Of a stretch of DNA of 64,000 nt, positions 1 to 64,000 are shown piece by piece. Position numbers and translations under genes: made by a program. This DNA is from a virus. Each line of letters opens with the position of its first letter. Within the stretch, counting starts at the first letter, position 1. The notes beneath the pieces were generated by a model. The model was not told the origin of the DNA. It saw only the letters and a program-made list of their open reading frames with translations, and did no database searches. The stretch spans positions 32,001-96,000 of the IMG/VR virus record IMGVR_UViG_3300047170_000049. One strand, written 5' to 3'.

Positions 1-300
1 CTTGGTATCTGCTTGAGCAGTTCCACCAACAGTCATAGTAACGCTTAACGTGTTTCCACCAGCACTTGATGCAGTGATATTGCAGCTAAAAATAACTAAA
101 TACGTGCCAGCCGCTGGCGTTACCGTTGCACCGCCTATTACGCCTGCAGTCGTGCTTACAGTCAAAGCAGAGGTGCTGTTAACTTCATTGTTGGTTAAGC
201 CTTGAGCAACAGCATTTCCAGCGGAATTAACGGAAAGGGGTGCTCCAGCGGTAGCGCCAAAGATGTATTGACCTACAAATATTGTAGAGCCTTTAATCAT
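1..300 (-). CDS. partial virion/fibre-associated protein (runs off the window edge)
   Basis: ATG at 300 overlaps the TAA of the upstream gene (TAATG); frame open to position 1, MIKGSTIFVGQYIFGATAGAPLSV..., Thr/Ala/Gly-rich. Confidence 0.6.
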   Translation of the reverse strand, partial: MIKGSTIFVGQYIFGATAGAPLSVNSAGNAVAQGLTNNEVNSTSALTVSTTAGVIGGATVTPAAGTYLVIFSCNITASSAGGNTLSVTMTVGGTAQADTK

Positions 301-2609
301 TAGGTTAACTCCTGAATGCCTATATATGCAGCCGTTCCAGAAGTGATGGCGTAAATAGCTCCAGTAGAAAAAGAATATTCATCCATCCAAAACTTTTCGC
401 CAGGGAATAAAGTTATACCCAATTGGTATCCCGCTGCATTTCCATTAAAACCTAAAGATATTTGTTGTGCAGTTGTATTGCTTAGATACAAACCTTTTCG
501 GTTTGCGTTTGCGCCTAAGATTAAAGTTGATGTGGTACCGACCGATGCCGTAGTTGGTGCTGAAAAAGTTCTTGGCACTTTTGTAGACATCAATTGTGCG
601 CCATTGCCGTCTGAATTTAAAGCATTTCCAGAAGAATCAAGTATTTTGGTCGAAATATAACCGTTTGAATCAACCGTTAGTTTTCTCCAGGGATATGTGC
701 CGTCAGCAATTTCTGAATTTGCACCACTGGTATCTCCCAAAAAAACACCGTTATTTGTCAGCAATCCACTACTAGAAGGCGCACTAGAACCAGCAATGGC
801 AAGCATAGTAATAGGCAGATTATTTGCCGTTGGACCTGTAAGTCCTGTGCGCATTGTAGCCACAACGTTATTTAATTCGTCTATGGCCCAAAAAGCTAAA
901 TCGCCCCTAAAAAATACATAATATTTGTGTGCAAGGTTATCGGTAGGCTGTGCATTATTGCCAGAAGTTGAAAGGTCTTGAATTACATTTCTAGTTCCTG
1001 TAGAGTAGGTTACAGCATACATCTTTCCAGTTGTAGAAATTTCATAACCAATTCCGTTGGTAATTGGAGATGCTGCGGTAGGAGTAGCTGGCAGGTTTGC
1101 CATACCCCAAAACCTATAAGCGTTATTAATAACTGGAAACTCTACATTGATATCTGTCATGCTGGCTAAAAAGCCAGGAGACGTTTGTTTAAAAACTGCT
1201 TGAGTCTGTAAATAAGAATAACCGTTGGCAGTTGTGCCTGTCCCAAGCTGAGTATATCCTAGAGTACCAGTTGTGGCTGCAGAGCCACCACCAGCGGCTA
1301 CGGGCGTATTCCATCTATTCGTAGTATCAAGACCAACGTCAAAAGAATCAAAAAACAATTGTTTAGCAATGGCACCCATCGGACTTGTTTCCATGAGGGC
1401 AACTGCCATGTTTCCATATTGAGTTAATGCGCGTGGGGTAGCAGTGCCTTGTGGAATAAGTCTCGTTTGTACTCTTAAAAAAGTAGTAGAAAGAATTCCA
1501 GTATTGGTTATTAAAACTCTGTAATAAGTAGCTGCAGTATCAAAAGTTCTAGCGTCGGCAACGTTTGAGAAAGTGTAATACGTGTCTTTTATGTCCCAGT
1601 TTGTACCGTCAGGAGATTGTTGAACCTGTACAGTACATGGCTGGTCCGCAGATACAAGCACATCAATTAAACCCTCTGTGGGTGTGGTCTCTATTGTGCC
1701 TGTAAACGATGCACCGGCGGCAAGGTTTGTAGTGGTACTATTATTAGTTGACGTAATTATGCTTTGAACTGAACTAACTCTTAGATATTGATTACCATTA
1801 GTTGCTGTGTCAGAACCAATTGCGTTACCAGAACCATCAGAAAGCCAAGCAGATGTAAGGTTATTTGCAGCTACTAAGGAAATAGGCTGAACGGCAAAAA
1901 CTGAAGTAGATGCACGAATATTTACGTTTGCAGTGCCAGAAGTATAAGATGTAAATTGAATGGTAATACTTGCACTTGTTGGGAATCCAACTAATCTGTA
2001 GTTGCCATTTGTCGTTATATTTTGTTGCAGAACAGAGTTCAATAAGGGCTGGATGTAAAGTTGTTTTGAATCAAAAGGATTCTGGGCCAAGGCTGTTATG
2101 GTGCCGACCCATGTACCACCAATGTCAATGTTTATCGTACTAGTGCCATTAAGATTTGGTAACGTGACTACAGATGATAAGCTAGTTAAGGTTCCAGTAA
2201 TGTTAACATCGCTTGGACCAACTGTTTGACCGATATTAATGGTATTACTACCAGCACTGGAATTCCATGCGATAGCCGCTGTACCTGAAGTGTAAGCTGT
2301 CATTGCCAATCGAACTGATTGATAACCACCACAAGGTATTGTTAAAACTGTATTTGCAGTTAAGGTGCTAGTGGCCTGACCAGTAGTAAGAGAGTATGCT
2401 GTTAATGAGTTCCAGTTACCGTCGGCACTTAAGCATTGGATTGATAAAGTCCCAACCCAAGTACCAGTAATACTAAATATTACGGTAGAACAGCCGTTTG
2501 TGACCGCTGCAACGTTACCGTTAAGGGCAGCTATTGTGCCCGAACCACTTACGTCATAGTCGGCAACTGCTTGTGCTGGTGCATTATATGCTGTAGCGTC
2601 ACCTGACAT
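300..2609 (-). CDS. putative tail fibre/virion appendage protein, 769 aa
   Basis: T/S/G/N-rich beta-type composition; duplicated N-terminal domain (GTWVGT...YTSGTA x2); in late operon. Confidence 0.6.
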   Translation of the reverse strand: MSGDATAYNAPAQAVADYDVSGSGTIAALNGNVAAVTNGCSTVIFSITGTWVGTLSIQCLSADGNWNSLTAYSLTTGQATSTLTANTVLTIPCGGYQSVRLAMTAYTSGTAAIAWNSSAGSNTINIGQTVGPSDVNITGTLTSLSSVVTLPNLNGTSTINIDIGGTWVGTITALAQNPFDSKQLYIQPLLNSVLQQNITTNGNYRLVGFPTSASITIQFTSYTSGTANVNIRASTSVFAVQPISLVAANNLTSAWLSDGSGNAIGSDTATNGNQYLRVSSVQSIITSTNNSTTTNLAAGASFTGTIETTPTEGLIDVLVSADQPCTVQVQQSPDGTNWDIKDTYYTFSNVADARTFDTAATYYRVLITNTGILSTTFLRVQTRLIPQGTATPRALTQYGNMAVALMETSPMGAIAKQLFFDSFDVGLDTTNRWNTPVAAGGGSAATTGTLGYTQLGTGTTANGYSYLQTQAVFKQTSPGFLASMTDINVEFPVINNAYRFWGMANLPATPTAASPITNGIGYEISTTGKMYAVTYSTGTRNVIQDLSTSGNNAQPTDNLAHKYYVFFRGDLAFWAIDELNNVVATMRTGLTGPTANNLPITMLAIAGSSAPSSSGLLTNNGVFLGDTSGANSEIADGTYPWRKLTVDSNGYISTKILDSSGNALNSDGNGAQLMSTKVPRTFSAPTTASVGTTSTLILGANANRKGLYLSNTTAQQISLGFNGNAAGYQLGITLFPGEKFWMDEYSFSTGAIYAITSGTAAYIGIQELT

Positions 2610-2620
2610 TTAAACCTCAA

Positions 2621-3730
2621 TTAGGAAATTTGATTGCCTTCTACAGTTGCGTAGACGTTGAACACTTGAATTGGGTCTTCATTGGTGATGATGACGTTCA
2701 CTGTTCCAGCGGCTGCGATAGTAGGAGGTGCTGTGACCGTTAGGTCGATATTGGGATTAGAAGCTGAGTTGAATGCCACGAAAAGATTAGTAGAACCGTT
2801 TTGAACTACAGCTTTGATTGCTCCACGAGCACTTACGAAAACCCTTTCTAGAGAGAATGTGTGTCCAGTGGGCACGGTGTAAGTCAACGTTACGGAAGCT
2901 CCAACAGCTAAGTTAGCTGAAGTCAATGCGTTTTGAATTGGTGTGCCGACTGAGCCAGTGGTGATGGTAACTGGAACAGGATTTGAAACAGTGACGGCAG
3001 CATTCGCAACTTGTAAATTGGCAAGAACACTACCTAAAGCATTTGTGCCTGCAGGAAGTGGGCTGTTTGGTGATAGAGCCACAACTTCTGCAGCTTGAGT
3101 TGCGCCTGCAGCGGTGGAAGCTGGAGCAACTGCCACGGTATTTGTACCATCAGTTATTTTGACTGAACCGATGGTATTCGTACCAGCATTTAAGCCGACA
3201 GTACCGATTGAGTTTGTACCAGTAGGTACGGGTGAGTTAGGGCTTAATGCAACTACTTCGGCGGGTTGAGTTGCCGTTGCAGCGGTTGATGCTGGAGTCA
3301 CGCCAGCAACGTTAGTGCCGTCCGTGATTTCAACTTTACCGATAATATTTGTACCTGCAGGGAGTGCGGTAGCAATGTTTGTTTTTAAGTTACCTACGGC
3401 ATCTAATTGAAGAGCCGCTTGCTGAAGATTTGTAAGGGTGATACCTGCAGAGTTGTATTGGCCGCCAGAAAGCATCGACTTCGTGGCTGCAGTTCCAGGT
3501 TGAACTGAACCGTCGGATATGTCTTGTGTAACCCAAGGTGATGTGGATTGAATGACGGTAACGATGTCCGCTGCAGTTAATGCACGAATTTGACGTGGGT
3601 CAATTTGAACACCACCAACGTCAATACCAACGTCTAGTGCTCTTTGCGCTCCGTTTACCTGAGATGTGACGCCGTTGTCACTTGAATCATATAAACTTAT
3701 TGGCTGAAAGCCACCTGCATCACCACTCAT
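2621..3730 (-). CDS. putative fibre/virion protein with GTNxIGxV repeats
   Basis: Four GTN-x-(I/L)G-x-V repeats and duplicated PASTAA-ATQ-AEVVALSPNSP. Confidence 0.6.
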   Translation of the reverse strand: MSGDAGGFQPISLYDSSDNGVTSQVNGAQRALDVGIDVGGVQIDPRQIRALTAADIVTVIQSTSPWVTQDISDGSVQPGTAATKSMLSGGQYNSAGITLTNLQQAALQLDAVGNLKTNIATALPAGTNIIGKVEITDGTNVAGVTPASTAATATQPAEVVALSPNSPVPTGTNSIGTVGLNAGTNTIGSVKITDGTNTVAVAPASTAAGATQAAEVVALSPNSPLPAGTNALGSVLANLQVANAAVTVSNPVPVTITTGSVGTPIQNALTSANLAVGASVTLTYTVPTGHTFSLERVFVSARGAIKAVVQNGSTNLFVAFNSASNPNIDLTVTAPPTIAAAGTVNVIITNEDPIQVFNVYATVEGNQIS

Positions 3731-3742
3731 TACTAATACCCC

Positions 3743-3952
3743 TTATTTTCCTTGTAATTTCAAAGCTTTTTCAGCTTCTGCAATTTTAATTTCTAACTCA
3801 GCTTCCGTTGCAAGTTGAACGTCGATAGTCTTTTGAATTCGAGCAATTTCGTCTTTTCGTTCGTCTTGGGTTAATTCCATACCCATACGAGCCGCTGCAA
3901 CTTGAGCTTTTTGGACTTTTAATTTTTTTAGGTCTAATTCTGTAACTGCCAT
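3743..3952 (-). CDS. small coiled-coil late protein
   Basis: Heptad-rich ORF directly downstream of a late-promoter motif, RBS GAGG. Confidence 0.6.
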   Translation of the reverse strand: MAVTELDLKKLKVQKAQVAAARMGMELTQDERKDEIARIQKTIDVQLATEAELEIKIAEAEKALKLQGK

Positions 3953-3972
3953 ATATAGCCTCTGTGATTATA

Positions 3973-4003
3973 ATTAAGATTTTAACCTAACTATGTGAAA
4001 TAA
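3973..4003 (-). promoter_or_regulatory. late promoter motif copy 1
   Basis: + strand ATTAAGATTT-TAACC-TAA-CTATG-TGAAAT; one of 12 intergenic copies upstream of structural genes. Confidence 0.7.
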
Positions 4004-4009
4004 CTGCTT

Positions 4010-4891
4010 TTATTCTGTCACTTCCACTGCTTGGATTCTTGCTTCAAAGTCTGCAGCACTTGGCCTATTGTGTATTACCCAAACCTGGACCACATCTTCT
4101 GGATTTAAACTCAAGCCACGGGTCGGTTCGTCCGATATGAATTCAGACACAGCATTGAAATCACCCCAATAGGTACGCTTTCTAGCTGAAACCACTGAGT
4201 TAATTTGAATATCGAAGGTAGCGACGTTTTCGCCGCTCATCTCTATTCTTTGCAAATAAGAATTTGTAACGGCCATTGGTACGGTATATGTAGCTACCAA
4301 TGTAGAGATGCCTGAAGGTACGGAGGTAATCTCATTAAACACTGACTTTATGACTTCAACGCCACCAGTGCCAGTTTGAGTAATAACGTTGATTGACCCA
4401 TCGGCATTGACTTTGACTTCATTACCCGACCCGTCACCTGAAGCAATTTTAACCACGTTAGGGAAAGATGATGTGAAGGCGACTGGAAGTGGGTTTGAGT
4501 TAGAATAGCCATTACCAAAGAAATCGACGTTGAATGTGCGAATGGCTACCGTAGGGTCGCGTTGATAGACGGCTTTGATGATTTCATCAGGTGGAGGGCC
4601 GCTAGGCTTGACTTGCATCGCAGCCGATAAGATGGCGTTATCACTGACTAAGTAGGCGCTAACATCAACGGGTGGGGCATTAATGCCTTTACCAATGGGG
4701 CCTACGACTAATTCTGTGGAGCTTAAAACGTATTTGACTTCGACTGAAAGGTTAGGTTGGGTGTTGGACGTAAGTAAGACTAGTGACTTATTGAAAAGAC
4801 CAGTAGTATCGGCTACTTCTATGATACCTTGTACTGTCCCGTTGGCAGTAAAAGGTTCTCTTACCGCTTCCCAGCTTTTCTCTAAAGCCAT
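4010..4891 (-). CDS. putative virion structural protein
   Basis: Beta-rich; downstream of late-promoter motif; C-terminal domain resembles that of 2621..3730 (TYTVP...LxR). Confidence 0.55.
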   Translation of the reverse strand: MALEKSWEAVREPFTANGTVQGIIEVADTTGLFNKSLVLLTSNTQPNLSVEVKYVLSSTELVVGPIGKGINAPPVDVSAYLVSDNAILSAAMQVKPSGPPPDEIIKAVYQRDPTVAIRTFNVDFFGNGYSNSNPLPVAFTSSFPNVVKIASGDGSGNEVKVNADGSINVITQTGTGGVEVIKSVFNEITSVPSGISTLVATYTVPMAVTNSYLQRIEMSGENVATFDIQINSVVSARKRTYWGDFNAVSEFISDEPTRGLSLNPEDVVQVWVIHNRPSAADFEARIQAVEVTE

Positions 4892-4942
4892 TTATTCACC
4901 ATGTCCCAAACACCACTACCCATGTAGAGGCTTACCTAATGT

Positions 4943-4973
4943 ATTAAGATTTTCGTCTAAGGACCTGATTTTA
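4943..4973 (-). promoter_or_regulatory. late promoter motif copy 2
   Basis: ATTAAGATTT-TCGTC-TAA-GGACC-TGATTT. Confidence 0.75.
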
Positions 4974-5035
4974 TTAAAGAATTAACTGTATTAGTTTTAT
5001 ATTTTTATTTTCCTATTTTCCTTAACATTGGTGAT

Positions 5036-5224
5036 ATGTATATGGTGAGGGAGAAACAAATGACGATTGATAATAAAACTAAGATTGAGCGTTTGAAAGT
5101 AACCTTGGCCCTTTGTGAGATAGCCCTGGAAGAGGGCTGGGATGTAATGAGCGAACAAATTAAACGTATGAAAGCGGAGATGAAAGTTCTTGTTGGCAAA
5201 AAGACTAAGCGTAAGAATTCTTAA
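5036..5224 (+). CDS. hypothetical protein (probable start ATG 5060)
   Basis: RBS GAGGGAG before ATG; first gene of plus-strand block. Confidence 0.5.
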   Translation: MYMVREKQMTIDNKTKIERLKVTLALCEIALEEGWDVMSEQIKRMKAEMKVLVGKKTKRKNS

Positions 5225-5921
5225 GCTGACTTTAGTTTCAGCATTTATACTCAGCGTGATTTTTCACGGTGTGAGTATGTGTATTGTATTGAAGACGCCC
5301 TTGAAGAAAAAATCATCACCCATTGAAGTGACGATTCAAGAAGGCAAGCAAGCGCCTAAAGGTGAAGTGAAGCCTAAGCAAGGTGATGGCCCTAGAGAAT
5401 TAAGCGATAAAGAAAAAGCTGCATTAGCTGAAAAGGCTGCGAAAGCTCAAGCCGAAGCAATGTCTAAGGCCCGTGCTGAAGCTAGAAAGATGGCTCAACA
5501 ACAATTAGCTGCATTGGGGATGCTTCATAAGCAATTCCCTGAACTATTTGGTAACCACAATCACGTCTTAGAAAAAGTCCCTGGAATCATGGGTAAACCT
5601 AATACGCGAAGAACTGGTTATTACGGCATTGGGATTGAAGATGCTAAATGGCAAGACGTTATTTTTAACGGACAAATTATCCATGGTTCTGAGGTCACAC
5701 AAGTATTTGCAGGCTACCCTGCCGATGAAAACGGTATTTTAGTAGGCGATGTTATTGTGGAAGTTGACGGACACTTGGGACCAAGCGGCCAGGCAATTAT
5801 CATAGGTGAATCTGATGCGCCCATTCATTTAACCATATGGCGCAACGGAAGAATTATTGAATTTAGCTTTAAGAGAGGATGGGTTGTTACTGATGGAACG
5901 TCGGGCCGTCGTAATCCTTAA
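5190..5921 (+). CDS. membrane-anchored PDZ-domain protein
   Basis: N-terminal hydrophobic helix, Ala/Lys-rich helical linker, PDZ motifs YYGIGI...VFAGYPADENGILVGDVIVEVDG...LTIWRNG. Confidence 0.7.
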   Translation: MLAKRLSVRILKLTLVSAFILSVIFHGVSMCIVLKTPLKKKSSPIEVTIQEGKQAPKGEVKPKQGDGPRELSDKEKAALAEKAAKAQAEAMSKARAEARKMAQQQLAALGMLHKQFPELFGNHNHVLEKVPGIMGKPNTRRTGYYGIGIEDAKWQDVIFNGQIIHGSEVTQVFAGYPADENGILVGDVIVEVDGHLGPSGQAIIIGESDAPIHLTIWRNGRIIEFSFKRGWVVTDGTSGRRNP

Positions 5922-6025
5922 ACATAGACGCGATAAGAAGATACGTCAAAGGCGAGTGCAAAATACACTGGCCAGTTTGTTTTTCTCTGCATTAGTTTTA
6001 GCCATTAGCTGTATGGGAGTGTGGA

Positions 6026-6373
6026 TTGTCAAATCGGGTTTTTAACTACGGAAAGGCGAATATTACTTTAAGTGGCGTGCCGTTGCCTTCAGGAAATAAC
6101 AATATTGGGTCTATATTAAATAGTCCCGCTATTACCAACACAGGTTTTTACGTTGCCACAGTTTGGCCATACTTAGGCCATAGAGGGCCTGCTTCCATAA
6201 CGGAAACCATAAGTGATTACGGTGTTGGCTATAAAACTTATTATTATTGGATAGATATGATTGATACTGGGATTAAGCAAGAGGTAGACAACATTCAAAA
6301 TCAACTTTTTAAGCCACACGAACGATTGTTGAGTTTGGATTGCTTACCTTTAGCCGAACTACTCTTTGGATAG
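6026..6373 (+). CDS. hypothetical protein, LxxLLF C-terminal family
   Basis: Ends PLAELLFG*. Confidence 0.55.
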   Translation: MSNRVFNYGKANITLSGVPLPSGNNNIGSILNSPAITNTGFYVATVWPYLGHRGPASITETISDYGVGYKTYYYWIDMIDTGIKQEVDNIQNQLFKPHERLLSLDCLPLAELLFG

Positions 6374-6381
6374 GATTTACT

Positions 6382-6966
6382 ATGAGTAATTTTGATATTG
6401 CCACCCACGAGTTTGAATTTAAGTACGATGCGACTGGCGTTAAGCTAGGTAAATTCAAAGCATTTGCTGAAAAGCACGACCCACTTCGTTTCATTGAAGT
6501 GGCAAGCTGGGATACCTACTACGCCAATAAAGACACTAAGAGCAATATTGAATTCATGCGCTTCAGGCAAGGTCCAAGTCCAGAATTGACCATTAAATCC
6601 AAGCTTAACGAAAATAACAACAATAAGCGTATTGAGATTGACCTTCCTTTGGATAACCACCGCTTGAACGAGAGTGTGGTTAAAGCTTATTGCGATAGCA
6701 TGGGCTTTGAAGAGAACTTTAGGCTTTACAAGGTGTGCTTCATCTATTTCTACGAGAAGGTCGATATTGTTTATTACATTTCCTACAATGAAGAAATGAA
6801 GGAAGTAGGCCGCTACGTTGAAGTTGAGGCCCGTAAGGACGTTGCGTTCGACACCTCAGAAGAGGCTTGGGATGCCGTCATTCAATTTGAACAAAAACTA
6901 GCATATTTAGGAATTACTCCACAGAACCGTATGAAGAAGTCCCAATGGGAAATAAATCGAAAGTAA
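6382..6966 (+). CDS. CYTH-domain (triphosphate tunnel metalloenzyme) protein
   Basis: EFEFKY, DTYY, RFR, ELTIK, RIEIDL, YVEVEA motifs; ATG 6382 with RBS AGGA. Confidence 0.8.
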   Translation: MSNFDIATHEFEFKYDATGVKLGKFKAFAEKHDPLRFIEVASWDTYYANKDTKSNIEFMRFRQGPSPELTIKSKLNENNNNKRIEIDLPLDNHRLNESVVKAYCDSMGFEENFRLYKVCFIYFYEKVDIVYYISYNEEMKEVGRYVEVEARKDVAFDTSEEAWDAVIQFEQKLAYLGITPQNRMKKSQWEINRK

Positions 6967-7187
6967 GCCGTCGCATCAAGCGCGGCGACATTTTTAAACT
7001 AGCTAATGGCTTATTTTTAAAAGTGACTAAGATTAACAAGACCATAGACGGTACTTGGTACTCAGTTAAGCCGCTCTTCATCGAAGATGAGCCTTATGGT
7101 GTGTATGGAGAATACTTCTCTTCAAAACATATGAAGAAAGTGAAACTAAACCGCTTGGAGAAGCTTTTGCTTAAGTTGTTATTATGA
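6945..7187 (+). CDS. small SH3/KOW-like protein, LxxLL family
   Basis: IKRGDIF start; ends EKLLLKLLL*. Confidence 0.55.
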   Translation: MGNKSKVSRRIKRGDIFKLANGLFLKVTKINKTIDGTWYSVKPLFIEDEPYGVYGEYFSSKHMKKVKLNRLEKLLLKLLL

Positions 7188-7528
7188 AAAAACCAATCGA
7201 CATAAAAATAGAGCGCGTTCTTCCCTACGATAATCACATATTAGATTCCGTACATTACTTATCCAAGACGTTGGACATAAAAGACCTGGAAGAGGCTGCG
7301 CAAGCCGCTATAGCAAACATGGGCACTCCAGACCGCTTCATCTTAGACCCTCTTACGGCCAAGGCTTACGCACAAGCGGCTGGTATTGACTGGGCTTGGC
7401 ATTCATTAAAGTGGGAAAAACTCAAAGCCAAACTCCCAGGCTTACCTGAAAACATATCCGATGAGCAAATAGATGAAATGGGCCGTGCAGAAAAGAAACT
7501 AGCGAAGATTCTGTATGGGAAGACCTAA
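7184..7528 (+). CDS. hypothetical protein, LxxLLF/Y family
   Basis: Ends EKKLAKILYGKT*; ATGA overlap. Confidence 0.6.
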   Translation: MKKPIDIKIERVLPYDNHILDSVHYLSKTLDIKDLEEAAQAAIANMGTPDRFILDPLTAKAYAQAAGIDWAWHSLKWEKLKAKLPGLPENISDEQIDEMGRAEKKLAKILYGKT

Positions 7529-7784
7529 GAAGCCGCTGCATTTTCACATAGGCCAAATGCTGGTTTGCTGGCCAAATGGCAAGCTTAAGAACTTTCATTT
7601 AGTTAAGGTTACAGACTACCATTCTAATACGCATTACGATGTTATGGTTTTAAAAGGTTACGGCCATAAACCAGGTAAAATAGTTGCTTGGACCCGTCAA
7701 TTCGTGGAAGAAAATTTCTTTACATGCGATAGTGAAGAACAGGCGGCATTAATCGAAGAAATGGCCAAGGTGTTGTTTGCATAG
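7515..7784 (+). CDS. small SH3/KOW-like protein, LxxLLF family
   Basis: FHIGQML start; ends EEMAKVLFA*. Confidence 0.6.
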   Translation: MGRPKKPLHFHIGQMLVCWPNGKLKNFHLVKVTDYHSNTHYDVMVLKGYGHKPGKIVAWTRQFVEENFFTCDSEEQAALIEEMAKVLFA

Positions 7785-8025
7785 CCTATTTGACCCATCT
7801 CTTAGCATTGGTGATACTGTAATCGGCAGAGATGATTATTCAGTTTTTATAGGACAAATTGTTGACATACACGAACACGAATATGAGCTTCATTCACTAT
7901 ATGACTCCGACGGTAATTCTTGGCGTGAAGGAACTATAGAGCTTTCATTTAACTATCGTTTACATTTCCCACTACGCTTAGTCACGCCTGAAGAGCTAGA
8001 ATTATTTCGTCTATTGTTTAAATAA
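7777..8025 (+). CDS. small SH3/KOW-like protein, LxxLLF family
   Basis: LSIGDTV start; ends EELELFRLLFK*. Confidence 0.6.
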   Translation: MHSLFDPSLSIGDTVIGRDDYSVFIGQIVDIHEHEYELHSLYDSDGNSWREGTIELSFNYRLHFPLRLVTPEELELFRLLFK

Positions 8026-8087
8026 ATTCCAACCGTCCACTGCATTTTGTAATATACTTAATGTAATCAATAAAACAAGGAGTCAAA

Positions 8088-9713
8088 ATGAAACAGCCTT
8101 ACGACGTGTTTACGTCAAAATTCGCGCAGGATATTTACCTTCAAAAATACTCTAAAGATGGTGTCGAGACATGGGCGGACACCGCCAAGCGAGTTACTGA
8201 TGCAGTATGCTCACAACTGCTTGACGCCAAATCCCGTGAAAAGATTTACCACATCATTCTAGAGAGAAAATTCATTCCAGGTGGAAGATACCTTTATTCT
8301 GCAGGTAGGGAATTCCATCAAGTAAATAATTGCTTCTTATTCCGTGCAGAAGACTCACGCGAATCATGGGCTGATACCATGCAAAAAATAACGGCAAGCT
8401 TAATGACTGGTGGAGGGATTGGGGTTGAATACTCTAAGCTCCGTGCTGAAGGCGAAATAATTCGTCGTACTGGTGGAACGTCCACTGGCCCTATTGCCTT
8501 GATGAACATGGTCAATGAAGCTGGACGATACATAATGCAAGGTGGTCAGCGTCGTAGTGCTATATGGGCTGGTCTTAATTGGTCACACAAAGACGTTTCA
8601 AAATTCATTCACTTAAAAGACTACTCCGAGGCACTAAAAGGTGCGAAACTTGCTGATTTCAACTTTCCACTTCCAATGGAGTTAACCAATATATCTGTAG
8701 TCTACGACACTGAATTTTTCATTGCCGTAGAAAATGAAAACCACCCCAAGCATCAAGAAGCCCTCAAAGTCTGGTTGGATAACTGCCGACAAGCATTTTC
8801 AAGTGCTGAACCTGGTATGAGCTTTAACTTCACTAAAGATAATGAAAACCTACGCAATGCCTGCACGGAAGTAGTCTCAGAAGAGGATAGCGATAAGTGT
8901 AATCTTGGCACCATATGGATGAACCGTATTAAAGACAAAAAAGAATTAGCTGAAGTAACCAAGTATGCTACTTTATTTCTTTTGTGCGGTGGGATTTACT
9001 CAGACATTCCCACCCAACGTATTAGAGAAATTGGCGTTAAGAATAACCGTATTGGTTTAGGGTTGGGTGGAATCCACGAATGGCTTATGTCTCGTGGGTT
9101 AGAGTATGAAGTGAACCCTGAACTACACAAATGGCTTTCTATTTACGAGCAAGAATCTGACTCAGCGGCTTTCGTAGGCTCTAAACAACTTGGAGTTGCC
9201 GTCCCTAAAGGCGTGCGTGCAATTGCACCCACTGGCACTATTGGAATCATTGCTGAGACCACAACGGGCATTGAGCCTTTATTTTGCAAAGCATACAAGC
9301 GTCGTTACTTTAAAGAAGGTAAATGGATGTTCCAGTATGTAGTGGACGGTGCCGTGAAGCGTCTTCTGGACCAAGGCGTGAAAATTGAGCACATAAAAGA
9401 CTCATATGACTTAACTTTTAAGCAAAGGGTGAAATTCCAAGCCGATGTTCAAAACTATGTGGACATGGCAATTTCTTCTACTTGCAACATGCCTAAGTGG
9501 GGCTCAGAAGAAAATAGTGAGTCTAATTATGAAAAGAACGCTAATACACTACTTAAGTACGCGAAACGACTTAGGGGTTTTACCGTTTACCCAGATGAAT
9601 CTCGTGGAGGCCAGCCTTTAACGCGAGTTGACCTACAGGAAGCTCTTAAGGACGAAGGTAGGGTATTTGAAGAGACTGTAAACGAATGTATTAATGGCGT
9701 GTGTGGAATTTAA
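8088..9713 (+). CDS. nrdJ: ribonucleotide reductase, class II (B12-dependent), compact
   Basis: FIPGGRYL, NCF, GGQRRSA, NACTE, CNLG, APTGTI, ISST motifs and C-terminal CxxxxC; no beta subunit adjacent; RBS AGGAG. Confidence 0.85.
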   Translation: MKQPYDVFTSKFAQDIYLQKYSKDGVETWADTAKRVTDAVCSQLLDAKSREKIYHIILERKFIPGGRYLYSAGREFHQVNNCFLFRAEDSRESWADTMQKITASLMTGGGIGVEYSKLRAEGEIIRRTGGTSTGPIALMNMVNEAGRYIMQGGQRRSAIWAGLNWSHKDVSKFIHLKDYSEALKGAKLADFNFPLPMELTNISVVYDTEFFIAVENENHPKHQEALKVWLDNCRQAFSSAEPGMSFNFTKDNENLRNACTEVVSEEDSDKCNLGTIWMNRIKDKKELAEVTKYATLFLLCGGIYSDIPTQRIREIGVKNNRIGLGLGGIHEWLMSRGLEYEVNPELHKWLSIYEQESDSAAFVGSKQLGVAVPKGVRAIAPTGTIGIIAETTTGIEPLFCKAYKRRYFKEGKWMFQYVVDGAVKRLLDQGVKIEHIKDSYDLTFKQRVKFQADVQNYVDMAISSTCNMPKWGSEENSESNYEKNANTLLKYAKRLRGFTVYPDESRGGQPLTRVDLQEALKDEGRVFEETVNECINGVCGI

Positions 9714-9825
9714 AAATTAGTTTGCTTATTTCTTAAAGTGTGTTAAATTAAAGACTGATTGACCTCCCCTAACCCTGACATGCCTGCCCGTGGGCGGCTT
9801 TCCCCAAAGCCAACACGGGTATCGA

Positions 9826-10077
9826 ATGATTTTATTAAAGTGCATATCCGAATGCAACATCGGAAAAGAAGCTAAGAATGGGGACTGGAAGGTAGAGATG
9901 ACCTTTCACCCTGGTCAATACTATAATGCAGTTGGCCAAGGTAATACAAGTTTTAATGGCCGTTATTACGCCTTTAAAATCAAAGGTAAGGTGGTTAGGA
10001 TAATGTCAGATAACTTTGAGCCCTTAGAGGATAAGGAAGTAGCCCATTTAGCACAATTATTATTCACTGAGGATTGA
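9826..10077 (+). CDS. small beta-barrel-like protein, LxxLLF family
   Basis: Ends KEVAHLAQLLFTED*; ATG 9826 preferred over GTG 9790. Confidence 0.55.
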   Translation: MILLKCISECNIGKEAKNGDWKVEMTFHPGQYYNAVGQGNTSFNGRYYAFKIKGKVVRIMSDNFEPLEDKEVAHLAQLLFTED

Positions 10078-10102
10078 CTTTCCCGTATTAGTTTGTTATC
10101 CT
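10074..10102 (+). promoter_or_regulatory. sigma70-type promoter
   Basis: TTGACT-17-TATCCT with extended -10 TG. Confidence 0.55.
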
Positions 10103-10128
10103 GTAAGAGTAATAACTAAGGGGGTTTT

Positions 10129-10395
10129 ATGAAAACAATCGAGATGGCTCAAAAAAACGGTGTGTACGTCCCAAATGGTACGGTAGCCAATGAAAGCCGT
10201 AACTATGGCCCCTACACCCAGTTCGCCACTCCCAAACAAACCCCTAAAAACACGAAATTAGGGATTAGTTGGTATTTAAAAGAATTTTTCAAAGGTATGC
10301 TGTTTGGCTCTTTCTTCTCCTTCCTTTTTGGTGGGATTTTTGCTGGTGGCCTAATGGTGATTCCAGTGGTTATTAACAACAAGGATAAGAAATGA
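10129..10395 (+). CDS. small membrane protein
   Basis: C-terminal hydrophobic segment; RBS GGGGG. Confidence 0.55.
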   Translation: MKTIEMAQKNGVYVPNGTVANESRNYGPYTQFATPKQTPKNTKLGISWYLKEFFKGMLFGSFFSFLFGGIFAGGLMVIPVVINNKDKK

Positions 10396-10634
10396 ACATT
10401 CTTGATGAACTTAAAGACAAGATTACTGAAGTGCAGACCATCACGGTGGGGACGGATGAAATTCTTGTAATAAAACTCAGACATGACGAGGTATCTCAAG
10501 AGGAAATAAATAAAGTTCATAAAGTTTTTGAAGCCAAACTTCCTAAAACAAAGGTGTTGATTTGCGATGATTTATTTCAGTTCATTAAAATCTCTAATGA
10601 CGAGTTAAAACTCATTGACCTATTGAAGGGGTGA
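10392..10634 (+). CDS. hypothetical protein (weak LxxLL C-terminus)
   Basis: ATGA overlap; ends DELKLIDLLKG*. Confidence 0.55.
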   Translation: MNILDELKDKITEVQTITVGTDEILVIKLRHDEVSQEEINKVHKVFEAKLPKTKVLICDDLFQFIKISNDELKLIDLLKG

Positions 10635-10924
10635 ACATGGTTAAGTTCTTCAAAAATCTTTTCAAACGTAAGCCTAAATTCCAAATCTCTGACCGCTTTG
10701 CAGCCTTAATTTTTGAAGTAGCTACAGGCAACAAGGCAATGATTGCACCTGCCATTTTGGTTCACCGTGCCTATCTTAAAGAATATGGCGATAAGTACAA
10801 AAAGACCAATGAATACTTCTACATGAGCGAAGTTGATAATGTCATTCCCGACTACATCTTCAAAGCTGATGTGCGCCGTAAACTTCTTCAAAAATATGGT
10901 TCAAACGCACAAAGAAATTTTTAA
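10631..10924 (+). CDS. hypothetical protein
   Basis: Coupled ORF in operon. Confidence 0.5.
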   Translation: MNMVKFFKNLFKRKPKFQISDRFAALIFEVATGNKAMIAPAILVHRAYLKEYGDKYKKTNEYFYMSEVDNVIPDYIFKADVRRKLLQKYGSNAQRNF

Positions 10925-10981
10925 AAAATAGCCACTTTTGTGATATTAACTGAATGAGAAACAATCACAAAGGAGCTATGA

Positions 10982-11647
10982 ATGATTCCCAGTAAATTCC
11001 CTAAAGCATTAGTTGTAGAGATTGAAGGGCTTGATGGCTCTGGCAAGACCACGGGTTTAAAATACCTAGTGGAGCAACTGACCGCTAAAGGCTTTAAAGT
11101 CTTATCTACCCGCGAAGTTGGCAGTACCCATATTCCAGTGTGCGCTGACCTAAGAAAAATTGTCTTAAACCCTGAACTGACCTTGGATGGGACGACCATG
11201 GAATTCATCTTCGCAGCAATGCGTATTGAAAACCAAAAGTTCTATAAGTCAGTTGAAGAAGAGTATGATTTCATCATCTCTGACCGTGGATGGCTCAGTC
11301 ACCTTGCTTATACAGACCAAAACGTGAGTAATGAATTCACCCAAGCCTTCTACAAAGGCATTGTAGCTCCGCTAACCAAATTACCTGACAAGATTCTTTA
11401 TTTTGACATTGCACCTGCTACAGCTTTTGAGCGTATGCAAAAACGCGGTGAACTGCCTGATTCCATTGAGAAAAAAGGCGCTGTGTTTATGGAACGCGTG
11501 GCTAAGAGCTTTAAATCTCACATGATGAGCTACGGAGTATTTAGCCGTATTAGCCATGTTGATGCCAATAAGACTTTAGCAGAAGTTCAAACAGAACTGG
11601 ACGGGCACATTGAAGCTCTAGTTAAAGCCCGTGACGAAAAAGAGTAA
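10982..11647 (+). CDS. tmk: thymidylate (dTMP) kinase
   Basis: EGLDGSGKTT P-loop, TREVG, ISDR, LPD motifs. Confidence 0.9.
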   Translation: MIPSKFPKALVVEIEGLDGSGKTTGLKYLVEQLTAKGFKVLSTREVGSTHIPVCADLRKIVLNPELTLDGTTMEFIFAAMRIENQKFYKSVEEEYDFIISDRGWLSHLAYTDQNVSNEFTQAFYKGIVAPLTKLPDKILYFDIAPATAFERMQKRGELPDSIEKKGAVFMERVAKSFKSHMMSYGVFSRISHVDANKTLAEVQTELDGHIEALVKARDEKE

Positions 11648-11882
11648 GGTAATATTTTACATTGGTTTATTTCTAGTGGGCCTATCCATTGAAAGAGCGT
11701 GGGATGCCCACTTAGAGTATTGTTTAAAACTGAATTGGGTTACGGCACGAAATGCTTATCTCACTAGCTGCATTCAAGCGGTTAAAGACTTGCCTCTTAA
11801 AGGCCAGAACAAGAATTTAATCATTCGTGGCTATTGTAATAAAATGACCGATTCATACTTGGAATGGATTTATGGGAAATAA
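11631..11882 (+). CDS. small membrane/secreted protein
   Basis: N-terminal hydrophobic helix. Confidence 0.5.
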   Translation: MTKKSKVIFYIGLFLVGLSIERAWDAHLEYCLKLNWVTARNAYLTSCIQAVKDLPLKGQNKNLIIRGYCNKMTDSYLEWIYGK

Positions 11883-12645
11883 GAACTGGGCAGATTACTT
11901 TGATGTCAATAGTTTATTAACCCAAAAAGGTGGTGATGGTGGAGATACCCCCTCACATGAAGGGTTAGCTTGGTTGGCCGCTCACTTTGGTGGTAACTTT
12001 CCATCTCCATTAGGTTATGGTAATTTCATTTACGAAGTATCGCCAAATGAAAAGTTAATTCGTAACCCAATTACATACAACAACCCTAACGATACTTCTA
12101 GAGACCAATACCGTGCCGTTGTTGTGGCAGACTTCTTTCAAAACCCACACGGCTTGTTTTCGCAGGATTTTTATAAAAATCTACCCAAAAACTTCCTAGG
12201 ATGGGCTCATTACCCCAATGGTGATGTGTTTAATCCACAAGATTACGTCTTGTTTCACCCAAATGCAAATTATGCTTGGAAGCTCCTCAGTGATGTAATG
12301 GCGCTCTTTGGCGTACTCACTTTGGTGTGCTGGACAACTCGTAAGCCTGGGTTTATCACTAAAGCCCTTGGTAAGCTATGGTGGCCCTTCATTGCAATGA
12401 ATCCACCTAATAATCAAGGTGTTCAAGGGTCTTTGCGTGGCCCCGATTACACATCAGATGATTTAGGTACGATTGAAACGCTGTTGTATTCAAAATACAA
12501 CGGTACATTCTTAAATAAACTTAACAGATGGATTTATAGAACCTTTCGACCTAATGGTGTTCAATGGGCTTTAGATTCTTACTTTGCAGAAGACATTGCA
12601 CCACCAATTAACGAAATCTCTCAAGGCATGGTGAAAGAATTATGA
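11872..12645 (+). CDS. hypothetical protein
   Basis: 257-aa coupled ORF with one hydrophobic segment. Confidence 0.6.
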   Translation: MGNKNWADYFDVNSLLTQKGGDGGDTPSHEGLAWLAAHFGGNFPSPLGYGNFIYEVSPNEKLIRNPITYNNPNDTSRDQYRAVVVADFFQNPHGLFSQDFYKNLPKNFLGWAHYPNGDVFNPQDYVLFHPNANYAWKLLSDVMALFGVLTLVCWTTRKPGFITKALGKLWWPFIAMNPPNNQGVQGSLRGPDYTSDDLGTIETLLYSKYNGTFLNKLNRWIYRTFRPNGVQWALDSYFAEDIAPPINEISQGMVKEL

Positions 12646-13202
12646 TTAAATTTATTGGACTGGATTGCGAAACAGGTGGTTTTGCTGGGACGAGCTTACT
12701 TAGCTTCTTCTTTGGTATTTACGACGAAAACTATCAGCTATTGGACGGCCTGGAACTATTCGTCAAGCCTAAAGATGGTATCTATCACGTTACCGCTGAA
12801 GCTTTGGGTATTAACGGCATTAACCTCATTAATCACGATAAGGTCGCCGTAACCTACGAAGCTGGTGGTAAGCTTTTATGGGACTTTCTTGTCAAACACT
12901 CAGACAATGGAAAGAATAAGTTACTACCCTTAGGGCACAATGTTTATTTTGATATTCAGCGTCTTACCCCTGACTTGATGACCAAGAAGACATGGAATAT
13001 GTTCGTAAGTTACCGATTGGTAGACTTAGGCGGGATAGTAACCGCATTGAAGTTAGCAGGTAAGTTGCCTCATTCCATATCTGGAAGCTTAGGTTCAATT
13101 TGTAAGCACTTTGGGGTTCAATTAACCAATGCCCACGATGCCAAGGCCGATGTTACGGCTACCGTAGAATGTGTCAAACATTGTGTGGAGTTGATGAAGT
13201 GA
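12642..13202 (+). CDS. DEDDh 3'-5' exonuclease (DnaQ-like)
   Basis: LDCETGG, GHNVYFD, HDAKADV motifs. Confidence 0.85.
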   Translation: MIKFIGLDCETGGFAGTSLLSFFFGIYDENYQLLDGLELFVKPKDGIYHVTAEALGINGINLINHDKVAVTYEAGGKLLWDFLVKHSDNGKNKLLPLGHNVYFDIQRLTPDLMTKKTWNMFVSYRLVDLGGIVTALKLAGKLPHSISGSLGSICKHFGVQLTNAHDAKADVTATVECVKHCVELMK

Positions 13203-13360
13203 GTGAAATTGCTGAATGGGTGCTAGCCCAGATGCACGAACCATGCGAATTTTGCGGGTTACATCATATTACCCCAGAAGATGAGCGCCAATGTGAAGAA
13301 CTCATGGAAGAAATGTTCAATAAGAAATTGGCTAAAGTAATTGAAGAACTAAACCGATAG
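13199..13360 (+). CDS. small CxxC protein
   Basis: GTGA overlap; PCEFCG. Confidence 0.4.
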   Translation: MSEIAEWVLAQMHEPCEFCGLHHITPEDERQCEELMEEMFNKKLAKVIEELNR

Positions 13361-13367
13361 AGGTCGT

Positions 13368-13748
13368 ATGAGCTATCCCACGGAATGCAAACATTGCAAA
13401 AAGTATCAATGGCCCGATAAATATTGCTGCAAAGCAAACTTTCGTGACCGCACGGATAACTCAGTTTTGATTGACGTTAAACCCATTCGTTACAACCACG
13501 AATCTGTCTACTTCGTGCCCGTGTTCCAAAAAAACTTTAAAGACGATGGTACGCCCGAGTACAGCCCTACATTTACTTATTCTTTTGAACTTTGCACCAG
13601 TGATGAACAAATGGCCTGGAGCTTTGAACCTGATTATGTGCTGGTACTTAAGGGCACGTTTGATGCGACCACTCAACCATTTATAATCAAAGGGGACGAA
13701 GATGATAAGTCTGTTGTTCAAACTCCTGGCGGGACATGCGTTAGCTGA
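13368..13748 (+). CDS. hypothetical protein with N-terminal CxxC
   Basis: RBS GAGG; CKHC...CC. Confidence 0.55.
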   Translation: MSYPTECKHCKKYQWPDKYCCKANFRDRTDNSVLIDVKPIRYNHESVYFVPVFQKNFKDDGTPEYSPTFTYSFELCTSDEQMAWSFEPDYVLVLKGTFDATTQPFIIKGDEDDKSVVQTPGGTCVS

Positions 13749-14055
13749 TTTCGCCCTACAAAGCGACTTTATCGCTAATAATAAGAATCGCCATTCTATA
13801 CCCAAGGGTTACAACCCAGACCTTCATGGTCCAATGCAAACCATCTGGCCATACGTTCTGACCTCCCATGCCTTAATTCACGGCCTAATGGTGTTCCTGG
13901 CCACGGGAAGCACTACCCTGGGATTAATCGAGACTGGTGCTCATTGGGTGATTGATTTTGGGAAATGTGAAAAATGGTATGGAATTCACACGGACCAGTG
14001 GTTACACATTGGTTTTAAAGTCGCTTATGTGTTATTCTTAGGACTACATGGATAA
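13702..14055 (+). CDS. DUF3307-like membrane protein
   Basis: GHALADFALQ, HALIH, HWVIDFGK, DQWLH motifs. Confidence 0.75.
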   Translation: MISLLFKLLAGHALADFALQSDFIANNKNRHSIPKGYNPDLHGPMQTIWPYVLTSHALIHGLMVFLATGSTTLGLIETGAHWVIDFGKCEKWYGIHTDQWLHIGFKVAYVLFLGLHG

Positions 14056-14347
14056 TTACGACCAGCGTATTGAAGAATTTAAGGCTAGAATCGCCGTAGA
14101 GCCTGAGTGGTGCGAGGAACTGTTCCGTTACGCTACCATAAGGCTATTAGCGGCAAAATATGCGTATTATGTATTGAATGACCCCTATCAATCTGACATA
14201 GCCTACGACCTAGATGAAAAAGGCTGGTATGTTATGGGTAGAGCGTTGGGGCACTTGAAAGAAGACGATACCTCACCTTGTGTCGATTGGAATGAAAATC
14301 ACCCATTAGCCGCTGAAGCTATTGCTTTGGCAAAGGAATTAGTATGA
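14048..14347 (+). CDS. stand-alone NAD+-dependent DNA ligase domain Ia (Nlig-Ia)-like protein
   Basis: AKYAYYVLNDPYQSDIAYD matches the YY-x-D-P-x-SD-x-YD motif of LigA subdomain Ia. Confidence 0.7.
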   Translation: MDNYDQRIEEFKARIAVEPEWCEELFRYATIRLLAAKYAYYVLNDPYQSDIAYDLDEKGWYVMGRALGHLKEDDTSPCVDWNENHPLAAEAIALAKELV

Positions 14348-14565
14348 CCGATTTATTTTGGATTGTGTGGGCTGGAATTTCACTTTTTAACGTAATGTTG
14401 GTGGGGCACGAATATGCTTCACAGATTAGACGTGATGGTGAGGTTGTTGGGTTTAAGTGTGTTGCAGGGGTTTTATTTGCCCCGTTCTTTTTGGCTTTCA
14501 CGATAGGCTACCGCATCAAAAAATTCCCTAAATTCAAAGTTTCTATTCAAAAGGACAACACATGA
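14344..14565 (+). CDS. small membrane protein
   Basis: Two hydrophobic segments. Confidence 0.5.
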   Translation: MTDLFWIVWAGISLFNVMLVGHEYASQIRRDGEVVGFKCVAGVLFAPFFLAFTIGYRIKKFPKFKVSIQKDNT

Positions 14566-15134
14566 AAACTTGGTTCACTAGCGATACCCACTTTGGCCAC
14601 TTGAACGTCATTAATTATTGCAAACGCCCATTCACTGGCATTGAGCATATGAATGCAGAGATGGTGCGTCTTTGGAATGAGACTGTGGCTCCTGAAGATA
14701 CCGTTTACTTTCTGGGTGATTTTTCACTGGGCAAACAAGCGGTGGTAGAGATTTTACCTAAGCTCAATGGCATAAAACACTTGATTGCGGGTAACCACGA
14801 CCGTTGTCACCCAGCACACGCCAAGAAAGAAGCTAAGATTGCAGCTATGACCCAGTGGTACTTGGAAATGGGCTTTGCGACCGTTCAATTGGAACTTAAG
14901 ATTAATATTGCAGGCCACTCAGTGAAACTTCACCACATGCCCTATAGCGGTGACCATACGGAGATGGAACGCTATGGTAAGTACCGTCCTAAGAATGAAG
15001 GCGACTGGCTTCTTTGCGGTCACGTCCACGACCTTTTCAAGATTAAGGGTAAGCAAATTAACGTAGGCGTTGATGTTTGGGACTTTAAACCCGTAAGCTC
15101 AGAACAAATTGCAGAGATTATTAATGGAGCATAA
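14562..15134 (+). CDS. calcineurin-like metallophosphoesterase
   Basis: SDTHFGH, LGDF, GNHD, HHMP, GHVH, NVGVD. Confidence 0.9.
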   Translation: MKTWFTSDTHFGHLNVINYCKRPFTGIEHMNAEMVRLWNETVAPEDTVYFLGDFSLGKQAVVEILPKLNGIKHLIAGNHDRCHPAHAKKEAKIAAMTQWYLEMGFATVQLELKINIAGHSVKLHHMPYSGDHTEMERYGKYRPKNEGDWLLCGHVHDLFKIKGKQINVGVDVWDFKPVSSEQIAEIINGA

Positions 15135-15477
15135 AAAAGGCGATGTCTTTTGGATGCGAAGGAAATCTGCCATTGGTGGCGCGCCTAAGAATTTCATGCG
15201 CATTATCCAGCTAGACGGCAATCCAAGACTGACAAATTTAGCTCAATACGACAGTGAGTATCTTTACAACATAGTGCATTTACGGCATTACTCAAATAAT
15301 CCACATAGAGTCAAAAAGGTAGCTTCAGAACATGATTTGGATTCTTTTTGGATTAAAATGAGCGATGACGAAGCATATTTGGCAAAATTATTATTTCAAG
15401 TTTTAGACTTTAAAGAGTATGAAGAGACTTCAAGAATTAGGGCTGGTCAATTTTTAAAAAAGATAGGGGTAATATGA
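15109..15477 (+). CDS. SH3-like protein with internal LxxLLF motif (probable start ATG 15124)
   Basis: KKGDVFW; DEAYLAKLLFQ. Confidence 0.55.
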   Translation: MQRLLMEHKKGDVFWMRRKSAIGGAPKNFMRIIQLDGNPRLTNLAQYDSEYLYNIVHLRHYSNNPHRVKKVASEHDLDSFWIKMSDDEAYLAKLLFQVLDFKEYEETSRIRAGQFLKKIGVI

Positions 15478-15710
15478 ACATTTATTTCAAATACTGGCTT
15501 CCTAAAGACGTTGATGTAGAAGTAATGGAATGGTACGGTATTCGTTTTGGTAGGCATTCAAAAAGTCACAATTATAATGCCTGGGACCTGAATATTGTCA
15601 TTCCAGGTAAAGGTGTATACGAATTAACGATAACAGATAACCATGCGAAATTTCTCAAGGAATGGGGGAAAGACTTTAAAATTGTGGTTGATTGGCAATT
15701 ATTCCCTTAA
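15474..15710 (+). CDS. hypothetical protein
   Basis: Coupled ORF, RBS GGGG. Confidence 0.55.
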   Translation: MNIYFKYWLPKDVDVEVMEWYGIRFGRHSKSHNYNAWDLNIVIPGKGVYELTITDNHAKFLKEWGKDFKIVVDWQLFP

Positions 15711-15733
15711 GTTTTAAACATAAAAACCGATAG
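15707..15733 (+). promoter_or_regulatory. sigma28/FliA-like promoter
   Basis: TTAA-GTTTT(N15)-ACCGATAG. Confidence 0.55.
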
Positions 15734-15749
15734 AATATATAGAAAGAAG

Positions 15750-15953
15750 GTGATTATGTTAGAGTTTATAGTTAATTATCTTACAGTTGATGCGGTGGCC
15801 TCTTTGTTTGTAGGCGTTATTATCTACGCAAAAAGAAACCAAATCAAATACGCCTTACGCGCTTGGTTGGCCGTTCCTGCAGGTTGTTCACACCCTGAAG
15901 AGATTGAAGCTGATGATGAATTTATTAATGACTATGACAGTGAGGAAGAGTAA
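15750..15953 (+). CDS. small membrane protein with acidic tail
   Basis: Hydrophobic N-terminus, RBS AAGGTG. Confidence 0.5.
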   Translation: MIMLEFIVNYLTVDAVASLFVGVIIYAKRNQIKYALRAWLAVPAGCSHPEEIEADDEFINDYDSEEE

Positions 15954-16114
15954 TGTGCAATTGTTCTGGACCCTGCCGATGCAGTGAAAAGAATGAAAAA
16001 TTAAAGGCAGAACTTGAAGCCTTTAAGCTAAATAACACCATTGACGAGCTTATTAAAGAATTGCAAAGCCTCAAGCTAGAGGTCAAGGAGTTGAAACGTG
16101 AGCCATCAAACTAA
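15953..16114 (+). CDS. small Cys-rich/coiled-coil protein (53 aa, not in ORF track)
   Basis: TAATG overlap; MCNCSGPCRCSEKNEKLKAELEAF... Confidence 0.45.
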   Translation: MCNCSGPCRCSEKNEKLKAELEAFKLNNTIDELIKELQSLKLEVKELKREPSN

Positions 16115-16391
16115 AGGTCCATGGTTTGTAAATGCTGAAGACGGTGCGGATTTCACCGCCATATCCACTAATCCAAATGGCGATGGCAGTATAGAATTTG
16201 AAAAGGAAGTATTAGGCGCTTCCGAATGGTTGAGAGTCAAGCCTGAAGATTTGCGATTGATGGCAGCGGGGCCTGAACTTTTGGAAGCCGCGAAATTAGC
16301 ATTAGACATTGCCGTTGCTGGACAATTCCGTGTTCTTGAAAAAACTCTAAGGGCAGCTATTAAAAAGGCAGAAGGTGATGAAGGTAGGTAA
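16098..16391 (+). CDS. hypothetical phage protein
   Basis: TKGPW...LMAAGPELLEA motif typical of small phage proteins; RBS AGGAG. Confidence 0.65.
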   Translation: MSHQTKGPWFVNAEDGADFTAISTNPNGDGSIEFEKEVLGASEWLRVKPEDLRLMAAGPELLEAAKLALDIAVAGQFRVLEKTLRAAIKKAEGDEGR

Positions 16392-16521
16392 AATCATCAC
16401 CTTTACAATTTATGATGGTAGCCGAGTCCATGCCGTCATAACGAAAATACATGACAATGGCAACGTAGAGATTGCCAATGGCACTATATTGATTCTGACA
16501 GGTTCTGAAGAATTTACTTAA
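16378..16521 (+). CDS. small hypothetical protein (47 aa, not in ORF track)
   Basis: MKVGKIITFTIYDGSRVHAVITK...; fills gap. Confidence 0.4.
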   Translation: MKVGKIITFTIYDGSRVHAVITKIHDNGNVEIANGTILILTGSEEFT

Positions 16522-16527
16522 AAATAC

Positions 16528-16554
16528 TAAAGTTTTAAAAACAGATGCCGAATA
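16528..16554 (+). promoter_or_regulatory. sigma28/FliA-like promoter
   Basis: TAAA-GTTTTAAAAACAGAT(15)-GCCGAATA. Confidence 0.7.
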
Positions 16555-16578
16555 GTAGTATGTAACAAGGAGAAACAT

Positions 16579-17142
16579 ATGAAATTCAGTATCAAAGACC
16601 CAAATCGCCTGAACTACTTCCGCTGCATGGACTGTCTGTCCACGATGACTTCTTACGAAACCCCAGTAATGTGCGCTTGTGATGGTTTACTTGTACCGAT
16701 GGGTCAGGTTTACGACAAGCATTACGGTGAAGAAGTTGTGCGCCCTGCTTGTGACGGACGTTGCACCCACTCCGCTGGCCCGATTTGCACATGCAAATGT
16801 GGTGGTGCCAATCATGGTACTGGCAAATTAGTCAAAACCGTGGTAATTAATGGTGTGGTTAAAGTAACTGAAGTTGACGCAGATGCTCATAAACGTGCTC
16901 AAGAATGGCGTGAAGCTTTTAACGCTGCCCGTGACCGTTTTGAAAAACACCTGGCCGCTCCTTTCAATGAGATGGTAGCAAACCAAGGCAAGGTTAACAA
17001 TGTTCAATTTTGGACCATTCGCCGCGCCTATAGCAGTGGCAAGTTCCACTTAAGCAAAATATCTCAAATGAAAGTACACAAGGCACGCATGGAGGCAGCA
17101 AAAACTGCCTTCCCCGTTCCTTTGGAGGTTGTCAATGAGTAA
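16579..17142 (+). CDS. Cys-rich Zn-binding protein
   Basis: CMDC, CAC, CDGRC...CTCKCGGANHG; RBS AGGAG. Confidence 0.7.
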   Translation: MKFSIKDPNRLNYFRCMDCLSTMTSYETPVMCACDGLLVPMGQVYDKHYGEEVVRPACDGRCTHSAGPICTCKCGGANHGTGKLVKTVVINGVVKVTEVDADAHKRAQEWREAFNAARDRFEKHLAAPFNEMVANQGKVNNVQFWTIRRAYSSGKFHLSKISQMKVHKARMEAAKTAFPVPLEVVNE

Positions 17143-17368
17143 TGTAGCGTTTAGAAGGTCAAGAATTAATAGGGTAATTGAAAAGAAAGCTATTAGCGAA
17201 GATGTGTCAGTTAACAAGGGGGATTTGGTTCAAGTTATTAATGTAGGTAAAGGCACCATAAGATGTAAGCCTGTTAAAACCCCTGATTATGTAGTCGATT
17301 TTGAAGTTGCTGATTTAGAGCACTTAACTAAGGAAGAGAACGAATTAGCAAATTTATTGTTTGGATAA
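17129..17368 (+). CDS. SH3-like protein, LxxLLF family (probable start ATG 17135)
   Basis: VNKGDLVQV; ends EENELANLLFG*. Confidence 0.65.
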   Translation: MSMSNVAFRRSRINRVIEKKAISEDVSVNKGDLVQVINVGKGTIRCKPVKTPDYVVDFEVADLEHLTKEENELANLLFG

Positions 17369-17398
17369 AACTAAAGGGCACCTTTCGATGCCCTCTAG
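17367..17398 (-). terminator. intrinsic terminator between convergent units
   Basis: Minus strand CTAGAGGGCATC-GAAA-GGTGCCCTTTAG followed by TTTT. Confidence 0.7.
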
Positions 17399-17441
17399 TG
17401 GGATACTGCCGCCCGATAGCTTGATTTACCGTTCGGCAATT

Positions 17442-17516
17442 TGGTAGCGGGTCTAGGAGTCTAACCTAGCGTGATACGGTTATGAGCCGCACCAGTCCAC
17501 ACGTTCTCTACCCGCG
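17442..17516 (-). tRNA. tRNA-Met(CAT), initiator-like, atypical D arm and T loop
   Basis: CGCGGGT/ACCCGCT acceptor with C1:U72 mismatch, anticodon arm TGCGG-CTCATAA-CCGTA, T arm CTAGG-TTAGACT-CCTAG, encoded ACCA end. Confidence 0.8.
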
Positions 17517-17522
17517 AAATAA

Positions 17523-18308
17523 TTAACGTCTAACAGTCCAAAAGTCTGAAGCAAGGTCATCGCTTGAGATGTAAGCGTATGGCATAAAAAAGTATCCACG
17601 AACACCCCAGTCAGGTCCCCAACTATTACGAATCTTCATCATTTGAGTTTTATCATCGTAACCTACGCACATAACTGCATGACCACCTTCTGGTGCGTCA
17701 TCGCCTGAAGGCATTGCAAGAATACCGTCTTTAGCCATTTGCTCAGATTCCATTTGTGAATAAACGGTGAATCCAAATACGAATGGGAATCCAGCGGCCA
17801 AACAATGCTTCATATCGTCCAAAGATTCTAAACGAAGGTATTGGCTAATCTTATGCGTAGCAGCTTGAGTGAAAGATTCTTGCGTTGGTTTATGATAAAG
17901 GTTGTTTGGATTGTAGGGCCAAACTAATTCGGTGCAAGCTCCAATAGAAGCTAAAGTTTTAATACCGTCACGAAGTTGAGCGCCACCGTCTTGATGTGGG
18001 TCACCTTCTAAAACTCGTTCATTCCAGTAAATGAATAAACGGCTTACATGCTCAAACTTAGCATCGAACTCTTCAGGAGCGTTAGTTTGACTAGCTTTCA
18101 TTTCAGCTAATTCCAAGAATTCAAGATTACCAGCTAAAGAGTTGGCGGTACATGAACCGATTTGGCCTTGGTCGAAAACAGGTGAGCATAGTGGCTCTAA
18201 ATCGACTGAAGCAGGTAACGCTGCAGGTGCTACATCAGCAAGTCTTAAAGTTTTATATTTCTTATCTCTATGGTCAGGTAGGTCTGGGTTCCAATTATAT
18301 TTTTTCAT
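17523..18308 (-). CDS. papain-family (C1) cysteine peptidase
   Basis: QGQIGSCTANS, GGHAV, IRNSWG catalytic motifs; start MKKYNW after AGGAAAG. Confidence 0.9.
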   Translation of the reverse strand: MKKYNWNPDLPDHRDKKYKTLRLADVAPAALPASVDLEPLCSPVFDQGQIGSCTANSLAGNLEFLELAEMKASQTNAPEEFDAKFEHVSRLFIYWNERVLEGDPHQDGGAQLRDGIKTLASIGACTELVWPYNPNNLYHKPTQESFTQAATHKISQYLRLESLDDMKHCLAAGFPFVFGFTVYSQMESEQMAKDGILAMPSGDDAPEGGHAVMCVGYDDKTQMMKIRNSWGPDWGVRGYFFMPYAYISSDDLASDFWTVRR

Positions 18309-18325
18309 GGTCTTTCCTTTCAAGT

Positions 18326-18351
18326 AAAAGGCCAGTATCTCTACTGGCCTT
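18326..18351 (-). terminator. intrinsic terminator after tail tube gene
   Basis: AAGGCCAGTA-GAGA-TACTGGCCTT followed by TTACTT. Confidence 0.7.
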
Positions 18352-18404
18352 CGGACCCCTCAGTTATTTCACATTCGGGGGATTCATCATCGGGTGTTTA
18401 GAGA

Positions 18405-18890
18405 TTAGAATTCTGGAGTTGCTGGGATAACTCCACCGCCGTCATTAACGTCCGTATCGCTACTTTCGTCATGAGCGCGTAAGCCTTGGAAGGTAATGCT
18501 AATGTCACTAACCGCTCTAGCAGTAACACCAGAGTTATATCCAGTGGGACGGCAATGAAGGGCTGTGAAAATAGCTTGTCCAGTTTGACGGTCAACAATT
18601 TGAATTGTTAAATCATCAGCGGACATAAGTTGGTTAAGTTGGGGAAGTCCAGCGGCTTCATAAGCACCTTGACCAACAACACGATAACCAGTAGCAGTGA
18701 TATTGATTGCTTCTTGTCCCGTGTAGGTGATTTCTGCAGGTGAGTATCTGCCTAAGATATAAGCTGGGTTCGTATCGTAGTTGACACCCCAAGTACAACT
18801 GGTGAAAATACCGATTGTTTGAGCTTGTCCGCTAGCAGAGGCAATTTGTACAATTGCTCTGGACCCATGTAATACATTTTGGTCTGCCAT
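18405..18890 (-). CDS. tail tube protein
   Basis: 161 aa directly after sheath; YILGRYSPAEI, LTIQIVDRQTG; RBS AGGAG. Confidence 0.75.
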   Translation of the reverse strand: MADQNVLHGSRAIVQIASASGQAQTIGIFTSCTWGVNYDTNPAYILGRYSPAEITYTGQEAINITATGYRVVGQGAYEAAGLPQLNQLMSADDLTIQIVDRQTGQAIFTALHCRPTGYNSGVTARAVSDISITFQGLRAHDESSDTDVNDGGGVIPATPEF

Positions 18891-18910
18891 TTTAAATTCT
18901 CCTTAATTTC

Positions 18911-21709
18911 TTAAGCTGAAGCCGAGGTACTGATACCTTCGATTGTTAAATCAATTGGGATAAAGTAGATTGCGCCAGCTTCAATGAGGTCAATCTTAAC
19001 TGACATAACGCCAGCGTTGATTTGAACGTCGATGCTGTTGTATCCACCTGGTGCTTTAGCTGTAGCGACTGTGTACTTATTGTGTAAGAACTCAGCCATT
19101 TTAGCTTTACAGAATCCCACCGCAAGGGCTGCAGAAACATCGGCAACACTTTGACCGACGAACGCAGTCTTGAGACTTTGTGCGAGGCTAAGTGCCATAA
19201 TGTCACTAACATAAACAGCTTGTAGGCTGTTGTAGACGAAGTTTTTGTCCACACCGTATGTGGTTTGGTCTGAAGGGTACGCGAATCCACCGTTTGGTTG
19301 AGCTTGGATTGGTAACAACCCAGCTAACAGTGCATCTTCAACATCGGACACATCTCCATCATCGAAATCGTTAGCGGCTTGAATGACGCCAGAGATATTG
19401 ATTGATTTATTGAAGATAGCCTTGTAACCACCAGCGGCTTGCATACCTGCAGCAACTGCAGCACCCATCCAAGGTTGGAATTGAGTGGTGTTACCAGTTG
19501 ATTGCGATACGTTGAAAACGTCTTGGAAAGAACAAGTTACGCGGAAGCTTGCAAGGTTCTGAGCTTCTGCTTGAGCATTTGCGAACGTGTCGCGAATGGA
19601 GCAAAGTGCAGAACGATGTTTCTTAACTTTAGGAGTAGACATCGCGATAACGTGTGATTTCACTAAAGAGTTAACCGCTCTAACGGTGTAAGTTGAGCTT
19701 GGGTCAGTTAAACCTGAAGCAATGTCGAGGGTCGCATCTTGTGAAACAAGAGGAACTACGAAGTTACAGGTAACACCAGCAAGTGCGTCGATAGCGTTTG
19801 ACCAGTCAAGGCCAGTTGAACCACCCTTAGCTCCGTTAGCTAAGAAGGTAGCAGCTTGTGCGCTAGGAAGACCAGCTTTTGCGATTGCTCCGTAACCAGC
19901 TAATTGTGAACTAGCGAGACTTCTAGTACCTAAAGTTAGGTCATAAAGGTCAGACTTGATTTCACCAGGTTGGAAGCCTTCGTCACTAGCAATTCCGATG
20001 CTTTGAACTTGGTCGAGAACGCTGATTGGACGTTGACCTTGTAAAGATGAGAAGAGACTAGCTGAGTAACCAGTGTTTGAATTGATTAAGTTAACTAAGT
20101 CGTTAATGGTTGATAATTGACTTAAGTTAATGCTGAGGTTTGCACCTTGGCCACCAGTAACGGTAGTTGTGAAGATGTTTTGCCCAGAAACTTGATTGAT
20201 GCTTGCACTAGCAGTTGTACCGTTGTAACCTAAGCTAAATACGATATTTCCACCGACAGTGTAATTTTCTTGCTTGGTGCTTGACACGAGATTGATGGTC
20301 TTTTGGAGTTGAGCATCAGACTCAAGTAAAGTTCCTAAGAAAGAAGCGGCAGAGGTCGTACCTTGGTTAAGGAACATATTGCCAACGTTGGTAGCTCCAC
20401 CATTGTCATAAAGTTCCATGGTCTTTCCAGCACCCTTGATTTGTTGGTCAAGGTCTTGAACATCGCTAATAGCTGCGATTGGGGTAGAAGCTACTGAAAC
20501 TGGAGAACCGTTGCTCAAGCGAGACATCGTAATGAATGCGCTTGAAGAGTTATTAGCGGTAGAGGTAATTTGATACCAACCGATATTAGCATTACCAGCG
20601 CCTGCGAAAGCAGAACCTGAAGGAATGCTAACCCAGTCACCAACGCGAGGGCTTGAGGCCCATAATTGGCCTGCAGCTAATGTCATGGTGAGGTTAGAAC
20701 CAACTGCAACTGAAGTGATAGTTTGGCCAGTCAACCCAGTGAGGATTTGACGGTCAGTACCAGAAAGGTTATTGATTTGGAGGTAGCTCCAGTCAATAAG
20801 GTCATTACTAGGCGTACCAGTGATGGTAGCACTAGAAACCGCTACAGGGGCTCCTGCAGTAATCTTAGTTGCGCTTAATTGAGCTAATGAGGTTGTGTTT
20901 GAAATTGCAGTAACTACATACCAACCAACATTTGCATTTCCTGAGCCAGCTAATACTGAGCCAGAAGGGATTTGCATGGTATCGCCAACTTGAGGCGCTA
21001 CGCTGAATAAGGTAGGAGCGGTCAATGTTACGTTAACATTTTGACCTGAAACTGATAATGAAGCAACTTGCCCACCAGAACCTAGAGCAAGACGATTAGT
21101 TCCACCGACTGCATTAATGCCTGAAAGTGAAGTTAATGCACTTGCAAGGGCAGCGGGTGTTTCGTTAGCTGAAATGGCTAAGGTTTGTTTAGCTCCACCG
21201 TTAACTCGTGCGGCCAATGAAGCGCCAGAAGAGTTAGGGACATAGGAGAACTGTCCAGAAGTAGGAGCGGCTTCAAGGGTTGTGTCTTGAATTTGGAAAT
21301 AAATGAGGTTACCAGGTTGTCCAGCTAATTTAGCTACGAACATACCGTGGTTATCTTGGGTAGCCTTGGAAGCTCTAACACCTTCGTTAACTTTGACGAT
21401 AACGATGGATTGTGGAGCACCTTGGATTGCTTGGCTAGCTGAAGGCGTAACGGCAGCACGGAAAGCGTCAATTAAACGACCTGTTCCGTATTTAGCGACA
21501 AGTTTAGAAATATCACCAGGGCCGAAAACGTTATTAGCAAGTTTACCTTCTGAAGGGTCATCCCAGGCTGGACCTTGGTCTGCTTCACCAACTAGAGCAA
21601 CTACGCCCGTGGTAGCAATACCCGTGGGATTGCTAGCTACGTTAACAGTGACGGCAGAATCTGGTACGATTAACGTATATCCTGAAGGGTCTGTGTATGT
21701 GAAAGCCAT
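18911..21709 (-). CDS. contractile tail sheath protein with inserted domains
   Basis: N-terminal VALVGEADQGP, C-terminal DQTTY...IYFIPIDL sheath-like; 932 aa. Confidence 0.85.
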   Translation of the reverse strand: MAFTYTDPSGYTLIVPDSAVTVNVASNPTGIATTGVVALVGEADQGPAWDDPSEGKLANNVFGPGDISKLVAKYGTGRLIDAFRAAVTPSASQAIQGAPQSIVIVKVNEGVRASKATQDNHGMFVAKLAGQPGNLIYFQIQDTTLEAAPTSGQFSYVPNSSGASLAARVNGGAKQTLAISANETPAALASALTSLSGINAVGGTNRLALGSGGQVASLSVSGQNVNVTLTAPTLFSVAPQVGDTMQIPSGSVLAGSGNANVGWYVVTAISNTTSLAQLSATKITAGAPVAVSSATITGTPSNDLIDWSYLQINNLSGTDRQILTGLTGQTITSVAVGSNLTMTLAAGQLWASSPRVGDWVSIPSGSAFAGAGNANIGWYQITSTANNSSSAFITMSRLSNGSPVSVASTPIAAISDVQDLDQQIKGAGKTMELYDNGGATNVGNMFLNQGTTSAASFLGTLLESDAQLQKTINLVSSTKQENYTVGGNIVFSLGYNGTTASASINQVSGQNIFTTTVTGGQGANLSINLSQLSTINDLVNLINSNTGYSASLFSSLQGQRPISVLDQVQSIGIASDEGFQPGEIKSDLYDLTLGTRSLASSQLAGYGAIAKAGLPSAQAATFLANGAKGGSTGLDWSNAIDALAGVTCNFVVPLVSQDATLDIASGLTDPSSTYTVRAVNSLVKSHVIAMSTPKVKKHRSALCSIRDTFANAQAEAQNLASFRVTCSFQDVFNVSQSTGNTTQFQPWMGAAVAAGMQAAGGYKAIFNKSINISGVIQAANDFDDGDVSDVEDALLAGLLPIQAQPNGGFAYPSDQTTYGVDKNFVYNSLQAVYVSDIMALSLAQSLKTAFVGQSVADVSAALAVGFCKAKMAEFLHNKYTVATAKAPGGYNSIDVQINAGVMSVKIDLIEAGAIYFIPIDLTIEGISTSASA

Positions 21710-21744
21710 TATTTATCTCCTATTAATTCGTAACTGTTAACTAC

Positions 21745-21775
21745 ATTAAGATTTGTAGTTAAACTGTTGAAATCA
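21745..21775 (-). promoter_or_regulatory. late promoter motif copy 3
   Basis: ATTAAGATTT-GTAGT-TAA-ACTGT-TGAAAT. Confidence 0.75.
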
Positions 21776-21782
21776 TTCAATT

Positions 21783-22058
21783 TTATTTTTCTACTTCAAT
21801 ACCAAAGTTCTTCACGCCTTCAATCCACTTTGAGGGCTTATCTAGCCAACCAAGCGATTGTAGGTGGATTTTGCAGGCCACCATATGACGTTCGTCACCG
21901 TTTTTAATGCAGGCATTCCAGAATTGCTCAAAGGATTTCCACATAACAGGTGGGGTATTTTGAACAGTTCCTTTAGTGTCACGCACTGCAGGTCTAACGG
22001 CAGACTCTTTGTGTTCTGGTGCTTTTACGTTACTTGGCATACTAGTTGGACGTGGCAT
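21783..22058 (-). CDS. hypothetical late protein
   Basis: Precedes sheath; RBS AAGGTG. Confidence 0.55.
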   Translation of the reverse strand: MPRPTSMPSNVKAPEHKESAVRPAVRDTKGTVQNTPPVMWKSFEQFWNACIKNGDERHMVACKIHLQSLGWLDKPSKWIEGVKNFGIEVEK

Positions 22059-22066
22059 AAATCACC

Positions 22067-23602
22067 TTATTTCTTACGTTCGATAATATCGAGCATATCT
22101 TTGATAGTGTCTTTGGGTTTAGGCTGTTCTTCTTTGGGTACCTCTTCCGACTTAGGAAGGTTAGGCTTTGGCATATTTTTAAGTTCAGCTAAAACTCTCT
22201 TAGCTTCTGGCTTTGCTTGTTCTTCAGGTAGTTTGCCCATTTTTGAAGTACCGCGACGTTTAGGTGTTTCACCCCTTGGGGCATGGACACCTTTTTCATC
22301 AGCCTTTTGCATATTCTCAGAATTCATTCGATTTTCTTTGGGTTCATCTTGAGTGGGGCCACCAGCGGCAGAATCGTGCGCTGGCATAAGTGGCTTACCC
22401 ATTTCACTCATTTGCATATCGCACTTATCGAGGCAACGTTTTAGAGCCTTGAGGTTATGCTGTATGGCGTTCTTTTGGAAAATCTTATGGCCTTCTTTTT
22501 GTTCAGCGGGTTTGTTGGCAATCATATGGTCTTCAACCAAGTGCTCAACATTTTCGCCTAATTTAGCATCTTGTTTTTCATCAGGATTAGCTTCACTCAT
22601 AAGAACCTGTGGTTTATTCAAACCGTCTTCTAATGACTCAGCTTTACCAAAGTGGAAAGCATCACGCATGGATTGCTGTGCAGCTTGAGCGCCTGATGGA
22701 GGTGGAGGTGGTGGTTGATTAGAACCGTCTTTTTGTAACTCCGACTTAGGAAGATTAGGTTTAGGCATTTGCTTCAATTGATTGAGCTTTGATTTGTGTG
22801 AAGCGATTGAAGGTACGCCGCTAGCTTGTTGCGCAGCACCAGCATGGCTTTGGCCAGAATTTGGTTGAACAGGAGTGTGAACCCCTTGTTGCATATCGGC
22901 TGGATTACCTTTTAATAGTTTATGCAATCCCTTTAGATGACGGTCGATAGGTTGTGCCATAATGTCTGCCTTTTGTAAGGTTTCTTCAATTGCTTGCAAC
23001 TTTTCTAATACGCTAGCCACGGTTGGCTTATCTTCTGCTTTTTCAAATAATGTTCCAGGGAGTCTGGTTTGAGGGTCAACTTTTTTAACTGGTTTTGGTT
23101 GTGGTTTTGGTTGTTCGGGCATTTTCTGTCCTGCAGCGGCAGCGCCTGCTTGTGCAAAACCATCAATAATGGCTTTAACTGGTTTTTTAACCATATCACC
23201 TAAAGATTTGTGCATTCCCATACCCATTCCCATATTAACTGAAATGTGAGGTGCGGTATTAGCTGGTTTGGCAGGAGCGCCAGTGGAAGTTCCACCAACT
23301 ACTGCGCCTTCGGATTTAGGAAGGTTAGGCTTAGGCATATGAATTAATTGATGCAATTGTTTCAAATGACTTTGTTTAGCTGAGTGATTCATAACCCTGG
23401 AAGCTGCAGCAACATCTCGTTTGGCAGAAACGGGTGTAGTCATCTTGTCAGAAAGTTGTTGGAGCTTGTTAGAGCTTCTGACTTCCATGCCAGCGGTCGA
23501 TTGACCTTTTACATCTGGTCTAGCTGGGTGGACACCTGCCTTATCCAAATCGTAGGATGGTTGAAACTTGTCTTCTTTTTTGAGGTCTTTTTTGTCTGCC
23601 AT
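22067..23602 (-). CDS. disordered repeat protein with three MPKPNLPKSE modules (putative processed head protein)
   Basis: Start MADKKD preferred; K/P/Q-rich; many LxK[A/S] sites. Confidence 0.7.
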   Translation of the reverse strand: MADKKDLKKEDKFQPSYDLDKAGVHPARPDVKGQSTAGMEVRSSNKLQQLSDKMTTPVSAKRDVAAASRVMNHSAKQSHLKQLHQLIHMPKPNLPKSEGAVVGGTSTGAPAKPANTAPHISVNMGMGMGMHKSLGDMVKKPVKAIIDGFAQAGAAAAGQKMPEQPKPQPKPVKKVDPQTRLPGTLFEKAEDKPTVASVLEKLQAIEETLQKADIMAQPIDRHLKGLHKLLKGNPADMQQGVHTPVQPNSGQSHAGAAQQASGVPSIASHKSKLNQLKQMPKPNLPKSELQKDGSNQPPPPPPSGAQAAQQSMRDAFHFGKAESLEDGLNKPQVLMSEANPDEKQDAKLGENVEHLVEDHMIANKPAEQKEGHKIFQKNAIQHNLKALKRCLDKCDMQMSEMGKPLMPAHDSAAGGPTQDEPKENRMNSENMQKADEKGVHAPRGETPKRRGTSKMGKLPEEQAKPEAKRVLAELKNMPKPNLPKSEEVPKEEQPKPKDTIKDMLDIIERKK

Positions 23603-23609
23603 ATAAACC

Positions 23610-24071
23610 TTATTTTTTATCTTTCGCTTCAATGACAACTGGAGAATTAACAAATTCAGGTTGTGTGGTCGTTAATGGAGCATTTTGAATCATAGGTTGA
23701 TTACCAATCCTAGGAGCAATGTCTTTGGCTTCCGATTTGGGTAAATTGGGTTTCGCCATATTCTTAAGGTGATTTAACAAACCACGGTGAATACTTTTAG
23801 CTTTTGCAGCATGTCTCTCAGGGTCACTGACTCGACCGTAGCCGTGTGCAATAACACCTGGAACTTTTGCATCGGCTCTGCGAACTTCAATACCGACATC
23901 GCTTACGCCTGGAGTAACAGTCTTTTGATTCTCTAGGGCATCACGGCCTTCGCTATCAAATTGTTTAAATGCTCCGCGAATCATTCTCTTCTCGGAATCA
24001 CTTACGGTCTTTTTTAGCTCCGCTAGTTTCACTAGACGTTCCAGTATTGCTTTCATCATTAGACTTTCCAC
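23610..24071 (-). CDS. putative head protein with one MAKPNLPKSE module (probable start 24059)
   Basis: Same module as neighbouring gene. Confidence 0.65.
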   Translation of the reverse strand: MESLMMKAILERLVKLAELKKTVSDSEKRMIRGAFKQFDSEGRDALENQKTVTPGVSDVGIEVRRADAKVPGVIAHGYGRVSDPERHAAKAKSIHRGLLNHLKNMAKPNLPKSEAKDIAPRIGNQPMIQNAPLTTTQPEFVNSPVVIEAKDKK

Positions 24072-24556
24072 TGACCAGATTTAAAATGATGAACAATATC
24101 GGGAATAGCATCCTTCTCAGAAGAATGAGCATTTGGCGACCTACCAATGACTGAACCATCGGACGATTGAACGTGTTGAACGCTCCATGGATTTTTGGGT
24201 GCAGTCATATCAAATTCCATGCGATAATGATTTTTTCCACCAGGCTGGCCAATATTGTATCTCAATATGTGACCATGCTTTTCTGGTTTAGAAGTTAGCA
24301 TTTTTAAGCCCATAGGTTGTTGACCTGCCATTTGTGGTTTTGGGTCTACAACTGCGAAAGGCTTGGGTTGATTTGGAATAACTGGTGCAGCGGGGCCTTT
24401 GGGTTGTAACATTCCATGAGGCTGTTGAGTCCAGTGTTCGTCACCAACGGCTTTTTCCATTAGCTCACTATTCTTAAGCGTCAACTGAATAGCGGCTTTT
24501 AAGTCCTTCAATTCAGAGAGTTTTTTGATGTGTTCAGCTAATGCTTTCTTATCCAT
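24059..24556 (-). CDS. putative head/internal protein
   Basis: Helical leader ending LMEKA, then His-rich domain; directly after late promoter. Confidence 0.6.
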   Translation of the reverse strand: MDKKALAEHIKKLSELKDLKAAIQLTLKNSELMEKAVGDEHWTQQPHGMLQPKGPAAPVIPNQPKPFAVVDPKPQMAGQQPMGLKMLTSKPEKHGHILRYNIGQPGGKNHYRMEFDMTAPKNPWSVQHVQSSDGSVIGRSPNAHSSEKDAIPDIVHHFKSGQWKV

Positions 24557-24567
24557 ATCCAGTATTA

Positions 24568-24598
24568 ATTAAGATTTGTACCTAACATATTGATTTTA
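24568..24598 (-). promoter_or_regulatory. late promoter motif copy 4
   Basis: ATTAAGATTT-GTACC-TAA-CATAT-TGATTT. Confidence 0.75.
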
Positions 24599-25615
24599 TT
24601 CATCATCTACGGGGTCAATAGGGTCCAAGGACCCACGCCAGCCTTGCATGTCAACTTCAGGCAATAAAGACGCTGGTGATTGCATACCATCAATGGTGAT
24701 GGTAGGTGCAATTCCTTGAATGCCTTTATCCGTGGTATCAGGCCAAGACATGCCAACTCTGCCACGAAGAGTGATTTGGCGATGCCACAATACGTTAGGG
24801 TCCTCAGGGGCACTGCGAGTTAAGCCATCATATGCAATGGTTCCAACTTCAAACCCACGAGCTTCAAAAAGAGTTTGCTTGTATTTTAAAAGAATGAACA
24901 TGAGGATTTGGAATAAGTACATTGTGTCAACCGCATCTGTGGTATGAACACCTAGGGTGTAGTTATTCCAGAAGTACAGGAACTTGCGAGTTTGAATAAA
25001 ATTATTCGTATTAGGTCGAATGGTACAACCATTCAGATTGGGTACTTTCCCTTGGGGAATTGTGATAATTAAGTTTTCTTCATCGAGAACAGTTTCAATG
25101 ACGTAAGCCACATCATTTACTTCATCGTAAACGAATTGACCTTCAAAAACATTAGTCAAGTCAACGTCGGGGCCGAAAGTAACTTGTCCAGTTTGAGGTA
25201 TTACTGCTAGAGGGGTTACTGGGCCTAATATTTTTTGAGGTTGTTGGTATGAGCCTAAAAACTCTTCTGGGGTAACATTGCGGGTCTCAAAACCATCGCC
25301 TAGGCCAGCTTTAGCTTGGTCTTCACTACCACCGTTTAATTCAATGGTAATGCAAGGGAATTTCACATGGTCATCAACACGATGAGCCATTACCACGAAG
25401 ATTTCTTTCTTCATGAATGCTAGAAACTTTTGAACTTCAGCTTTACCGTAGGACTTGTCGGTGTAGGGGTCAGTTAAGATTTGATTAGCAATATCATATA
25501 TATAGTTGGGATTGGCACGAATATCTGACAAGGCTGTTTTGATAGCCGTGAACAAGATTAAATCGTCCTGGAAAATCCCAGGAGTAGATGTGGGGGGATT
25601 AGTAAAATCAACCAT
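24596..25615 (-). CDS. putative tail completion/terminator (neck) protein
   Basis: FPCITIEL motif, acidic, positioned near sheath. Confidence 0.55.
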   Translation of the reverse strand: MVDFTNPPTSTPGIFQDDLILFTAIKTALSDIRANPNYIYDIANQILTDPYTDKSYGKAEVQKFLAFMKKEIFVVMAHRVDDHVKFPCITIELNGGSEDQAKAGLGDGFETRNVTPEEFLGSYQQPQKILGPVTPLAVIPQTGQVTFGPDVDLTNVFEGQFVYDEVNDVAYVIETVLDEENLIITIPQGKVPNLNGCTIRPNTNNFIQTRKFLYFWNNYTLGVHTTDAVDTMYLFQILMFILLKYKQTLFEARGFEVGTIAYDGLTRSAPEDPNVLWHRQITLRGRVGMSWPDTTDKGIQGIAPTITIDGMQSPASLLPEVDMQGWRGSLDPIDPVDDE

Positions 25616-25623
25616 ACTTCTAT

Positions 25624-25654
25624 ATTAAGATTTTGGCCTAAGTTGCAGATATTG
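25624..25654 (-). promoter_or_regulatory. late promoter motif copy 5
   Basis: ATTAAGATTT-TGGCC-TAA-GTTGC-AGATAT. Confidence 0.7.
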
Positions 25655-26422
25655 TTAGGTTTTTGACTGCATCTCTTGGATGAAAGCAGACCATAGAGCG
25701 TCTATCTTTGCTTCAGCTTCTTTAAAGGCACCAAGTGGCTTAGTTCCAGGGTGCCACCATTTACCAGTACCTTTTTGTTTTTCTGAAACAACACGGAAGG
25801 TAAAGATGTCGCGCATGACTTTAGTCTTGCCGTTTTTCATCTGCACTTCGCGTTGATAGATATTGACGCCTGCTAAGAGTGGAATCTTAGAACGTATGGA
25901 GTTGGCGAATTCCATATCGACGGTGGCAGCGGCGACTTTGCCTAATTTAGGCTTTCCGTCATCATCGAGTATGGTTTTATTTAGCTTAAGTTTTTTAAGT
26001 TCACTCTTAACGTGTTCAGCTAATTGCATTTCAGCACGAGACATATCTTGTGGTCGTTTATTGTGCTTGAAAGGAATGATTGCGTACCGCTTACCGTCTT
26101 TACCCACTTTAGACTTAGGGCCGTGAGTTAAGGCTTCAATCATGTCATGGGCAGGTTGACCGTCTTCAATCCAGTTGGCTTCAGGTTGAAGATAAACAAC
26201 CCAAACGCTATCATTTTCGCTACTAATTTTTAGAGCGTCCATGTAAGTGCTTAAAGATGAATGCAATGTGTGGGTGGCCTTGTCAGTGATAAACGCATGG
26301 GTTTCTAAAGCAATGCGTTTCAAACCCATCTTTGATTGCTCAATAAGGGATTCGGACATATTGTCGATAGTCTTGCCTAGAGCTTCTAGCTCCGCTTCTA
26401 TGCTTAAATCTTTTTTTGCCAT
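25655..26422 (-). CDS. putative neck/tail-completion protein
   Basis: WIEDG, YAIIPFKH, TFRVVS...WWHPG motifs typical of myophage neck proteins. Confidence 0.6.
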   Translation of the reverse strand: MAKKDLSIEAELEALGKTIDNMSESLIEQSKMGLKRIALETHAFITDKATHTLHSSLSTYMDALKISSENDSVWVVYLQPEANWIEDGQPAHDMIEALTHGPKSKVGKDGKRYAIIPFKHNKRPQDMSRAEMQLAEHVKSELKKLKLNKTILDDDGKPKLGKVAAATVDMEFANSIRSKIPLLAGVNIYQREVQMKNGKTKVMRDIFTFRVVSEKQKGTGKWWHPGTKPLGAFKEAEAKIDALWSAFIQEMQSKT

Positions 26423-29400
26423 TATTTTTTCTTCTTATTATCAGGATGGTTGGCAATTTGAAATTTTAAAGCCTGCAAGTCGTGATGGTCTTCTTCTCTG
26501 TTACCAGTATGAGACATTTTTTCTTCAAGTTCATCGTGGTCTTGCTGAAGTTCCTTAAGAGGTCTGATTTTTTCAGATTGTTGCAAGGGTTGACCTTGAG
26601 AACCTTCGTCGGGGTCATTCATGGTTGATAGAGATTGCCATGAACCATCAGGCTTTTTAATCTTTTCATTACCTGGACCATAAGTTCTCTCTGAACCTGG
26701 AGCGTAAACCTTCTTACCGTGAGTAATGGGTTTATCTTTTGGAGCGCTAATTTGTGGAGCTTGACCTTGCTGTTGCTGCGCTGGCGCTTGTTGTTCTTGG
26801 CCTGGTTGAGCATTGGGGTCTTGTTCTGGAGCTTGCAATTCATCGGGATTAATTTGCGCTTCTTTCATCGTAGTCATTAGAGACTGGATGATTTCTGAAA
26901 TTGCATTATACACATCAGGAGCTTGTGAACGTAGTTGTTCAATCAACATCTTGTTTTGGTCAAGATTTTGTAGCGTTTGCGCTAATTGAGCCTTAGTAGC
27001 ATCACTGATGGGTGATGGCGCAGGTTCGGCTTTACGAATAATATCTTTGTAAGTGGGCTTACCCTTAAACTCAGGATTATCTTGCGTGGGGAGTTCACCA
27101 TAATGGCCTTCTTGATATTTCATCGCCTTGGGAATCTTACCGTAACCTTCTTGCATATGTACTGGTAATGGAACTTCCAAATCAGGATGTTCGCCACCAT
27201 GTGATGCAGCATAGTCATTATGAAACTTAGTATAGGCTTCTTTTAATTGGTCCAAATGCCCAGGAGTAACTTCTTTGTTATTAGAAGGTACGATTTTGTT
27301 CTTTTGACCCCAACGTAGGATAGCTTTGCCGCCCTGTCCACCTTGACCTTCTTTTAACGCATCAATTTCTTCGATAACTCTATTAGGATGAACCTTAATT
27401 GATTGTTGTTGACCAGAAATTGGTGCCTTAGATTCAGGCTGCCAAATATGAATTGGAGTATCGCCTAAACCCTTGTTACGCATATGCTCTTTGAACGCTT
27501 CGTGAATAACTTCACTTGGATGACGCCCATTGAATGCAATTTCTTGAATTTTATTAAGATGGTCTTCTGGAAAATTATCTTTTGCACGTTCCATTGCATC
27601 GGCAGCTTGCTCAGGAGTGATTGCTCCAGTGCGAACGGCTTCCTTAGCTTGCTGTGCCGCTTTCTTAATAAGTGACTGACCTAAATCAGTTTGAACTTCA
27701 TCAACGTGGAAGCCTTCACCAGGATTACCAGTGAAACGCACCCAGCCTAATGTATTCTTTTTAACAGGGTGGCCAGAAGAGAATGTATGCTCTTGCAACT
27801 TACGGAATGTACCTAGAACACCAGCTTTTTGCATTTGTTGAAGTTGGTCTTCAGTGTAGTTCATTTGGAAAACATTTTGTTTCTTGTCGCTATGTCTTTG
27901 AGCGCCTTCCCAATCTGCAATTGAGGAATTGTAGGTGGTGGCAGGCATAGCATCAATGTGATTTTGAATGTCTTGTGAAGTAATCGTTCCTTTAGGACCG
28001 AAAAGCTTGTCAATTGCATTGGTGTTAACACCAGCGGCCTTGAAGTCTTGCTTCTTCATTTGTCCACCATTAGCAGCAACGTAATCTCTTAGTTGTCGTA
28101 ATGGGTGGGTTCCAAGCTTAACATTTACTTGGTTTTCATTCTTAGGGAAGCGATTAGCATAAACACTTTGAACGGCTTCACGAACATCTTCATTTGGATG
28201 ATTCGCTAAACTATCTACTTGTGGACGTGTAGCAGCATGATGACTAATAGCTTCAGCTTTTAATTTATCATTATCCCCACTTAAAGCATTTTGAATATCA
28301 TCTGGAGTAAGCTTAAATTTGTTATCAAAAATCTTCTTAGCAGTGTAACGGTCAGTATCGTTACTGTCTTTGGTAGCAGCTAAAGCCTTACGAGCATGTT
28401 CTTCATTTGCATTAGGATGGTCAAGTATAGTTTCAATATCTGAGTCATTGTCTTTAGCTATGGCTTGGTCCAACGCTCCATGAAGGTGTTCTGCATTGGC
28501 ATTAGGATTTTTAATAGCTAATTCTTTTAAAGTTTTACTGGCATTAGGATTAGCAATAACTTGAGAGATATGCTCTGGGCGCACATTATTATGGCGCATT
28601 ACATCTTCTTGAGCCTCTTCAGAATAATTGTCATTGTTGTTATCGGCCAAAACTTTGGAGATTAGTTCAGGAGGTAGGTTGGGGTGTTTGGCCGCTTCTT
28701 TACGAACCATACCAAGTGGATGCTTTAATCCTTGGTCTAATTGCTCAGGAGTTACATCGGTGGAGTTCTTACTCCATGGCTGCTTTATAGCCTTAACGAC
28801 ATGATTAGGTAGCCAATCTTCTTGTGAAGTGGCGTTCTCTAAATCATTTTCAAAAAGGTCATGAGTTCTTTGACTAACGTCATCGTTTATGGACTCATCG
28901 TAGTTTTCATACAACTGGTCAGGGGTTTGTTCATTATCAATCGCTTCTTGCCAAGCCTTGTCAGCTTCTGCATCGCGTTTGGCATATTCAGGATGGTCTT
29001 CAATACCAATACTATTGCTGTGATTTGCATAGTCAATAGTAGGAGGCTCTTGCTCTTCATTAGGGTCTAGATTTTGCTGACCATCTTTATATTCTGGGTT
29101 TGGACCATTCCAATCATATTTGTCAGCTAGATGTTCTTTCTTCCAGTCTTCTTTAGACTTATCGAAGTACGCATTAGAAAGTTCATCGTCATTGTAGTTG
29201 TCACTTATAAACGATTTCCAAGGATAGTTCTCGGCAGCATCTTCACGAGCTTCTTCGCTATAACGTTCCCACTTATCGTCTTCGTTCTCGTCACGAACAC
29301 GGTCTCTAAAGTCATCTAAAGCATACCCCTTACCATCATCATCGTTATCCCAATGTGATAGCATTTCAGTAGCGTGCTTGGGGTCAACTTCGGAGTTTTG

Positions 29401-30348
29401 AAAAAGATTATACTTGGAATCAAAATCACCATGATGTTTAATATGTTCAATAGCTTCAGGTGTTAGATGCCTACTTGCAGCTAATGATTGCATCATCTTT
29501 TTATCATAATGCTTACCATTAGTCCAATTATTCCATTTAGCAGCTTCCTCTGAATCCATATCACCAGGATTATAAATATCCTCTGGTGATTTTTCAGGTT
29601 GACCGCCAAGCATACCTAATTTGGCTTCAACATACGCCTTGCGACGTTCGGGTGGTAATTTATCTAACAAGCCGTTGAGGTCTGAGGAACTGAGACTGTG
29701 TGAGCGTGCTAAGAGTTTAGCCGCTGCATTTTCGTCAAGGTGCTGTGAGTTAGTAATAGACCCAGGTAATTTTTCCGATTCATAATTTTTTGATTGTAAA
29801 AGCTTATCGAAAAGATTCTTGGTCATTGCAGGATGATTGACCATTTGATTAGATATGGTGGCTTGTGGATTATCTAGAATTTGGTCTAAGTGTTGGCTGT
29901 TAAATAAAGGCTGCTTTGTTATATGGCTCAGGTCAACTTTGTTGTCAACATCTGCGCGTTTTGATTTTGCGCCATGCTCTTTAATAATTTTGCTGATTTT
30001 TTCTGGGGAAAGCTTCAAATATTCTATGGCGTTTTCTGCGTTACGCTTATCCCAATAATCATCGTCTTTATTTGTATTTTTAAGCTTCTCAGCTAGAGCG
30101 TCATAAATTTTATCATTATTTGCTGGAGTATCGTGTTGGTGACCCTTTAGCGCACTATAAAATTTAGTAATAGCAGATTCATGGTTATCTTCTGAAGAAT
30201 TAAAAGCGTTAGACAATAGGTCACGATATTCTTGAGGTGTGAAGTGCTCAGAATTAATGTATTTTTGTACTTGTGCTTCCTTTTCAGGATTACTGAGGTC
30301 AGCGCCAGTAAAAACACCATGTATTCTTTTTGTCTTAGCTTTTGGCAT
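26422..30348 (-). CDS. large putative internal virion (polyvalent) protein, 1308 aa
   Basis: HPN-type helical (LRV/HEAT-like) repeats, acidic region, LGWVRF...HVDEVQTD domain, RKAE site then helical APDVY domain. Confidence 0.65.
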   Translation of the reverse strand: MPKAKTKRIHGVFTGADLSNPEKEAQVQKYINSEHFTPQEYRDLLSNAFNSSEDNHESAITKFYSALKGHQHDTPANNDKIYDALAEKLKNTNKDDDYWDKRNAENAIEYLKLSPEKISKIIKEHGAKSKRADVDNKVDLSHITKQPLFNSQHLDQILDNPQATISNQMVNHPAMTKNLFDKLLQSKNYESEKLPGSITNSQHLDENAAAKLLARSHSLSSSDLNGLLDKLPPERRKAYVEAKLGMLGGQPEKSPEDIYNPGDMDSEEAAKWNNWTNGKHYDKKMMQSLAASRHLTPEAIEHIKHHGDFDSKYNLFQNSEVDPKHATEMLSHWDNDDDGKGYALDDFRDRVRDENEDDKWERYSEEAREDAAENYPWKSFISDNYNDDELSNAYFDKSKEDWKKEHLADKYDWNGPNPEYKDGQQNLDPNEEQEPPTIDYANHSNSIGIEDHPEYAKRDAEADKAWQEAIDNEQTPDQLYENYDESINDDVSQRTHDLFENDLENATSQEDWLPNHVVKAIKQPWSKNSTDVTPEQLDQGLKHPLGMVRKEAAKHPNLPPELISKVLADNNNDNYSEEAQEDVMRHNNVRPEHISQVIANPNASKTLKELAIKNPNANAEHLHGALDQAIAKDNDSDIETILDHPNANEEHARKALAATKDSNDTDRYTAKKIFDNKFKLTPDDIQNALSGDNDKLKAEAISHHAATRPQVDSLANHPNEDVREAVQSVYANRFPKNENQVNVKLGTHPLRQLRDYVAANGGQMKKQDFKAAGVNTNAIDKLFGPKGTITSQDIQNHIDAMPATTYNSSIADWEGAQRHSDKKQNVFQMNYTEDQLQQMQKAGVLGTFRKLQEHTFSSGHPVKKNTLGWVRFTGNPGEGFHVDEVQTDLGQSLIKKAAQQAKEAVRTGAITPEQAADAMERAKDNFPEDHLNKIQEIAFNGRHPSEVIHEAFKEHMRNKGLGDTPIHIWQPESKAPISGQQQSIKVHPNRVIEEIDALKEGQGGQGGKAILRWGQKNKIVPSNNKEVTPGHLDQLKEAYTKFHNDYAASHGGEHPDLEVPLPVHMQEGYGKIPKAMKYQEGHYGELPTQDNPEFKGKPTYKDIIRKAEPAPSPISDATKAQLAQTLQNLDQNKMLIEQLRSQAPDVYNAISEIIQSLMTTMKEAQINPDELQAPEQDPNAQPGQEQQAPAQQQQGQAPQISAPKDKPITHGKKVYAPGSERTYGPGNEKIKKPDGSWQSLSTMNDPDEGSQGQPLQQSEKIRPLKELQQDHDELEEKMSHTGNREEDHHDLQALKFQIANHPDNKKKK

Positions 30349-30351
30349 ACA

Positions 30352-31356
30352 TTAGTCTTTCTTCAACAAGGTCATCAAAAGGTTATACTCAGGATTACTT
30401 TGGAGTAACTTCCTTTTAGCTTTGTGACGGGCCATGTGAGCTTTCATACCCTCATCGGCCTTATTCGCTTTTTCTTTAGCGTCATCTTCTGCACTAGACA
30501 TAAGTGCATTGTTTATGTCTTCACTATGGTCTGGGGTCTGGATAGTAGGCTGGACCTGTCCTTGCTTAATATCCGTAGCAATACCCACTAATGAAGATAC
30601 CACATTTACGACCGATTCGTAGATTTCTGGTGCTTCCGTTTTAACTTTATCTAACATTGGCTTATTTTGCTGCACACTTTGTAAAGTCTGCATTAACTGT
30701 TGTTTTAATTCAGGTGGCAAAGCATTCCCAGGTGAAGCGGGTTGACCAGAATCTGGTTGTTGTTGACCAGATTGTGGTTGTATTGACTGGGAAGGGTCTT
30801 GAGCCACGGCAGCGGGTGCTTGTGGCTGTGCAGGTTGTACGGACGCACCTGAAGGGTTTAATTGTGCAGGTTGAGGGTCGGTTGAATTAGTTTCGCGTAT
30901 TAGTTCTGGATTAGGTGTGCTTAGGTCTGAGGCTTCTAGACCTTGTTCAGGGTAAAGCTCATCAGTCTCATCTTCCATGGGCTCTTCATTTTCAAATTCC
31001 ATGTCAGGTTGATAAACTTTAATACCATGGGCATCGTTAGCTTCTAAGTTAGCTAATGCTTTTTCAGCATCTTCTAGTGAGTCGCCTACCCCAATTAAAA
31101 GGTCTTTATCTAATACAATTTTGAATTGTTTTTCAATGTCGTTAAGGGCATCAATATTGTCGATGTCTAATTGTACGACAGTATTGCCTTCGAGCATTGC
31201 TACAACTTCGCCTTGCTTCTGTGCAATGACAGAACGTATTAGGCGATGCAGCATTTCCTTGTGGCGCATAAGCCACTTAGCGTCGGTTATGTTACGAGCT
31301 TCTTCTAGGAAAGGTGCTGATATGATGGCGACAATTTTATTTTCTTCCATTGGCAC
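30352..31356 (-). CDS. degenerate mCpol/GGDEF-fold protein with Q/P-rich linker
   Basis: GEVV...IGVGDSLEDAEKAL...IKVY resembles mCpol; catalytic DGD/GGDE not present. Confidence 0.55.
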   Translation of the reverse strand: MPMEENKIVAIISAPFLEEARNITDAKWLMRHKEMLHRLIRSVIAQKQGEVVAMLEGNTVVQLDIDNIDALNDIEKQFKIVLDKDLLIGVGDSLEDAEKALANLEANDAHGIKVYQPDMEFENEEPMEDETDELYPEQGLEASDLSTPNPELIRETNSTDPQPAQLNPSGASVQPAQPQAPAAVAQDPSQSIQPQSGQQQPDSGQPASPGNALPPELKQQLMQTLQSVQQNKPMLDKVKTEAPEIYESVVNVVSSLVGIATDIKQGQVQPTIQTPDHSEDINNALMSSAEDDAKEKANKADEGMKAHMARHKAKRKLLQSNPEYNLLMTLLKKD

Positions 31357-32365
31357 GACTCATCAATGATTTATAAAGCATCTCTATAGAATCCGTGTCC
31401 CAATCTTCCTTGAATGACATTGAAATGGCTGCGCCTTCAGCTTTAATGACAGGTTCTGATAGTGCTTTGAAGCAAGCGCATCTTACTGGTGTGCCGCTTT
31501 TAATTTCTGACTCACCACAATCTGGGCATGTGCTATTTTGTGACTTGTTAAGGCTCATCTTAAGAGACTTTACGAACGGATTTGGCACTTTAGGCCCCGT
31601 TTGTGGAGCTTTAGCGGCAGTTCCAGGAGCTTTAAGGTTTGGCAGCTTCATCTTAGAAGGCTTAAGGTTGGCATCTGTAGCTGGGGTCTTATCACCCATG
31701 ATGCCAGTCTTAGGTTCTTTTACGCCACCAGCACTACCAGCTTTTGGAGGTGCAGGCATTGCAGGCATCAATCCTGCTTTATCAAGTTCGTCGGTCTTAA
31801 TTGTTAGTTCAGGAGCTTTAGATTCTTTGGAGTGAGCCACAACACGCATAAGGTCATCAACCTTATCGTTAAGCATCTGCATCTGGGTATCATTAAGCTT
31901 TTGCTCTAACTCGTCAATTCGTTCATGTACTGAAGAATCTTCTTTGGCTGATTTTTCTTCTGGTTTCGATTTTTCGCTTTGGTCTGGTCCCATTTGAGAA
32001 TCTTCATAAAGCTCAAATGTAGACATGATGTGTGCAGCAAGTTGTGGCAGTGCTGTAAGTCTAAATTCATGTATGATTTTTCCACCGTCACGGATGTGTC
32101 CGTTGTAAACGTCGGCGGTTTGTTTATTAACTAGAAGAAAGCAATTTTCTTTGAATGGAAGGTCAATCTCTTTATTTCCGTGCTCAGGAATAGGCTTTAA
32201 CTCTTTAATTAGGAACGAAATTAAAGCTTTAGGTACAACCTTCAGACTTGCATGAAGCTCTTGTAAATCCACTACGGATTTCGTAGGGATTTTGTCCAAG
32301 GCTTTCGCCAAGGCTTCGTATGGTTGTTCGCCCATTAGGGCTTTTAGAAGCTTAATCTGTTCCAT
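31337..32365 (-). CDS. putative head protein with C-terminal Zn ribbon
   Basis: CPDC...CAC; LDKA, LNKS, FVKS sites. Confidence 0.6.
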   Translation of the reverse strand: MEQIKLLKALMGEQPYEALAKALDKIPTKSVVDLQELHASLKVVPKALISFLIKELKPIPEHGNKEIDLPFKENCFLLVNKQTADVYNGHIRDGGKIIHEFRLTALPQLAAHIMSTFELYEDSQMGPDQSEKSKPEEKSAKEDSSVHERIDELEQKLNDTQMQMLNDKVDDLMRVVAHSKESKAPELTIKTDELDKAGLMPAMPAPPKAGSAGGVKEPKTGIMGDKTPATDANLKPSKMKLPNLKAPGTAAKAPQTGPKVPNPFVKSLKMSLNKSQNSTCPDCGESEIKSGTPVRCACFKALSEPVIKAEGAAISMSFKEDWDTDSIEMLYKSLMSRANGRK

Positions 32366-32372
32366 GAAAAAC

Positions 32373-32759
32373 TTACTGTGCTACGTTGTTTAACTGAGAA
32401 TCGTCTTGAACTAAGTAGACGCCAACAGTAGAAGCACTGGTCTTCAAAGAATTGAACTGACCTGAACTAAGCTTTGTATAGGCGTTTGGGGAAAGTGCGA
32501 TACCCGTGGTTAATGTGGGTGTAGATGGTACGCTTCCTGGTTGAGTGTAGAAGATTGCGAAAGCTGTGCTGGTAGAGTTATTGTACAACCAAACACTTTG
32601 GCCAATTCCTGGAAGACTCAATCCACCAGAAGCATCACCTAAGTTCATAAGGGAAGGTCCGACTTCAATGGTCTTCTTACCGCCGCCATATTGGTTAAAC
32701 TCAATAGCCTCAATTTGACCTGAGTCAGCGCCGCCTTGTTTAAGTACACGTTTTAACAT
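32373..32759 (-). CDS. putative structural protein
   Basis: Beta-rich; RBS AGGAG after late promoter. Confidence 0.6.
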   Translation of the reverse strand: MLKRVLKQGGADSGQIEAIEFNQYGGGKKTIEVGPSLMNLGDASGGLSLPGIGQSVWLYNNSTSTAFAIFYTQPGSVPSTPTLTTGIALSPNAYTKLSSGQFNSLKTSASTVGVYLVQDDSQLNNVAQ

Positions 32760-32803
32760 TGATAATCACTCCTGGCAAAGATAGTATTGCTTTAATCTAA
32801 TCA

Positions 32804-32834
32804 ATTAAGATTTTGGGTTAACCCTTTGATATTC
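32804..32834 (-). promoter_or_regulatory. late promoter motif copy 6
   Basis: ATTAAGATTT-TGGGT-TAA-CCCTT-TGATAT. Confidence 0.75.
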
Positions 32835-32862
32835 TTAGCTTTTTTATTTATTATTATTTGGC

Positions 32863-32889
32863 TTAAGTTTTTAAAATATAAGCCGAATA
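32863..32889 (+). promoter_or_regulatory. sigma28/FliA-like promoter
   Basis: TTAA-GTTTTTAAAATATAA(15)-GCCGAATA. Confidence 0.65.
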
Positions 32890-32910
32890 GTCATATAGAC
32901 GGAGGGTTAT

Positions 32911-33177
32911 ATGAACAACCAAATAAAAGTGGCATTTGATGTTCGGGCTCTGACAAGTGAAAAAGGTCTTAGGACGTTCAAGACGTTCGCAGATTTAGGC
33001 GTACATATATTTATCACGGCACCCAATCGCGAAAGCGAAGAGATTGCCTTACAGTTGGTAGATTTATTAAAAATAAAGGCAGCGGTTGTGACAAAAGGCA
33101 CGTTGCTAACTGCAGATTTATCCATAGATTACGATTATTTAGAAAATGCTAAAACTAATATAGTGTTTAAGGATTAA
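32911..33177 (+). CDS. degenerate HAD-like small protein
   Basis: KVAFDV...ADLSID, similar to 43567..43851; RBS GGAGG. Confidence 0.55.
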   Translation: MNNQIKVAFDVRALTSEKGLRTFKTFADLGVHIFITAPNRESEEIALQLVDLLKIKAAVVTKGTLLTADLSIDYDYLENAKTNIVFKD

Positions 33178-33186
33178 GGAGGGTAT

Positions 33187-33447
33187 ATGGAATTGAATGG
33201 TTTAGCTAACATAAGAATGGTATTGGACGCCGCCAAGGATAATAACGAGGTGACGGAAGAAATCTATAAAACCCTGACTGAACAGGCTGTTTTAATGGAG
33301 CGGTACATGATTGCCCTAAAGCATATCCCAGACATTGCTTGGCATGAAGTTAGGGCTAACCCTGAACTTTTTCCCACCCGTAGGGAAATGCTTAATTTGG
33401 AAGGTGAGCCTTACGCTGCATTCTTTGCGCGACGCAATTCCTTGTAA
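33187..33447 (+). CDS. hypothetical protein
   Basis: RBS AGGAGG. Confidence 0.6.
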   Translation: MELNGLANIRMVLDAAKDNNEVTEEIYKTLTEQAVLMERYMIALKHIPDIAWHEVRANPELFPTRREMLNLEGEPYAAFFARRNSL

Positions 33448-33499
33448 GAAGATTTGGCTTAGTTTGATGGACTCATTCCAAGCCAAATCTGAGGTGGGA

Positions 33500-33883
33500 T
33501 TAGAAGGTCTCGCCGTACAAGAACCAAAATAGGCCAATAACACAACCCATTGCGACTACCGCAAAATACACCCATAATATGCGTGGGTCTACGCCATGGC
33601 GCTTACTGCTTAATTCAACATAAGGAATTGTGCCAGTGTGGTGTAATTGGAATTGGTCTGGGTTAATACCTGAATACTCAACAAACCAACCCCAGTGGTA
33701 TGACTTCCAAAGCTCTGGACGGTAAATGTAAACACCATCAGGCTGGCAGTTGAAGGTCGCTTGTCTCATTAGGCCGATGACGTACTGAGGATAGTGCTCA
33801 AAATAAATCTGGGCTAATTCAATACTTCTTTGCTGTTCGGACTGAGGCAGGTCTTGAAACTGCTTCTTCTGATGCTGAGTCAT
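33500..33883 (-). CDS. hypothetical protein with C-terminal TM helix
   Basis: RBS GGAG; hydrophobic C-terminus. Confidence 0.55.
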   Translation of the reverse strand: MTQHQKKQFQDLPQSEQQRSIELAQIYFEHYPQYVIGLMRQATFNCQPDGVYIYRPELWKSYHWGWFVEYSGINPDQFQLHHTGTIPYVELSSKRHGVDPRILWVYFAVVAMGCVIGLFWFLYGETF

Positions 33884-33954
33884 AGTATTCTCCGTGTTGT
33901 TGTTGGTTATAAAATCACAACACGGGGATAAAACGCAGTCAAGGCCAATTTTTA

Positions 33955-34818
33955 TTATCTTGGTCCTACGTTGCCGCCAGTAGGGGCATTGATTTCGGCG
34001 TCGGGTACGTCTTTCTCCGTGCGATTACCTAGGAAAATGTAATCGGCTTGAACTTGAGCTTGCATTGGCATTTTCTGCATTGAGTAATCGCCAGTGTAAG
34101 CGTTCATCTGTGGGAAGATACGGATTTCGTGCATCATCTGCTTGACGTAAAAATAAGGCTTATATTTGTAACGAACAGAAATTAGTTTGGGTTGGTCACT
34201 TGTGTTATTCCAACCAGGTTGTTTACCACCAGGAATCCACGCAATGTGTCCTTGAGCGTCGATATTGAAATCTTGGCCTTCGGTATAGAACTTACCATCG
34301 GAGTCGGTGACATATTCAATTTCTGAAATTTGGAATTGAGTGCGGTCAATGCCAGTCATCGAGTGGGTGACTTTTTCAAAGTTAGAATGGAAGAATTCTG
34401 CGGGGCATTCGCAAGGAATTAACTTATCGTATTCAGTAAACGATGCAAGTTTGGTCGTGCCCTTGTAGTAGCGATTAAATGTGAGCATCGCACTAGAGCT
34501 ACCGTAGAAACCTGCAGGGATGTATGCTAGTTGTTTAGAGTTGTTTGTAAACACTCCCCAAACTTGTCCAGCGCACATATAAACAAATCCATTTTCACAG
34601 TGAGCGGTGGCGTTGCCATCGAAATCGTGATTATGGGAATGACGAATGTCACCATCAGTAACTTGGCCTAAGACGCAAGGGATTGCCTTGTAGTGCCAGA
34701 ATAATACACCATTTTGAATTAAGAAATTATCTTGACCAATGGAATCGACGGTGACCGCGTTCCAAGGTTCTTCATAATTAATTAATACAGCATTTACCGC
34801 TGGTTTTACATCGGCCAT
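33955..34818 (-). CDS. putative head-closure/neck protein
   Basis: PC...HC.NGF segment, YTEGQDF...W...P...SVRY motif typical of neck proteins. Confidence 0.6.
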   Translation of the reverse strand: MADVKPAVNAVLINYEEPWNAVTVDSIGQDNFLIQNGVLFWHYKAIPCVLGQVTDGDIRHSHNHDFDGNATAHCENGFVYMCAGQVWGVFTNNSKQLAYIPAGFYGSSSAMLTFNRYYKGTTKLASFTEYDKLIPCECPAEFFHSNFEKVTHSMTGIDRTQFQISEIEYVTDSDGKFYTEGQDFNIDAQGHIAWIPGGKQPGWNNTSDQPKLISVRYKYKPYFYVKQMMHEIRIFPQMNAYTGDYSMQKMPMQAQVQADYIFLGNRTEKDVPDAEINAPTGGNVGPR

Positions 34819-34821
34819 TTA

Positions 34822-35466
34822 TTACTCCCAGAAATTTCCAGGCAAGTGCCCTTTGGGTACGTTTTTATTTTTCATACGGTAATCATCTTCCAATTTTGAA
34901 CCATGGAAAGGCTGAGGTTCATTGAAGTAGACTTTACCATCGGGGCCTTGTTCTTTGTTGTACATATGTTGAGCACCAAAGGCTTCATGGGCTTGTTGTG
35001 GATTCATGCCTGCCATTTGATAGTGCTTAATTGCTTCGTTCTTATGATACTCACCAGCCAAGTGATTATTAATATCTTTACCTTGGTCGTAGTTATCTTT
35101 ATGGAAGTTTGAAAAGTGAGCGTGCCAATTAGCAATTTTCTTATGGTTCTCAGGAGTGGAGGCGTGTGGCATGGAGCGAAGCTCTGCATCGTGCTGTATG
35201 GACGAGACGTTGCCCCATTGTGGGTTGAATTGCCTATCGGTAGACTTGTAAAGATTCTCGTGCCAGCTAATACCGTTTTGAACCTTATCCGCCATACCCT
35301 TGGCAACGGCACGGTGAGCGGCTTGTCCTAGGACTCTTAGTTCGCCTGAAGCTTTCTTCAAGGCCATAATGTTTAATCCACCCTTGGTACGGATGTGATA
35401 AATAGGGTCGGTCTTGTAAACGCCGACTTGTTCCATAGTGTGAATGTCTTGTTTGTTTAAATTCAT
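34822..35466 (-). CDS. putative head protein
   Basis: TKGGL...AAHRAVA N-domain, LYKS site, His-rich C-domain; after late promoter. Confidence 0.6.
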   Translation of the reverse strand: MNLNKQDIHTMEQVGVYKTDPIYHIRTKGGLNIMALKKASGELRVLGQAAHRAVAKGMADKVQNGISWHENLYKSTDRQFNPQWGNVSSIQHDAELRSMPHASTPENHKKIANWHAHFSNFHKDNYDQGKDINNHLAGEYHKNEAIKHYQMAGMNPQQAHEAFGAQHMYNKEQGPDGKVYFNEPQPFHGSKLEDDYRMKNKNVPKGHLPGNFWE

Positions 35467-35487
35467 ATTTTCCCCTAAAGGACTATA

Positions 35488-35518
35488 ATTAAGATTTTAG
35501 GTTAACCCTTTGATTTTA
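35488..35518 (-). promoter_or_regulatory. late promoter motif copy 7
   Basis: ATTAAGATTT-TAGGT-TAA-CCCTT-TGATTT. Confidence 0.75.
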
Positions 35519-37646
35519 TTGCATCTTTGACGGCTGGAATACCCCATACCCAAATAGAATTAATCAATGAATCAGGGTATTTAGACTGTTTTACCAATTC
35601 TTTGATTTCTTCTAGACGGTATAGTTCAGGGCTTGGGTCTAACTTATATTTAAACATAAGTTCTTTGATGAGGTTTGGGTCTAGACGTAGAATCCAGTCG
35701 CGAAGTTCTTCTGCGACCTTGGGATTTCTAATACGAGGTAGGCCCTGGAACTTAGTTTCATTATTAGAGTTTTGCTTAACGTCATTTTCTACGCGCAAGA
35801 TGTATGGGATGAAGATGTCCGTGTCTTTAGAAGGGTCGAAGGCAAGATTGGCAAAAGAAGACCCGTGGTCAATCATTTGCAAGCCCTTGCCGTTTGTCAT
35901 GACATTACCGCCATGAGAATCAGCTTCGCCTAGGATGTAGAACATGGTGGCTATTTTATGGACAACACCTTCACGGGTGAGTTCGCCAATGAGTGCCTTG
36001 AATTCATGTTCGTCATCTTTTTCAAGGTCTTGCGCTATCTTGTAATCGTCGGGTAGCATTTTGATTGCTACGGCATAGTGAGGCTTACCATCTTTTTGGA
36101 TTTCACCCATAACTGAATGTGGAATGTAATCAACCAAACCAAACACACTATGGGCTAGTTTATAGAAACAGGCTTCTTTAATGAATTGAGGGCCAGTATC
36201 TTTTAAAGACTTAACACCAGGCTTATTCTTAGGTTCGAGTTTTAAGAGCCATGAGTCTTTAGGTTCGTCGCCGACGATAAAGGAATCTGTGGTGAAATGG
36301 CCATAGTGACTTAGGTCATGAATCTTCTCGTCACGGATTAGCGAATTGATATTTTGTGTTGCTACTATGGAGTAATCATCTTGAGTCAGTGGCTTAAAGA
36401 ATTTAATGCCAGCAAACTTTTGTTCAATCTTTTCTAGAAGACCTTCTTCTTTAAGGAAGGAGTCCAGGCTCGAACCTAGATGTTTATTTTCGTTCTTTGT
36501 CATCTTAGGTTTAGCATCGGCAACTTCACCGTAATTATGTATGTTGCCTTTTGCATCACGTTGTGGTTTAGTCTGAAACTTCAGATTTTTAGAGTTGATA
36601 TTGAAACTTGCAGTGGGATGGCCAACAACAATTTCATTTTCATGCGAATGGGGATGTTCTTGGCCTTGGACGGTCATGTGATGACCAGAGTGAAGGACTT
36701 GTTTCAGTGGCACCCATTTGGACATTACCACCCCATGATTATCTGGTTGACCTTCAATATGCCCACGATTATATGCGAACCTCGCTGCCATTTCTGGGTC
36801 CGTTGTCCACGACGTTAAGTGTGCTGTGGGTAATTTTATTTTTTTATCGTCAACCTCGTTAGTTTCGGGGTTATGACCTACTGCATCTTTAATTGCTTTG
36901 CCATAATGCCCACCGACCCCACGATAAAGTTTGACATGAGGCTCACCATGAAAATAACGTTTAGGTGTGAATTTATCTTGCATTATTTCAGCTTGAACTT
37001 TTTTAGCGTACTCATCTAGGTGAGGAAGAACATCAGAGGCTTGCATGAATTTATTGGGGTACTCAAATTTAGTATTTTTTAAATGTTCTAAGGTTTCTTT
37101 GTCATGACCCATCAATCCATCAGGGTTGAGATAAGCTTCGTGACTATTGGCAGATTCGCCACGGTGGTCCGTTACCGTTTCAGGTTGACCCGTGAAATGA
37201 GACTTAATGGTCGCGAAATGACCAGGGCTAACCGCTCTTTCGTAGCTGGACCAAAAATTCCCAACCTTCTTCATGTTTGCCAAGGCTTCATCGGGCGCAA
37301 ATTTGGGATGGGTTTGTATTGCGTTGGTGACGTACTGGTCTTCACGACCTTCGTGACCCACACGCCTTAGTGTGGCAGCATCAGCATGCTTAGGGATGTG
37401 TCCAGCGTATTCAAATAGAAACGAATTGAGATTATCTTTTTGATTAGGACGAGTCTTAAGATGGTCTAGGACTTTGTGAACTGCAGCATTAGGCATACCT
37501 TCGCCGCCGTCATTGGGATTATTGGCCGAAGGAAGGCGCTGCCAAATGTCGTAGTTAGCTGGCACACGTTTAGCATGCTCAATGGCTTTATCCCAGTCAC
37601 CACGATGGATGGCTTCAAAAGTTGCTTTCTCATTTGAGTCAGACAT
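35502..37646 (-). CDS. multidomain protein: ADP-ribosyltransferase-like + HipA/PI3K-like kinase
   Basis: KLYRGV...TSWTTD...ENEIVV (R-S-E ART); LKLE...KEAC...DSHGGNVM...IDHGSSF (kinase). Confidence 0.75.
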   Translation of the reverse strand: MSDSNEKATFEAIHRGDWDKAIEHAKRVPANYDIWQRLPSANNPNDGGEGMPNAAVHKVLDHLKTRPNQKDNLNSFLFEYAGHIPKHADAATLRRVGHEGREDQYVTNAIQTHPKFAPDEALANMKKVGNFWSSYERAVSPGHFATIKSHFTGQPETVTDHRGESANSHEAYLNPDGLMGHDKETLEHLKNTKFEYPNKFMQASDVLPHLDEYAKKVQAEIMQDKFTPKRYFHGEPHVKLYRGVGGHYGKAIKDAVGHNPETNEVDDKKIKLPTAHLTSWTTDPEMAARFAYNRGHIEGQPDNHGVVMSKWVPLKQVLHSGHHMTVQGQEHPHSHENEIVVGHPTASFNINSKNLKFQTKPQRDAKGNIHNYGEVADAKPKMTKNENKHLGSSLDSFLKEEGLLEKIEQKFAGIKFFKPLTQDDYSIVATQNINSLIRDEKIHDLSHYGHFTTDSFIVGDEPKDSWLLKLEPKNKPGVKSLKDTGPQFIKEACFYKLAHSVFGLVDYIPHSVMGEIQKDGKPHYAVAIKMLPDDYKIAQDLEKDDEHEFKALIGELTREGVVHKIATMFYILGEADSHGGNVMTNGKGLQMIDHGSSFANLAFDPSKDTDIFIPYILRVENDVKQNSNNETKFQGLPRIRNPKVAEELRDWILRLDPNLIKELMFKYKLDPSPELYRLEEIKELVKQSKYPDSLINSIWVWGIPAVKDAIKSKG

Positions 37647-39724
37647 TATTTATCCCAGTTGTGCGTCGCGTTCATCATAACGTGCTTATCGTCAATAAGT
37701 ACGTCTTGTGCAGGTTTAACATCATGCTTCTCGTTTTTAACTGAAGCAGGTGAACGTTCGGCGTTCATTGCAAAGTTGCCTAATTTCTTAAATTTGTTAA
37801 ATTTTACCACATAAGGATGGTTCTTGATTTCATCGGGGGTAGCATCAAGTGCGTGGGTAATCCCATTGTACCAAGCGTAAGCCGCTTTATCATGGTCGTT
37901 ACCAAAGCGGTTTAAAAGCCTATGCCAATGGGCATGGACTAATTGCTCTTCCATTTTCTTATTTCCTAAAACCAACTTGGAAATTTTCTCTTGGTCCATC
38001 TTAGGGTCCATTGAGCCAAGTTCAGGATAGAGCTTTTTAATGTGGGGATTCTTCTGGGCAGTCTCAACAATAGTAATAGGCATAAGGCCGTAAGAGCCTA
38101 TGGCTTTCGTGCCAGTGTTGATGCCGTGTACAACTTCAGCGTGCTTTAAATTTTTACCGTTAGAAGATTCAATATTCTTGATGGCATCTAAATCGCCCTT
38201 GGCAGTGTCAACTACTTGGATACCAGGCTGACTCTTATCTTGGCTACTTAAAGCCGTAGGAGCGCCGAGCATTGACATTGCCGTGATAACGTTCATAGCT
38301 TTTGTCTTCATGTTCTTATCCAACCCTTCTGATAAAAGTGTATCATAAGGCTGGCTTAAAGTCTCTATTTTGCTTATTTCCGTATTTTTCCTAACGTTTT
38401 CAATGGCTTTGAGCTTATCTTTTTTAGTAAGCTCCGCTTTCTTAGTGTCTTCAGTGGCTAAAGCCCAGTCAGGAAGCAAACCAGCTTTCTGGTCAGCGTA
38501 AATTGTTTGCGCGGGGTTAGCTCTATTGTGCGCTGCGTGCTTACCAAAGTTAACCCATGAGTTCTGGCCGCGTGTTTCTGAGGTCAGGGCCTTTTGTGCT
38601 TGAGGTGAATACATCTGCTTATGGCTAAGGTATGCGTTCTCTTCGCCTTTGGGACCAAATCCATAACCTTCTTTAGCGTGGCCAAAATAATCGTGGACTA
38701 TACGGAAGAGGTCGTTAGCGGGTAAGTCTTCGCCATTATGAATAACGCCTGAAGGTTTGAGCATTGGGTGATTGGAGTATAGTGAATCTCCAGAACCAAA
38801 ACCTTGTTCGGTAGGGTAGTACCACATATGATTGTTTTGGCGAACGTCTTGGAGCATATCTTTAGATGATTTATAGGGATTAGCCATGTCTGGTCTAATC
38901 TTACTGATTTTTAAACCAGCATTTTTAATGTGATGAAATTGTTCTGCCGTTTCATTGATTAGTGCATTGTAGGCACGTTTAGTTTCAGGATGGTCAGGGG
39001 TGTGGGGCATGGCTTCGTAGGCCGCTGCAATGTTCTTAGCACGAGGCACGTTGACTTCTGCTTGGGTGTCTGGATGATTTAAAGTCAAACCTTTCGACTT
39101 GGCGTAATTGTTAGCGACGCTTCTAATTTTAATATCGGGTTGAGTTGGGGTAGGTGGCTTGAACGCATCTGCCTTGCGAAGGTTACGGTACTCAATCTCG
39201 CCCTTGGCCATCTTATAGCCATTGGCATTAGGCTGCTTGTCAGACCAAAGGACTTTATCTTCTTTCCAAAGCTCTAATGGCTTAACCTTGACGTTTAATT
39301 TGTGTTGGGGCATTCCCGCTTGGACTTTATCCCAAAGGTCCTTATCCACCGTTATATGAGGCTGGAACGTGGGAAATTTATCTGGGCCATAATGGTCTTG
39401 AAGCTTCTTGTTGGCTTCTTCCATATGTTTGATACCAGGGCCTACGAGCTTAAGGACGTGCCATGTCTTACCTTCTGGGGTATTAAACTTATGGGGCACT
39501 AGCTGGAATTGGTCAGGAGGGGTTGTATTGAGTTGATTTAGGTGGTGTTCCATTTGCTTCACGTCGGGCTCATGGGCTCCTAAGTTTCTTAGGGTGACGT
39601 GGTACTTACCGCCATTTTCTGGATTGATAGCTTGGCCGTTGATATGAACGGGCCACATCAAATAGTGCTCTTTCCACGCTGGGTCTTGCGCTTTTACATT
39701 TGAAACACTAGTCTTCGTGGGCAT
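37646..39724 (-). CDS. multidomain protein: 2H phosphoesterase + HDxxGH domain + lytic transglycosylase-like
   Basis: HVTL and HITV; FRIVHDYFGH; IESSNG...AIGSYGLMP...YAWYNG. Confidence 0.75.
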   Translation of the reverse strand: MPTKTSVSNVKAQDPAWKEHYLMWPVHINGQAINPENGGKYHVTLRNLGAHEPDVKQMEHHLNQLNTTPPDQFQLVPHKFNTPEGKTWHVLKLVGPGIKHMEEANKKLQDHYGPDKFPTFQPHITVDKDLWDKVQAGMPQHKLNVKVKPLELWKEDKVLWSDKQPNANGYKMAKGEIEYRNLRKADAFKPPTPTQPDIKIRSVANNYAKSKGLTLNHPDTQAEVNVPRAKNIAAAYEAMPHTPDHPETKRAYNALINETAEQFHHIKNAGLKISKIRPDMANPYKSSKDMLQDVRQNNHMWYYPTEQGFGSGDSLYSNHPMLKPSGVIHNGEDLPANDLFRIVHDYFGHAKEGYGFGPKGEENAYLSHKQMYSPQAQKALTSETRGQNSWVNFGKHAAHNRANPAQTIYADQKAGLLPDWALATEDTKKAELTKKDKLKAIENVRKNTEISKIETLSQPYDTLLSEGLDKNMKTKAMNVITAMSMLGAPTALSSQDKSQPGIQVVDTAKGDLDAIKNIESSNGKNLKHAEVVHGINTGTKAIGSYGLMPITIVETAQKNPHIKKLYPELGSMDPKMDQEKISKLVLGNKKMEEQLVHAHWHRLLNRFGNDHDKAAYAWYNGITHALDATPDEIKNHPYVVKFNKFKKLGNFAMNAERSPASVKNEKHDVKPAQDVLIDDKHVMMNATHNWDK

Positions 39725-39759
39725 TTCTTAATTCCTTAATCTTCTTATGTACTTAAGCT

Positions 39760-39790
39760 ATTAAGATTCTTATATAACCTATCGGAAGCA
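39760..39790 (-). promoter_or_regulatory. late promoter motif copy 8 (variant)
   Basis: ATTAAGATTC-TTATA-TAA-CCTAT-CGGAAG. Confidence 0.6.
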
Positions 39791-39827
39791 TTCAGGAATA
39801 CTTAAGGGATTTATTGTGATTATTTCC

Positions 39828-39854
39828 TAAAGTTTTAACAAAAATTGCCGAATA
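39828..39854 (+). promoter_or_regulatory. sigma28/FliA-like promoter
   Basis: TAAA-GTTTTAACAAAAATT(15)-GCCGAATA. Confidence 0.7.
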
Positions 39855-39866
39855 GTAATATGAAAG

Positions 39867-40082
39867 GTGGTTGTTATGAAAGCAACGTATGTGGTTAAAT
39901 ATACGAAAATTTTCATGAAAGACGCACAACGCTTAAATGAACAATTATGTCAGGTTCAATTCGAGGATAAAGAGAAGGCCAAGGATTTTAAAGAAGAGCT
40001 AGGCATTGAGGCAGGTAAGACCTACCCCACAGGCTTTGGTTGTTTTTATTATGTAGATGAAGCTGAAATTTTAGTTTTGTGA
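39867..40082 (+). CDS. hypothetical protein (probable start ATG 39876)
   Basis: RBS AAGGTGG after sigma28-like promoter. Confidence 0.55.
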   Translation: MVVMKATYVVKYTKIFMKDAQRLNEQLCQVQFEDKEKAKDFKEELGIEAGKTYPTGFGCFYYVDEAEILVL

Positions 40083-40088
40083 GGTCGT

Positions 40089-40697
40089 ATGGCTAAGGTG
40101 GTTAATTTATATAGTTCTTTTGGTTTTTGGACTGAAAACTCTGCGCGATTCCCAAATTTACTTCATAGGTTGGGAATTGAAGTAAACCCAGGACGTTCGT
40201 TAACTTTCAACAAAACATTAGAAGAAATGGAAGCGATTGCAAATGAGCTTGGCTTTACCCCACTTCCAATAGTTCAAGTGGCCTATGGTGATAAAATGCC
40301 ACAAGAAGAGATGGGTAAAATTATTATGGAAGGCAAGTGTGCAGTTGATTTAATCTACTCACACGATTGGGTTAGCCATCTGTTTGCATACTTATTGATG
40401 ACGCCTAAACTTAAACATAACTTACAAGACTTGGTGGTAAATCTACCTCCAGATGGGAAATCTTCCGAATTAACAAAGCAAACCTCTGTTTTTGATGTGC
40501 TTACCGCATTATCAATAACGGAATTATCTACCCAAAAAAATGATGAGGATTTTGCAAAATTTGTTAAATATGCTTTAGAGGCATACGGGGGTGCAAAAGT
40601 TCACATTGAGAATGTGGGTGGATTCGTACACAATTTCAAAGAAGCTAGGGAGAAGGTTTACGAGGTGGAGAATTTTCTAGCGCAGAAAGCCGCTTAG
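40089..40697 (+). CDS. hypothetical protein
   Basis: RBS GAGG; HDWVSH possible metal site. Confidence 0.6.
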   Translation: MAKVVNLYSSFGFWTENSARFPNLLHRLGIEVNPGRSLTFNKTLEEMEAIANELGFTPLPIVQVAYGDKMPQEEMGKIIMEGKCAVDLIYSHDWVSHLFAYLLMTPKLKHNLQDLVVNLPPDGKSSELTKQTSVFDVLTALSITELSTQKNDEDFAKFVKYALEAYGGAKVHIENVGGFVHNFKEAREKVYEVENFLAQKAA

Positions 40698-41602
40698 AAA
40701 TTAGTCATGTAGACTTTTTTGCCCCACATTGCCTTTAGAACGTCCATGATGCTTTCACGCTTGGCTTCCAATTCTTGTGCGCGTAACGCATAGATTTGAT
40801 TACCAGGACCGCTAACGCCTTGGCTAATACCGTCAATACCAATACTTTGAGAGTTGAAACGATAGAGAGGGCCAAGCATGGATAGAACATCTAATGCAGC
40901 GGTGACGCCGATGATGTCATTAATGATTCCAGGGACCGCATTTTCTTCAAACCCGAATGTAGCGCGTATGTAGAAAAATGAGGGAATCCACTGGAGTCTT
41001 GAGAAGACCGCGAATAATGCAGCGGCAGGTCCTGAAGACGCACCAGCTACGATACCCGTGGAATTGAATGTGGTTTGCAAAGGAACTAAGTGGAGTAGAC
41101 CACGGTCAGCATAGGTTAAATCAACCCACTCTAATGGGAATTGATAAAACACCGTACCATCAGTGTCGATGTTACCAGCTTCATTTGAAATATATTGGCC
41201 GTTGATTGTTTGAGCACTATTAACGGCTCGAATAGATACTTCTTCTAGAGAGTACATATTCTTAAAGCCCATATCTAATTGGTTGTAACCTTGAAGATAC
41301 TTTGTGCGGTCGAAATCTTTACGAATGGTACGTTGAACTTGTGTAATATCAACCTTGCATTCAGTTTCAACGCGTGACGTAGCACGGGCTAGTAAATCTT
41401 TTAAAGTGTCATCGTCGAGAACTTGCTTAGTGTAAGGGTGGACCAAGGGGATGCCGAATAGAAATTGCTTTTTAAATTTGTCAACGGAAAGCATAGGCTC
41501 AACACGAGCATAGCCAGCGGTTCCATTCTCACCGTTAAACTTTGAGACTTTTTGTGGAAATCCACCAAATGTATTTTTCTTTGAATTACTATAATCAGCC
41601 AT
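40694..41602 (-). CDS. head-tail adaptor (connector) protein
   Basis: FLFGIPL, Y...GF...VP..I, SQSIGIDGISQGVS motif of gp15/gp6-type adaptors. Confidence 0.7.
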   Translation of the reverse strand: MADYSNSKKNTFGGFPQKVSKFNGENGTAGYARVEPMLSVDKFKKQFLFGIPLVHPYTKQVLDDDTLKDLLARATSRVETECKVDITQVQRTIRKDFDRTKYLQGYNQLDMGFKNMYSLEEVSIRAVNSAQTINGQYISNEAGNIDTDGTVFYQFPLEWVDLTYADRGLLHLVPLQTTFNSTGIVAGASSGPAAALFAVFSRLQWIPSFFYIRATFGFEENAVPGIINDIIGVTAALDVLSMLGPLYRFNSQSIGIDGISQGVSGPGNQIYALRAQELEAKRESIMDVLKAMWGKKVYMTNF

Positions 41603-41745
41603 CTTTTTTCTCTATCTCTTTACGAATTCGCTTCTTAGCTTGCATTCGTTCTTGGTGTTTATATTTTTTGTAAGTCTTACCCTTGACTTTCATATCAGCG
41701 CCGTTGTTTTCAATTAACGTGCGGTGACCACCCATAGGCTTCATC

Positions 41746-42153
41746 TTAGCACTGGTAAAGTGACTGAGGCTGCATAATGAGTACATTATACCCAACTGCA
41801 ATCTTAGTGTTAGCACCTTCGATAAGGGTAACGTTGATATTAACTCCAGCCATATTTTGGGTATCGGCTTGAGCTAAGTTAAAAGCCCAGATTGATGGGT
41901 CTTGTGAGAAGGGCTGGTACATTGTTTTTGTTACGGTGTTAGCATCGTTAATGGAATTAATTACGGCAGTAGCTGTAGCTCCAGTTGCAGGCATGTAGCG
42001 ATTGCCCCATTTGGAATAATCTTGAACGGTGTTTAAATCGACGAATTGTAAATAGATGGTAGTATTCTCACCAGGGAAGATAGTGAGTTGATTCATATAT
42101 TGAAGGTCGTTAACCGTGGTGCCTGAATCTAAAACGCGAAAGCCTAATCTCAT
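41746..42153 (-). CDS. putative Ig-like structural protein
   Basis: Beta-sandwich-like pattern; RBS GAGG. Confidence 0.55.
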   Translation of the reverse strand: MRLGFRVLDSGTTVNDLQYMNQLTIFPGENTTIYLQFVDLNTVQDYSKWGNRYMPATGATATAVINSINDANTVTKTMYQPFSQDPSIWAFNLAQADTQNMAGVNINVTLIEGANTKIAVGYNVLIMQPQSLYQC

Positions 42154-42162
42154 GTGTGCCTC

Positions 42163-42474
42163 TTAAAGCTTGAAGACCATTTTAATTGCACCAGCAATAA
42201 TACCGCTGAGAATGGTCCATAGAATTTTGTTTTGTAGCTTTGTATCTTTTTGAAGGGCAGATAGTTGTTCTTTTTGGTGTTCTTGATTGTTTTCAAAGAG
42301 TATGACTTTTTCAGCCAACATCTTTTGGGTGCTAATGATTTGCTTTAACAGTTCGTCACGCTCTTCACCCGCTTGTTTGATGTAATCAAGCTCAGTGCGT
42401 AATTTAATTAAATCTGTGCGAACCGATATTTCTTTGTTCAAGTTAGACCTGCCGTTACTGGACATTCTTATCAA
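42163..42474 (-). CDS. coiled-coil protein with C-terminal TM (XhlA/holin-like)
   Basis: Coiled coil plus one terminal hydrophobic helix; after late promoter. Confidence 0.5.
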   Translation of the reverse strand: MIRMSSNGRSNLNKEISVRTDLIKLRTELDYIKQAGEERDELLKQIISTQKMLAEKVILFENNQEHQKEQLSALQKDTKLQNKILWTILSGIIAGAIKMVFKL

Positions 42475-42505
42475 TCCTTTGATTTCATTAGCGAATAGAT
42501 ACTAT

Positions 42506-42536
42506 ATTAAGATTTGGAGCTAAGATATTGGAATGA
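42506..42536 (-). promoter_or_regulatory. late promoter motif copy 9
   Basis: ATTAAGATTT-GGAGC-TAA-GATAT-TGGAAT. Confidence 0.7.
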
Positions 42537-42574
42537 TTGGGGTTTGGCGGGTCGAAACTAATACGGAGATTTTC

Positions 42575-42943
42575 CTAATTGATTTTAAGAACTTCCCAAT
42601 TAGGCTTGGCATCGGTGGTAAAGTAGACATTAGCCACCCCTGCCTGTTTTAGGAGTTCCATACAATGAATGCAGGGTTTGGCCATGGCAGGCAGGCCAGT
42701 CTTGTATTCTCTATAGACATAGGCGTCGGCACCCCTAATCTCCGCATCTTTCGCGGCGATTATTGCAGCAAGCTCCGCATGAACGGTATTAAACGGTACG
42801 GCACTTTTGGGGTGGGTCTTATTGGCTTTATTGAAGCCCACGGATAAGACCTTGTTTTTCTTAACTATTACACAAGCAAGCTGGTGCCTATAGGTAGACT
42901 TAAGGGCAATCTTCCTGCCTAGGGCAAAGAACTTGAATTTCAC
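42575..42943 (-). CDS. Zn-dependent deaminase (dCMP/cytidine deaminase family)
   Basis: HAE and KPCIHC motifs; probable GTG start 42943. Confidence 0.85.
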   Translation of the reverse strand: MKFKFFALGRKIALKSTYRHQLACVIVKKNKVLSVGFNKANKTHPKSAVPFNTVHAELAAIIAAKDAEIRGADAYVYREYKTGLPAMAKPCIHCMELLKQAGVANVYFTTDAKPNWEVLKIN

Positions 42944-43108
42944 CTTAAACTCGCTTTGTTTTAACTTCTTTAGGTTCGGCTTCAATTTCTTCAATAGCAA
43001 GCTCATCGCACCATAATTCATAGTCGCGCTGACACACTTCACATGCGTCCTCAAAGGTGAGAAGCTTTTCCTCACACTTGCATTTTTTAGTCTTGCTATC
43101 GTATTTCA

Positions 43109-43348
43109 TCAAAGCTTACCAATATGCCCACTCACGTTATCCCAAAAGTTAGCCAACTTGGTGTAGTGCTTCTGGTCTTCCTTGCTGAGGGCAGCATCCG
43201 TAGACTTAGTGCGGCTTACTAGGGCTAGATTCTTAACATTGATTAAAGCCTTGTCGCGTGAGCCAACATTTGCGGCATACGCCTTTGCAAACTCAGTCGC
43301 ATTGACTTTATCGTTCTTAGGCTTTCTGTGCTTTTTTGCGCTTTGCAT
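43109..43348 (-). CDS. hypothetical protein
   Basis: RBS GGGAG. Confidence 0.5.
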   Translation of the reverse strand: MQSAKKHRKPKNDKVNATEFAKAYAANVGSRDKALINVKNLALVSRTKSTDAALSKEDQKHYTKLANFWDNVSGHIGKL

Positions 43349-43556
43349 TCTTAACTCCCTTAAGTTTTAAAGATGATTGTGTTTGTAATCGGCCTACAGT
43401 GTAATATGTGTAAAATGAAAAGTAAAGAAAAAGTGCATAGGTCAGGAATGGGTCGCGTTTGACTAGAATCAATCCTTCGTAGGAGGCGGCCAGAATCTTA
43501 CCAAGGTAAAATCCAGCAAATAACGCGGTCAAAGTTAAAAGTAATTTCTTAAACAT
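43317..43556 (-). CDS. small membrane protein
   Basis: Two hydrophobic segments; RBS AGGAG. Confidence 0.55.
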   Translation of the reverse strand: MFKKLLLTLTALFAGFYLGKILAASYEGLILVKRDPFLTYALFLYFSFYTYYTVGRLQTQSSLKLKGVKNAKRKKAQKA

Positions 43557-43566
43557 GCTTATCTCC

Positions 43567-43851
43567 TTAAATTTTAATAGTTACAAGGCCAAGTGCTGCA
43601 GGCTGGTCATCAACCGCAATGTCAACTTGGATAGAACCCTTGCGCAGTACGGTAGCTTGCAGGCCAAGTTTATCACGCCACTGTTCAGCGTAATCTTGAC
43701 CGCCTCCACTCCAAATTATCATGTCGCATCCAATATCTTGAAAGCCACGGAATAAGTCAATTACCTTATGATTGGGAATGGTACGCCCTTGGTCATCTTG
43801 CTTAATGAGTGTATCGTCAATATCAAAGGCAACTTTTAAGTGCTTATTCAT
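43567..43851 (-). CDS. HAD-family small phosphatase
   Basis: FDIDDTL, WSGGG, VDD motifs. Confidence 0.8.
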   Translation of the reverse strand: MNKHLKVAFDIDDTLIKQDDQGRTIPNHKVIDLFRGFQDIGCDMIIWSGGGQDYAEQWRDKLGLQATVLRKGSIQVDIAVDDQPAALGLVTIKI

Positions 43852-43852
43852 A

Positions 43853-44431
43853 TTAATAACTCACAGTCCATGCTTTGGTTGTTGCATTGTAATTTGCAAA
43901 ACCAGGGTTATAGGTGGCATGACCATCTTGGGTAGTTCCATCCCAAACCATACTACGGTTACCGCTACTATCAGTGGTCAAAGTAAACTTACATTTGGAG
44001 GTATCGGTATCAAAGTAAGTATTATCGGGCATAAGAATATTAGCTGATTGACTTGCGTCACTCAAGTTGCCAACAAAGTAAGCAAATACCCCACCGCCAA
44101 AAAGTCCAAGTAAGGCTTCTTTGTAGGTAGCCGAGTTAGGCCCACACGGGGTGATTGCAATGGTAGGAGTTAAATTTGCTGCGCTACCGTTTGATACCGT
44201 CCCATTACAAATTACGGAGCTTTGTGTAACTTCAGTTGAGTCAAGAACATTATTGCCATTTGCATCTAATCCAGTGGCAATCAAAGTTCCACCGTAGAGA
44301 CATTGAGACCCAGGATTAATGCCCGTTATGTTGATTAAGCTATTTAAGCCGTTAGACCCGTTAGCACCTGTAAAATTACGGTTCGGTCCACAACCTACTA
44401 CCAATAACAAAGCCAAAAATAATCTTTTCAT
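43853..44431 (-). CDS. lipoprotein with G.NGLNSL...C..GG...GLDxNGNNVLD module
   Basis: Lipobox VVGC after a short signal peptide. Confidence 0.7.
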   Translation of the reverse strand: MKRLFLALLLVVGCGPNRNFTGANGSNGLNSLINITGINPGSQCLYGGTLIATGLDANGNNVLDSTEVTQSSVICNGTVSNGSAANLTPTIAITPCGPNSATYKEALLGLFGGGVFAYFVGNLSDASQSANILMPDNTYFDTDTSKCKFTLTTDSSGNRSMVWDGTTQDGHATYNPGFANYNATTKAWTVSY

Positions 44432-44440
44432 TTTATTCTC

Positions 44441-46198
44441 CTATAAGTTGGGTAATACGTTAATTTCATTTCCATCTGCACCAGGAATGGTATAAATTCC
44501 ATTCACAGGCGGTGGCACTTCCAAAACTTCTGGAGGTGTCACAGGTACAACTTGAATCGTGTTGGCCGCTCCTTGCGCTACCTCAATCGCGCCGTTTCTT
44601 ATGGTTAAAGGCACTTGGTTACCGTTAGGGTCGGTGTAGGTTAAAACCCCATCGTAATTAACATAAAGACCGTTATTCAGTGCAAGACCATTACCACCAC
44701 CCACATTAACAATCAAACTGCCATCGTTTGGCTGTGTTTTAATATTTAGAGTCTTTAAAAACTCACGCACCTTAACCTCATCTTCTTTGTCGGCGGCTTG
44801 ATTATTGTGACTTCTAAATTCTACTATATTATTGTTCCTAACGTCAATGCAATATTTCAACTTACCTTCGTTATTCCTTATACCAACTATAACCAATTCG
44901 CCGTTAAGCATTCTTTCACCATAGGAAGCAACACAATTATTAAACTCTTGACCCCAGTCGTATAATTCCCATGTGTCTTTAGGGAAGCTAAGGACTAGGC
45001 CATCTTCAATCTGGTGATTATCAGCGGCAAGCCATTCAGGGTTTAAAGTGAATACTTTCTTTTCTGTCTTAAATTTACGGTACTGTCGTGAAACGTAGTC
45101 ATGGAGTTCGCCAAGTGTCTTAAAATCTTCTGGTAAAACTATATCGTTTTCATGCTCCAAATATTGCCTAGTCGTATCCATCAAGTAGCCTTCTTGATAA
45201 GCCGTAAGCATAATCTTTTTAATCTTAAAAGGGCTAAACTTTGCTAAGAACTTTCTAATTTGTTCAGTCATACCAGGCTCAACTTCCGTAAATCCATTAA
45301 AGCCTTTGAAGTTTTCAGTCAAATCAATCAACGGAGCTTTCTCAACCACTTCATGAATGTAGTCGAGCGGGATTAAATCCTTAAGGAGAAATCCAAAATT
45401 AAAAACTTTTAGGCTGAGACGCTCAACCTGGTATAAAGGTGATGATGCCTGGTAATAATCTGAAACTGTCGAAAAGCCAGTGACTTGTGGCGTTATATTG
45501 TCAATTACCATATTGGGATTAAAAACAGCGTTGCCGCCAACTATGTTCATTGCACTAATGGCTTGGGTGTAATTATCGTTGCTTAGTTCATAAAGGCGAC
45601 TAGCAACTAATTTTGTAAGCTTAGGACCGCTAGACCCAAAAGCCTTCTCAATCGCATCTTTAAAAGATGTGAGCTTACCTAATTCAACAATACCCTTTTT
45701 AACTGTATGAACATCAGAGTTGGTAATATTAATGCAGTCCTTCCAAAGAACCTGTGTTATAGGACTCTCAAGACTATTGAAAACTGTATTGATAGAATCT
45801 TTATAGGGCAAAACAAATTTGTGGTCAGGCAAGAAGTGATTTCTTATATACTCTGCAATTGTTGCCTCAGTTTGGTCTTCAAATTTACCCCTGGTGTCAA
45901 CATAAACCTGACTAGTAGAAGTGAGCGTGTAATTATAAGAACTTGATGCTAATGCAAGTCCAGTTTGACGCTCACGCACCCTCTTTTCAAAAAGACCTGA
46001 CACAAAGCTAGCAGGGTGAACTTCGTATGCTACCCCATTCCATACCCAAAACTGTACAGAGCGGTCAGGGTAACGTTGTAGCTTAACTCGTGAGTTTGTG
46101 AGTGAGTTGGGATAATAAGACAAAATTTCTAAGCAATCTGGTTCTTTAGCCAGTGCGTATGCTTTTAAGTCTGAAGCGTCAACAATTACTTCTTGCAT
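44441..46198 (-). CDS. PcfJ-domain-containing protein
   Basis: LHD, PKDTWELYDWGQEFNNCVASY, EFRSHNNQ. Confidence 0.7.
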   Translation of the reverse strand: MQEVIVDASDLKAYALAKEPDCLEILSYYPNSLTNSRVKLQRYPDRSVQFWVWNGVAYEVHPASFVSGLFEKRVRERQTGLALASSSYNYTLTSTSQVYVDTRGKFEDQTEATIAEYIRNHFLPDHKFVLPYKDSINTVFNSLESPITQVLWKDCINITNSDVHTVKKGIVELGKLTSFKDAIEKAFGSSGPKLTKLVASRLYELSNDNYTQAISAMNIVGGNAVFNPNMVIDNITPQVTGFSTVSDYYQASSPLYQVERLSLKVFNFGFLLKDLIPLDYIHEVVEKAPLIDLTENFKGFNGFTEVEPGMTEQIRKFLAKFSPFKIKKIMLTAYQEGYLMDTTRQYLEHENDIVLPEDFKTLGELHDYVSRQYRKFKTEKKVFTLNPEWLAADNHQIEDGLVLSFPKDTWELYDWGQEFNNCVASYGERMLNGELVIVGIRNNEGKLKYCIDVRNNNIVEFRSHNNQAADKEDEVKVREFLKTLNIKTQPNDGSLIVNVGGGNGLALNNGLYVNYDGVLTYTDPNGNQVPLTIRNGAIEVAQGAANTIQVVPVTPPEVLEVPPPVNGIYTIPGADGNEINVLPNL

Positions 46199-46216
46199 CG
46201 TTCATCCTCAAGGGGT

Positions 46217-46274
46217 TTTGCAGGTATCGGGTGCGAACCGACGTTTAAGACCGCCAATCTTGTGTCCCTGCAAA
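46217..46274 (-). ncRNA. tRNA-like structured element lacking a D arm
   Basis: TTTGCAGG/CCTGCAAA stem, AAGA-TTGGCGG-TCTT arm, GTCGG-TTCGCAC-CCGAT T-like arm, intergenic. Confidence 0.4.
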
Positions 46275-46281
46275 CTTAAAA

Positions 46282-46713
46282 TCAAAGTGAGAGTAGGGTC
46301 AGCTTGCCTGCTTTAACCTTCGCAATTACATCACGGGCTTCTTTCACGGTGTGAACTTCTACTAAGATGGGTCGGCCACTCTTACCTTTGACGGTGAATG
46401 CACCATACATTTTTTCAGAGTCACTCTTACCTGAAGCCTGTTCTTCAAAGGCAGCAATTTGCTTTAGAATGGCTTTCTCTAAAGTGGTGACTTTACCTTT
46501 GACTGGAGATAATGCTTGAACTTTTGCTTCTAAAGTTTTTACTTTTTCCTTAAGGTCTGCAACTTCAATTCCCAATTCAGCATTCAAATCTTGCAAATCT
46601 CCATTGCGTTGAATCTCTTTTTCTAAATCGCGGTTGGCAGTCTTTAATTCAATTTTCAAATCAACAATTTGTTGGCTTTCTGTACTCTTAGGTTTACGGC
46701 TAAATAATCCCAT
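46282..46713 (-). CDS. coiled-coil hypothetical protein
   Basis: RBS AGGAG; heptads. Confidence 0.6.
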   Translation of the reverse strand: MGLFSRKPKSTESQQIVDLKIELKTANRDLEKEIQRNGDLQDLNAELGIEVADLKEKVKTLEAKVQALSPVKGKVTTLEKAILKQIAAFEEQASGKSDSEKMYGAFTVKGKSGRPILVEVHTVKEARDVIAKVKAGKLTLLSL

Positions 46714-46722
46714 TTTTATCTC

Positions 46723-46992
46723 CTAGTGAAAAAGTAATCCATATAGTTCTTTTGTTTCAGTATCCCAATTACAACGCTCAAACCAACTTGGTGGAAATGG
46801 TGGTGTTTCACCGTAGTCAGTGTAGACCGACACATATCCACTAAACTTCACACTGCGAATCTGATATAAGCGATTCACAATTAGCCCTTCTTGTGCGTAA
46901 AGGGCACCGGAGGTATTGAACATCCAATCTCCAACAAATATTACCCATTCGCCAATCTTCAACGGGCTCAAATCATTCTTCGGCATACTCAT
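46723..46992 (-). CDS. SH3/KOW-like protein, LxxLLF family
   Basis: LKIGEWV; ends ETKELYGLLFH*. Confidence 0.6.
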   Translation of the reverse strand: MSMPKNDLSPLKIGEWVIFVGDWMFNTSGALYAQEGLIVNRLYQIRSVKFSGYVSVYTDYGETPPFPPSWFERCNWDTETKELYGLLFH

Positions 46993-47017
46993 AAATTACT
47001 TTAGTTATTTCTTTAAA

Positions 47018-47260
47018 TCAACTAAATAAAAGGCGTGCCAGTTCGAGTTCTTCCATCTTATTGAGATTAGGCAGCTTTTTCATAGGAGGGATATAATCGC
47101 CAAATTGAATTTTGATGCGCCGTTCGTCTTCTGTAAGGTAGACGCGGTTAACCCAGGCATCTCCTTTATCTAGGTGAAGGCGCGACAAGATAGTTCCTTG
47201 TGTGATTCTTTCACCAGTTTTTAAACTAATGTGTTCACCTAATACGAAGTAGGATTTCAT
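47018..47260 (-). CDS. small protein, LxxLLF family
   Basis: FVLGEHI; ends EELELARLLFS*. Confidence 0.6.
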   Translation of the reverse strand: MKSYFVLGEHISLKTGERITQGTILSRLHLDKGDAWVNRVYLTEDERRIKIQFGDYIPPMKKLPNLNKMEELELARLLFS

Positions 47261-47979
47261 CGGACGTAATCAATTACCGTAATTGGATTACCAGGGAAGT
47301 AGGTCTCATCGCAAATTGCCGCGTTATAGTAGCTAACTCCGTCCTTATGTACTTGAGTTCCACCAGGAGTATGGATATGGCCAAAGATGTGCAAATCAAG
47401 TTCTTTGAGTTGCTTGATTCTATCCATTAAATCCATGCAGCCTAAGTGCTCATCACGCAAGGTGCCATCAGCGTAACTCGTTTGGTCGAGAATACCGTAA
47501 GGAGGTCCATGAGTAATTAAGATATGAGTGTTATCTGGGATAGCTTTCCAATGTGGTACAATAGGCTCTGCAGGCTTCATTTTGCCGTAGCCACAATTTT
47601 CCATACGACGCAAATGACCGCGAGCACGATTCCAAGCCCAGTTAAAGAAGAAAGGTTGAACGGGTGAACCGTAAAAATTAATACCTTCGATTGTTACAGC
47701 TTGGTCTATAAGAAGATGGGCTCTAGGGCATATGTCCGTAAACCACTTAAGACTATCGGGCATGAATTTTTCAAAAGTCTTTTCGTGATTACCTGGAATA
47801 AGAACTATGTGACGAGCTTGGGTTTGTGCGTTCATCCATGTAGCGAACGCTTCAACTTCGTGCTTGTCACCGTGACCAGACCAATCCCCAGCATGGATTA
47901 AAAAATCACACTCGGGAATTACAATTTTATTATGTCGATTATGTGTGTCGCTAATTGCTACGATTTTAAATTGACTCAT
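47257..47979 (-). CDS. metallophosphoesterase (MPPED-like)
   Basis: SDTH, HAGD, PGNHE, THGPP, FGHIH. Confidence 0.9.
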   Translation of the reverse strand: MSQFKIVAISDTHNRHNKIVIPECDFLIHAGDWSGHGDKHEVEAFATWMNAQTQARHIVLIPGNHEKTFEKFMPDSLKWFTDICPRAHLLIDQAVTIEGINFYGSPVQPFFFNWAWNRARGHLRRMENCGYGKMKPAEPIVPHWKAIPDNTHILITHGPPYGILDQTSYADGTLRDEHLGCMDLMDRIKQLKELDLHIFGHIHTPGGTQVHKDGVSYYNAAICDETYFPGNPITVIDYVR

Positions 47980-48202
47980 CTTTTCGCTCCAACCAAGTAA
48001 GAAGACCTGCTATAATCATGTTAGGGCCAGTGCTCAAAGCGCCTACGATTAATTCATAAAGAATAAATCCACCAAGCATCTGGTGCCAATTTTGAGGTTG
48101 TGGAGGCTGCATCATCATTACCGCTCCGAGGGGGAATGAGCCTACGATAGTTAAAAAGTAACAAATGCTAAACCATCGGGACCATCGCTTAATATGCTTC
48201 AT
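47966..48202 (-). CDS. small membrane protein
   Basis: Two hydrophobic helices. Confidence 0.55.
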
Positions 48203-49053
48203 ACTGACACCTTGCCTTTGATTGGTGGGTGATGTTGATAACCGTCTAGGAAAATGTCTGTGATTTTAAAGTCATCAATGTTGGTAATTAATTTATTAAG
48301 CCTGAGCGTTGGGAGTTCTTTTGGAAGACGGGTCATTTGCTCTTTGATTTGGTCAATGTGATTATTGTAAATATGAACGTCGCCAAAGGTGTGTACGAGT
48401 TCGCCCACTTCTAATCCTACAACTTGAGCAATCATGTGGGTGAGTAGTGCGTAAGAGGCGATGTTGAATGGAACACCTAAGAACGTATCGGCACTGCGCT
48501 GATACATCTGACAAGAAAGCTTACCGTTGGCCACATAGAATTGAAAGAATGCGTGACATGATGGTAGGGCTTGGTCTTTAACTTGGTTTGGATTCCAGGC
48601 CGTAACAATCATGCGGCGTGAATCTGGGTTTGTCTTAAGTTGCTCAATAACGTCTTTAATTTGGTCCGTGCCACGGCTACTAGGCCATGCAAAGTTATTT
48701 TTAATGCCATGATAGTCACCATCAAAGTGACGCCATTGGAAGCCATATACGGGGCCTAGGTCACCTTTTTCGTCGGCCCACTCATCCCAAATATGAACGT
48801 TATTATCTACAAGGTATTGGATGTTGGTATCGCCTTTAAGCATCCATAGAAGCTCATGGGCTACGCCGTGAAACCAAACCTTCTTTGTGGTAAGTATTGG
48901 GAATCCTTTAGCTAAATCAAAACGCATTTGATGCCCGAAAAGGCTTATCGTACCAGTTCCAGTACGGTCGTTCTTTTTATTACCTTCGCGTAAAATCTTA
49001 TCACAAAGCTCTAAGTATTGAACATCAACGTGGTTTGCTGGAAAAATCTCCAT
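48199..49053 (-). CDS. thyA: thymidylate synthase
   Basis: [44 protein letters not shown]. Confidence 0.97.
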
Positions 49054-49142
49054 AATCTCTTACCTCTTAAACTTTAATACCACATTATTTCCAAAAGTAT
49101 GGTATATTTTTATTAAGGCACCAGGTTATATCGAAAGCTGAG

Positions 49143-49391
49143 GTGTCTATGATGACTGAAGTAGGGCCTGTACTGAAAAAAGGCGATTTGATTTTTAACA
49201 AACGCTCAGGCGAATTAATGCGCATGGTGGGTAGTGACAAAGACTTATATTGCCATTTTAGAATTGGCTTGGAAAACAACCAGCCTATGTTTGTATTATC
49301 AATATTAGACGTACTTAATGGCATTAACAAAGGGGAGTTATTCCCAGTGGACGAACAAGAAAAAGAACTTTACCAAACTCTGTTCAAATGA
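49143..49391 (+). CDS. SH3/KOW-like protein, LxxLLF family
   Basis: LKKGDLI; ends EKELYQTLFK*. Confidence 0.6.
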   Translation: MSMMTEVGPVLKKGDLIFNKRSGELMRMVGSDKDLYCHFRIGLENNQPMFVLSILDVLNGINKGELFPVDEQEKELYQTLFK

Positions 49392-49615
49392 TTAAAATTG
49401 GGACATATCTATACCAAAAGAATTCTGGTCGCGGGACTGTCTATGAAGTCATATGGATTAATACGAAAAATAATTCTATTTTTTTAAGAAGCTTAAATGA
49501 TAAAAGTAAGGGTCAACTCATTTTAAGCACGGTCAAAGAGGCGGTGAATGATGGCATGATGGGTGTCGTTAGTCACAAATCGAGAAGACTTGCGCAACTT
49601 CTTTACGGCAAATAA
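49388..49615 (+). CDS. SH3/KOW-like protein, LxxLLY family
   Basis: IKIGTYL; ends RRLAQLLYGK*. Confidence 0.6.
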   Translation: MIKIGTYLYQKNSGRGTVYEVIWINTKNNSIFLRSLNDKSKGQLILSTVKEAVNDGMMGVVSHKSRRLAQLLYGK

Positions 49616-49644
49616 AAACCCCTGATATTTCTACCAGGGGTTTT
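49615..49644. terminator. bidirectional intrinsic terminator
   Basis: AAAACCCCTG-N10-CAGGGGTTTT between convergent genes. Confidence 0.75.
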
Positions 49645-49668
49645 CGGAAACTATCTTAACTACTTAGA

Positions 49669-49983
49669 TTAGAACTGAATGGGTGCTTGTGGAAGGAGAG
49701 GTCGTAATTGAATATACAAATCTCCGACTACGGCTGCAGAAGGTTTAGTTCCTGCAGTTACACACTTTTCAAAGCTTGCATTCCCAGCGGTAGCTGGAAT
49801 GTGAACAAGAAGGTCGTTCACTTGTAAGCTTGAGAAGTCATGAGTGGCACTTACGTTCGTCGCAACAATCATTCCAACAAATTGTGAAGAACTATTAATA
49901 GCGTTTACAACTTCTTGGCCATCTTGTACGCGGTGAGCGATTCCAGTGGCTAATGCTTTCGCGGCTTCTTTTGATAAACTCAT
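49669..49983 (-). CDS. putative capsid decoration protein
   Basis: Directly after major capsid gene; RBS GGAGG. Confidence 0.5.
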   Translation of the reverse strand: MSLSKEAAKALATGIAHRVQDGQEVVNAINSSSQFVGMIVATNVSATHDFSSLQVNDLLVHIPATAGNASFEKCVTAGTKPSAAVVGDLYIQLRPLLPQAPIQF

Positions 49984-49995
49984 CGTCGCCTCCGA

Positions 49996-51378
49996 TTAAC
50001 TGTTACGGAGGTTGTCGATAAGGATATTGAAGCGAGGAAGTTTAACAACTGTAGCGCAGAATCTAAAGCTAACTTTAGGAATGCTGAGGTCAGTCATAGC
50101 AAGTTGCATTGACTTGTAAGGGCTGAGTTCAGCAATTTCAAGACCGCGCATATCTAACATAAACCCAGTAACGAAACCAGGGGTTTTGTTATTGAGGTCG
50201 ATGAAAGCAGTGGTAGCTCCACCAGAGTTAACTACTCGACCAATCCAACGTAAGCTGCTTCCACCTGCATCTGAACGATACATATTGAAGTGCTTGGCGA
50301 AAACGCCTGAAGCTGGGGTGATGGTAGCAGTTACGCTATTGCCAGAAGCACCAATTGTGATGGGGCTAATAGCAGTTGCAGGGGATTCACCAATTTCGTT
50401 AACTGCAGTACAAAAGTATTGATAAACTTCGTTTGCGTTGAAAGAGGTTGTTCCTGCAGCTTGTGCAAGAGCGATGGTAGGGCTGTTAGGAGCACCGATA
50501 CGGGGACGGGCTACTGCAGTTTTACCAGAGAGGAAACGGCTTGATTCGATGCTAACAACTGAATCAGCTACTGCTTGCTCTTTCAAGCTTGCACCAGTTG
50601 ATTGTTGAGGGCTTCCTGCGAGAACGATACGTTCTTTGGGGAAAGCAATCTTGTTATAAGCGCCGTGTGTCAAGGGGTCAATGTACAATTTCTCAGGAGA
50701 ACCGTGGTTCATAGCAGCTTGTGCATATGAATCTTCGATGATTCCTTGAGAAAGGATACCGTTCTGGTTGAATACGATTGATTTGTTTGAACCGTACTCA
50801 TTGAACATTAAGTCTTGTGTTGAAGACAAATAATCTGATTGACGAATTTGGGGGTCAAGACCTTGCATTCCAGGGGTTGTTGACATTGCGAGGGGGTTAC
50901 CGTCGAAAACGCCAGCATTGCTGAAAGCTTCTTTACCACGGAATACTTCAAATTCGATGTCGCCAGCGATTTTCAATGCACTGTCTGCTTCAGCGCGGTC
51001 TTCGGATTTAACTCCGTCGAAAGCTTGAATCATTGTGGATTGAACAGTCACTCTACGAACTTCAGCGTAGTATGCCATGGGCACCACTGAACGAACATAG
51101 CTTGAGGTTTGTTCTTGTCCGACAGAGCCTTCAAGCACTGCAGAACCACCGAACACACCGTAATCAAGTTGACGGTTGAATTGTACTAAGGTCCCCTTAG
51201 CTGGGTTCACCTTAAGAAGCTTTTGCAACTTAATGTGTTTATCTTCGTAGGTAGCAACGTTCATTACAGGAGAAAGGTCTTCCATCTGTAATGCGCTACC
51301 TTGGTTTAGAGCACTGGGGGATACGTTATATCCACCTGCTTCTAAAGCTTTTTTAAGGGCTTCTAATTGTTCAATCAC
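49996..51378 (-). CDS. major capsid protein
   Basis: LKKA|LEAG...GSALQMEDL N-terminus and Ig-like insertion (YFCTAVNEIGES), as in SPO1/K-like MCPs; order portal-protease-scaffold-MCP. Confidence 0.9.
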   Translation of the reverse strand: MIEQLEALKKALEAGGYNVSPSALNQGSALQMEDLSPVMNVATYEDKHIKLQKLLKVNPAKGTLVQFNRQLDYGVFGGSAVLEGSVGQEQTSSYVRSVVPMAYYAEVRRVTVQSTMIQAFDGVKSEDRAEADSALKIAGDIEFEVFRGKEAFSNAGVFDGNPLAMSTTPGMQGLDPQIRQSDYLSSTQDLMFNEYGSNKSIVFNQNGILSQGIIEDSYAQAAMNHGSPEKLYIDPLTHGAYNKIAFPKERIVLAGSPQQSTGASLKEQAVADSVVSIESSRFLSGKTAVARPRIGAPNSPTIALAQAAGTTSFNANEVYQYFCTAVNEIGESPATAISPITIGASGNSVTATITPASGVFAKHFNMYRSDAGGSSLRWIGRVVNSGGATTAFIDLNNKTPGFVTGFMLDMRGLEIAELSPYKSMQLAMTDLSIPKVSFRFCATVVKLPRFNILIDNLRNS

Positions 51379-51380
51379 GG

Positions 51381-52226
51381 TTATGACTCCTTCTCAATAA
51401 GTTTTAAGATAGTTTCTTTACCCTTTTTATGAAGGTAAAAATCTACGATACTGTCTCGTTCGTTCTTAGTTAATGTGGGCTTACGGCTAATGGAAGTTAA
51501 CTTAGCGTGAATTTCCTTATCCGTTAGAGGCTTCTTGTCTTCAGATTTTTGAAGACTGCCTTCGCCTGGTTTAGCAACATGATTAATGTCAGTCACAGCT
51601 TTGCGAACTGGCTTGTTAATCATCTTCTCGAAAAGCTCTGTAACTTTTTCGAGACCAGCTTGAAGCTTCTTGGTTTCAGTCTCAGACTTAGCAAGCTTCT
51701 GTTCTAATTCTTCAACCTTAGCGTTATCCTTTTCAGACATTTGCAAAGGTGCAGATGCTGAGGGGGATGGTGCAGGGGCTGCAGGACTAGCTGAACCCAT
51801 ATCTGCAGGAGCGGCTTCTGGAGATGGAGATGAGCGTTTAGCCATTTCCATTTTGCATTTTTCCATAAGGTCCTGGAGTTTTTCGGGGTCAAGGTCAGCT
51901 AAGAGTTCTTCTAAGCTGCCAAAGTCTTGGTCTTGTTGACTGTCACTTGCTTCAGGTGAAGCAGGTGGAGTTGCGCTTGAATCAGAAGCTTCAGGAGAAG
52001 GTGCAGGGGCAGAAGCACTTGCATCGTCTTTCTTCATTGACTCTTCTTTTTCTTTTGAAGATTCTTCTTTGGATTTTTCTTTGGAAGATTCTTCTTTCTT
52101 AGCGAGTTCGGCAGCTTCAGCTTTTTTAAGCTCTTCTGCCTTATCCGTTTCTTTCTTGATTAACACGTCAAGTTCGCCAATGGCTTCCTTAACGAGTTTC
52201 TCAAGGTCAATTTTTGGTGTATCCAT
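51381..52226 (-). CDS. capsid scaffolding-like protein
   Basis: E/K/S-rich coiled coil with many LxK[S/A/K]E sites, upstream of MCP. Confidence 0.7.
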   Translation of the reverse strand: MDTPKIDLEKLVKEAIGELDVLIKKETDKAEELKKAEAAELAKKEESSKEKSKEESSKEKEESMKKDDASASAPAPSPEASDSSATPPASPEASDSQQDQDFGSLEELLADLDPEKLQDLMEKCKMEMAKRSSPSPEAAPADMGSASPAAPAPSPSASAPLQMSEKDNAKVEELEQKLAKSETETKKLQAGLEKVTELFEKMINKPVRKAVTDINHVAKPGEGSLQKSEDKKPLTDKEIHAKLTSISRKPTLTKNERDSIVDFYLHKKGKETILKLIEKES

Positions 52227-52271
52227 TTTCTCTTCCTCTTATTAGTTAAAGTAAAACTAACTGCTTCCCTA

Positions 52272-52727
52272 TTATTGACCAGAACCTGGCCATTTGTAGT
52301 CGCCGACTTTGGCAACAAGGTTAGCGGGGAGGATTTCAGCGGTTGATGGAACTGAACCATTCGCGCCGAGATAACGTTCTTGATACACGCCTAATTGAGC
52401 AAGGTCCCAGTCGATTAAAGATTTAACTGAGCTAGCAACAATGGAATGTCCAGAGTCAGTGTCAGATTCTTCAACGATTTGGAGTTTGCTTGGGCTGTAG
52501 ACTTGTTGAGGGCTGCCGATACTGTCCAAAAATGGAGTGTCGAAAGGAACAATGCGAATTAGCATGTTGTTCTGACCTGCAGTAGGGGTGGCACTTTGTG
52601 ACACAGACAAGATAGCACCAGAAGCATCAGTCGATTGACTGAATGTATAGCTGGGAAGACGTAATGAAAGTCTTTCTTGGAGGTCACGAGCGAGGGCTTG
52701 TTGTTTTGCAATTTGTAAAAGGGACAT
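52272..52727 (-). CDS. putative head structural protein
   Basis: First gene after late promoter in capsid operon; RBS AGGAG. Confidence 0.6.
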   Translation of the reverse strand: MSLLQIAKQQALARDLQERLSLRLPSYTFSQSTDASGAILSVSQSATPTAGQNNMLIRIVPFDTPFLDSIGSPQQVYSPSKLQIVEESDTDSGHSIVASSVKSLIDWDLAQLGVYQERYLGANGSVPSTAEILPANLVAKVGDYKWPGSGQ

Positions 52728-52777
52728 CTTTTATTCTCCTTATTTAAAAATAACTAGTTACTAGAGATATTACCTTT

Positions 52778-52808
52778 ATTAAGATATTTCCCTAAGTTCT
52801 TAAAATGA
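52778..52808 (-). promoter_or_regulatory. late promoter motif copy 10 (variant)
   Basis: ATTAAGATAT-TTCCC-TAA-GTTCT-TAAAAT. Confidence 0.6.
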
Positions 52809-53768
52809 TTAATGTTTTTTAGAATTATTCAATTTCGCGTAAATTTCCATAGCTTCTGCCTCGTTAGCGGCATAGAGCTTGTTGGCTAGCACAGCTTCCA
52901 CTTTTTCTAAGTTCTCCTCAGATAGGGTAGGAAGATGTTTTCGCATTTCAGTACGGGTTAGCTTCTTTTTCTTGAAAATTTTCACTAACTTAGCTAACTC
53001 AGTATCGAGTCCTTCCTTTTGCAAGGCAGGCCCACTTGAGAGGGCTGAGGGAGTGGCACCCATTCCACCAGCGGAGATTGCCTTTTTAAGTCCGCTGAGG
53101 GCATTGGATAGCTGTGCATATTGGTCAGGTCGTACTGAGTCCTGAATTATATACACTTCATTGTAAGCCGATTTGTGCAAGGATTCGTGGCCACCATTGG
53201 CAGTCGAGTAATCCATAGACTTGCGGACTCCTTGGTGGGATTCCTGCACAAATTCAACTTTGGCGGCTCTATTACAAGGCTTGTGCGTTAGCGCAAGTCT
53301 ACGAATAGCCGTTTCTTTTAAAAGATTTCCTTCACGTTTAACTGTAGAACCTTCAACGCTAAAGCCAAGTTGTTGTTCAACCCCAGCCGATTCAAAGTTG
53401 CGTATAATAGATGCGGCAGCTTTGGCGTTTGGATGATTCTCGTCATCAAAGATTTCTACTTGGCCCCAAATGAGTGGGACCTTGAGTTTCTTAAATGCTT
53501 GTAATTCTTGCTTATTTGAGCAATCTTTTTCGCTAAAGATTTTCTTAGCGTTCATGACCCTACCGACGATAGACTGAAAGCCTTCAAAGCCTTTGTTTTT
53601 CTCATCTTTTAGGTCTTCTGGGTTGATATGCTCCGTATTAACTAGAGCCTTTCCTGAACGTAGCTCTTCTATGTCAGCACCCTTAACATCTAGGACTTCG
53701 CCTGAAGTATCGGGGGTTTGCGCTGAAAAGACACCAGCCAGTATTAGATTTTTCTTAAGGTCACTCAT
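52809..53768 (-). CDS. prohead maturation protease
   Basis: DTSGE, NTEH, GFSVEG, ALTHKPCN motifs of HK97/U35-like proteases. Confidence 0.85.
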   Translation of the reverse strand: MSDLKKNLILAGVFSAQTPDTSGEVLDVKGADIEELRSGKALVNTEHINPEDLKDEKNKGFEGFQSIVGRVMNAKKIFSEKDCSNKQELQAFKKLKVPLIWGQVEIFDDENHPNAKAAASIIRNFESAGVEQQLGFSVEGSTVKREGNLLKETAIRRLALTHKPCNRAAKVEFVQESHQGVRKSMDYSTANGGHESLHKSAYNEVYIIQDSVRPDQYAQLSNALSGLKKAISAGGMGATPSALSSGPALQKEGLDTELAKLVKIFKKKKLTRTEMRKHLPTLSEENLEKVEAVLANKLYAANEAEAMEIYAKLNNSKKH

Positions 53769-53777
53769 ACTAACAAA

Positions 53778-53808
53778 ATTAAGATTTTAAGCTAAATACT
53801 TGATTTAA
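53778..53808 (-). promoter_or_regulatory. late promoter motif copy 11
   Basis: ATTAAGATTT-TAAGC-TAA-ATACT-TGATTT. Confidence 0.75.
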
Positions 53809-53834
53809 TTAAAGTTAAATGCCTTAAATTCTTA

Positions 53835-53862
53835 TTGACACTAATACGGGATGTGGTAATAT
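53835..53862 (+). promoter_or_regulatory. sigma70-type promoter
   Basis: TTGACA-16-TAATAT with extended -10 TG. Confidence 0.55.
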
Positions 53863-53895
53863 TAATGAATAGCGACTTAAACAAAGGGGATTAAA

Positions 53896-54153
53896 GTGTA
53901 TCTTACAAGAATTTTAGACTTAGGTGTTTGGAAGACCGTAGCGACCGTTATCAACCCAATTGGTCAATTTCGTAGCGCCTTAACCTTAGAACAAAAGCGC
54001 CGCGTGGTATCCATTGGCAAGAATATTGATATTGATAAGAAAATTGAAGCCGCTCAATTATGGGCTATCGCCCGTGAATCAACTGACCAAGAACTGCGTA
54101 AAATGCAAGCCGCAATCAAAGTAGTAGTAGAGCATAAAAACAAGGATTTATAA
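53896..54153 (+). CDS. hypothetical protein
   Basis: RBS AGGGG after sigma70 promoter. Confidence 0.55.
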   Translation: MYLTRILDLGVWKTVATVINPIGQFRSALTLEQKRRVVSIGKNIDIDKKIEAAQLWAIARESTDQELRKMQAAIKVVVEHKNKDL

Positions 54154-54440
54154 TGGGTTCTTCTAAATTAGGCATGGCTAGATTTTGGCCTTCCGTAAAA
54201 AATGAAGAACCTAAAGCACCTCAAGTTGTCATACCTAAAATAATTCACATAACGGATTATGAATATTACGACTCACATGAGGTAATTCTAGCGGTTACAT
54301 TTAAGGACCAAACGATACACCATTGCGAACCGCAACAACAGCATAAGTGTCACGAATTGATGGCACAATGGGCAAAGTCAATTATAGGTCCTAGTGAATC
54401 TGAAGAGATGAAATTGCACGACTTACTTTTTTGTAAGTGA
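54153..54440 (+). CDS. small protein, LxxLLF family
   Basis: Ends EEMKLHDLLFCK*. Confidence 0.6.
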   Translation: MGSSKLGMARFWPSVKNEEPKAPQVVIPKIIHITDYEYYDSHEVILAVTFKDQTIHHCEPQQQHKCHELMAQWAKSIIGPSESEEMKLHDLLFCK

Positions 54441-55253
54441 CTTTTCTTGTTTCTTTTGATGGTCGTATTCATTGTGGTCTTGACCCACATATTCTAAGCG
54501 ACCTGCTTTATTGAATCCAAACCCAGGACCGACGAACACTAGGACGTGACGGCAGTTAGGATGAGTCGTGGATATACTTGCTTTACGGTCTTTCCAATCA
54601 CCTGAATCACTAGCGAGTTCAGACATTTTATAGACCTTTGGGGTAACCATATCAGGTTGAACCCATAAACGAATACAGTCTTTACAAATCTTATCATCGT
54701 TAACGCCAATTTTGCAAACCAATGGGTCTTCAATACCAAGCTGTTCAGAGCTTTTAAGAATGGCATCGGCCACACCATGGTTTTGAGCATTGTGAAGTTC
54801 GACGTTGGCAATAAGCTCCACACCCTTATCGAGCTTCTTACGTTGCTCTTCTAAAGACTCACGAATTTTGGAGAAGATTTCTTTGCCTTCATCTGTACGA
54901 AGAAAATCGCCAATCTTCTCACTCTTAAGTTTATTTTTGTTTTTAACCGTAGCTAGACCTTCTTCGATGGTTCGCATCATATCGGCAGTGGTCTTTTGCT
55001 TTAGGGAGTCGATGTAGTCTGAGGCGGTATTTTGCAAGCGTTCCATGTTCACTTTATCGCTGGAATCTTGCATACCGTTTAATAGGTTGGCGTGTAAGTA
55101 AGCCTGGAGCAATGACTTTTTAGGGTCGTAGTTCTTTAAGGCAAAGGAATAGTAATTCTTTAAGGCGCTAGGGCCTAAGAACGTACCTTTGAGGTTATCA
55201 AAGGACCTTGAGATGATTGATTGAATTACTTCGCGTGCTTTTTTGCTTAACAT
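54423..55253 (-). CDS. MuF/gp7-like minor head protein
   Basis: CKDC...HPNCRH motif; directly after portal. Confidence 0.75.
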   Translation of the reverse strand: MLSKKAREVIQSIISRSFDNLKGTFLGPSALKNYYSFALKNYDPKKSLLQAYLHANLLNGMQDSSDKVNMERLQNTASDYIDSLKQKTTADMMRTIEEGLATVKNKNKLKSEKIGDFLRTDEGKEIFSKIRESLEEQRKKLDKGVELIANVELHNAQNHGVADAILKSSEQLGIEDPLVCKIGVNDDKICKDCIRLWVQPDMVTPKVYKMSELASDSGDWKDRKASISTTHPNCRHVLVFVGPGFGFNKAGRLEYVGQDHNEYDHQKKQEKSLTKK

Positions 55254-57274
55254 TATTCGTGCCCATGACCGTCATCTTTGTCACCTAGGGCGTTCATAAT
55301 TTGGTTGAGCATGTCTTGTGACTGAGCCTGCCAACTTTCAGTAACCTTGTCTTTGATTTGCTTATGCAATTTGAGTAACTCTCTACGATTTTTGGGTAAG
55401 CTCTTTTCAGCTTTGGTTAAGCCTTCAGACTTATTCAAAAGTTCTTGGAGTTGAGCCACTACGGAGTCAAGGTCTTGAGGTTGTTGTGGAGCGCCGCCAC
55501 CTGGTTGTCCTGGTTGACCAGGTTGGGGTGGAGGGTTAAGCATTTGCTTAACTTCTAAGTACATCTCGTCGCCAAGGTAGTAGTCGAATTCAGGATGTTG
55601 GGTCTTGTCGCCATAACCTTTATATTGCTCACCGCCAAAGGATTCGAGGATTTGTCCCTTCGTGTAGTATTTTTCAAGGATTGCAAGCCATGCAGCGTTC
55701 ATTGGGAATTCGCCTGCAAGTGGGACCTTCTGTTTTTCTACGCGGTCCATGATGTCGTTCATGTTCATGTAGATTGCAGAGTCTTGCTCTAAGCGGGTAG
55801 CTTCTTTTTCTGGTGTATCTGCATCAAGACCTTCGAGGTCGATGTAGAAAAGTTTAGCCCATTCAGGATTAATCTTGGGTAAAAGTCTTTCGTTAATGAA
55901 ATCTTCTACGCTAAGTAGTAATGGACGAAGACCAATGTCACGAGCGGCGATTAACTTCCATTCGTTATTAGCTTCTGCCATTGACTGAGAGTTCGTACCG
56001 CGTGATAGGTATGATAGAGCGGCTACTTCATCAGGTGACATTTGGAAAGCGGCGAAAATCATACGTTTAGTCAAGTCTGATAAGTATTGGAATTCCATGT
56101 CGCGGCCAGCGGCATCTAATGCAACGGTATCAACTTCGTCTTTAGTACCGATACCAAATACTGGCATACGCCAAGCAGCATTAGAAGAGTTGATATGCGC
56201 GTTCATCTGAGCACGAATCATTTCAACGTCTTCTTTGTCCAAGTTCTCAGATTTGAAAACCAGGATGTTACGAGATGCGCGACCGTTAATGAAGTACATC
56301 TTGTTATGAGTTGTAATATTGATGTGGGTTGTGATAGCATTAATAATACGGTCAAAGATGGTTACAGGATAACCTGAACGTAGAATGTCAGTTGAAGGGC
56401 TAAGGGTCCAGACTAGTAGTTCATCATCTGTAAAGAACTGTCTTGGACGTTCTTGGATAACTTGTACCCATGTGTAATCATCTTCAATGAAGCGTTCTGG
56501 GTCAACTTCGATTTTACCTTGTCCGTCAATACCATCGCGAATGCGTTGAAGTTCTACGATAGCTTGTTCACGGATAGATTGAGCGGCATCAGCTTTAGGT
56601 GCTGCGAAGTAAATAGTACCAGCATCGACGGCGCGAAAGTATTGAAACTCTTCTGAGCTTTCAGTCTTAATGATTTCAGTTGCGAACCACCCGAACGTCA
56701 AAGCATCTTCTATGATTTCTGAGAAGTATTGGGATAGGGTACGTTTTTCTTTATCTTTAAGCCCTTCGTTAGAACCACAATTGAGCATAAGTTCTTTAAT
56801 CTTAGGGACTTCTGTCTCTTTAAGCTCTTTGATTTTTTCATCACTCAAACCTTCTAAAATTTGAGGCTTGATGTTAACGGTAAAACCAACATCGAAACGG
56901 TTAGCACGAGGTCTAGCGAATGATGCAATTTGACGAGCACGAACGGGTAGGATGACGCCGCCGATAAGTTCTTCTGTATCGCGGATGCGCTTGAGCATGA
57001 TGTTTGGAATGAGCGAAGTTTTTTGTTTATAGAGACCTTCGTAATTGGAATAACCAAGCTGAGGGTCTACGTCATAAGATAGGCGAAGACTCTTCTTGAT
57101 TTTCTCATCAGAGCTTTTCTTAAGTTCGCTAAGGATTTGTGCAATTGGGTCAGCCGAATTGGTATTAGGGTCAACTTCAATTGTGGTAAATCGCTTATCG
57201 CTAGTAGGAAGCTGCTCTGCGTTTCTAGGTAACTCAGCGCCGCCTACTAATCTTTGTGTTTTATCATCGCTCAT
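55253..57274 (-). CDS. portal protein
   Basis: FRAVDAGTIY, GYP, NAAWRMPV, RDMEFQ, AAFQMSPDEV, GLRPLL. Confidence 0.9.
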   Translation of the reverse strand: MSDDKTQRLVGGAELPRNAEQLPTSDKRFTTIEVDPNTNSADPIAQILSELKKSSDEKIKKSLRLSYDVDPQLGYSNYEGLYKQKTSLIPNIMLKRIRDTEELIGGVILPVRARQIASFARPRANRFDVGFTVNIKPQILEGLSDEKIKELKETEVPKIKELMLNCGSNEGLKDKEKRTLSQYFSEIIEDALTFGWFATEIIKTESSEEFQYFRAVDAGTIYFAAPKADAAQSIREQAIVELQRIRDGIDGQGKIEVDPERFIEDDYTWVQVIQERPRQFFTDDELLVWTLSPSTDILRSGYPVTIFDRIINAITTHINITTHNKMYFINGRASRNILVFKSENLDKEDVEMIRAQMNAHINSSNAAWRMPVFGIGTKDEVDTVALDAAGRDMEFQYLSDLTKRMIFAAFQMSPDEVAALSYLSRGTNSQSMAEANNEWKLIAARDIGLRPLLLSVEDFINERLLPKINPEWAKLFYIDLEGLDADTPEKEATRLEQDSAIYMNMNDIMDRVEKQKVPLAGEFPMNAAWLAILEKYYTKGQILESFGGEQYKGYGDKTQHPEFDYYLGDEMYLEVKQMLNPPPQPGQPGQPGGGAPQQPQDLDSVVAQLQELLNKSEGLTKAEKSLPKNRRELLKLHKQIKDKVTESWQAQSQDMLNQIMNALGDKDDGHGHE

Positions 57275-57277
57275 AAA

Positions 57278-58252
57278 TTACTCTGCCGTCGCAATCGTTA
57301 CAACCAAAGTCTCAAGACTGAGGTTAGTTACACTTAAAGCGTAGGTCGTTCCATTCTTAAGATAGAGTCCTGGGGTTTCAGGACTATCGACTGTTGTGGG
57401 CTCAACTAACGTGTTATTTGAAACATCAGCATTAGCTTGAACACTGCAACGTTGTTGTGCAGCAATCATGACCCACTTTTTAGCGTTTGAATAAATTACG
57501 AATCCAGCGGCTCCAGGCATGATGCCTGATTCAATTGGAAGTCCATTTGGATTAGCTGCCGTGATTTCAATGTAATTAGGCGTTACGTTTGTAAGAACGT
57601 AGGTGCCTTGGGTGTATTGACTAAATCCAGCGGAGATTAGAAGCTTATCGCCAATTTGTGCTTGATTATTTGAAGCACCATTACTGAAGAGTAATAACAG
57701 TGTAGGGTCTAGAACCACTACAGTTTCTGCCACTGCATCAAGATTTTGAATAGAAAATGATGTTGCGTTCTTACCAATAACAGTGAACACACCTTGGTTA
57801 ACTGGGTTAAAGCCAGAACCTGCACTAATGCTAACTTGGTCACCAATTTGAAGTGTGCTGAAGTCAGGCGCTGTACCCGTTCCAGTATATGTGTAAAGGG
57901 CAATGCCACCATTTACCGTAACGGCGAATTGGGTGGTATTATCAATGCCTGTCACGCGGCTAGTTCTAAAAGCTGGGGCTGTTCCACCAGTCCAAGTAAA
58001 TCTAAAGGTGTTAAGAGCAATAGAAGGTTGGCTTACGGTAAATGCCGTAGTGCTATCAATCGCGGTATTTCTCGTACCGTTGAAGATTGATTGGGTAAAC
58101 CCTGGAGCAATTGCAAACTCTTCCGACTTAGGTCTGGTTACCGTCATGCCTAGCAAATTGTAAGAAAGGTCAGCATTTCGGATACTTGGGTTGTTATTTT
58201 GTAGCATGTCAGAGAAAGCTAAAAAGCCTAATCGTAAATTTAAAGTGCTCAA
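57278..58252 (-). CDS. putative structural protein
   Basis: T/G-rich, two IGD-x-V/L-x-I-S-AG repeats; TTG start with RBS AGGAG. Confidence 0.6.
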   Translation of the reverse strand: MSTLNLRLGFLAFSDMLQNNNPSIRNADLSYNLLGMTVTRPKSEEFAIAPGFTQSIFNGTRNTAIDSTTAFTVSQPSIALNTFRFTWTGGTAPAFRTSRVTGIDNTTQFAVTVNGGIALYTYTGTGTAPDFSTLQIGDQVSISAGSGFNPVNQGVFTVIGKNATSFSIQNLDAVAETVVVLDPTLLLLFSNGASNNQAQIGDKLLISAGFSQYTQGTYVLTNVTPNYIEITAANPNGLPIESGIMPGAAGFVIYSNAKKWVMIAAQQRCSVQANADVSNNTLVEPTTVDSPETPGLYLKNGTTYALSVTNLSLETLVVTIATAE

Positions 58253-58287
58253 GAAAGTGCTCCTTGGATAATACCGTTTTTTAATAC

Positions 58288-58318
58288 ATTAAGATTTTCA
58301 TATAACTCATTGATTTTA
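58288..58318 (-). promoter_or_regulatory. late promoter motif copy 12
   Basis: ATTAAGATTT-TCATA-TAA-CTCAT-TGATTT. Confidence 0.75.
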
Positions 58319-58322
58319 TTCA

Positions 58323-60161
58323 TTAAATTCCCCAATGAAATCCCTGCTTTTTGGATGTTTGCGTAGGGTTTGCCCCACCAGATTCCTGGGTAACCGTCTT
58401 AATTTGAGTAGAAAGCCAGTTGTCCATTTGCTTTTGAACTTCTGCACGATACTCTTCAGGGGTTTGCTCTTTTTTCTCTTCATTGTTCTTAGGGATAATA
58501 ATTTGGTTACGGCTAATCCATACGTTTTGAGCTATGTAAGACAATGCGTCATGAGAGTCATCGTCTTCTTTTACGGGGGTATCTGTAAGCTTACCTGCCG
58601 TATCGTAACTAAAGTGATAACGCTCTAAGTTTTGAATTAAAGCCTCACACTCACCCTTAAGACCATAAAGTCTAGTGCCGCCCGTGGTGGGTGCAATTTT
58701 AGAACGGATGGCGGTAATACCGTTTTCAACGCGTTTGGTGAAGTCATCATATATTCTAACGACTTTAGACAACATCTTGTTAATACCAGGCTGTGCAGTA
58801 TCTGGGTACATGACAGAGAATTTATACTCATCGTGCATCCTACCCGCTAGTTCGACTACTTCTGGGGGTTCTAGGCCAGCTTGTTCATGAACTTTAAGAA
58901 TATAAACATTTCCAACGCCATCTTCATAGGCAATAACTATAGAGGTAGGGTGAGTTACGCCGTGGTCAATACCAGCATAGCGTCTAACGCCAGCTTTGAT
59001 GAACCTATCAATAAGGTCTTTTTTGGTAACCTCAAAGCCTGGGTCTTCACCAGTAAAAATCTCCCACATCTCACGAGGGGTCTTTTCAAAATTCTCTCGT
59101 TTAAATCTTGAGTAGACCGCACCTTCTGCCGATGGTGCCATTGACATTTTTTGTGACAAGAACCATTCGACCGTAGGGGCTGATTTGAATTCTTGTATTA
59201 CTGACTTAGTAGGACGAAGTGTTTTGCAAGTTGAGGTTTGCTTCTTAAGGTCACCACCACATACGGCAGAGAGTGGGCACTTCAAACAGCCTTCAAAGCC
59301 CTGCACCGTTTCAAACTTTGCTTGTTCATGCACGGGTAATAAATCGAACTGAGCGTCAACTAAGGTTATGTTTTCCGTAACGTTGACGTGCATGGTCACA
59401 GGAACCGTCCCAGATATTTCATCAGGGCAACGCTTAGTGTTTTCTAATACAGTCCAAAACTCAAATTGAATGCCGTTAGTTTTACGGTCTTCATATTCAG
59501 TTTCAATAATAGTGTACTTACCCTTACGAGATGAAATCCCAAAATTAATCCATGGCTTGCCATCTTGGGTGTAAATTGGAATACCGCTAACGTCTTGGTA
59601 AGCTACCATTTTATCTGGGCTTAAAGACGCTAACTCATCTAATGACACTACAGGTTGGTGAGGCCCTTGAACGGCCATAGGGGAGATGGAAAGAATTTCT
59701 ACTTCCACATCTTCCCCGTTCACCATGAACTTGGAATTTTTTTGGGTCGGCTCACCAGTCAAGTGTTCCTTGACATAAGGCTTATTAGCAAATTTCCTAA
59801 AATAGGAATATGCGCGATTCGCTTGTGGAATTGTACCGCCTAAGTGTACAACCCCGCGACCAAAGTGCAAAGGCAGTAGGATAGCTAATACGGCAGATGA
59901 TAAGGTCTTTTGGCTAGAACGGCCTGCAATGAAACGAATCGTTACAGGCTCATCACCTTTTTCATCAGCACAAAATTGATAAATCTTCCAAACCATATCG
60001 AGAGGATTGGAAGTGGCAAAACGAGACACCGTGCAGTCAGCTAAGTCTACATCAAGAAAATACTTCAACCAACGTTGAAGGCCGACCTTAGAAGTAATGC
60101 GCTCTAAGAGCATTATTCGGTCGCGGTTTTCTTTTTCAGTGTCTACTACAGGGATGGTCAT
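58323..60161 (-). CDS. terminase large subunit
   Basis: Walker A AGRSSQKT, Walker B VSLDE, nuclease GIDHG, YPD, DDSHDALSY. Confidence 0.88.
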   Translation of the reverse strand: MTIPVVDTEKENRDRIMLLERITSKVGLQRWLKYFLDVDLADCTVSRFATSNPLDMVWKIYQFCADEKGDEPVTIRFIAGRSSQKTLSSAVLAILLPLHFGRGVVHLGGTIPQANRAYSYFRKFANKPYVKEHLTGEPTQKNSKFMVNGEDVEVEILSISPMAVQGPHQPVVSLDELASLSPDKMVAYQDVSGIPIYTQDGKPWINFGISSRKGKYTIIETEYEDRKTNGIQFEFWTVLENTKRCPDEISGTVPVTMHVNVTENITLVDAQFDLLPVHEQAKFETVQGFEGCLKCPLSAVCGGDLKKQTSTCKTLRPTKSVIQEFKSAPTVEWFLSQKMSMAPSAEGAVYSRFKRENFEKTPREMWEIFTGEDPGFEVTKKDLIDRFIKAGVRRYAGIDHGVTHPTSIVIAYEDGVGNVYILKVHEQAGLEPPEVVELAGRMHDEYKFSVMYPDTAQPGINKMLSKVVRIYDDFTKRVENGITAIRSKIAPTTGGTRLYGLKGECEALIQNLERYHFSYDTAGKLTDTPVKEDDDSHDALSYIAQNVWISRNQIIIPKNNEEKKEQTPEEYRAEVQKQMDNWLSTQIKTVTQESGGANPTQTSKKQGFHWGI

Positions 60162-60601
60162 TTTGCCTTTAAATCTTCCTTAAGTTGTTCATCAAGAACT
60201 TGGAGTACAACGCCTGGTTTTTCATCTCCAAAAATCTGTAAATGTGATTCGTGTACTGAGTGGACGGCTTCTGCAACTACTGATTGGACTCGCTCAACTT
60301 CTGACATACCAACGGGTTGTTGTGATTTAAAACCTGGATTGCCATTTTTAATTTCCAATTTTCCTTTAAATTCTGGACGAGGATTGGCTTTAACAATATC
60401 CAAAGGGTTGGTGTCATCTGAAGCAACTAAATTCCCACCTGTAGCTTCGATAACTGCAATAGCCATCTTAACTTCTTCCTCATCAACAACATCATGCAAG
60501 GTATTTAAAAGTTGGTTATGCGCAACAACCCTATCAAGTGAAGCTTCAGATTCTTTTTTGTACATCTCAGTGAGTTCTTCTGGTGTAGGCATCTTTGTCA
60601 T
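60158..60601 (-). CDS. hypothetical protein
   Basis: ATGA-coupled to terL. Confidence 0.6.
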   Translation of the reverse strand: MTKMPTPEELTEMYKKESEASLDRVVAHNQLLNTLHDVVDEEEVKMAIAVIEATGGNLVASDDTNPLDIVKANPRPEFKGKLEIKNGNPGFKSQQPVGMSEVERVQSVVAEAVHSVHESHLQIFGDEKPGVVLQVLDEQLKEDLKAK

Positions 60602-61188
60602 TTTTTACCTTCCTTTTCATTTATCATTTGCTCTAAAAGAGCTTCTTTAACTTGTGGTGTTAATTCTTTCTTAAATTCAGGGTCTATCTTGAAAGTTGTA
60701 ACACTATGATTTTCCGTTTTAATTTCTTGCTTTGTAATCTTGTCTTTACCCGTAATCTTTTGGAGTAAGTCGATAGCGTCTTTATAGCTCTTAAGACTAT
60801 TAATTGAATTATCTGGCAGGTCTTCTTTCTTGCCAGTTTGTAGGTACTTAATCATTTGCTCATTGTGTTGCTTATGGGCCACAGAGATTAAATTGGTTAA
60901 GTGAACTATGGACTCCAGTTCTTGCTTGGCCATCTTCTGACCTACTTGTTCTTGCAAGCCCTTAGCGTATTCATCACGCTTACGGTGCCACTCAAACTTC
61001 TCAGCGGCAAACAATACATCACCTTCAGAAATACCTTTATTAAGACGGGCAATCTCAGCACATGAGTAATTCTCAAGGAACAGTTCATAAAACTGTGCAA
61101 CTAAGGCAGGCGACATGGGTCGAATGCCAATCTTCTTATACGATTCTAAAATTTCTAATTCGCGTGGGTTAAAATTTGGCATCGTCAA
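60598..61188 (-). CDS. putative terminase small subunit
   Basis: HTH-like YSCAEIARL...W..KRDEY followed by helices; near terL. Confidence 0.55.
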   Translation of the reverse strand: MTMPNFNPRELEILESYKKIGIRPMSPALVAQFYELFLENYSCAEIARLNKGISEGDVLFAAEKFEWHRKRDEYAKGLQEQVGQKMAKQELESIVHLTNLISVAHKQHNEQMIKYLQTGKKEDLPDNSINSLKSYKDAIDLLQKITGKDKITKQEIKTENHSVTTFKIDPEFKKELTPQVKEALLEQMINEKEGKK

Positions 61189-61561
61189 TATACACTTCGA
61201 TTTTAGTGTTCTCCCAAAGCAAATGCTTGGTCCAGAGTTTTAAGTTCTTAACTGCCGCTGCAGTTTCTTTATTGTACTTAAATGTAGTTTTGAGCTTACG
61301 AGGGTCGTACTTCTTACGCTTGATAAGAGCTTCGCCCTTCTTAGTGTAGTGGTGCTTAGTCTTAAGGCGGTAAATAACCACACGAGCTTCAGTATCGACT
61401 TCAAAGGAAGCTTCTAGTGTTAACGGAGTGCAGGCATATGTGTACGCTTCCATTTGGTGAATGTGGAAATCATGTAATACGCCAAACTTAGTTAGAAGTA
61501 GTTTTCCTAGCGTCCACTTTTGTTGAGCATTTGTGGTATTACTTGCTGCAGCTTGTTCCAT
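61169..61561 (-). CDS. hypothetical protein
   Basis: Coupled ORF. Confidence 0.55.
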   Translation of the reverse strand: MEQAAASNTTNAQQKWTLGKLLLTKFGVLHDFHIHQMEAYTYACTPLTLEASFEVDTEARVVIYRLKTKHHYTKKGEALIKRKKYDPRKLKTTFKYNKETAAAVKNLKLWTKHLLWENTKIEVYIDDAKF

Positions 61562-62514
61562 ACGCCTTCCTTTAATTCTTCATTGATGTCAGCTACTTCA
61601 AACACATATTTATGAAGCGCATCTGAAATGGAGTCTGACTTTTCTAAATCAATTTTTTTGCCTGAGACTTGTTTAATATTAGGAATTATCTTTGCTTTGC
61701 CGATAAGGTCTTGGTGACGGTCGATGAAGTTGTTGTAAAACTCTTGCGTCCCGCTTACGACGATACGAATATCATCTTTCAAAAAGTTTAACCCGTCTAA
61801 GTGAATAGCCGTGTCAGAATCAACCTCTAAAGTGCGGTACGTTTTAACAAAGGGGTCTGTGCAATACTTTTCAAAGGTTCTAGTTTCGGTATCAAGAATC
61901 CAGATGAATTTAGACTGGTTAGCTTCACCAGCGGTCACTGCGCGAGGCGTACCAATATATGTTACGCCGTCAATGACCTGGTGTGAATGGATATGTCCAG
62001 ACACAATGAAGGATTGTGGAATAAGCTTTTGGTCTAAACCATCTGGCGCGTAGAAGCCGTTTTCATATTTGGACCCATCAAATGTTTGATGGCAAAGTAG
62101 GATAGCATCTGCAGGAATGCCTTTGCATACTTCGATGAACTTTTCTTTATCTGCAATAAATGGTACGCCCCACACGCCGTCAAATAATTTCGTGGCCTTA
62201 ACTACAGGGGTGCAATACCCCTCAAGGGTAAGGGACACGGCATTTAACGAATCATTAGTGGGGCCGACCATATCGTGATTACCAACTAAAACGACTGGCA
62301 CATCTTGTTGTGTTCCAGCAATACGTTCTAAGTTATTTTTATAAAATGAAATGACTTCTTGCTGAAGGATACGATGCGTATGAAACAGGTCGCCCATTAA
62401 AATGGTGCCATCAACATCACCAGCATGTAACTCGGCTAAGTCGAAAATCTTTCCCAAGTCGATTAGATTGTTTGGCTGCCCATGGGGGTCGCCTATTAAA
62501 AGTAACTTGCTCAT
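61507..62514 (-). CDS. Mre11/SbcD-like recombination nuclease
   Basis: IGDPH, MGDLFH, VGNHD, CHQ, SGHIH, YIGTP. Confidence 0.85.
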   Translation of the reverse strand: MSKLLLIGDPHGQPNNLIDLGKIFDLAELHAGDVDGTILMGDLFHTHRILQQEVISFYKNNLERIAGTQQDVPVVLVGNHDMVGPTNDSLNAVSLTLEGYCTPVVKATKLFDGVWGVPFIADKEKFIEVCKGIPADAILLCHQTFDGSKYENGFYAPDGLDQKLIPQSFIVSGHIHSHQVIDGVTYIGTPRAVTAGEANQSKFIWILDTETRTFEKYCTDPFVKTYRTLEVDSDTAIHLDGLNFLKDDIRIVVSGTQEFYNNFIDRHQDLIGKAKIIPNIKQVSGKKIDLEKSDSISDALHKYVFEVADINEELKEGVWNKLQQVIPQMLNKSGR

Positions 62515-62792
62515 TTTCTATCCACTAATACGACAAACATCTCAGGGAGAATGATGCACTTTTGGCTATCGAATTCAAAAATGTTTTTAACTGCAGCATG
62601 TGAGCTTACGTCGGAAGCCCTAACGTACACGACATCGCCAGCATCGAATTGCTTAGACTTAGCTAATACTTTAGTACCGATAAGTGCATTAGAAATCTTA
62701 TCATCTTGAACCCAACCACGACTGGGAGTAGCTTTTTCTTTATTAAAAACGAGTGGTTCAACCATTACTTGGTCATTAACTGTTAGAAACAC
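62511..62792 (-). CDS. GroES-like co-chaperonin
   Basis: NDQVMVEP...AGDVVY...IILPE.FVVLV pattern, 93 aa. Confidence 0.6.
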   Translation of the reverse strand: MFLTVNDQVMVEPLVFNKEKATPSRGWVQDDKISNALIGTKVLAKSKQFDAGDVVYVRASDVSSHAAVKNIFEFDSQKCIILPEMFVVLVDRK

Positions 62793-63772
62793 GTCTTAAC
62801 TCCCTTAAGTTTTAAAACCTTCTGTTCGATGACATTAAGCTTGTCTAAGTTACTATATAGCACATTTAGTAGTTCATTCGACTCAGTATTTACATGGGGG
62901 TTGACGAATTCTGAGTTAGGGTCTGCAGTGTAATCCCCAAGTAACTCATCTGCATCTTCCGTATTAAGTGGCTGGTCTAAGCTAGAATACTTAGTGGCTT
63001 CTACCAGTTCATCGACTTCTTTTTCAGTTAATTCAAGAATTTCAGCTATTTCTTTATTTCTTAAGTCAGGCCGAGTTTGTTTAAGCTTACGAATCTTATA
63101 AAGCTTCTTTTGATTATGCAGGCCAATGGTGGCAGAGGAAGGTGAAAAAGAATTTGCTATCAAATTTGCTAGCATACGTCCAATGGCCATGGCGTGGAAG
63201 CTTGATGAGTTTTCATCTAATACATATTTATCTACGGCCAAAACTAATGCCTCATTTGAAAGCTGCAGTATGTCGCCAAACTCAGAGTACCCCTTATAGG
63301 ATGACTTAGTGAACACCTTGGCACGGTTAAGAGCAAGGTGGAGATACTTGTTGATGATTTCTTCACGGGCAACTTTAATCTTCTCGTATAGGGCATGGAG
63401 GCGCTTATGTGGCCTTGTAACGTTCTGCACGGCAAATAATACGAACTTGTAATTAATTGGAACAGCGTACATCAATTGAGGCTTACGTTTAGAAATTGCT
63501 TCGCCAACAGTCGCCGTAAAGGTATCCTCACGGCCACGAAAGTAAGCGCGAGCCATCTTGATACCACCTTTAGTGTGGTTAATCTTCTCTATGAACTTAT
63601 CATAAACACGTTTACCATCGGCGGTGGTCTTAAGCTTCTTTGAGAACGCTATCTCCAATCCATTGAGCTTAACGAACATAGCTTCAGTATCCGTATCTGG
63701 AAGCTTCTTCAATTCTGCATTAAGCTCTTTTATGTAAATATGCACGACGTTGCTAGAGTCTTTGTCTTCCAT
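62783..63772 (-). CDS. sigma70-family RNA polymerase sigma factor (region 4 truncated)
   Basis: REEIINKYLHL, DILQ...LVLAVDKY (region 2), EIAEILEL...SLDQPL (region 3); ends at EQKVLKLKG. Confidence 0.8.
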   Translation of the reverse strand: MEDKDSSNVVHIYIKELNAELKKLPDTDTEAMFVKLNGLEIAFSKKLKTTADGKRVYDKFIEKINHTKGGIKMARAYFRGREDTFTATVGEAISKRKPQLMYAVPINYKFVLFAVQNVTRPHKRLHALYEKIKVAREEIINKYLHLALNRAKVFTKSSYKGYSEFGDILQLSNEALVLAVDKYVLDENSSSFHAMAIGRMLANLIANSFSPSSATIGLHNQKKLYKIRKLKQTRPDLRNKEIAEILELTEKEVDELVEATKYSSLDQPLNTEDADELLGDYTADPNSEFVNPHVNTESNELLNVLYSNLDKLNVIEQKVLKLKGVKTCF

Positions 63773-64000
63773 TACGATAGCCTTTGTTGTTTCGTAGATG
63801 CGATTTCTAAAAATTGAACTTCGCCAACATCTTGGTAATACCCAATTCTAATATTGGCATGACGATAGAGTAGGGGCACATTGATAATACGGAAATCTAT
63901 AATCTTACAATCCTTCTTGCCTGATGCAGGGTCAAGACGGGTGGAACGGCCAATGGCACCTTGTTTGACCTTAGTGCCTGCCTTGTTAGCCTTCCACGAA
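63772..64000 (-). CDS. SF2 (UvsW-like) helicase, C-terminal part
   Basis: KQGAIGRSTRL...KKDCKIIDF...RHANIRIGYY (motif VI); TAATG overlap with sigma gene. Confidence 0.7.
   Translation of the reverse strand, partial: SWKANKAGTKVKQGAIGRSTRLDPASGKKDCKIIDFRIINVPLLYRHANIRIGYYQDVGEVQFLEIASTKQQRLS

Follow-up and report, generated by a model that had tools for sequence, protein, structure and literature searches.

A phage protein joining an R-S-E-type ADP-ribosyltransferase module to a type II PI 4-kinase-like domain, a candidate two-enzyme polyvalent cargo

The window analysed here, a stretch of 64,000 nucleotides, comprises bases 32001-96000 of a 159,288-bp IMG/VR virus record rated complete by CheckV. 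On its minus strand lies an intact ORF of 714 aa (80.9 kDa) with an ATG start that agrees with that of the homologues, the N-termini of which align (Table 1). The initial annotation had described it as an ADP-ribosyltransferase (ART) fused to a HipA/PI3K-like kinase, and the motifs named there all translate from exact coordinates within the given ranges, namely LYRG (36918-36929, with R242 at 36921-36923), SWT (36804-36812, S279 at 36810-36812), ENE (36633-36641, E336/E338), DSHGGN (35904-35921) and IDHG (35862-35873), as well as the K...E pair, found as the β3 lysine K469 (36240-36242) and the αC glutamate E491 (36174-36176). Both sets of motifs are contained in one uninterrupted frame and are conserved well above chance, as proposed.

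Table 1. Coordinates, within the window, of the 714-aa ORF, its predicted parts and associated features
Feature	Position	Strand	Remarks
714-aa ORF (helical domain, ART module, linker, kinase)	35502-37646	-	
Helical-repeat domain, CID/VHS-like	37296-37646	-	aa 1-117
Modelled ADP-ribosyltransferase module	36507-37292	-	aa 119-380; R242, S279, E336-x-E338
Low-confidence inter-enzyme linker	36399-36506	-	aa 381-416; pLDDT <50 at aa 386-407
Predicted prohead-protease site MTK384↓NE	36489-36503	-	Sole h-x-K-[SANK]-E motif in the ORF
Modelled type II PI4K-like kinase domain	35535-36398	-	aa 417-704; K469, E491, D576-S-H-G-G-N581, I-D593-H-G
Preceding coupled gene, 692 aa	37646-39724	-	2H-phosphoesterase-like / phrog_3170 / lytic-transglycosylase-like
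Following gene, 214 aa	34822-35466	-	
Sigma28-type promoter-like motif TTAAG-N15-CCGATA	39780-39805	-	56 nt ahead of the preceding gene start
Sigma28/FliA-type motifs in the window	13332-13359, 15707-15732	+	
Sigma28/FliA-type motifs in the window	39780-39805, 46225-46248, 54980-55004	-	
Head/cargo ORFs discussed for the junction motif	51381-52226, 55253-57274, 22067-23653, 26422-30348, 31337-32365	-	

The minus-strand genes are arranged in the order terminase, portal, protease, scaffold-like protein, major capsid protein, several unknowns, a phrog_772 protein, the preceding gene, the 714-aa ORF, the 214-aa gene, a phrog_1004 virion protein, large unknowns and the tail sheath, which places the ORF among head and packaging genes. 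Among cultured phages, Myxococcus phage Mx1 comes closest, with a capsid protein that is 55% identical, and the source is a ~160-kb contractile-tailed, Mx1-related phage. A 12-kb megablast query had no counterpart among 50,697 phage records, and tblastn of the ORF against cultured phages yielded as its sole match the Mx1 'kinase' (620 aa), which matches aa 442-705 at 26% identity and adjoins a 1480-aa 'NUDIX hydrolase'; the equivalent slot of Mx1 spans positions 24404-30710 of OR576727.2. As a separate observation, ~30 aa in the C-terminal third of the head protease (52809-53768, minus strand; aa 223-253 of 319) closely mimic the N-terminus of the major capsid protein (49996-51378, minus strand), the protease reading ..GLKKAISAGG..PSAL..GPALQKE.. 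and the capsid protein ..ALKKALEAGG..PSAL..GSALQME...

The preceding gene's stop codon and the ATG of the 714-aa ORF share a base (TAATG), suggesting that the two genes are co-transcribed and probably translationally coupled. The only promoter-like element near the ORF is a sigma28-type motif in front of this preceding gene. Of the earlier description as a late gene downstream of a late promoter, the position in the structural block was thus retained and the promoter directly upstream was not. The underlying pattern, [CT]TAA[AG]-N13-17-CCGATA, occurs five times in the window versus 0.58 expected (0/200 simulations), four of the five sites being located just before ORF starts, and the phage has a gene for a sigma-factor-like protein (62783-63772). 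As two of the five motifs lie in the non-structural region, the label 'late' rests on gene position. In the same window, scans for sigma70 and terminator consensus sequences gave no more matches than expected by chance, the box of T4 late promoters, TATAAATA, was not enriched and GTTATATAAG was not recurrent. CCGATA alone was counted 32 times in the window versus 16±4 expected.

Structure models of the two halves of the protein were equally confident, with pLDDT 91.3 and pTM 0.90 for aa 401-714, and pLDDT 90.4 and pTM 0.86 for the AlphaFold2 model covering the ART half (29 homologues). Foldseek, which had been proposed as a check, returned PI4KIIα for the kinase (1.8e-6), followed by PI4KIIβ, PI3Ks and Vps34, the closest fold being that of a type II PI4K, and the next-best folds were CtkA, HipT/HipA, Fam20, CotH and actin-fragmin kinase. 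At the level of profiles the ORF itself scores 12.4 bits with PF00454 against a gathering threshold of 27.1, which is passed by the relatives P0040 (36.4) and P0049 (40.7), and P0027 has a precomputed PF00454 label; the only match of the ORF in Pfam, PHROGs and NCBIfam was a sub-threshold one to PI3_PI4_kinase/RisK1 at aa 562-600. All elements of the kinase signature are present, that is, the D-x-H-x-x-N motif, the metal-binding D of the 'DFG', the β3 Lys and the αC Glu, and among representatives clustered at 50% identity D576, N581 and D593 are each kept in 120/120, E491 in 118/120, H578 in 111/120 and K469 in 104/120. K529 of 'AIKM', by eye the obvious candidate for the ATP lysine, was rejected, being kept in only 57/120, and K469 is therefore the likely ATP lysine. 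No HipA Pfam family was detected in the domain and HipA-type scores were far below those of PI4KII, so that of the 'HipA/PI3K-like' designation the PI3K/PI4K lineage stands and the HipA likeness does not. By its modelled fold the C-terminal domain is an active-looking kinase of the PI3K/PI4K lineage, specifically type II PI4K-like and not HipA-like. No relatives of the kinase were found with the patterns used to scan 185,579 species genomes of bacteria and archaea.

As the host is a bacterium, the kinase is predicted to phosphorylate host proteins with ATP. It is conceivable, though somewhat unlikely, that the domain is not a protein kinase and phosphorylates a lipid or a small molecule, e.g. 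a nucleotide-derived immune signal. It would then work either at the membrane of the host or, beside the 2H phosphoesterase, as a counter-defence enzyme that quenches a signal. That PI4KII and MavQ are the closest structural relatives would speak for such a substrate. To our knowledge, however, phosphoinositides are absent from most bacteria, which argues against a lipid. Furthermore, the next-best folds named above are those of protein kinases, and so is the phage precedent, T7 gp0.7 (PMC5512222).

For the N-terminal half, structure comparison of residues 119-384 gave ADP-ribosyltransferases as all of its matches other than helical repeats, with scores of 6.9 for ExoS, 6.7-6.9 for TreTu/TreX, 6.7 for C3bot2 (148 aligned residues), 6.3 for Vis and for Certhrax, 6.2 for C3cer and 6.1 for iota Ia and for EcPltA. 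Foldseek of the module against the PDB was weak (E about 0.05), its top-scoring entries likewise being ARTs, and against predicted viral structures it reached 2e-6, with ADP-ribosyltransferase, Alt, VIP2 and MuF-domain protein among the names listed. An independent structure search of the ESM Atlas retrieved DRAT (TM 0.52) together with PF01129/PF03496 clusters. The model shows the ART fold of the R-S-E clade, a split β-sheet with an N-terminal helical lobe, in which strand 235-244 carries R242, strand 277-281, with helix 284-296 after it, carries S279, and strand 338-342 begins with E336-x-E338. This is the arrangement of canonical ARTs, which carry their catalytic residues on strands 1, 2 and 5 (PMC13617354). 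Model strands and conservation together reveal the R-S-E signature (Arg in strand 1, Ser-x-Ser/Thr in strand 2 and (Q/E)-x-E before strand 5), R242 being kept in 108/111, S279 in 111/112, E336 in 113/113 and E338 in 111/113 of the representatives clustered at 50% identity. Y-R-G, S-x-T...A..F and E-x-E-I-V-V are local patterns that we take to be VIP2/iota/C3-like.

Aa 1-400 had no match in the library HMMs, and no ART family, PF03496 and PF01129 included, was found at E up to 1 in the ORF and 19 relatives. The ART family profile retrieved no ART from the PDB sequences, among which phmmer and the family profile found nothing relevant, and hhalign of T4 Alt with the ART family profile gave a probability of 0.2%, i.e. 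no relation. The lone sequence bridge to Alt was a weak match (E 0.0018) between the R-to-S segment of the relative P0087 and phrog_832, 'RNA polymerase ADP-ribosylase'. We conclude, on the modelled fold and residue placement, that the N-terminal module is probably a divergent R-S-E-type ART forming an uncatalogued family of its own. The helical domain occurs together with the ART core in every case, including longer proteins that carry the module internally, and hence belongs to the ART module and is no terminal tag. Likewise, aa 1-170 were considered as a capsid-targeting tag and rejected, the module being found internally and in tandem. Four histidines around the ARTT region, H319, H323, H333 and H343 (36618-36692, minus strand; aa 319-343), are kept in about 88-97% of ~110 representatives, and H113, H143 and H161 in ~89-96%; such a histidine cluster is unusual for R-S-E ARTs, a metal site being one possibility.

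In characterised R-S-E enzymes (cholera toxin, iota, Alt-type) E-x-E goes with arginine-specific protein modification, and by analogy with these other ExE enzymes the invariant E-x-E leads us to predict arginine specificity for the module. A quite unlikely alternative is that it modifies RNA, DNA or a small molecule, or only hydrolyses NAD+; against this stand the same E-x-E, linked by established knowledge to arginine-specific protein modification, and the longest structural alignments, which are with the protein-targeting C3, iota, ExoS and Vis. Its support comes from H319, H323, H333 and H343, not typical of classical protein ARTs, and from equal-ranking folds that include Tpt1 (RNA 2'-phosphotransferase) and the Rhs toxin family, some members of which target rRNA or tRNA (PMC13617354).

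An exhaustive search for relatives resulted in 522 representative clusters (50% identity) at E up to 1e-3, 88 of which were at 1e-30 or below. Among 173 sequences, ~62 combine the ART module with the kinase, 39 are ART-only and 54 kinase-only. Most ART-kinase relatives have a lytic-transglycosylase-like domain between the two enzymes, other domain orders and tandem ART modules also occur, and GNAT, NUDIX, SAM-lyase-like and ART-PolyVal domains are additionally present in long relatives. The preceding gene has a 2H-phosphoesterase-like N-terminus (PF13563, E 1.5e-4; TIGR02258, E 5.9e-4), a phrog_3170 middle part and a lytic-transglycosylase-like C-terminus, the last being homologous to the domain that most ART-kinase relatives have in the middle. 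At least two unrelated catalytic domains are joined in one chain and shuffled among relatives, and, judged from sequence, this shuffling is the behaviour described for polyvalent proteins (PMC5512222).

The kinase-bearing gene was located on 27 contigs from IMG/VR (15-182 kb), most of which carry it in one and the same slot in the capsid-to-sheath block, between a phrog_772 homologue and homologues of the 214-aa and phrog_1004 proteins; the domains ahead of the kinase vary. The N-terminal 60-80 aa of the 214-aa gene follow directly after the kinase gene in 17 of the 27 loci, and in P0007 this gene is fused to the kinase protein. A very weak 'doc_partner' match (E 0.14) was found for the 214-aa protein and an Atlas search with its ORF returned nothing usable; it could be a partner or an inhibitor of the kinase.

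A short motif was found at the domain junctions, and it was tested in the strict form [LIMVF]-x-K-[SANK]-E (h-x-K-[SANK]-E). Across 29 homologues (~25,000 residues) the motif is concentrated in two alignment columns, at the ART/linker junction in 10 sequences and at the transglycosylase/kinase junction in 21, and only four occurrences lie outside these columns. Within the window, 17 head/cargo ORFs contain 20 motifs versus 3.8±2.0 in composition-preserving shuffles (0/500 reach 20), and the 26 other ORFs contain none versus 2.5 expected. Six are located in the scaffold-like protein, three in the portal (two of them C-terminal) and five in ORF 22067-23653, and a near-match, LKKAL, is found close to the N-terminus of the capsid protein. 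The 714-aa ORF has exactly one, MTK384↓NE, at the start of the inter-domain linker and adjoining the stretch at which both models lose confidence. The distribution suggests a prohead protease that would cut after Lys; it is statistical evidence for a putative common protease site and does not prove cleavage. Cleavage at MTK384↓N385 is predicted to release fragments of 43.3 and 37.6 kDa. Two further observations were made in these sequences. The linker (36420-36503, minus strand; aa 382-409) contains a peptide, ..KHLGSSLDSFLKEEG.., that is specific to the 714-aa protein, is absent from its closest homologue P0002 and forms a short helix in the model. ORFs 22067-23653 and 23610-24071 (both minus strand) overlap by 44 nt and share the repeat P-N-L-P-K-S-E, present in three copies in the longer one; the pair may be one frameshifted gene or a repeat-bearing cargo polyprotein.

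With an intact ORF, two folds with conserved catalytic residues, a modular family, a position in the structural module and the distribution of the junction motif at hand, we consider it rather probable that the ORF encodes a two-enzyme polyvalent cargo which is packed in the prohead, cut at MTK384↓N385 and ejected for host takeover or counter-defence. The gene would be transcribed together with the preceding 2H-phosphoesterase/lytic-transglycosylase gene and the resulting 81-kDa precursor loaded into the prohead, where the prohead protease would cut it in the disordered linker into a 43-kDa helical and ART fragment and a 38-kDa kinase. Both enzymes would leave with the DNA at the next infection, the neighbouring transglycosylase assisting. 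The ART would then carry out NAD+-dependent mono-ADP-ribosylation of arginines in host proteins and the kinase would phosphorylate host targets at the expense of ATP, both modifications presumably serving takeover or counter-defence.

A wider reading extends this to the whole Mx1-like capsid-to-sheath slot, which may hold cargo-enzyme cassettes with prohead-protease joints. Effectors (ART, kinase, transglycosylase, 2H esterase, GNAT, NUDIX and others) would be freely swapped by recombination around a constant, phage-restricted kinase, making the slot a phage counterpart of polymorphic toxins and the kinase the nearest prokaryotic-world relative of the eukaryotic type II PI 4-kinases; the kinase may then act on a lipid or immune signal rather than on proteins. 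Taken jointly, we regard these propositions as unlikely.

Packaging of the two-enzyme cargo is itself a prediction and no capsid-targeting signal was found. The same enzymes might instead be made late and act, unpackaged, only in the producing cell, like T4 ModA/ModB or T7 gp0.7, remodelling host proteins or blocking defences before lysis, with the prohead protease having no role. The existence of stand-alone ART (39/173) and kinase (54/173) proteins would agree with this. It is nevertheless improbable in view of the slot conserved in most of the 27 contigs, of the frequent fusion to a lytic transglycosylase, an enzyme of use only during entry, and of a junction motif that is common to the scaffold-like protein and the portal (with the capsid near-match LKKAL) and absent from non-structural ORFs. 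Finally, the protein might be built into the tail or an ejectosome, comparable to T7 gp14-16 or to a lysin assembly at the tail tip, its enzymes riding on an envelope-penetrating structure and not free in the head, but in spite of the fused or adjacent lytic transglycosylase and the tail-fibre-family-like phrog_772 protein just upstream this is very unlikely, given that the motif also occurs in the scaffold-like protein and the portal C-terminus, which would be encountered by the protease inside the prohead, and that the downstream neighbour matches phrog_1004, of the head-and-packaging category.

As packed cargo, the protein would belong to a known polyvalent effector class with both of its enzyme families differing from those described. 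The R-S-ExE ART and the type II PI4K-like kinase represent two large phage enzyme families that together account for the 522 clusters, and no Pfam, PHROG or NCBIfam model assigns either of them to the 714-aa ORF. For precursor splitting inside the capsid, a simple rule that can be tested would be cleavage at h-x-K↓[S/N/A]-E where domains join. Mx1, as a cultured phage with the kinase in the equivalent slot, makes direct tests of packaging, cleavage and targets possible. In addition, the close fold match to human PI4KII raises the question of the origin of a supposedly eukaryotic kinase family.

In the literature we found no description of the 714-aa protein family, of PI4K(II)-like phage kinases or of Mx1 virion proteomics, and each of the systems with which the protein can be compared resembles it in part. 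The mono-ARTs C3, VIP2, iota and ExoS share only 10-15% identity with the ART module, which matches neither PF03496 nor PF01129, has S-W-T instead of S-T-S and a histidine-rich ARTT region, and carries an added N-terminal helical repeat. PI4KIIα/β and the PI3K/PI4K family (PF00454) are 12% identical to the kinase, which is encoded by a bacterial phage; HipA, HipT and CtkA are set apart by HipA-type scores that fall far short of PI4KII, and T7 gp0.7, in contrast to the proposed cargo, is an early, non-packaged protein. T4 Alt is an arginine-specific ART that is packed in the head, injected and cut by the prohead protease, the T4 motif being L/I-x-E↓. The 714-aa protein has in common with it the R-S-ExE signature and a place in a myovirus structural block, and head-protease processing and delivery with the DNA are predicted for it; unlike Alt, it is fused to a kinase, its predicted cut is h-x-K↓, and the hhalign probability of 0.2% indicates no relation. 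The initial annotation had likened the protein to T4 Alt and the T7 kinase combined in one chain, and we agree with it as regards functional resemblance, a sequence relation to Alt not being detected.

Polyvalent, virion-packed effectors are a known class (PMC5512222, PMC9503650), and the polyvalent proteins of phages and conjugative elements were surveyed by Iyer, Burroughs, Anand, de Souza and Aravind in 2017 (PMC5512222). Like the protein described here, they carry unrelated enzyme domains in one chain, are encoded beside head and packaging genes and are predicted to be packed and injected, and the relatives of the 714-aa ORF carry GNAT, NUDIX, ART-PolyVal and transglycosylase domains. In contrast, the polyvalent kinase of the survey is of Ser/Thr/Tyr type and has no C-lobe, and the Alt-style catalytic signature was stated to be absent (PMC5512222). 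The present protein combines an R-S-ExE ART with a PI4KII-like kinase that has a full helical C-lobe in the model, and, contrary to the founding survey, thus brings the Alt-style signature within the polyvalent proteins.
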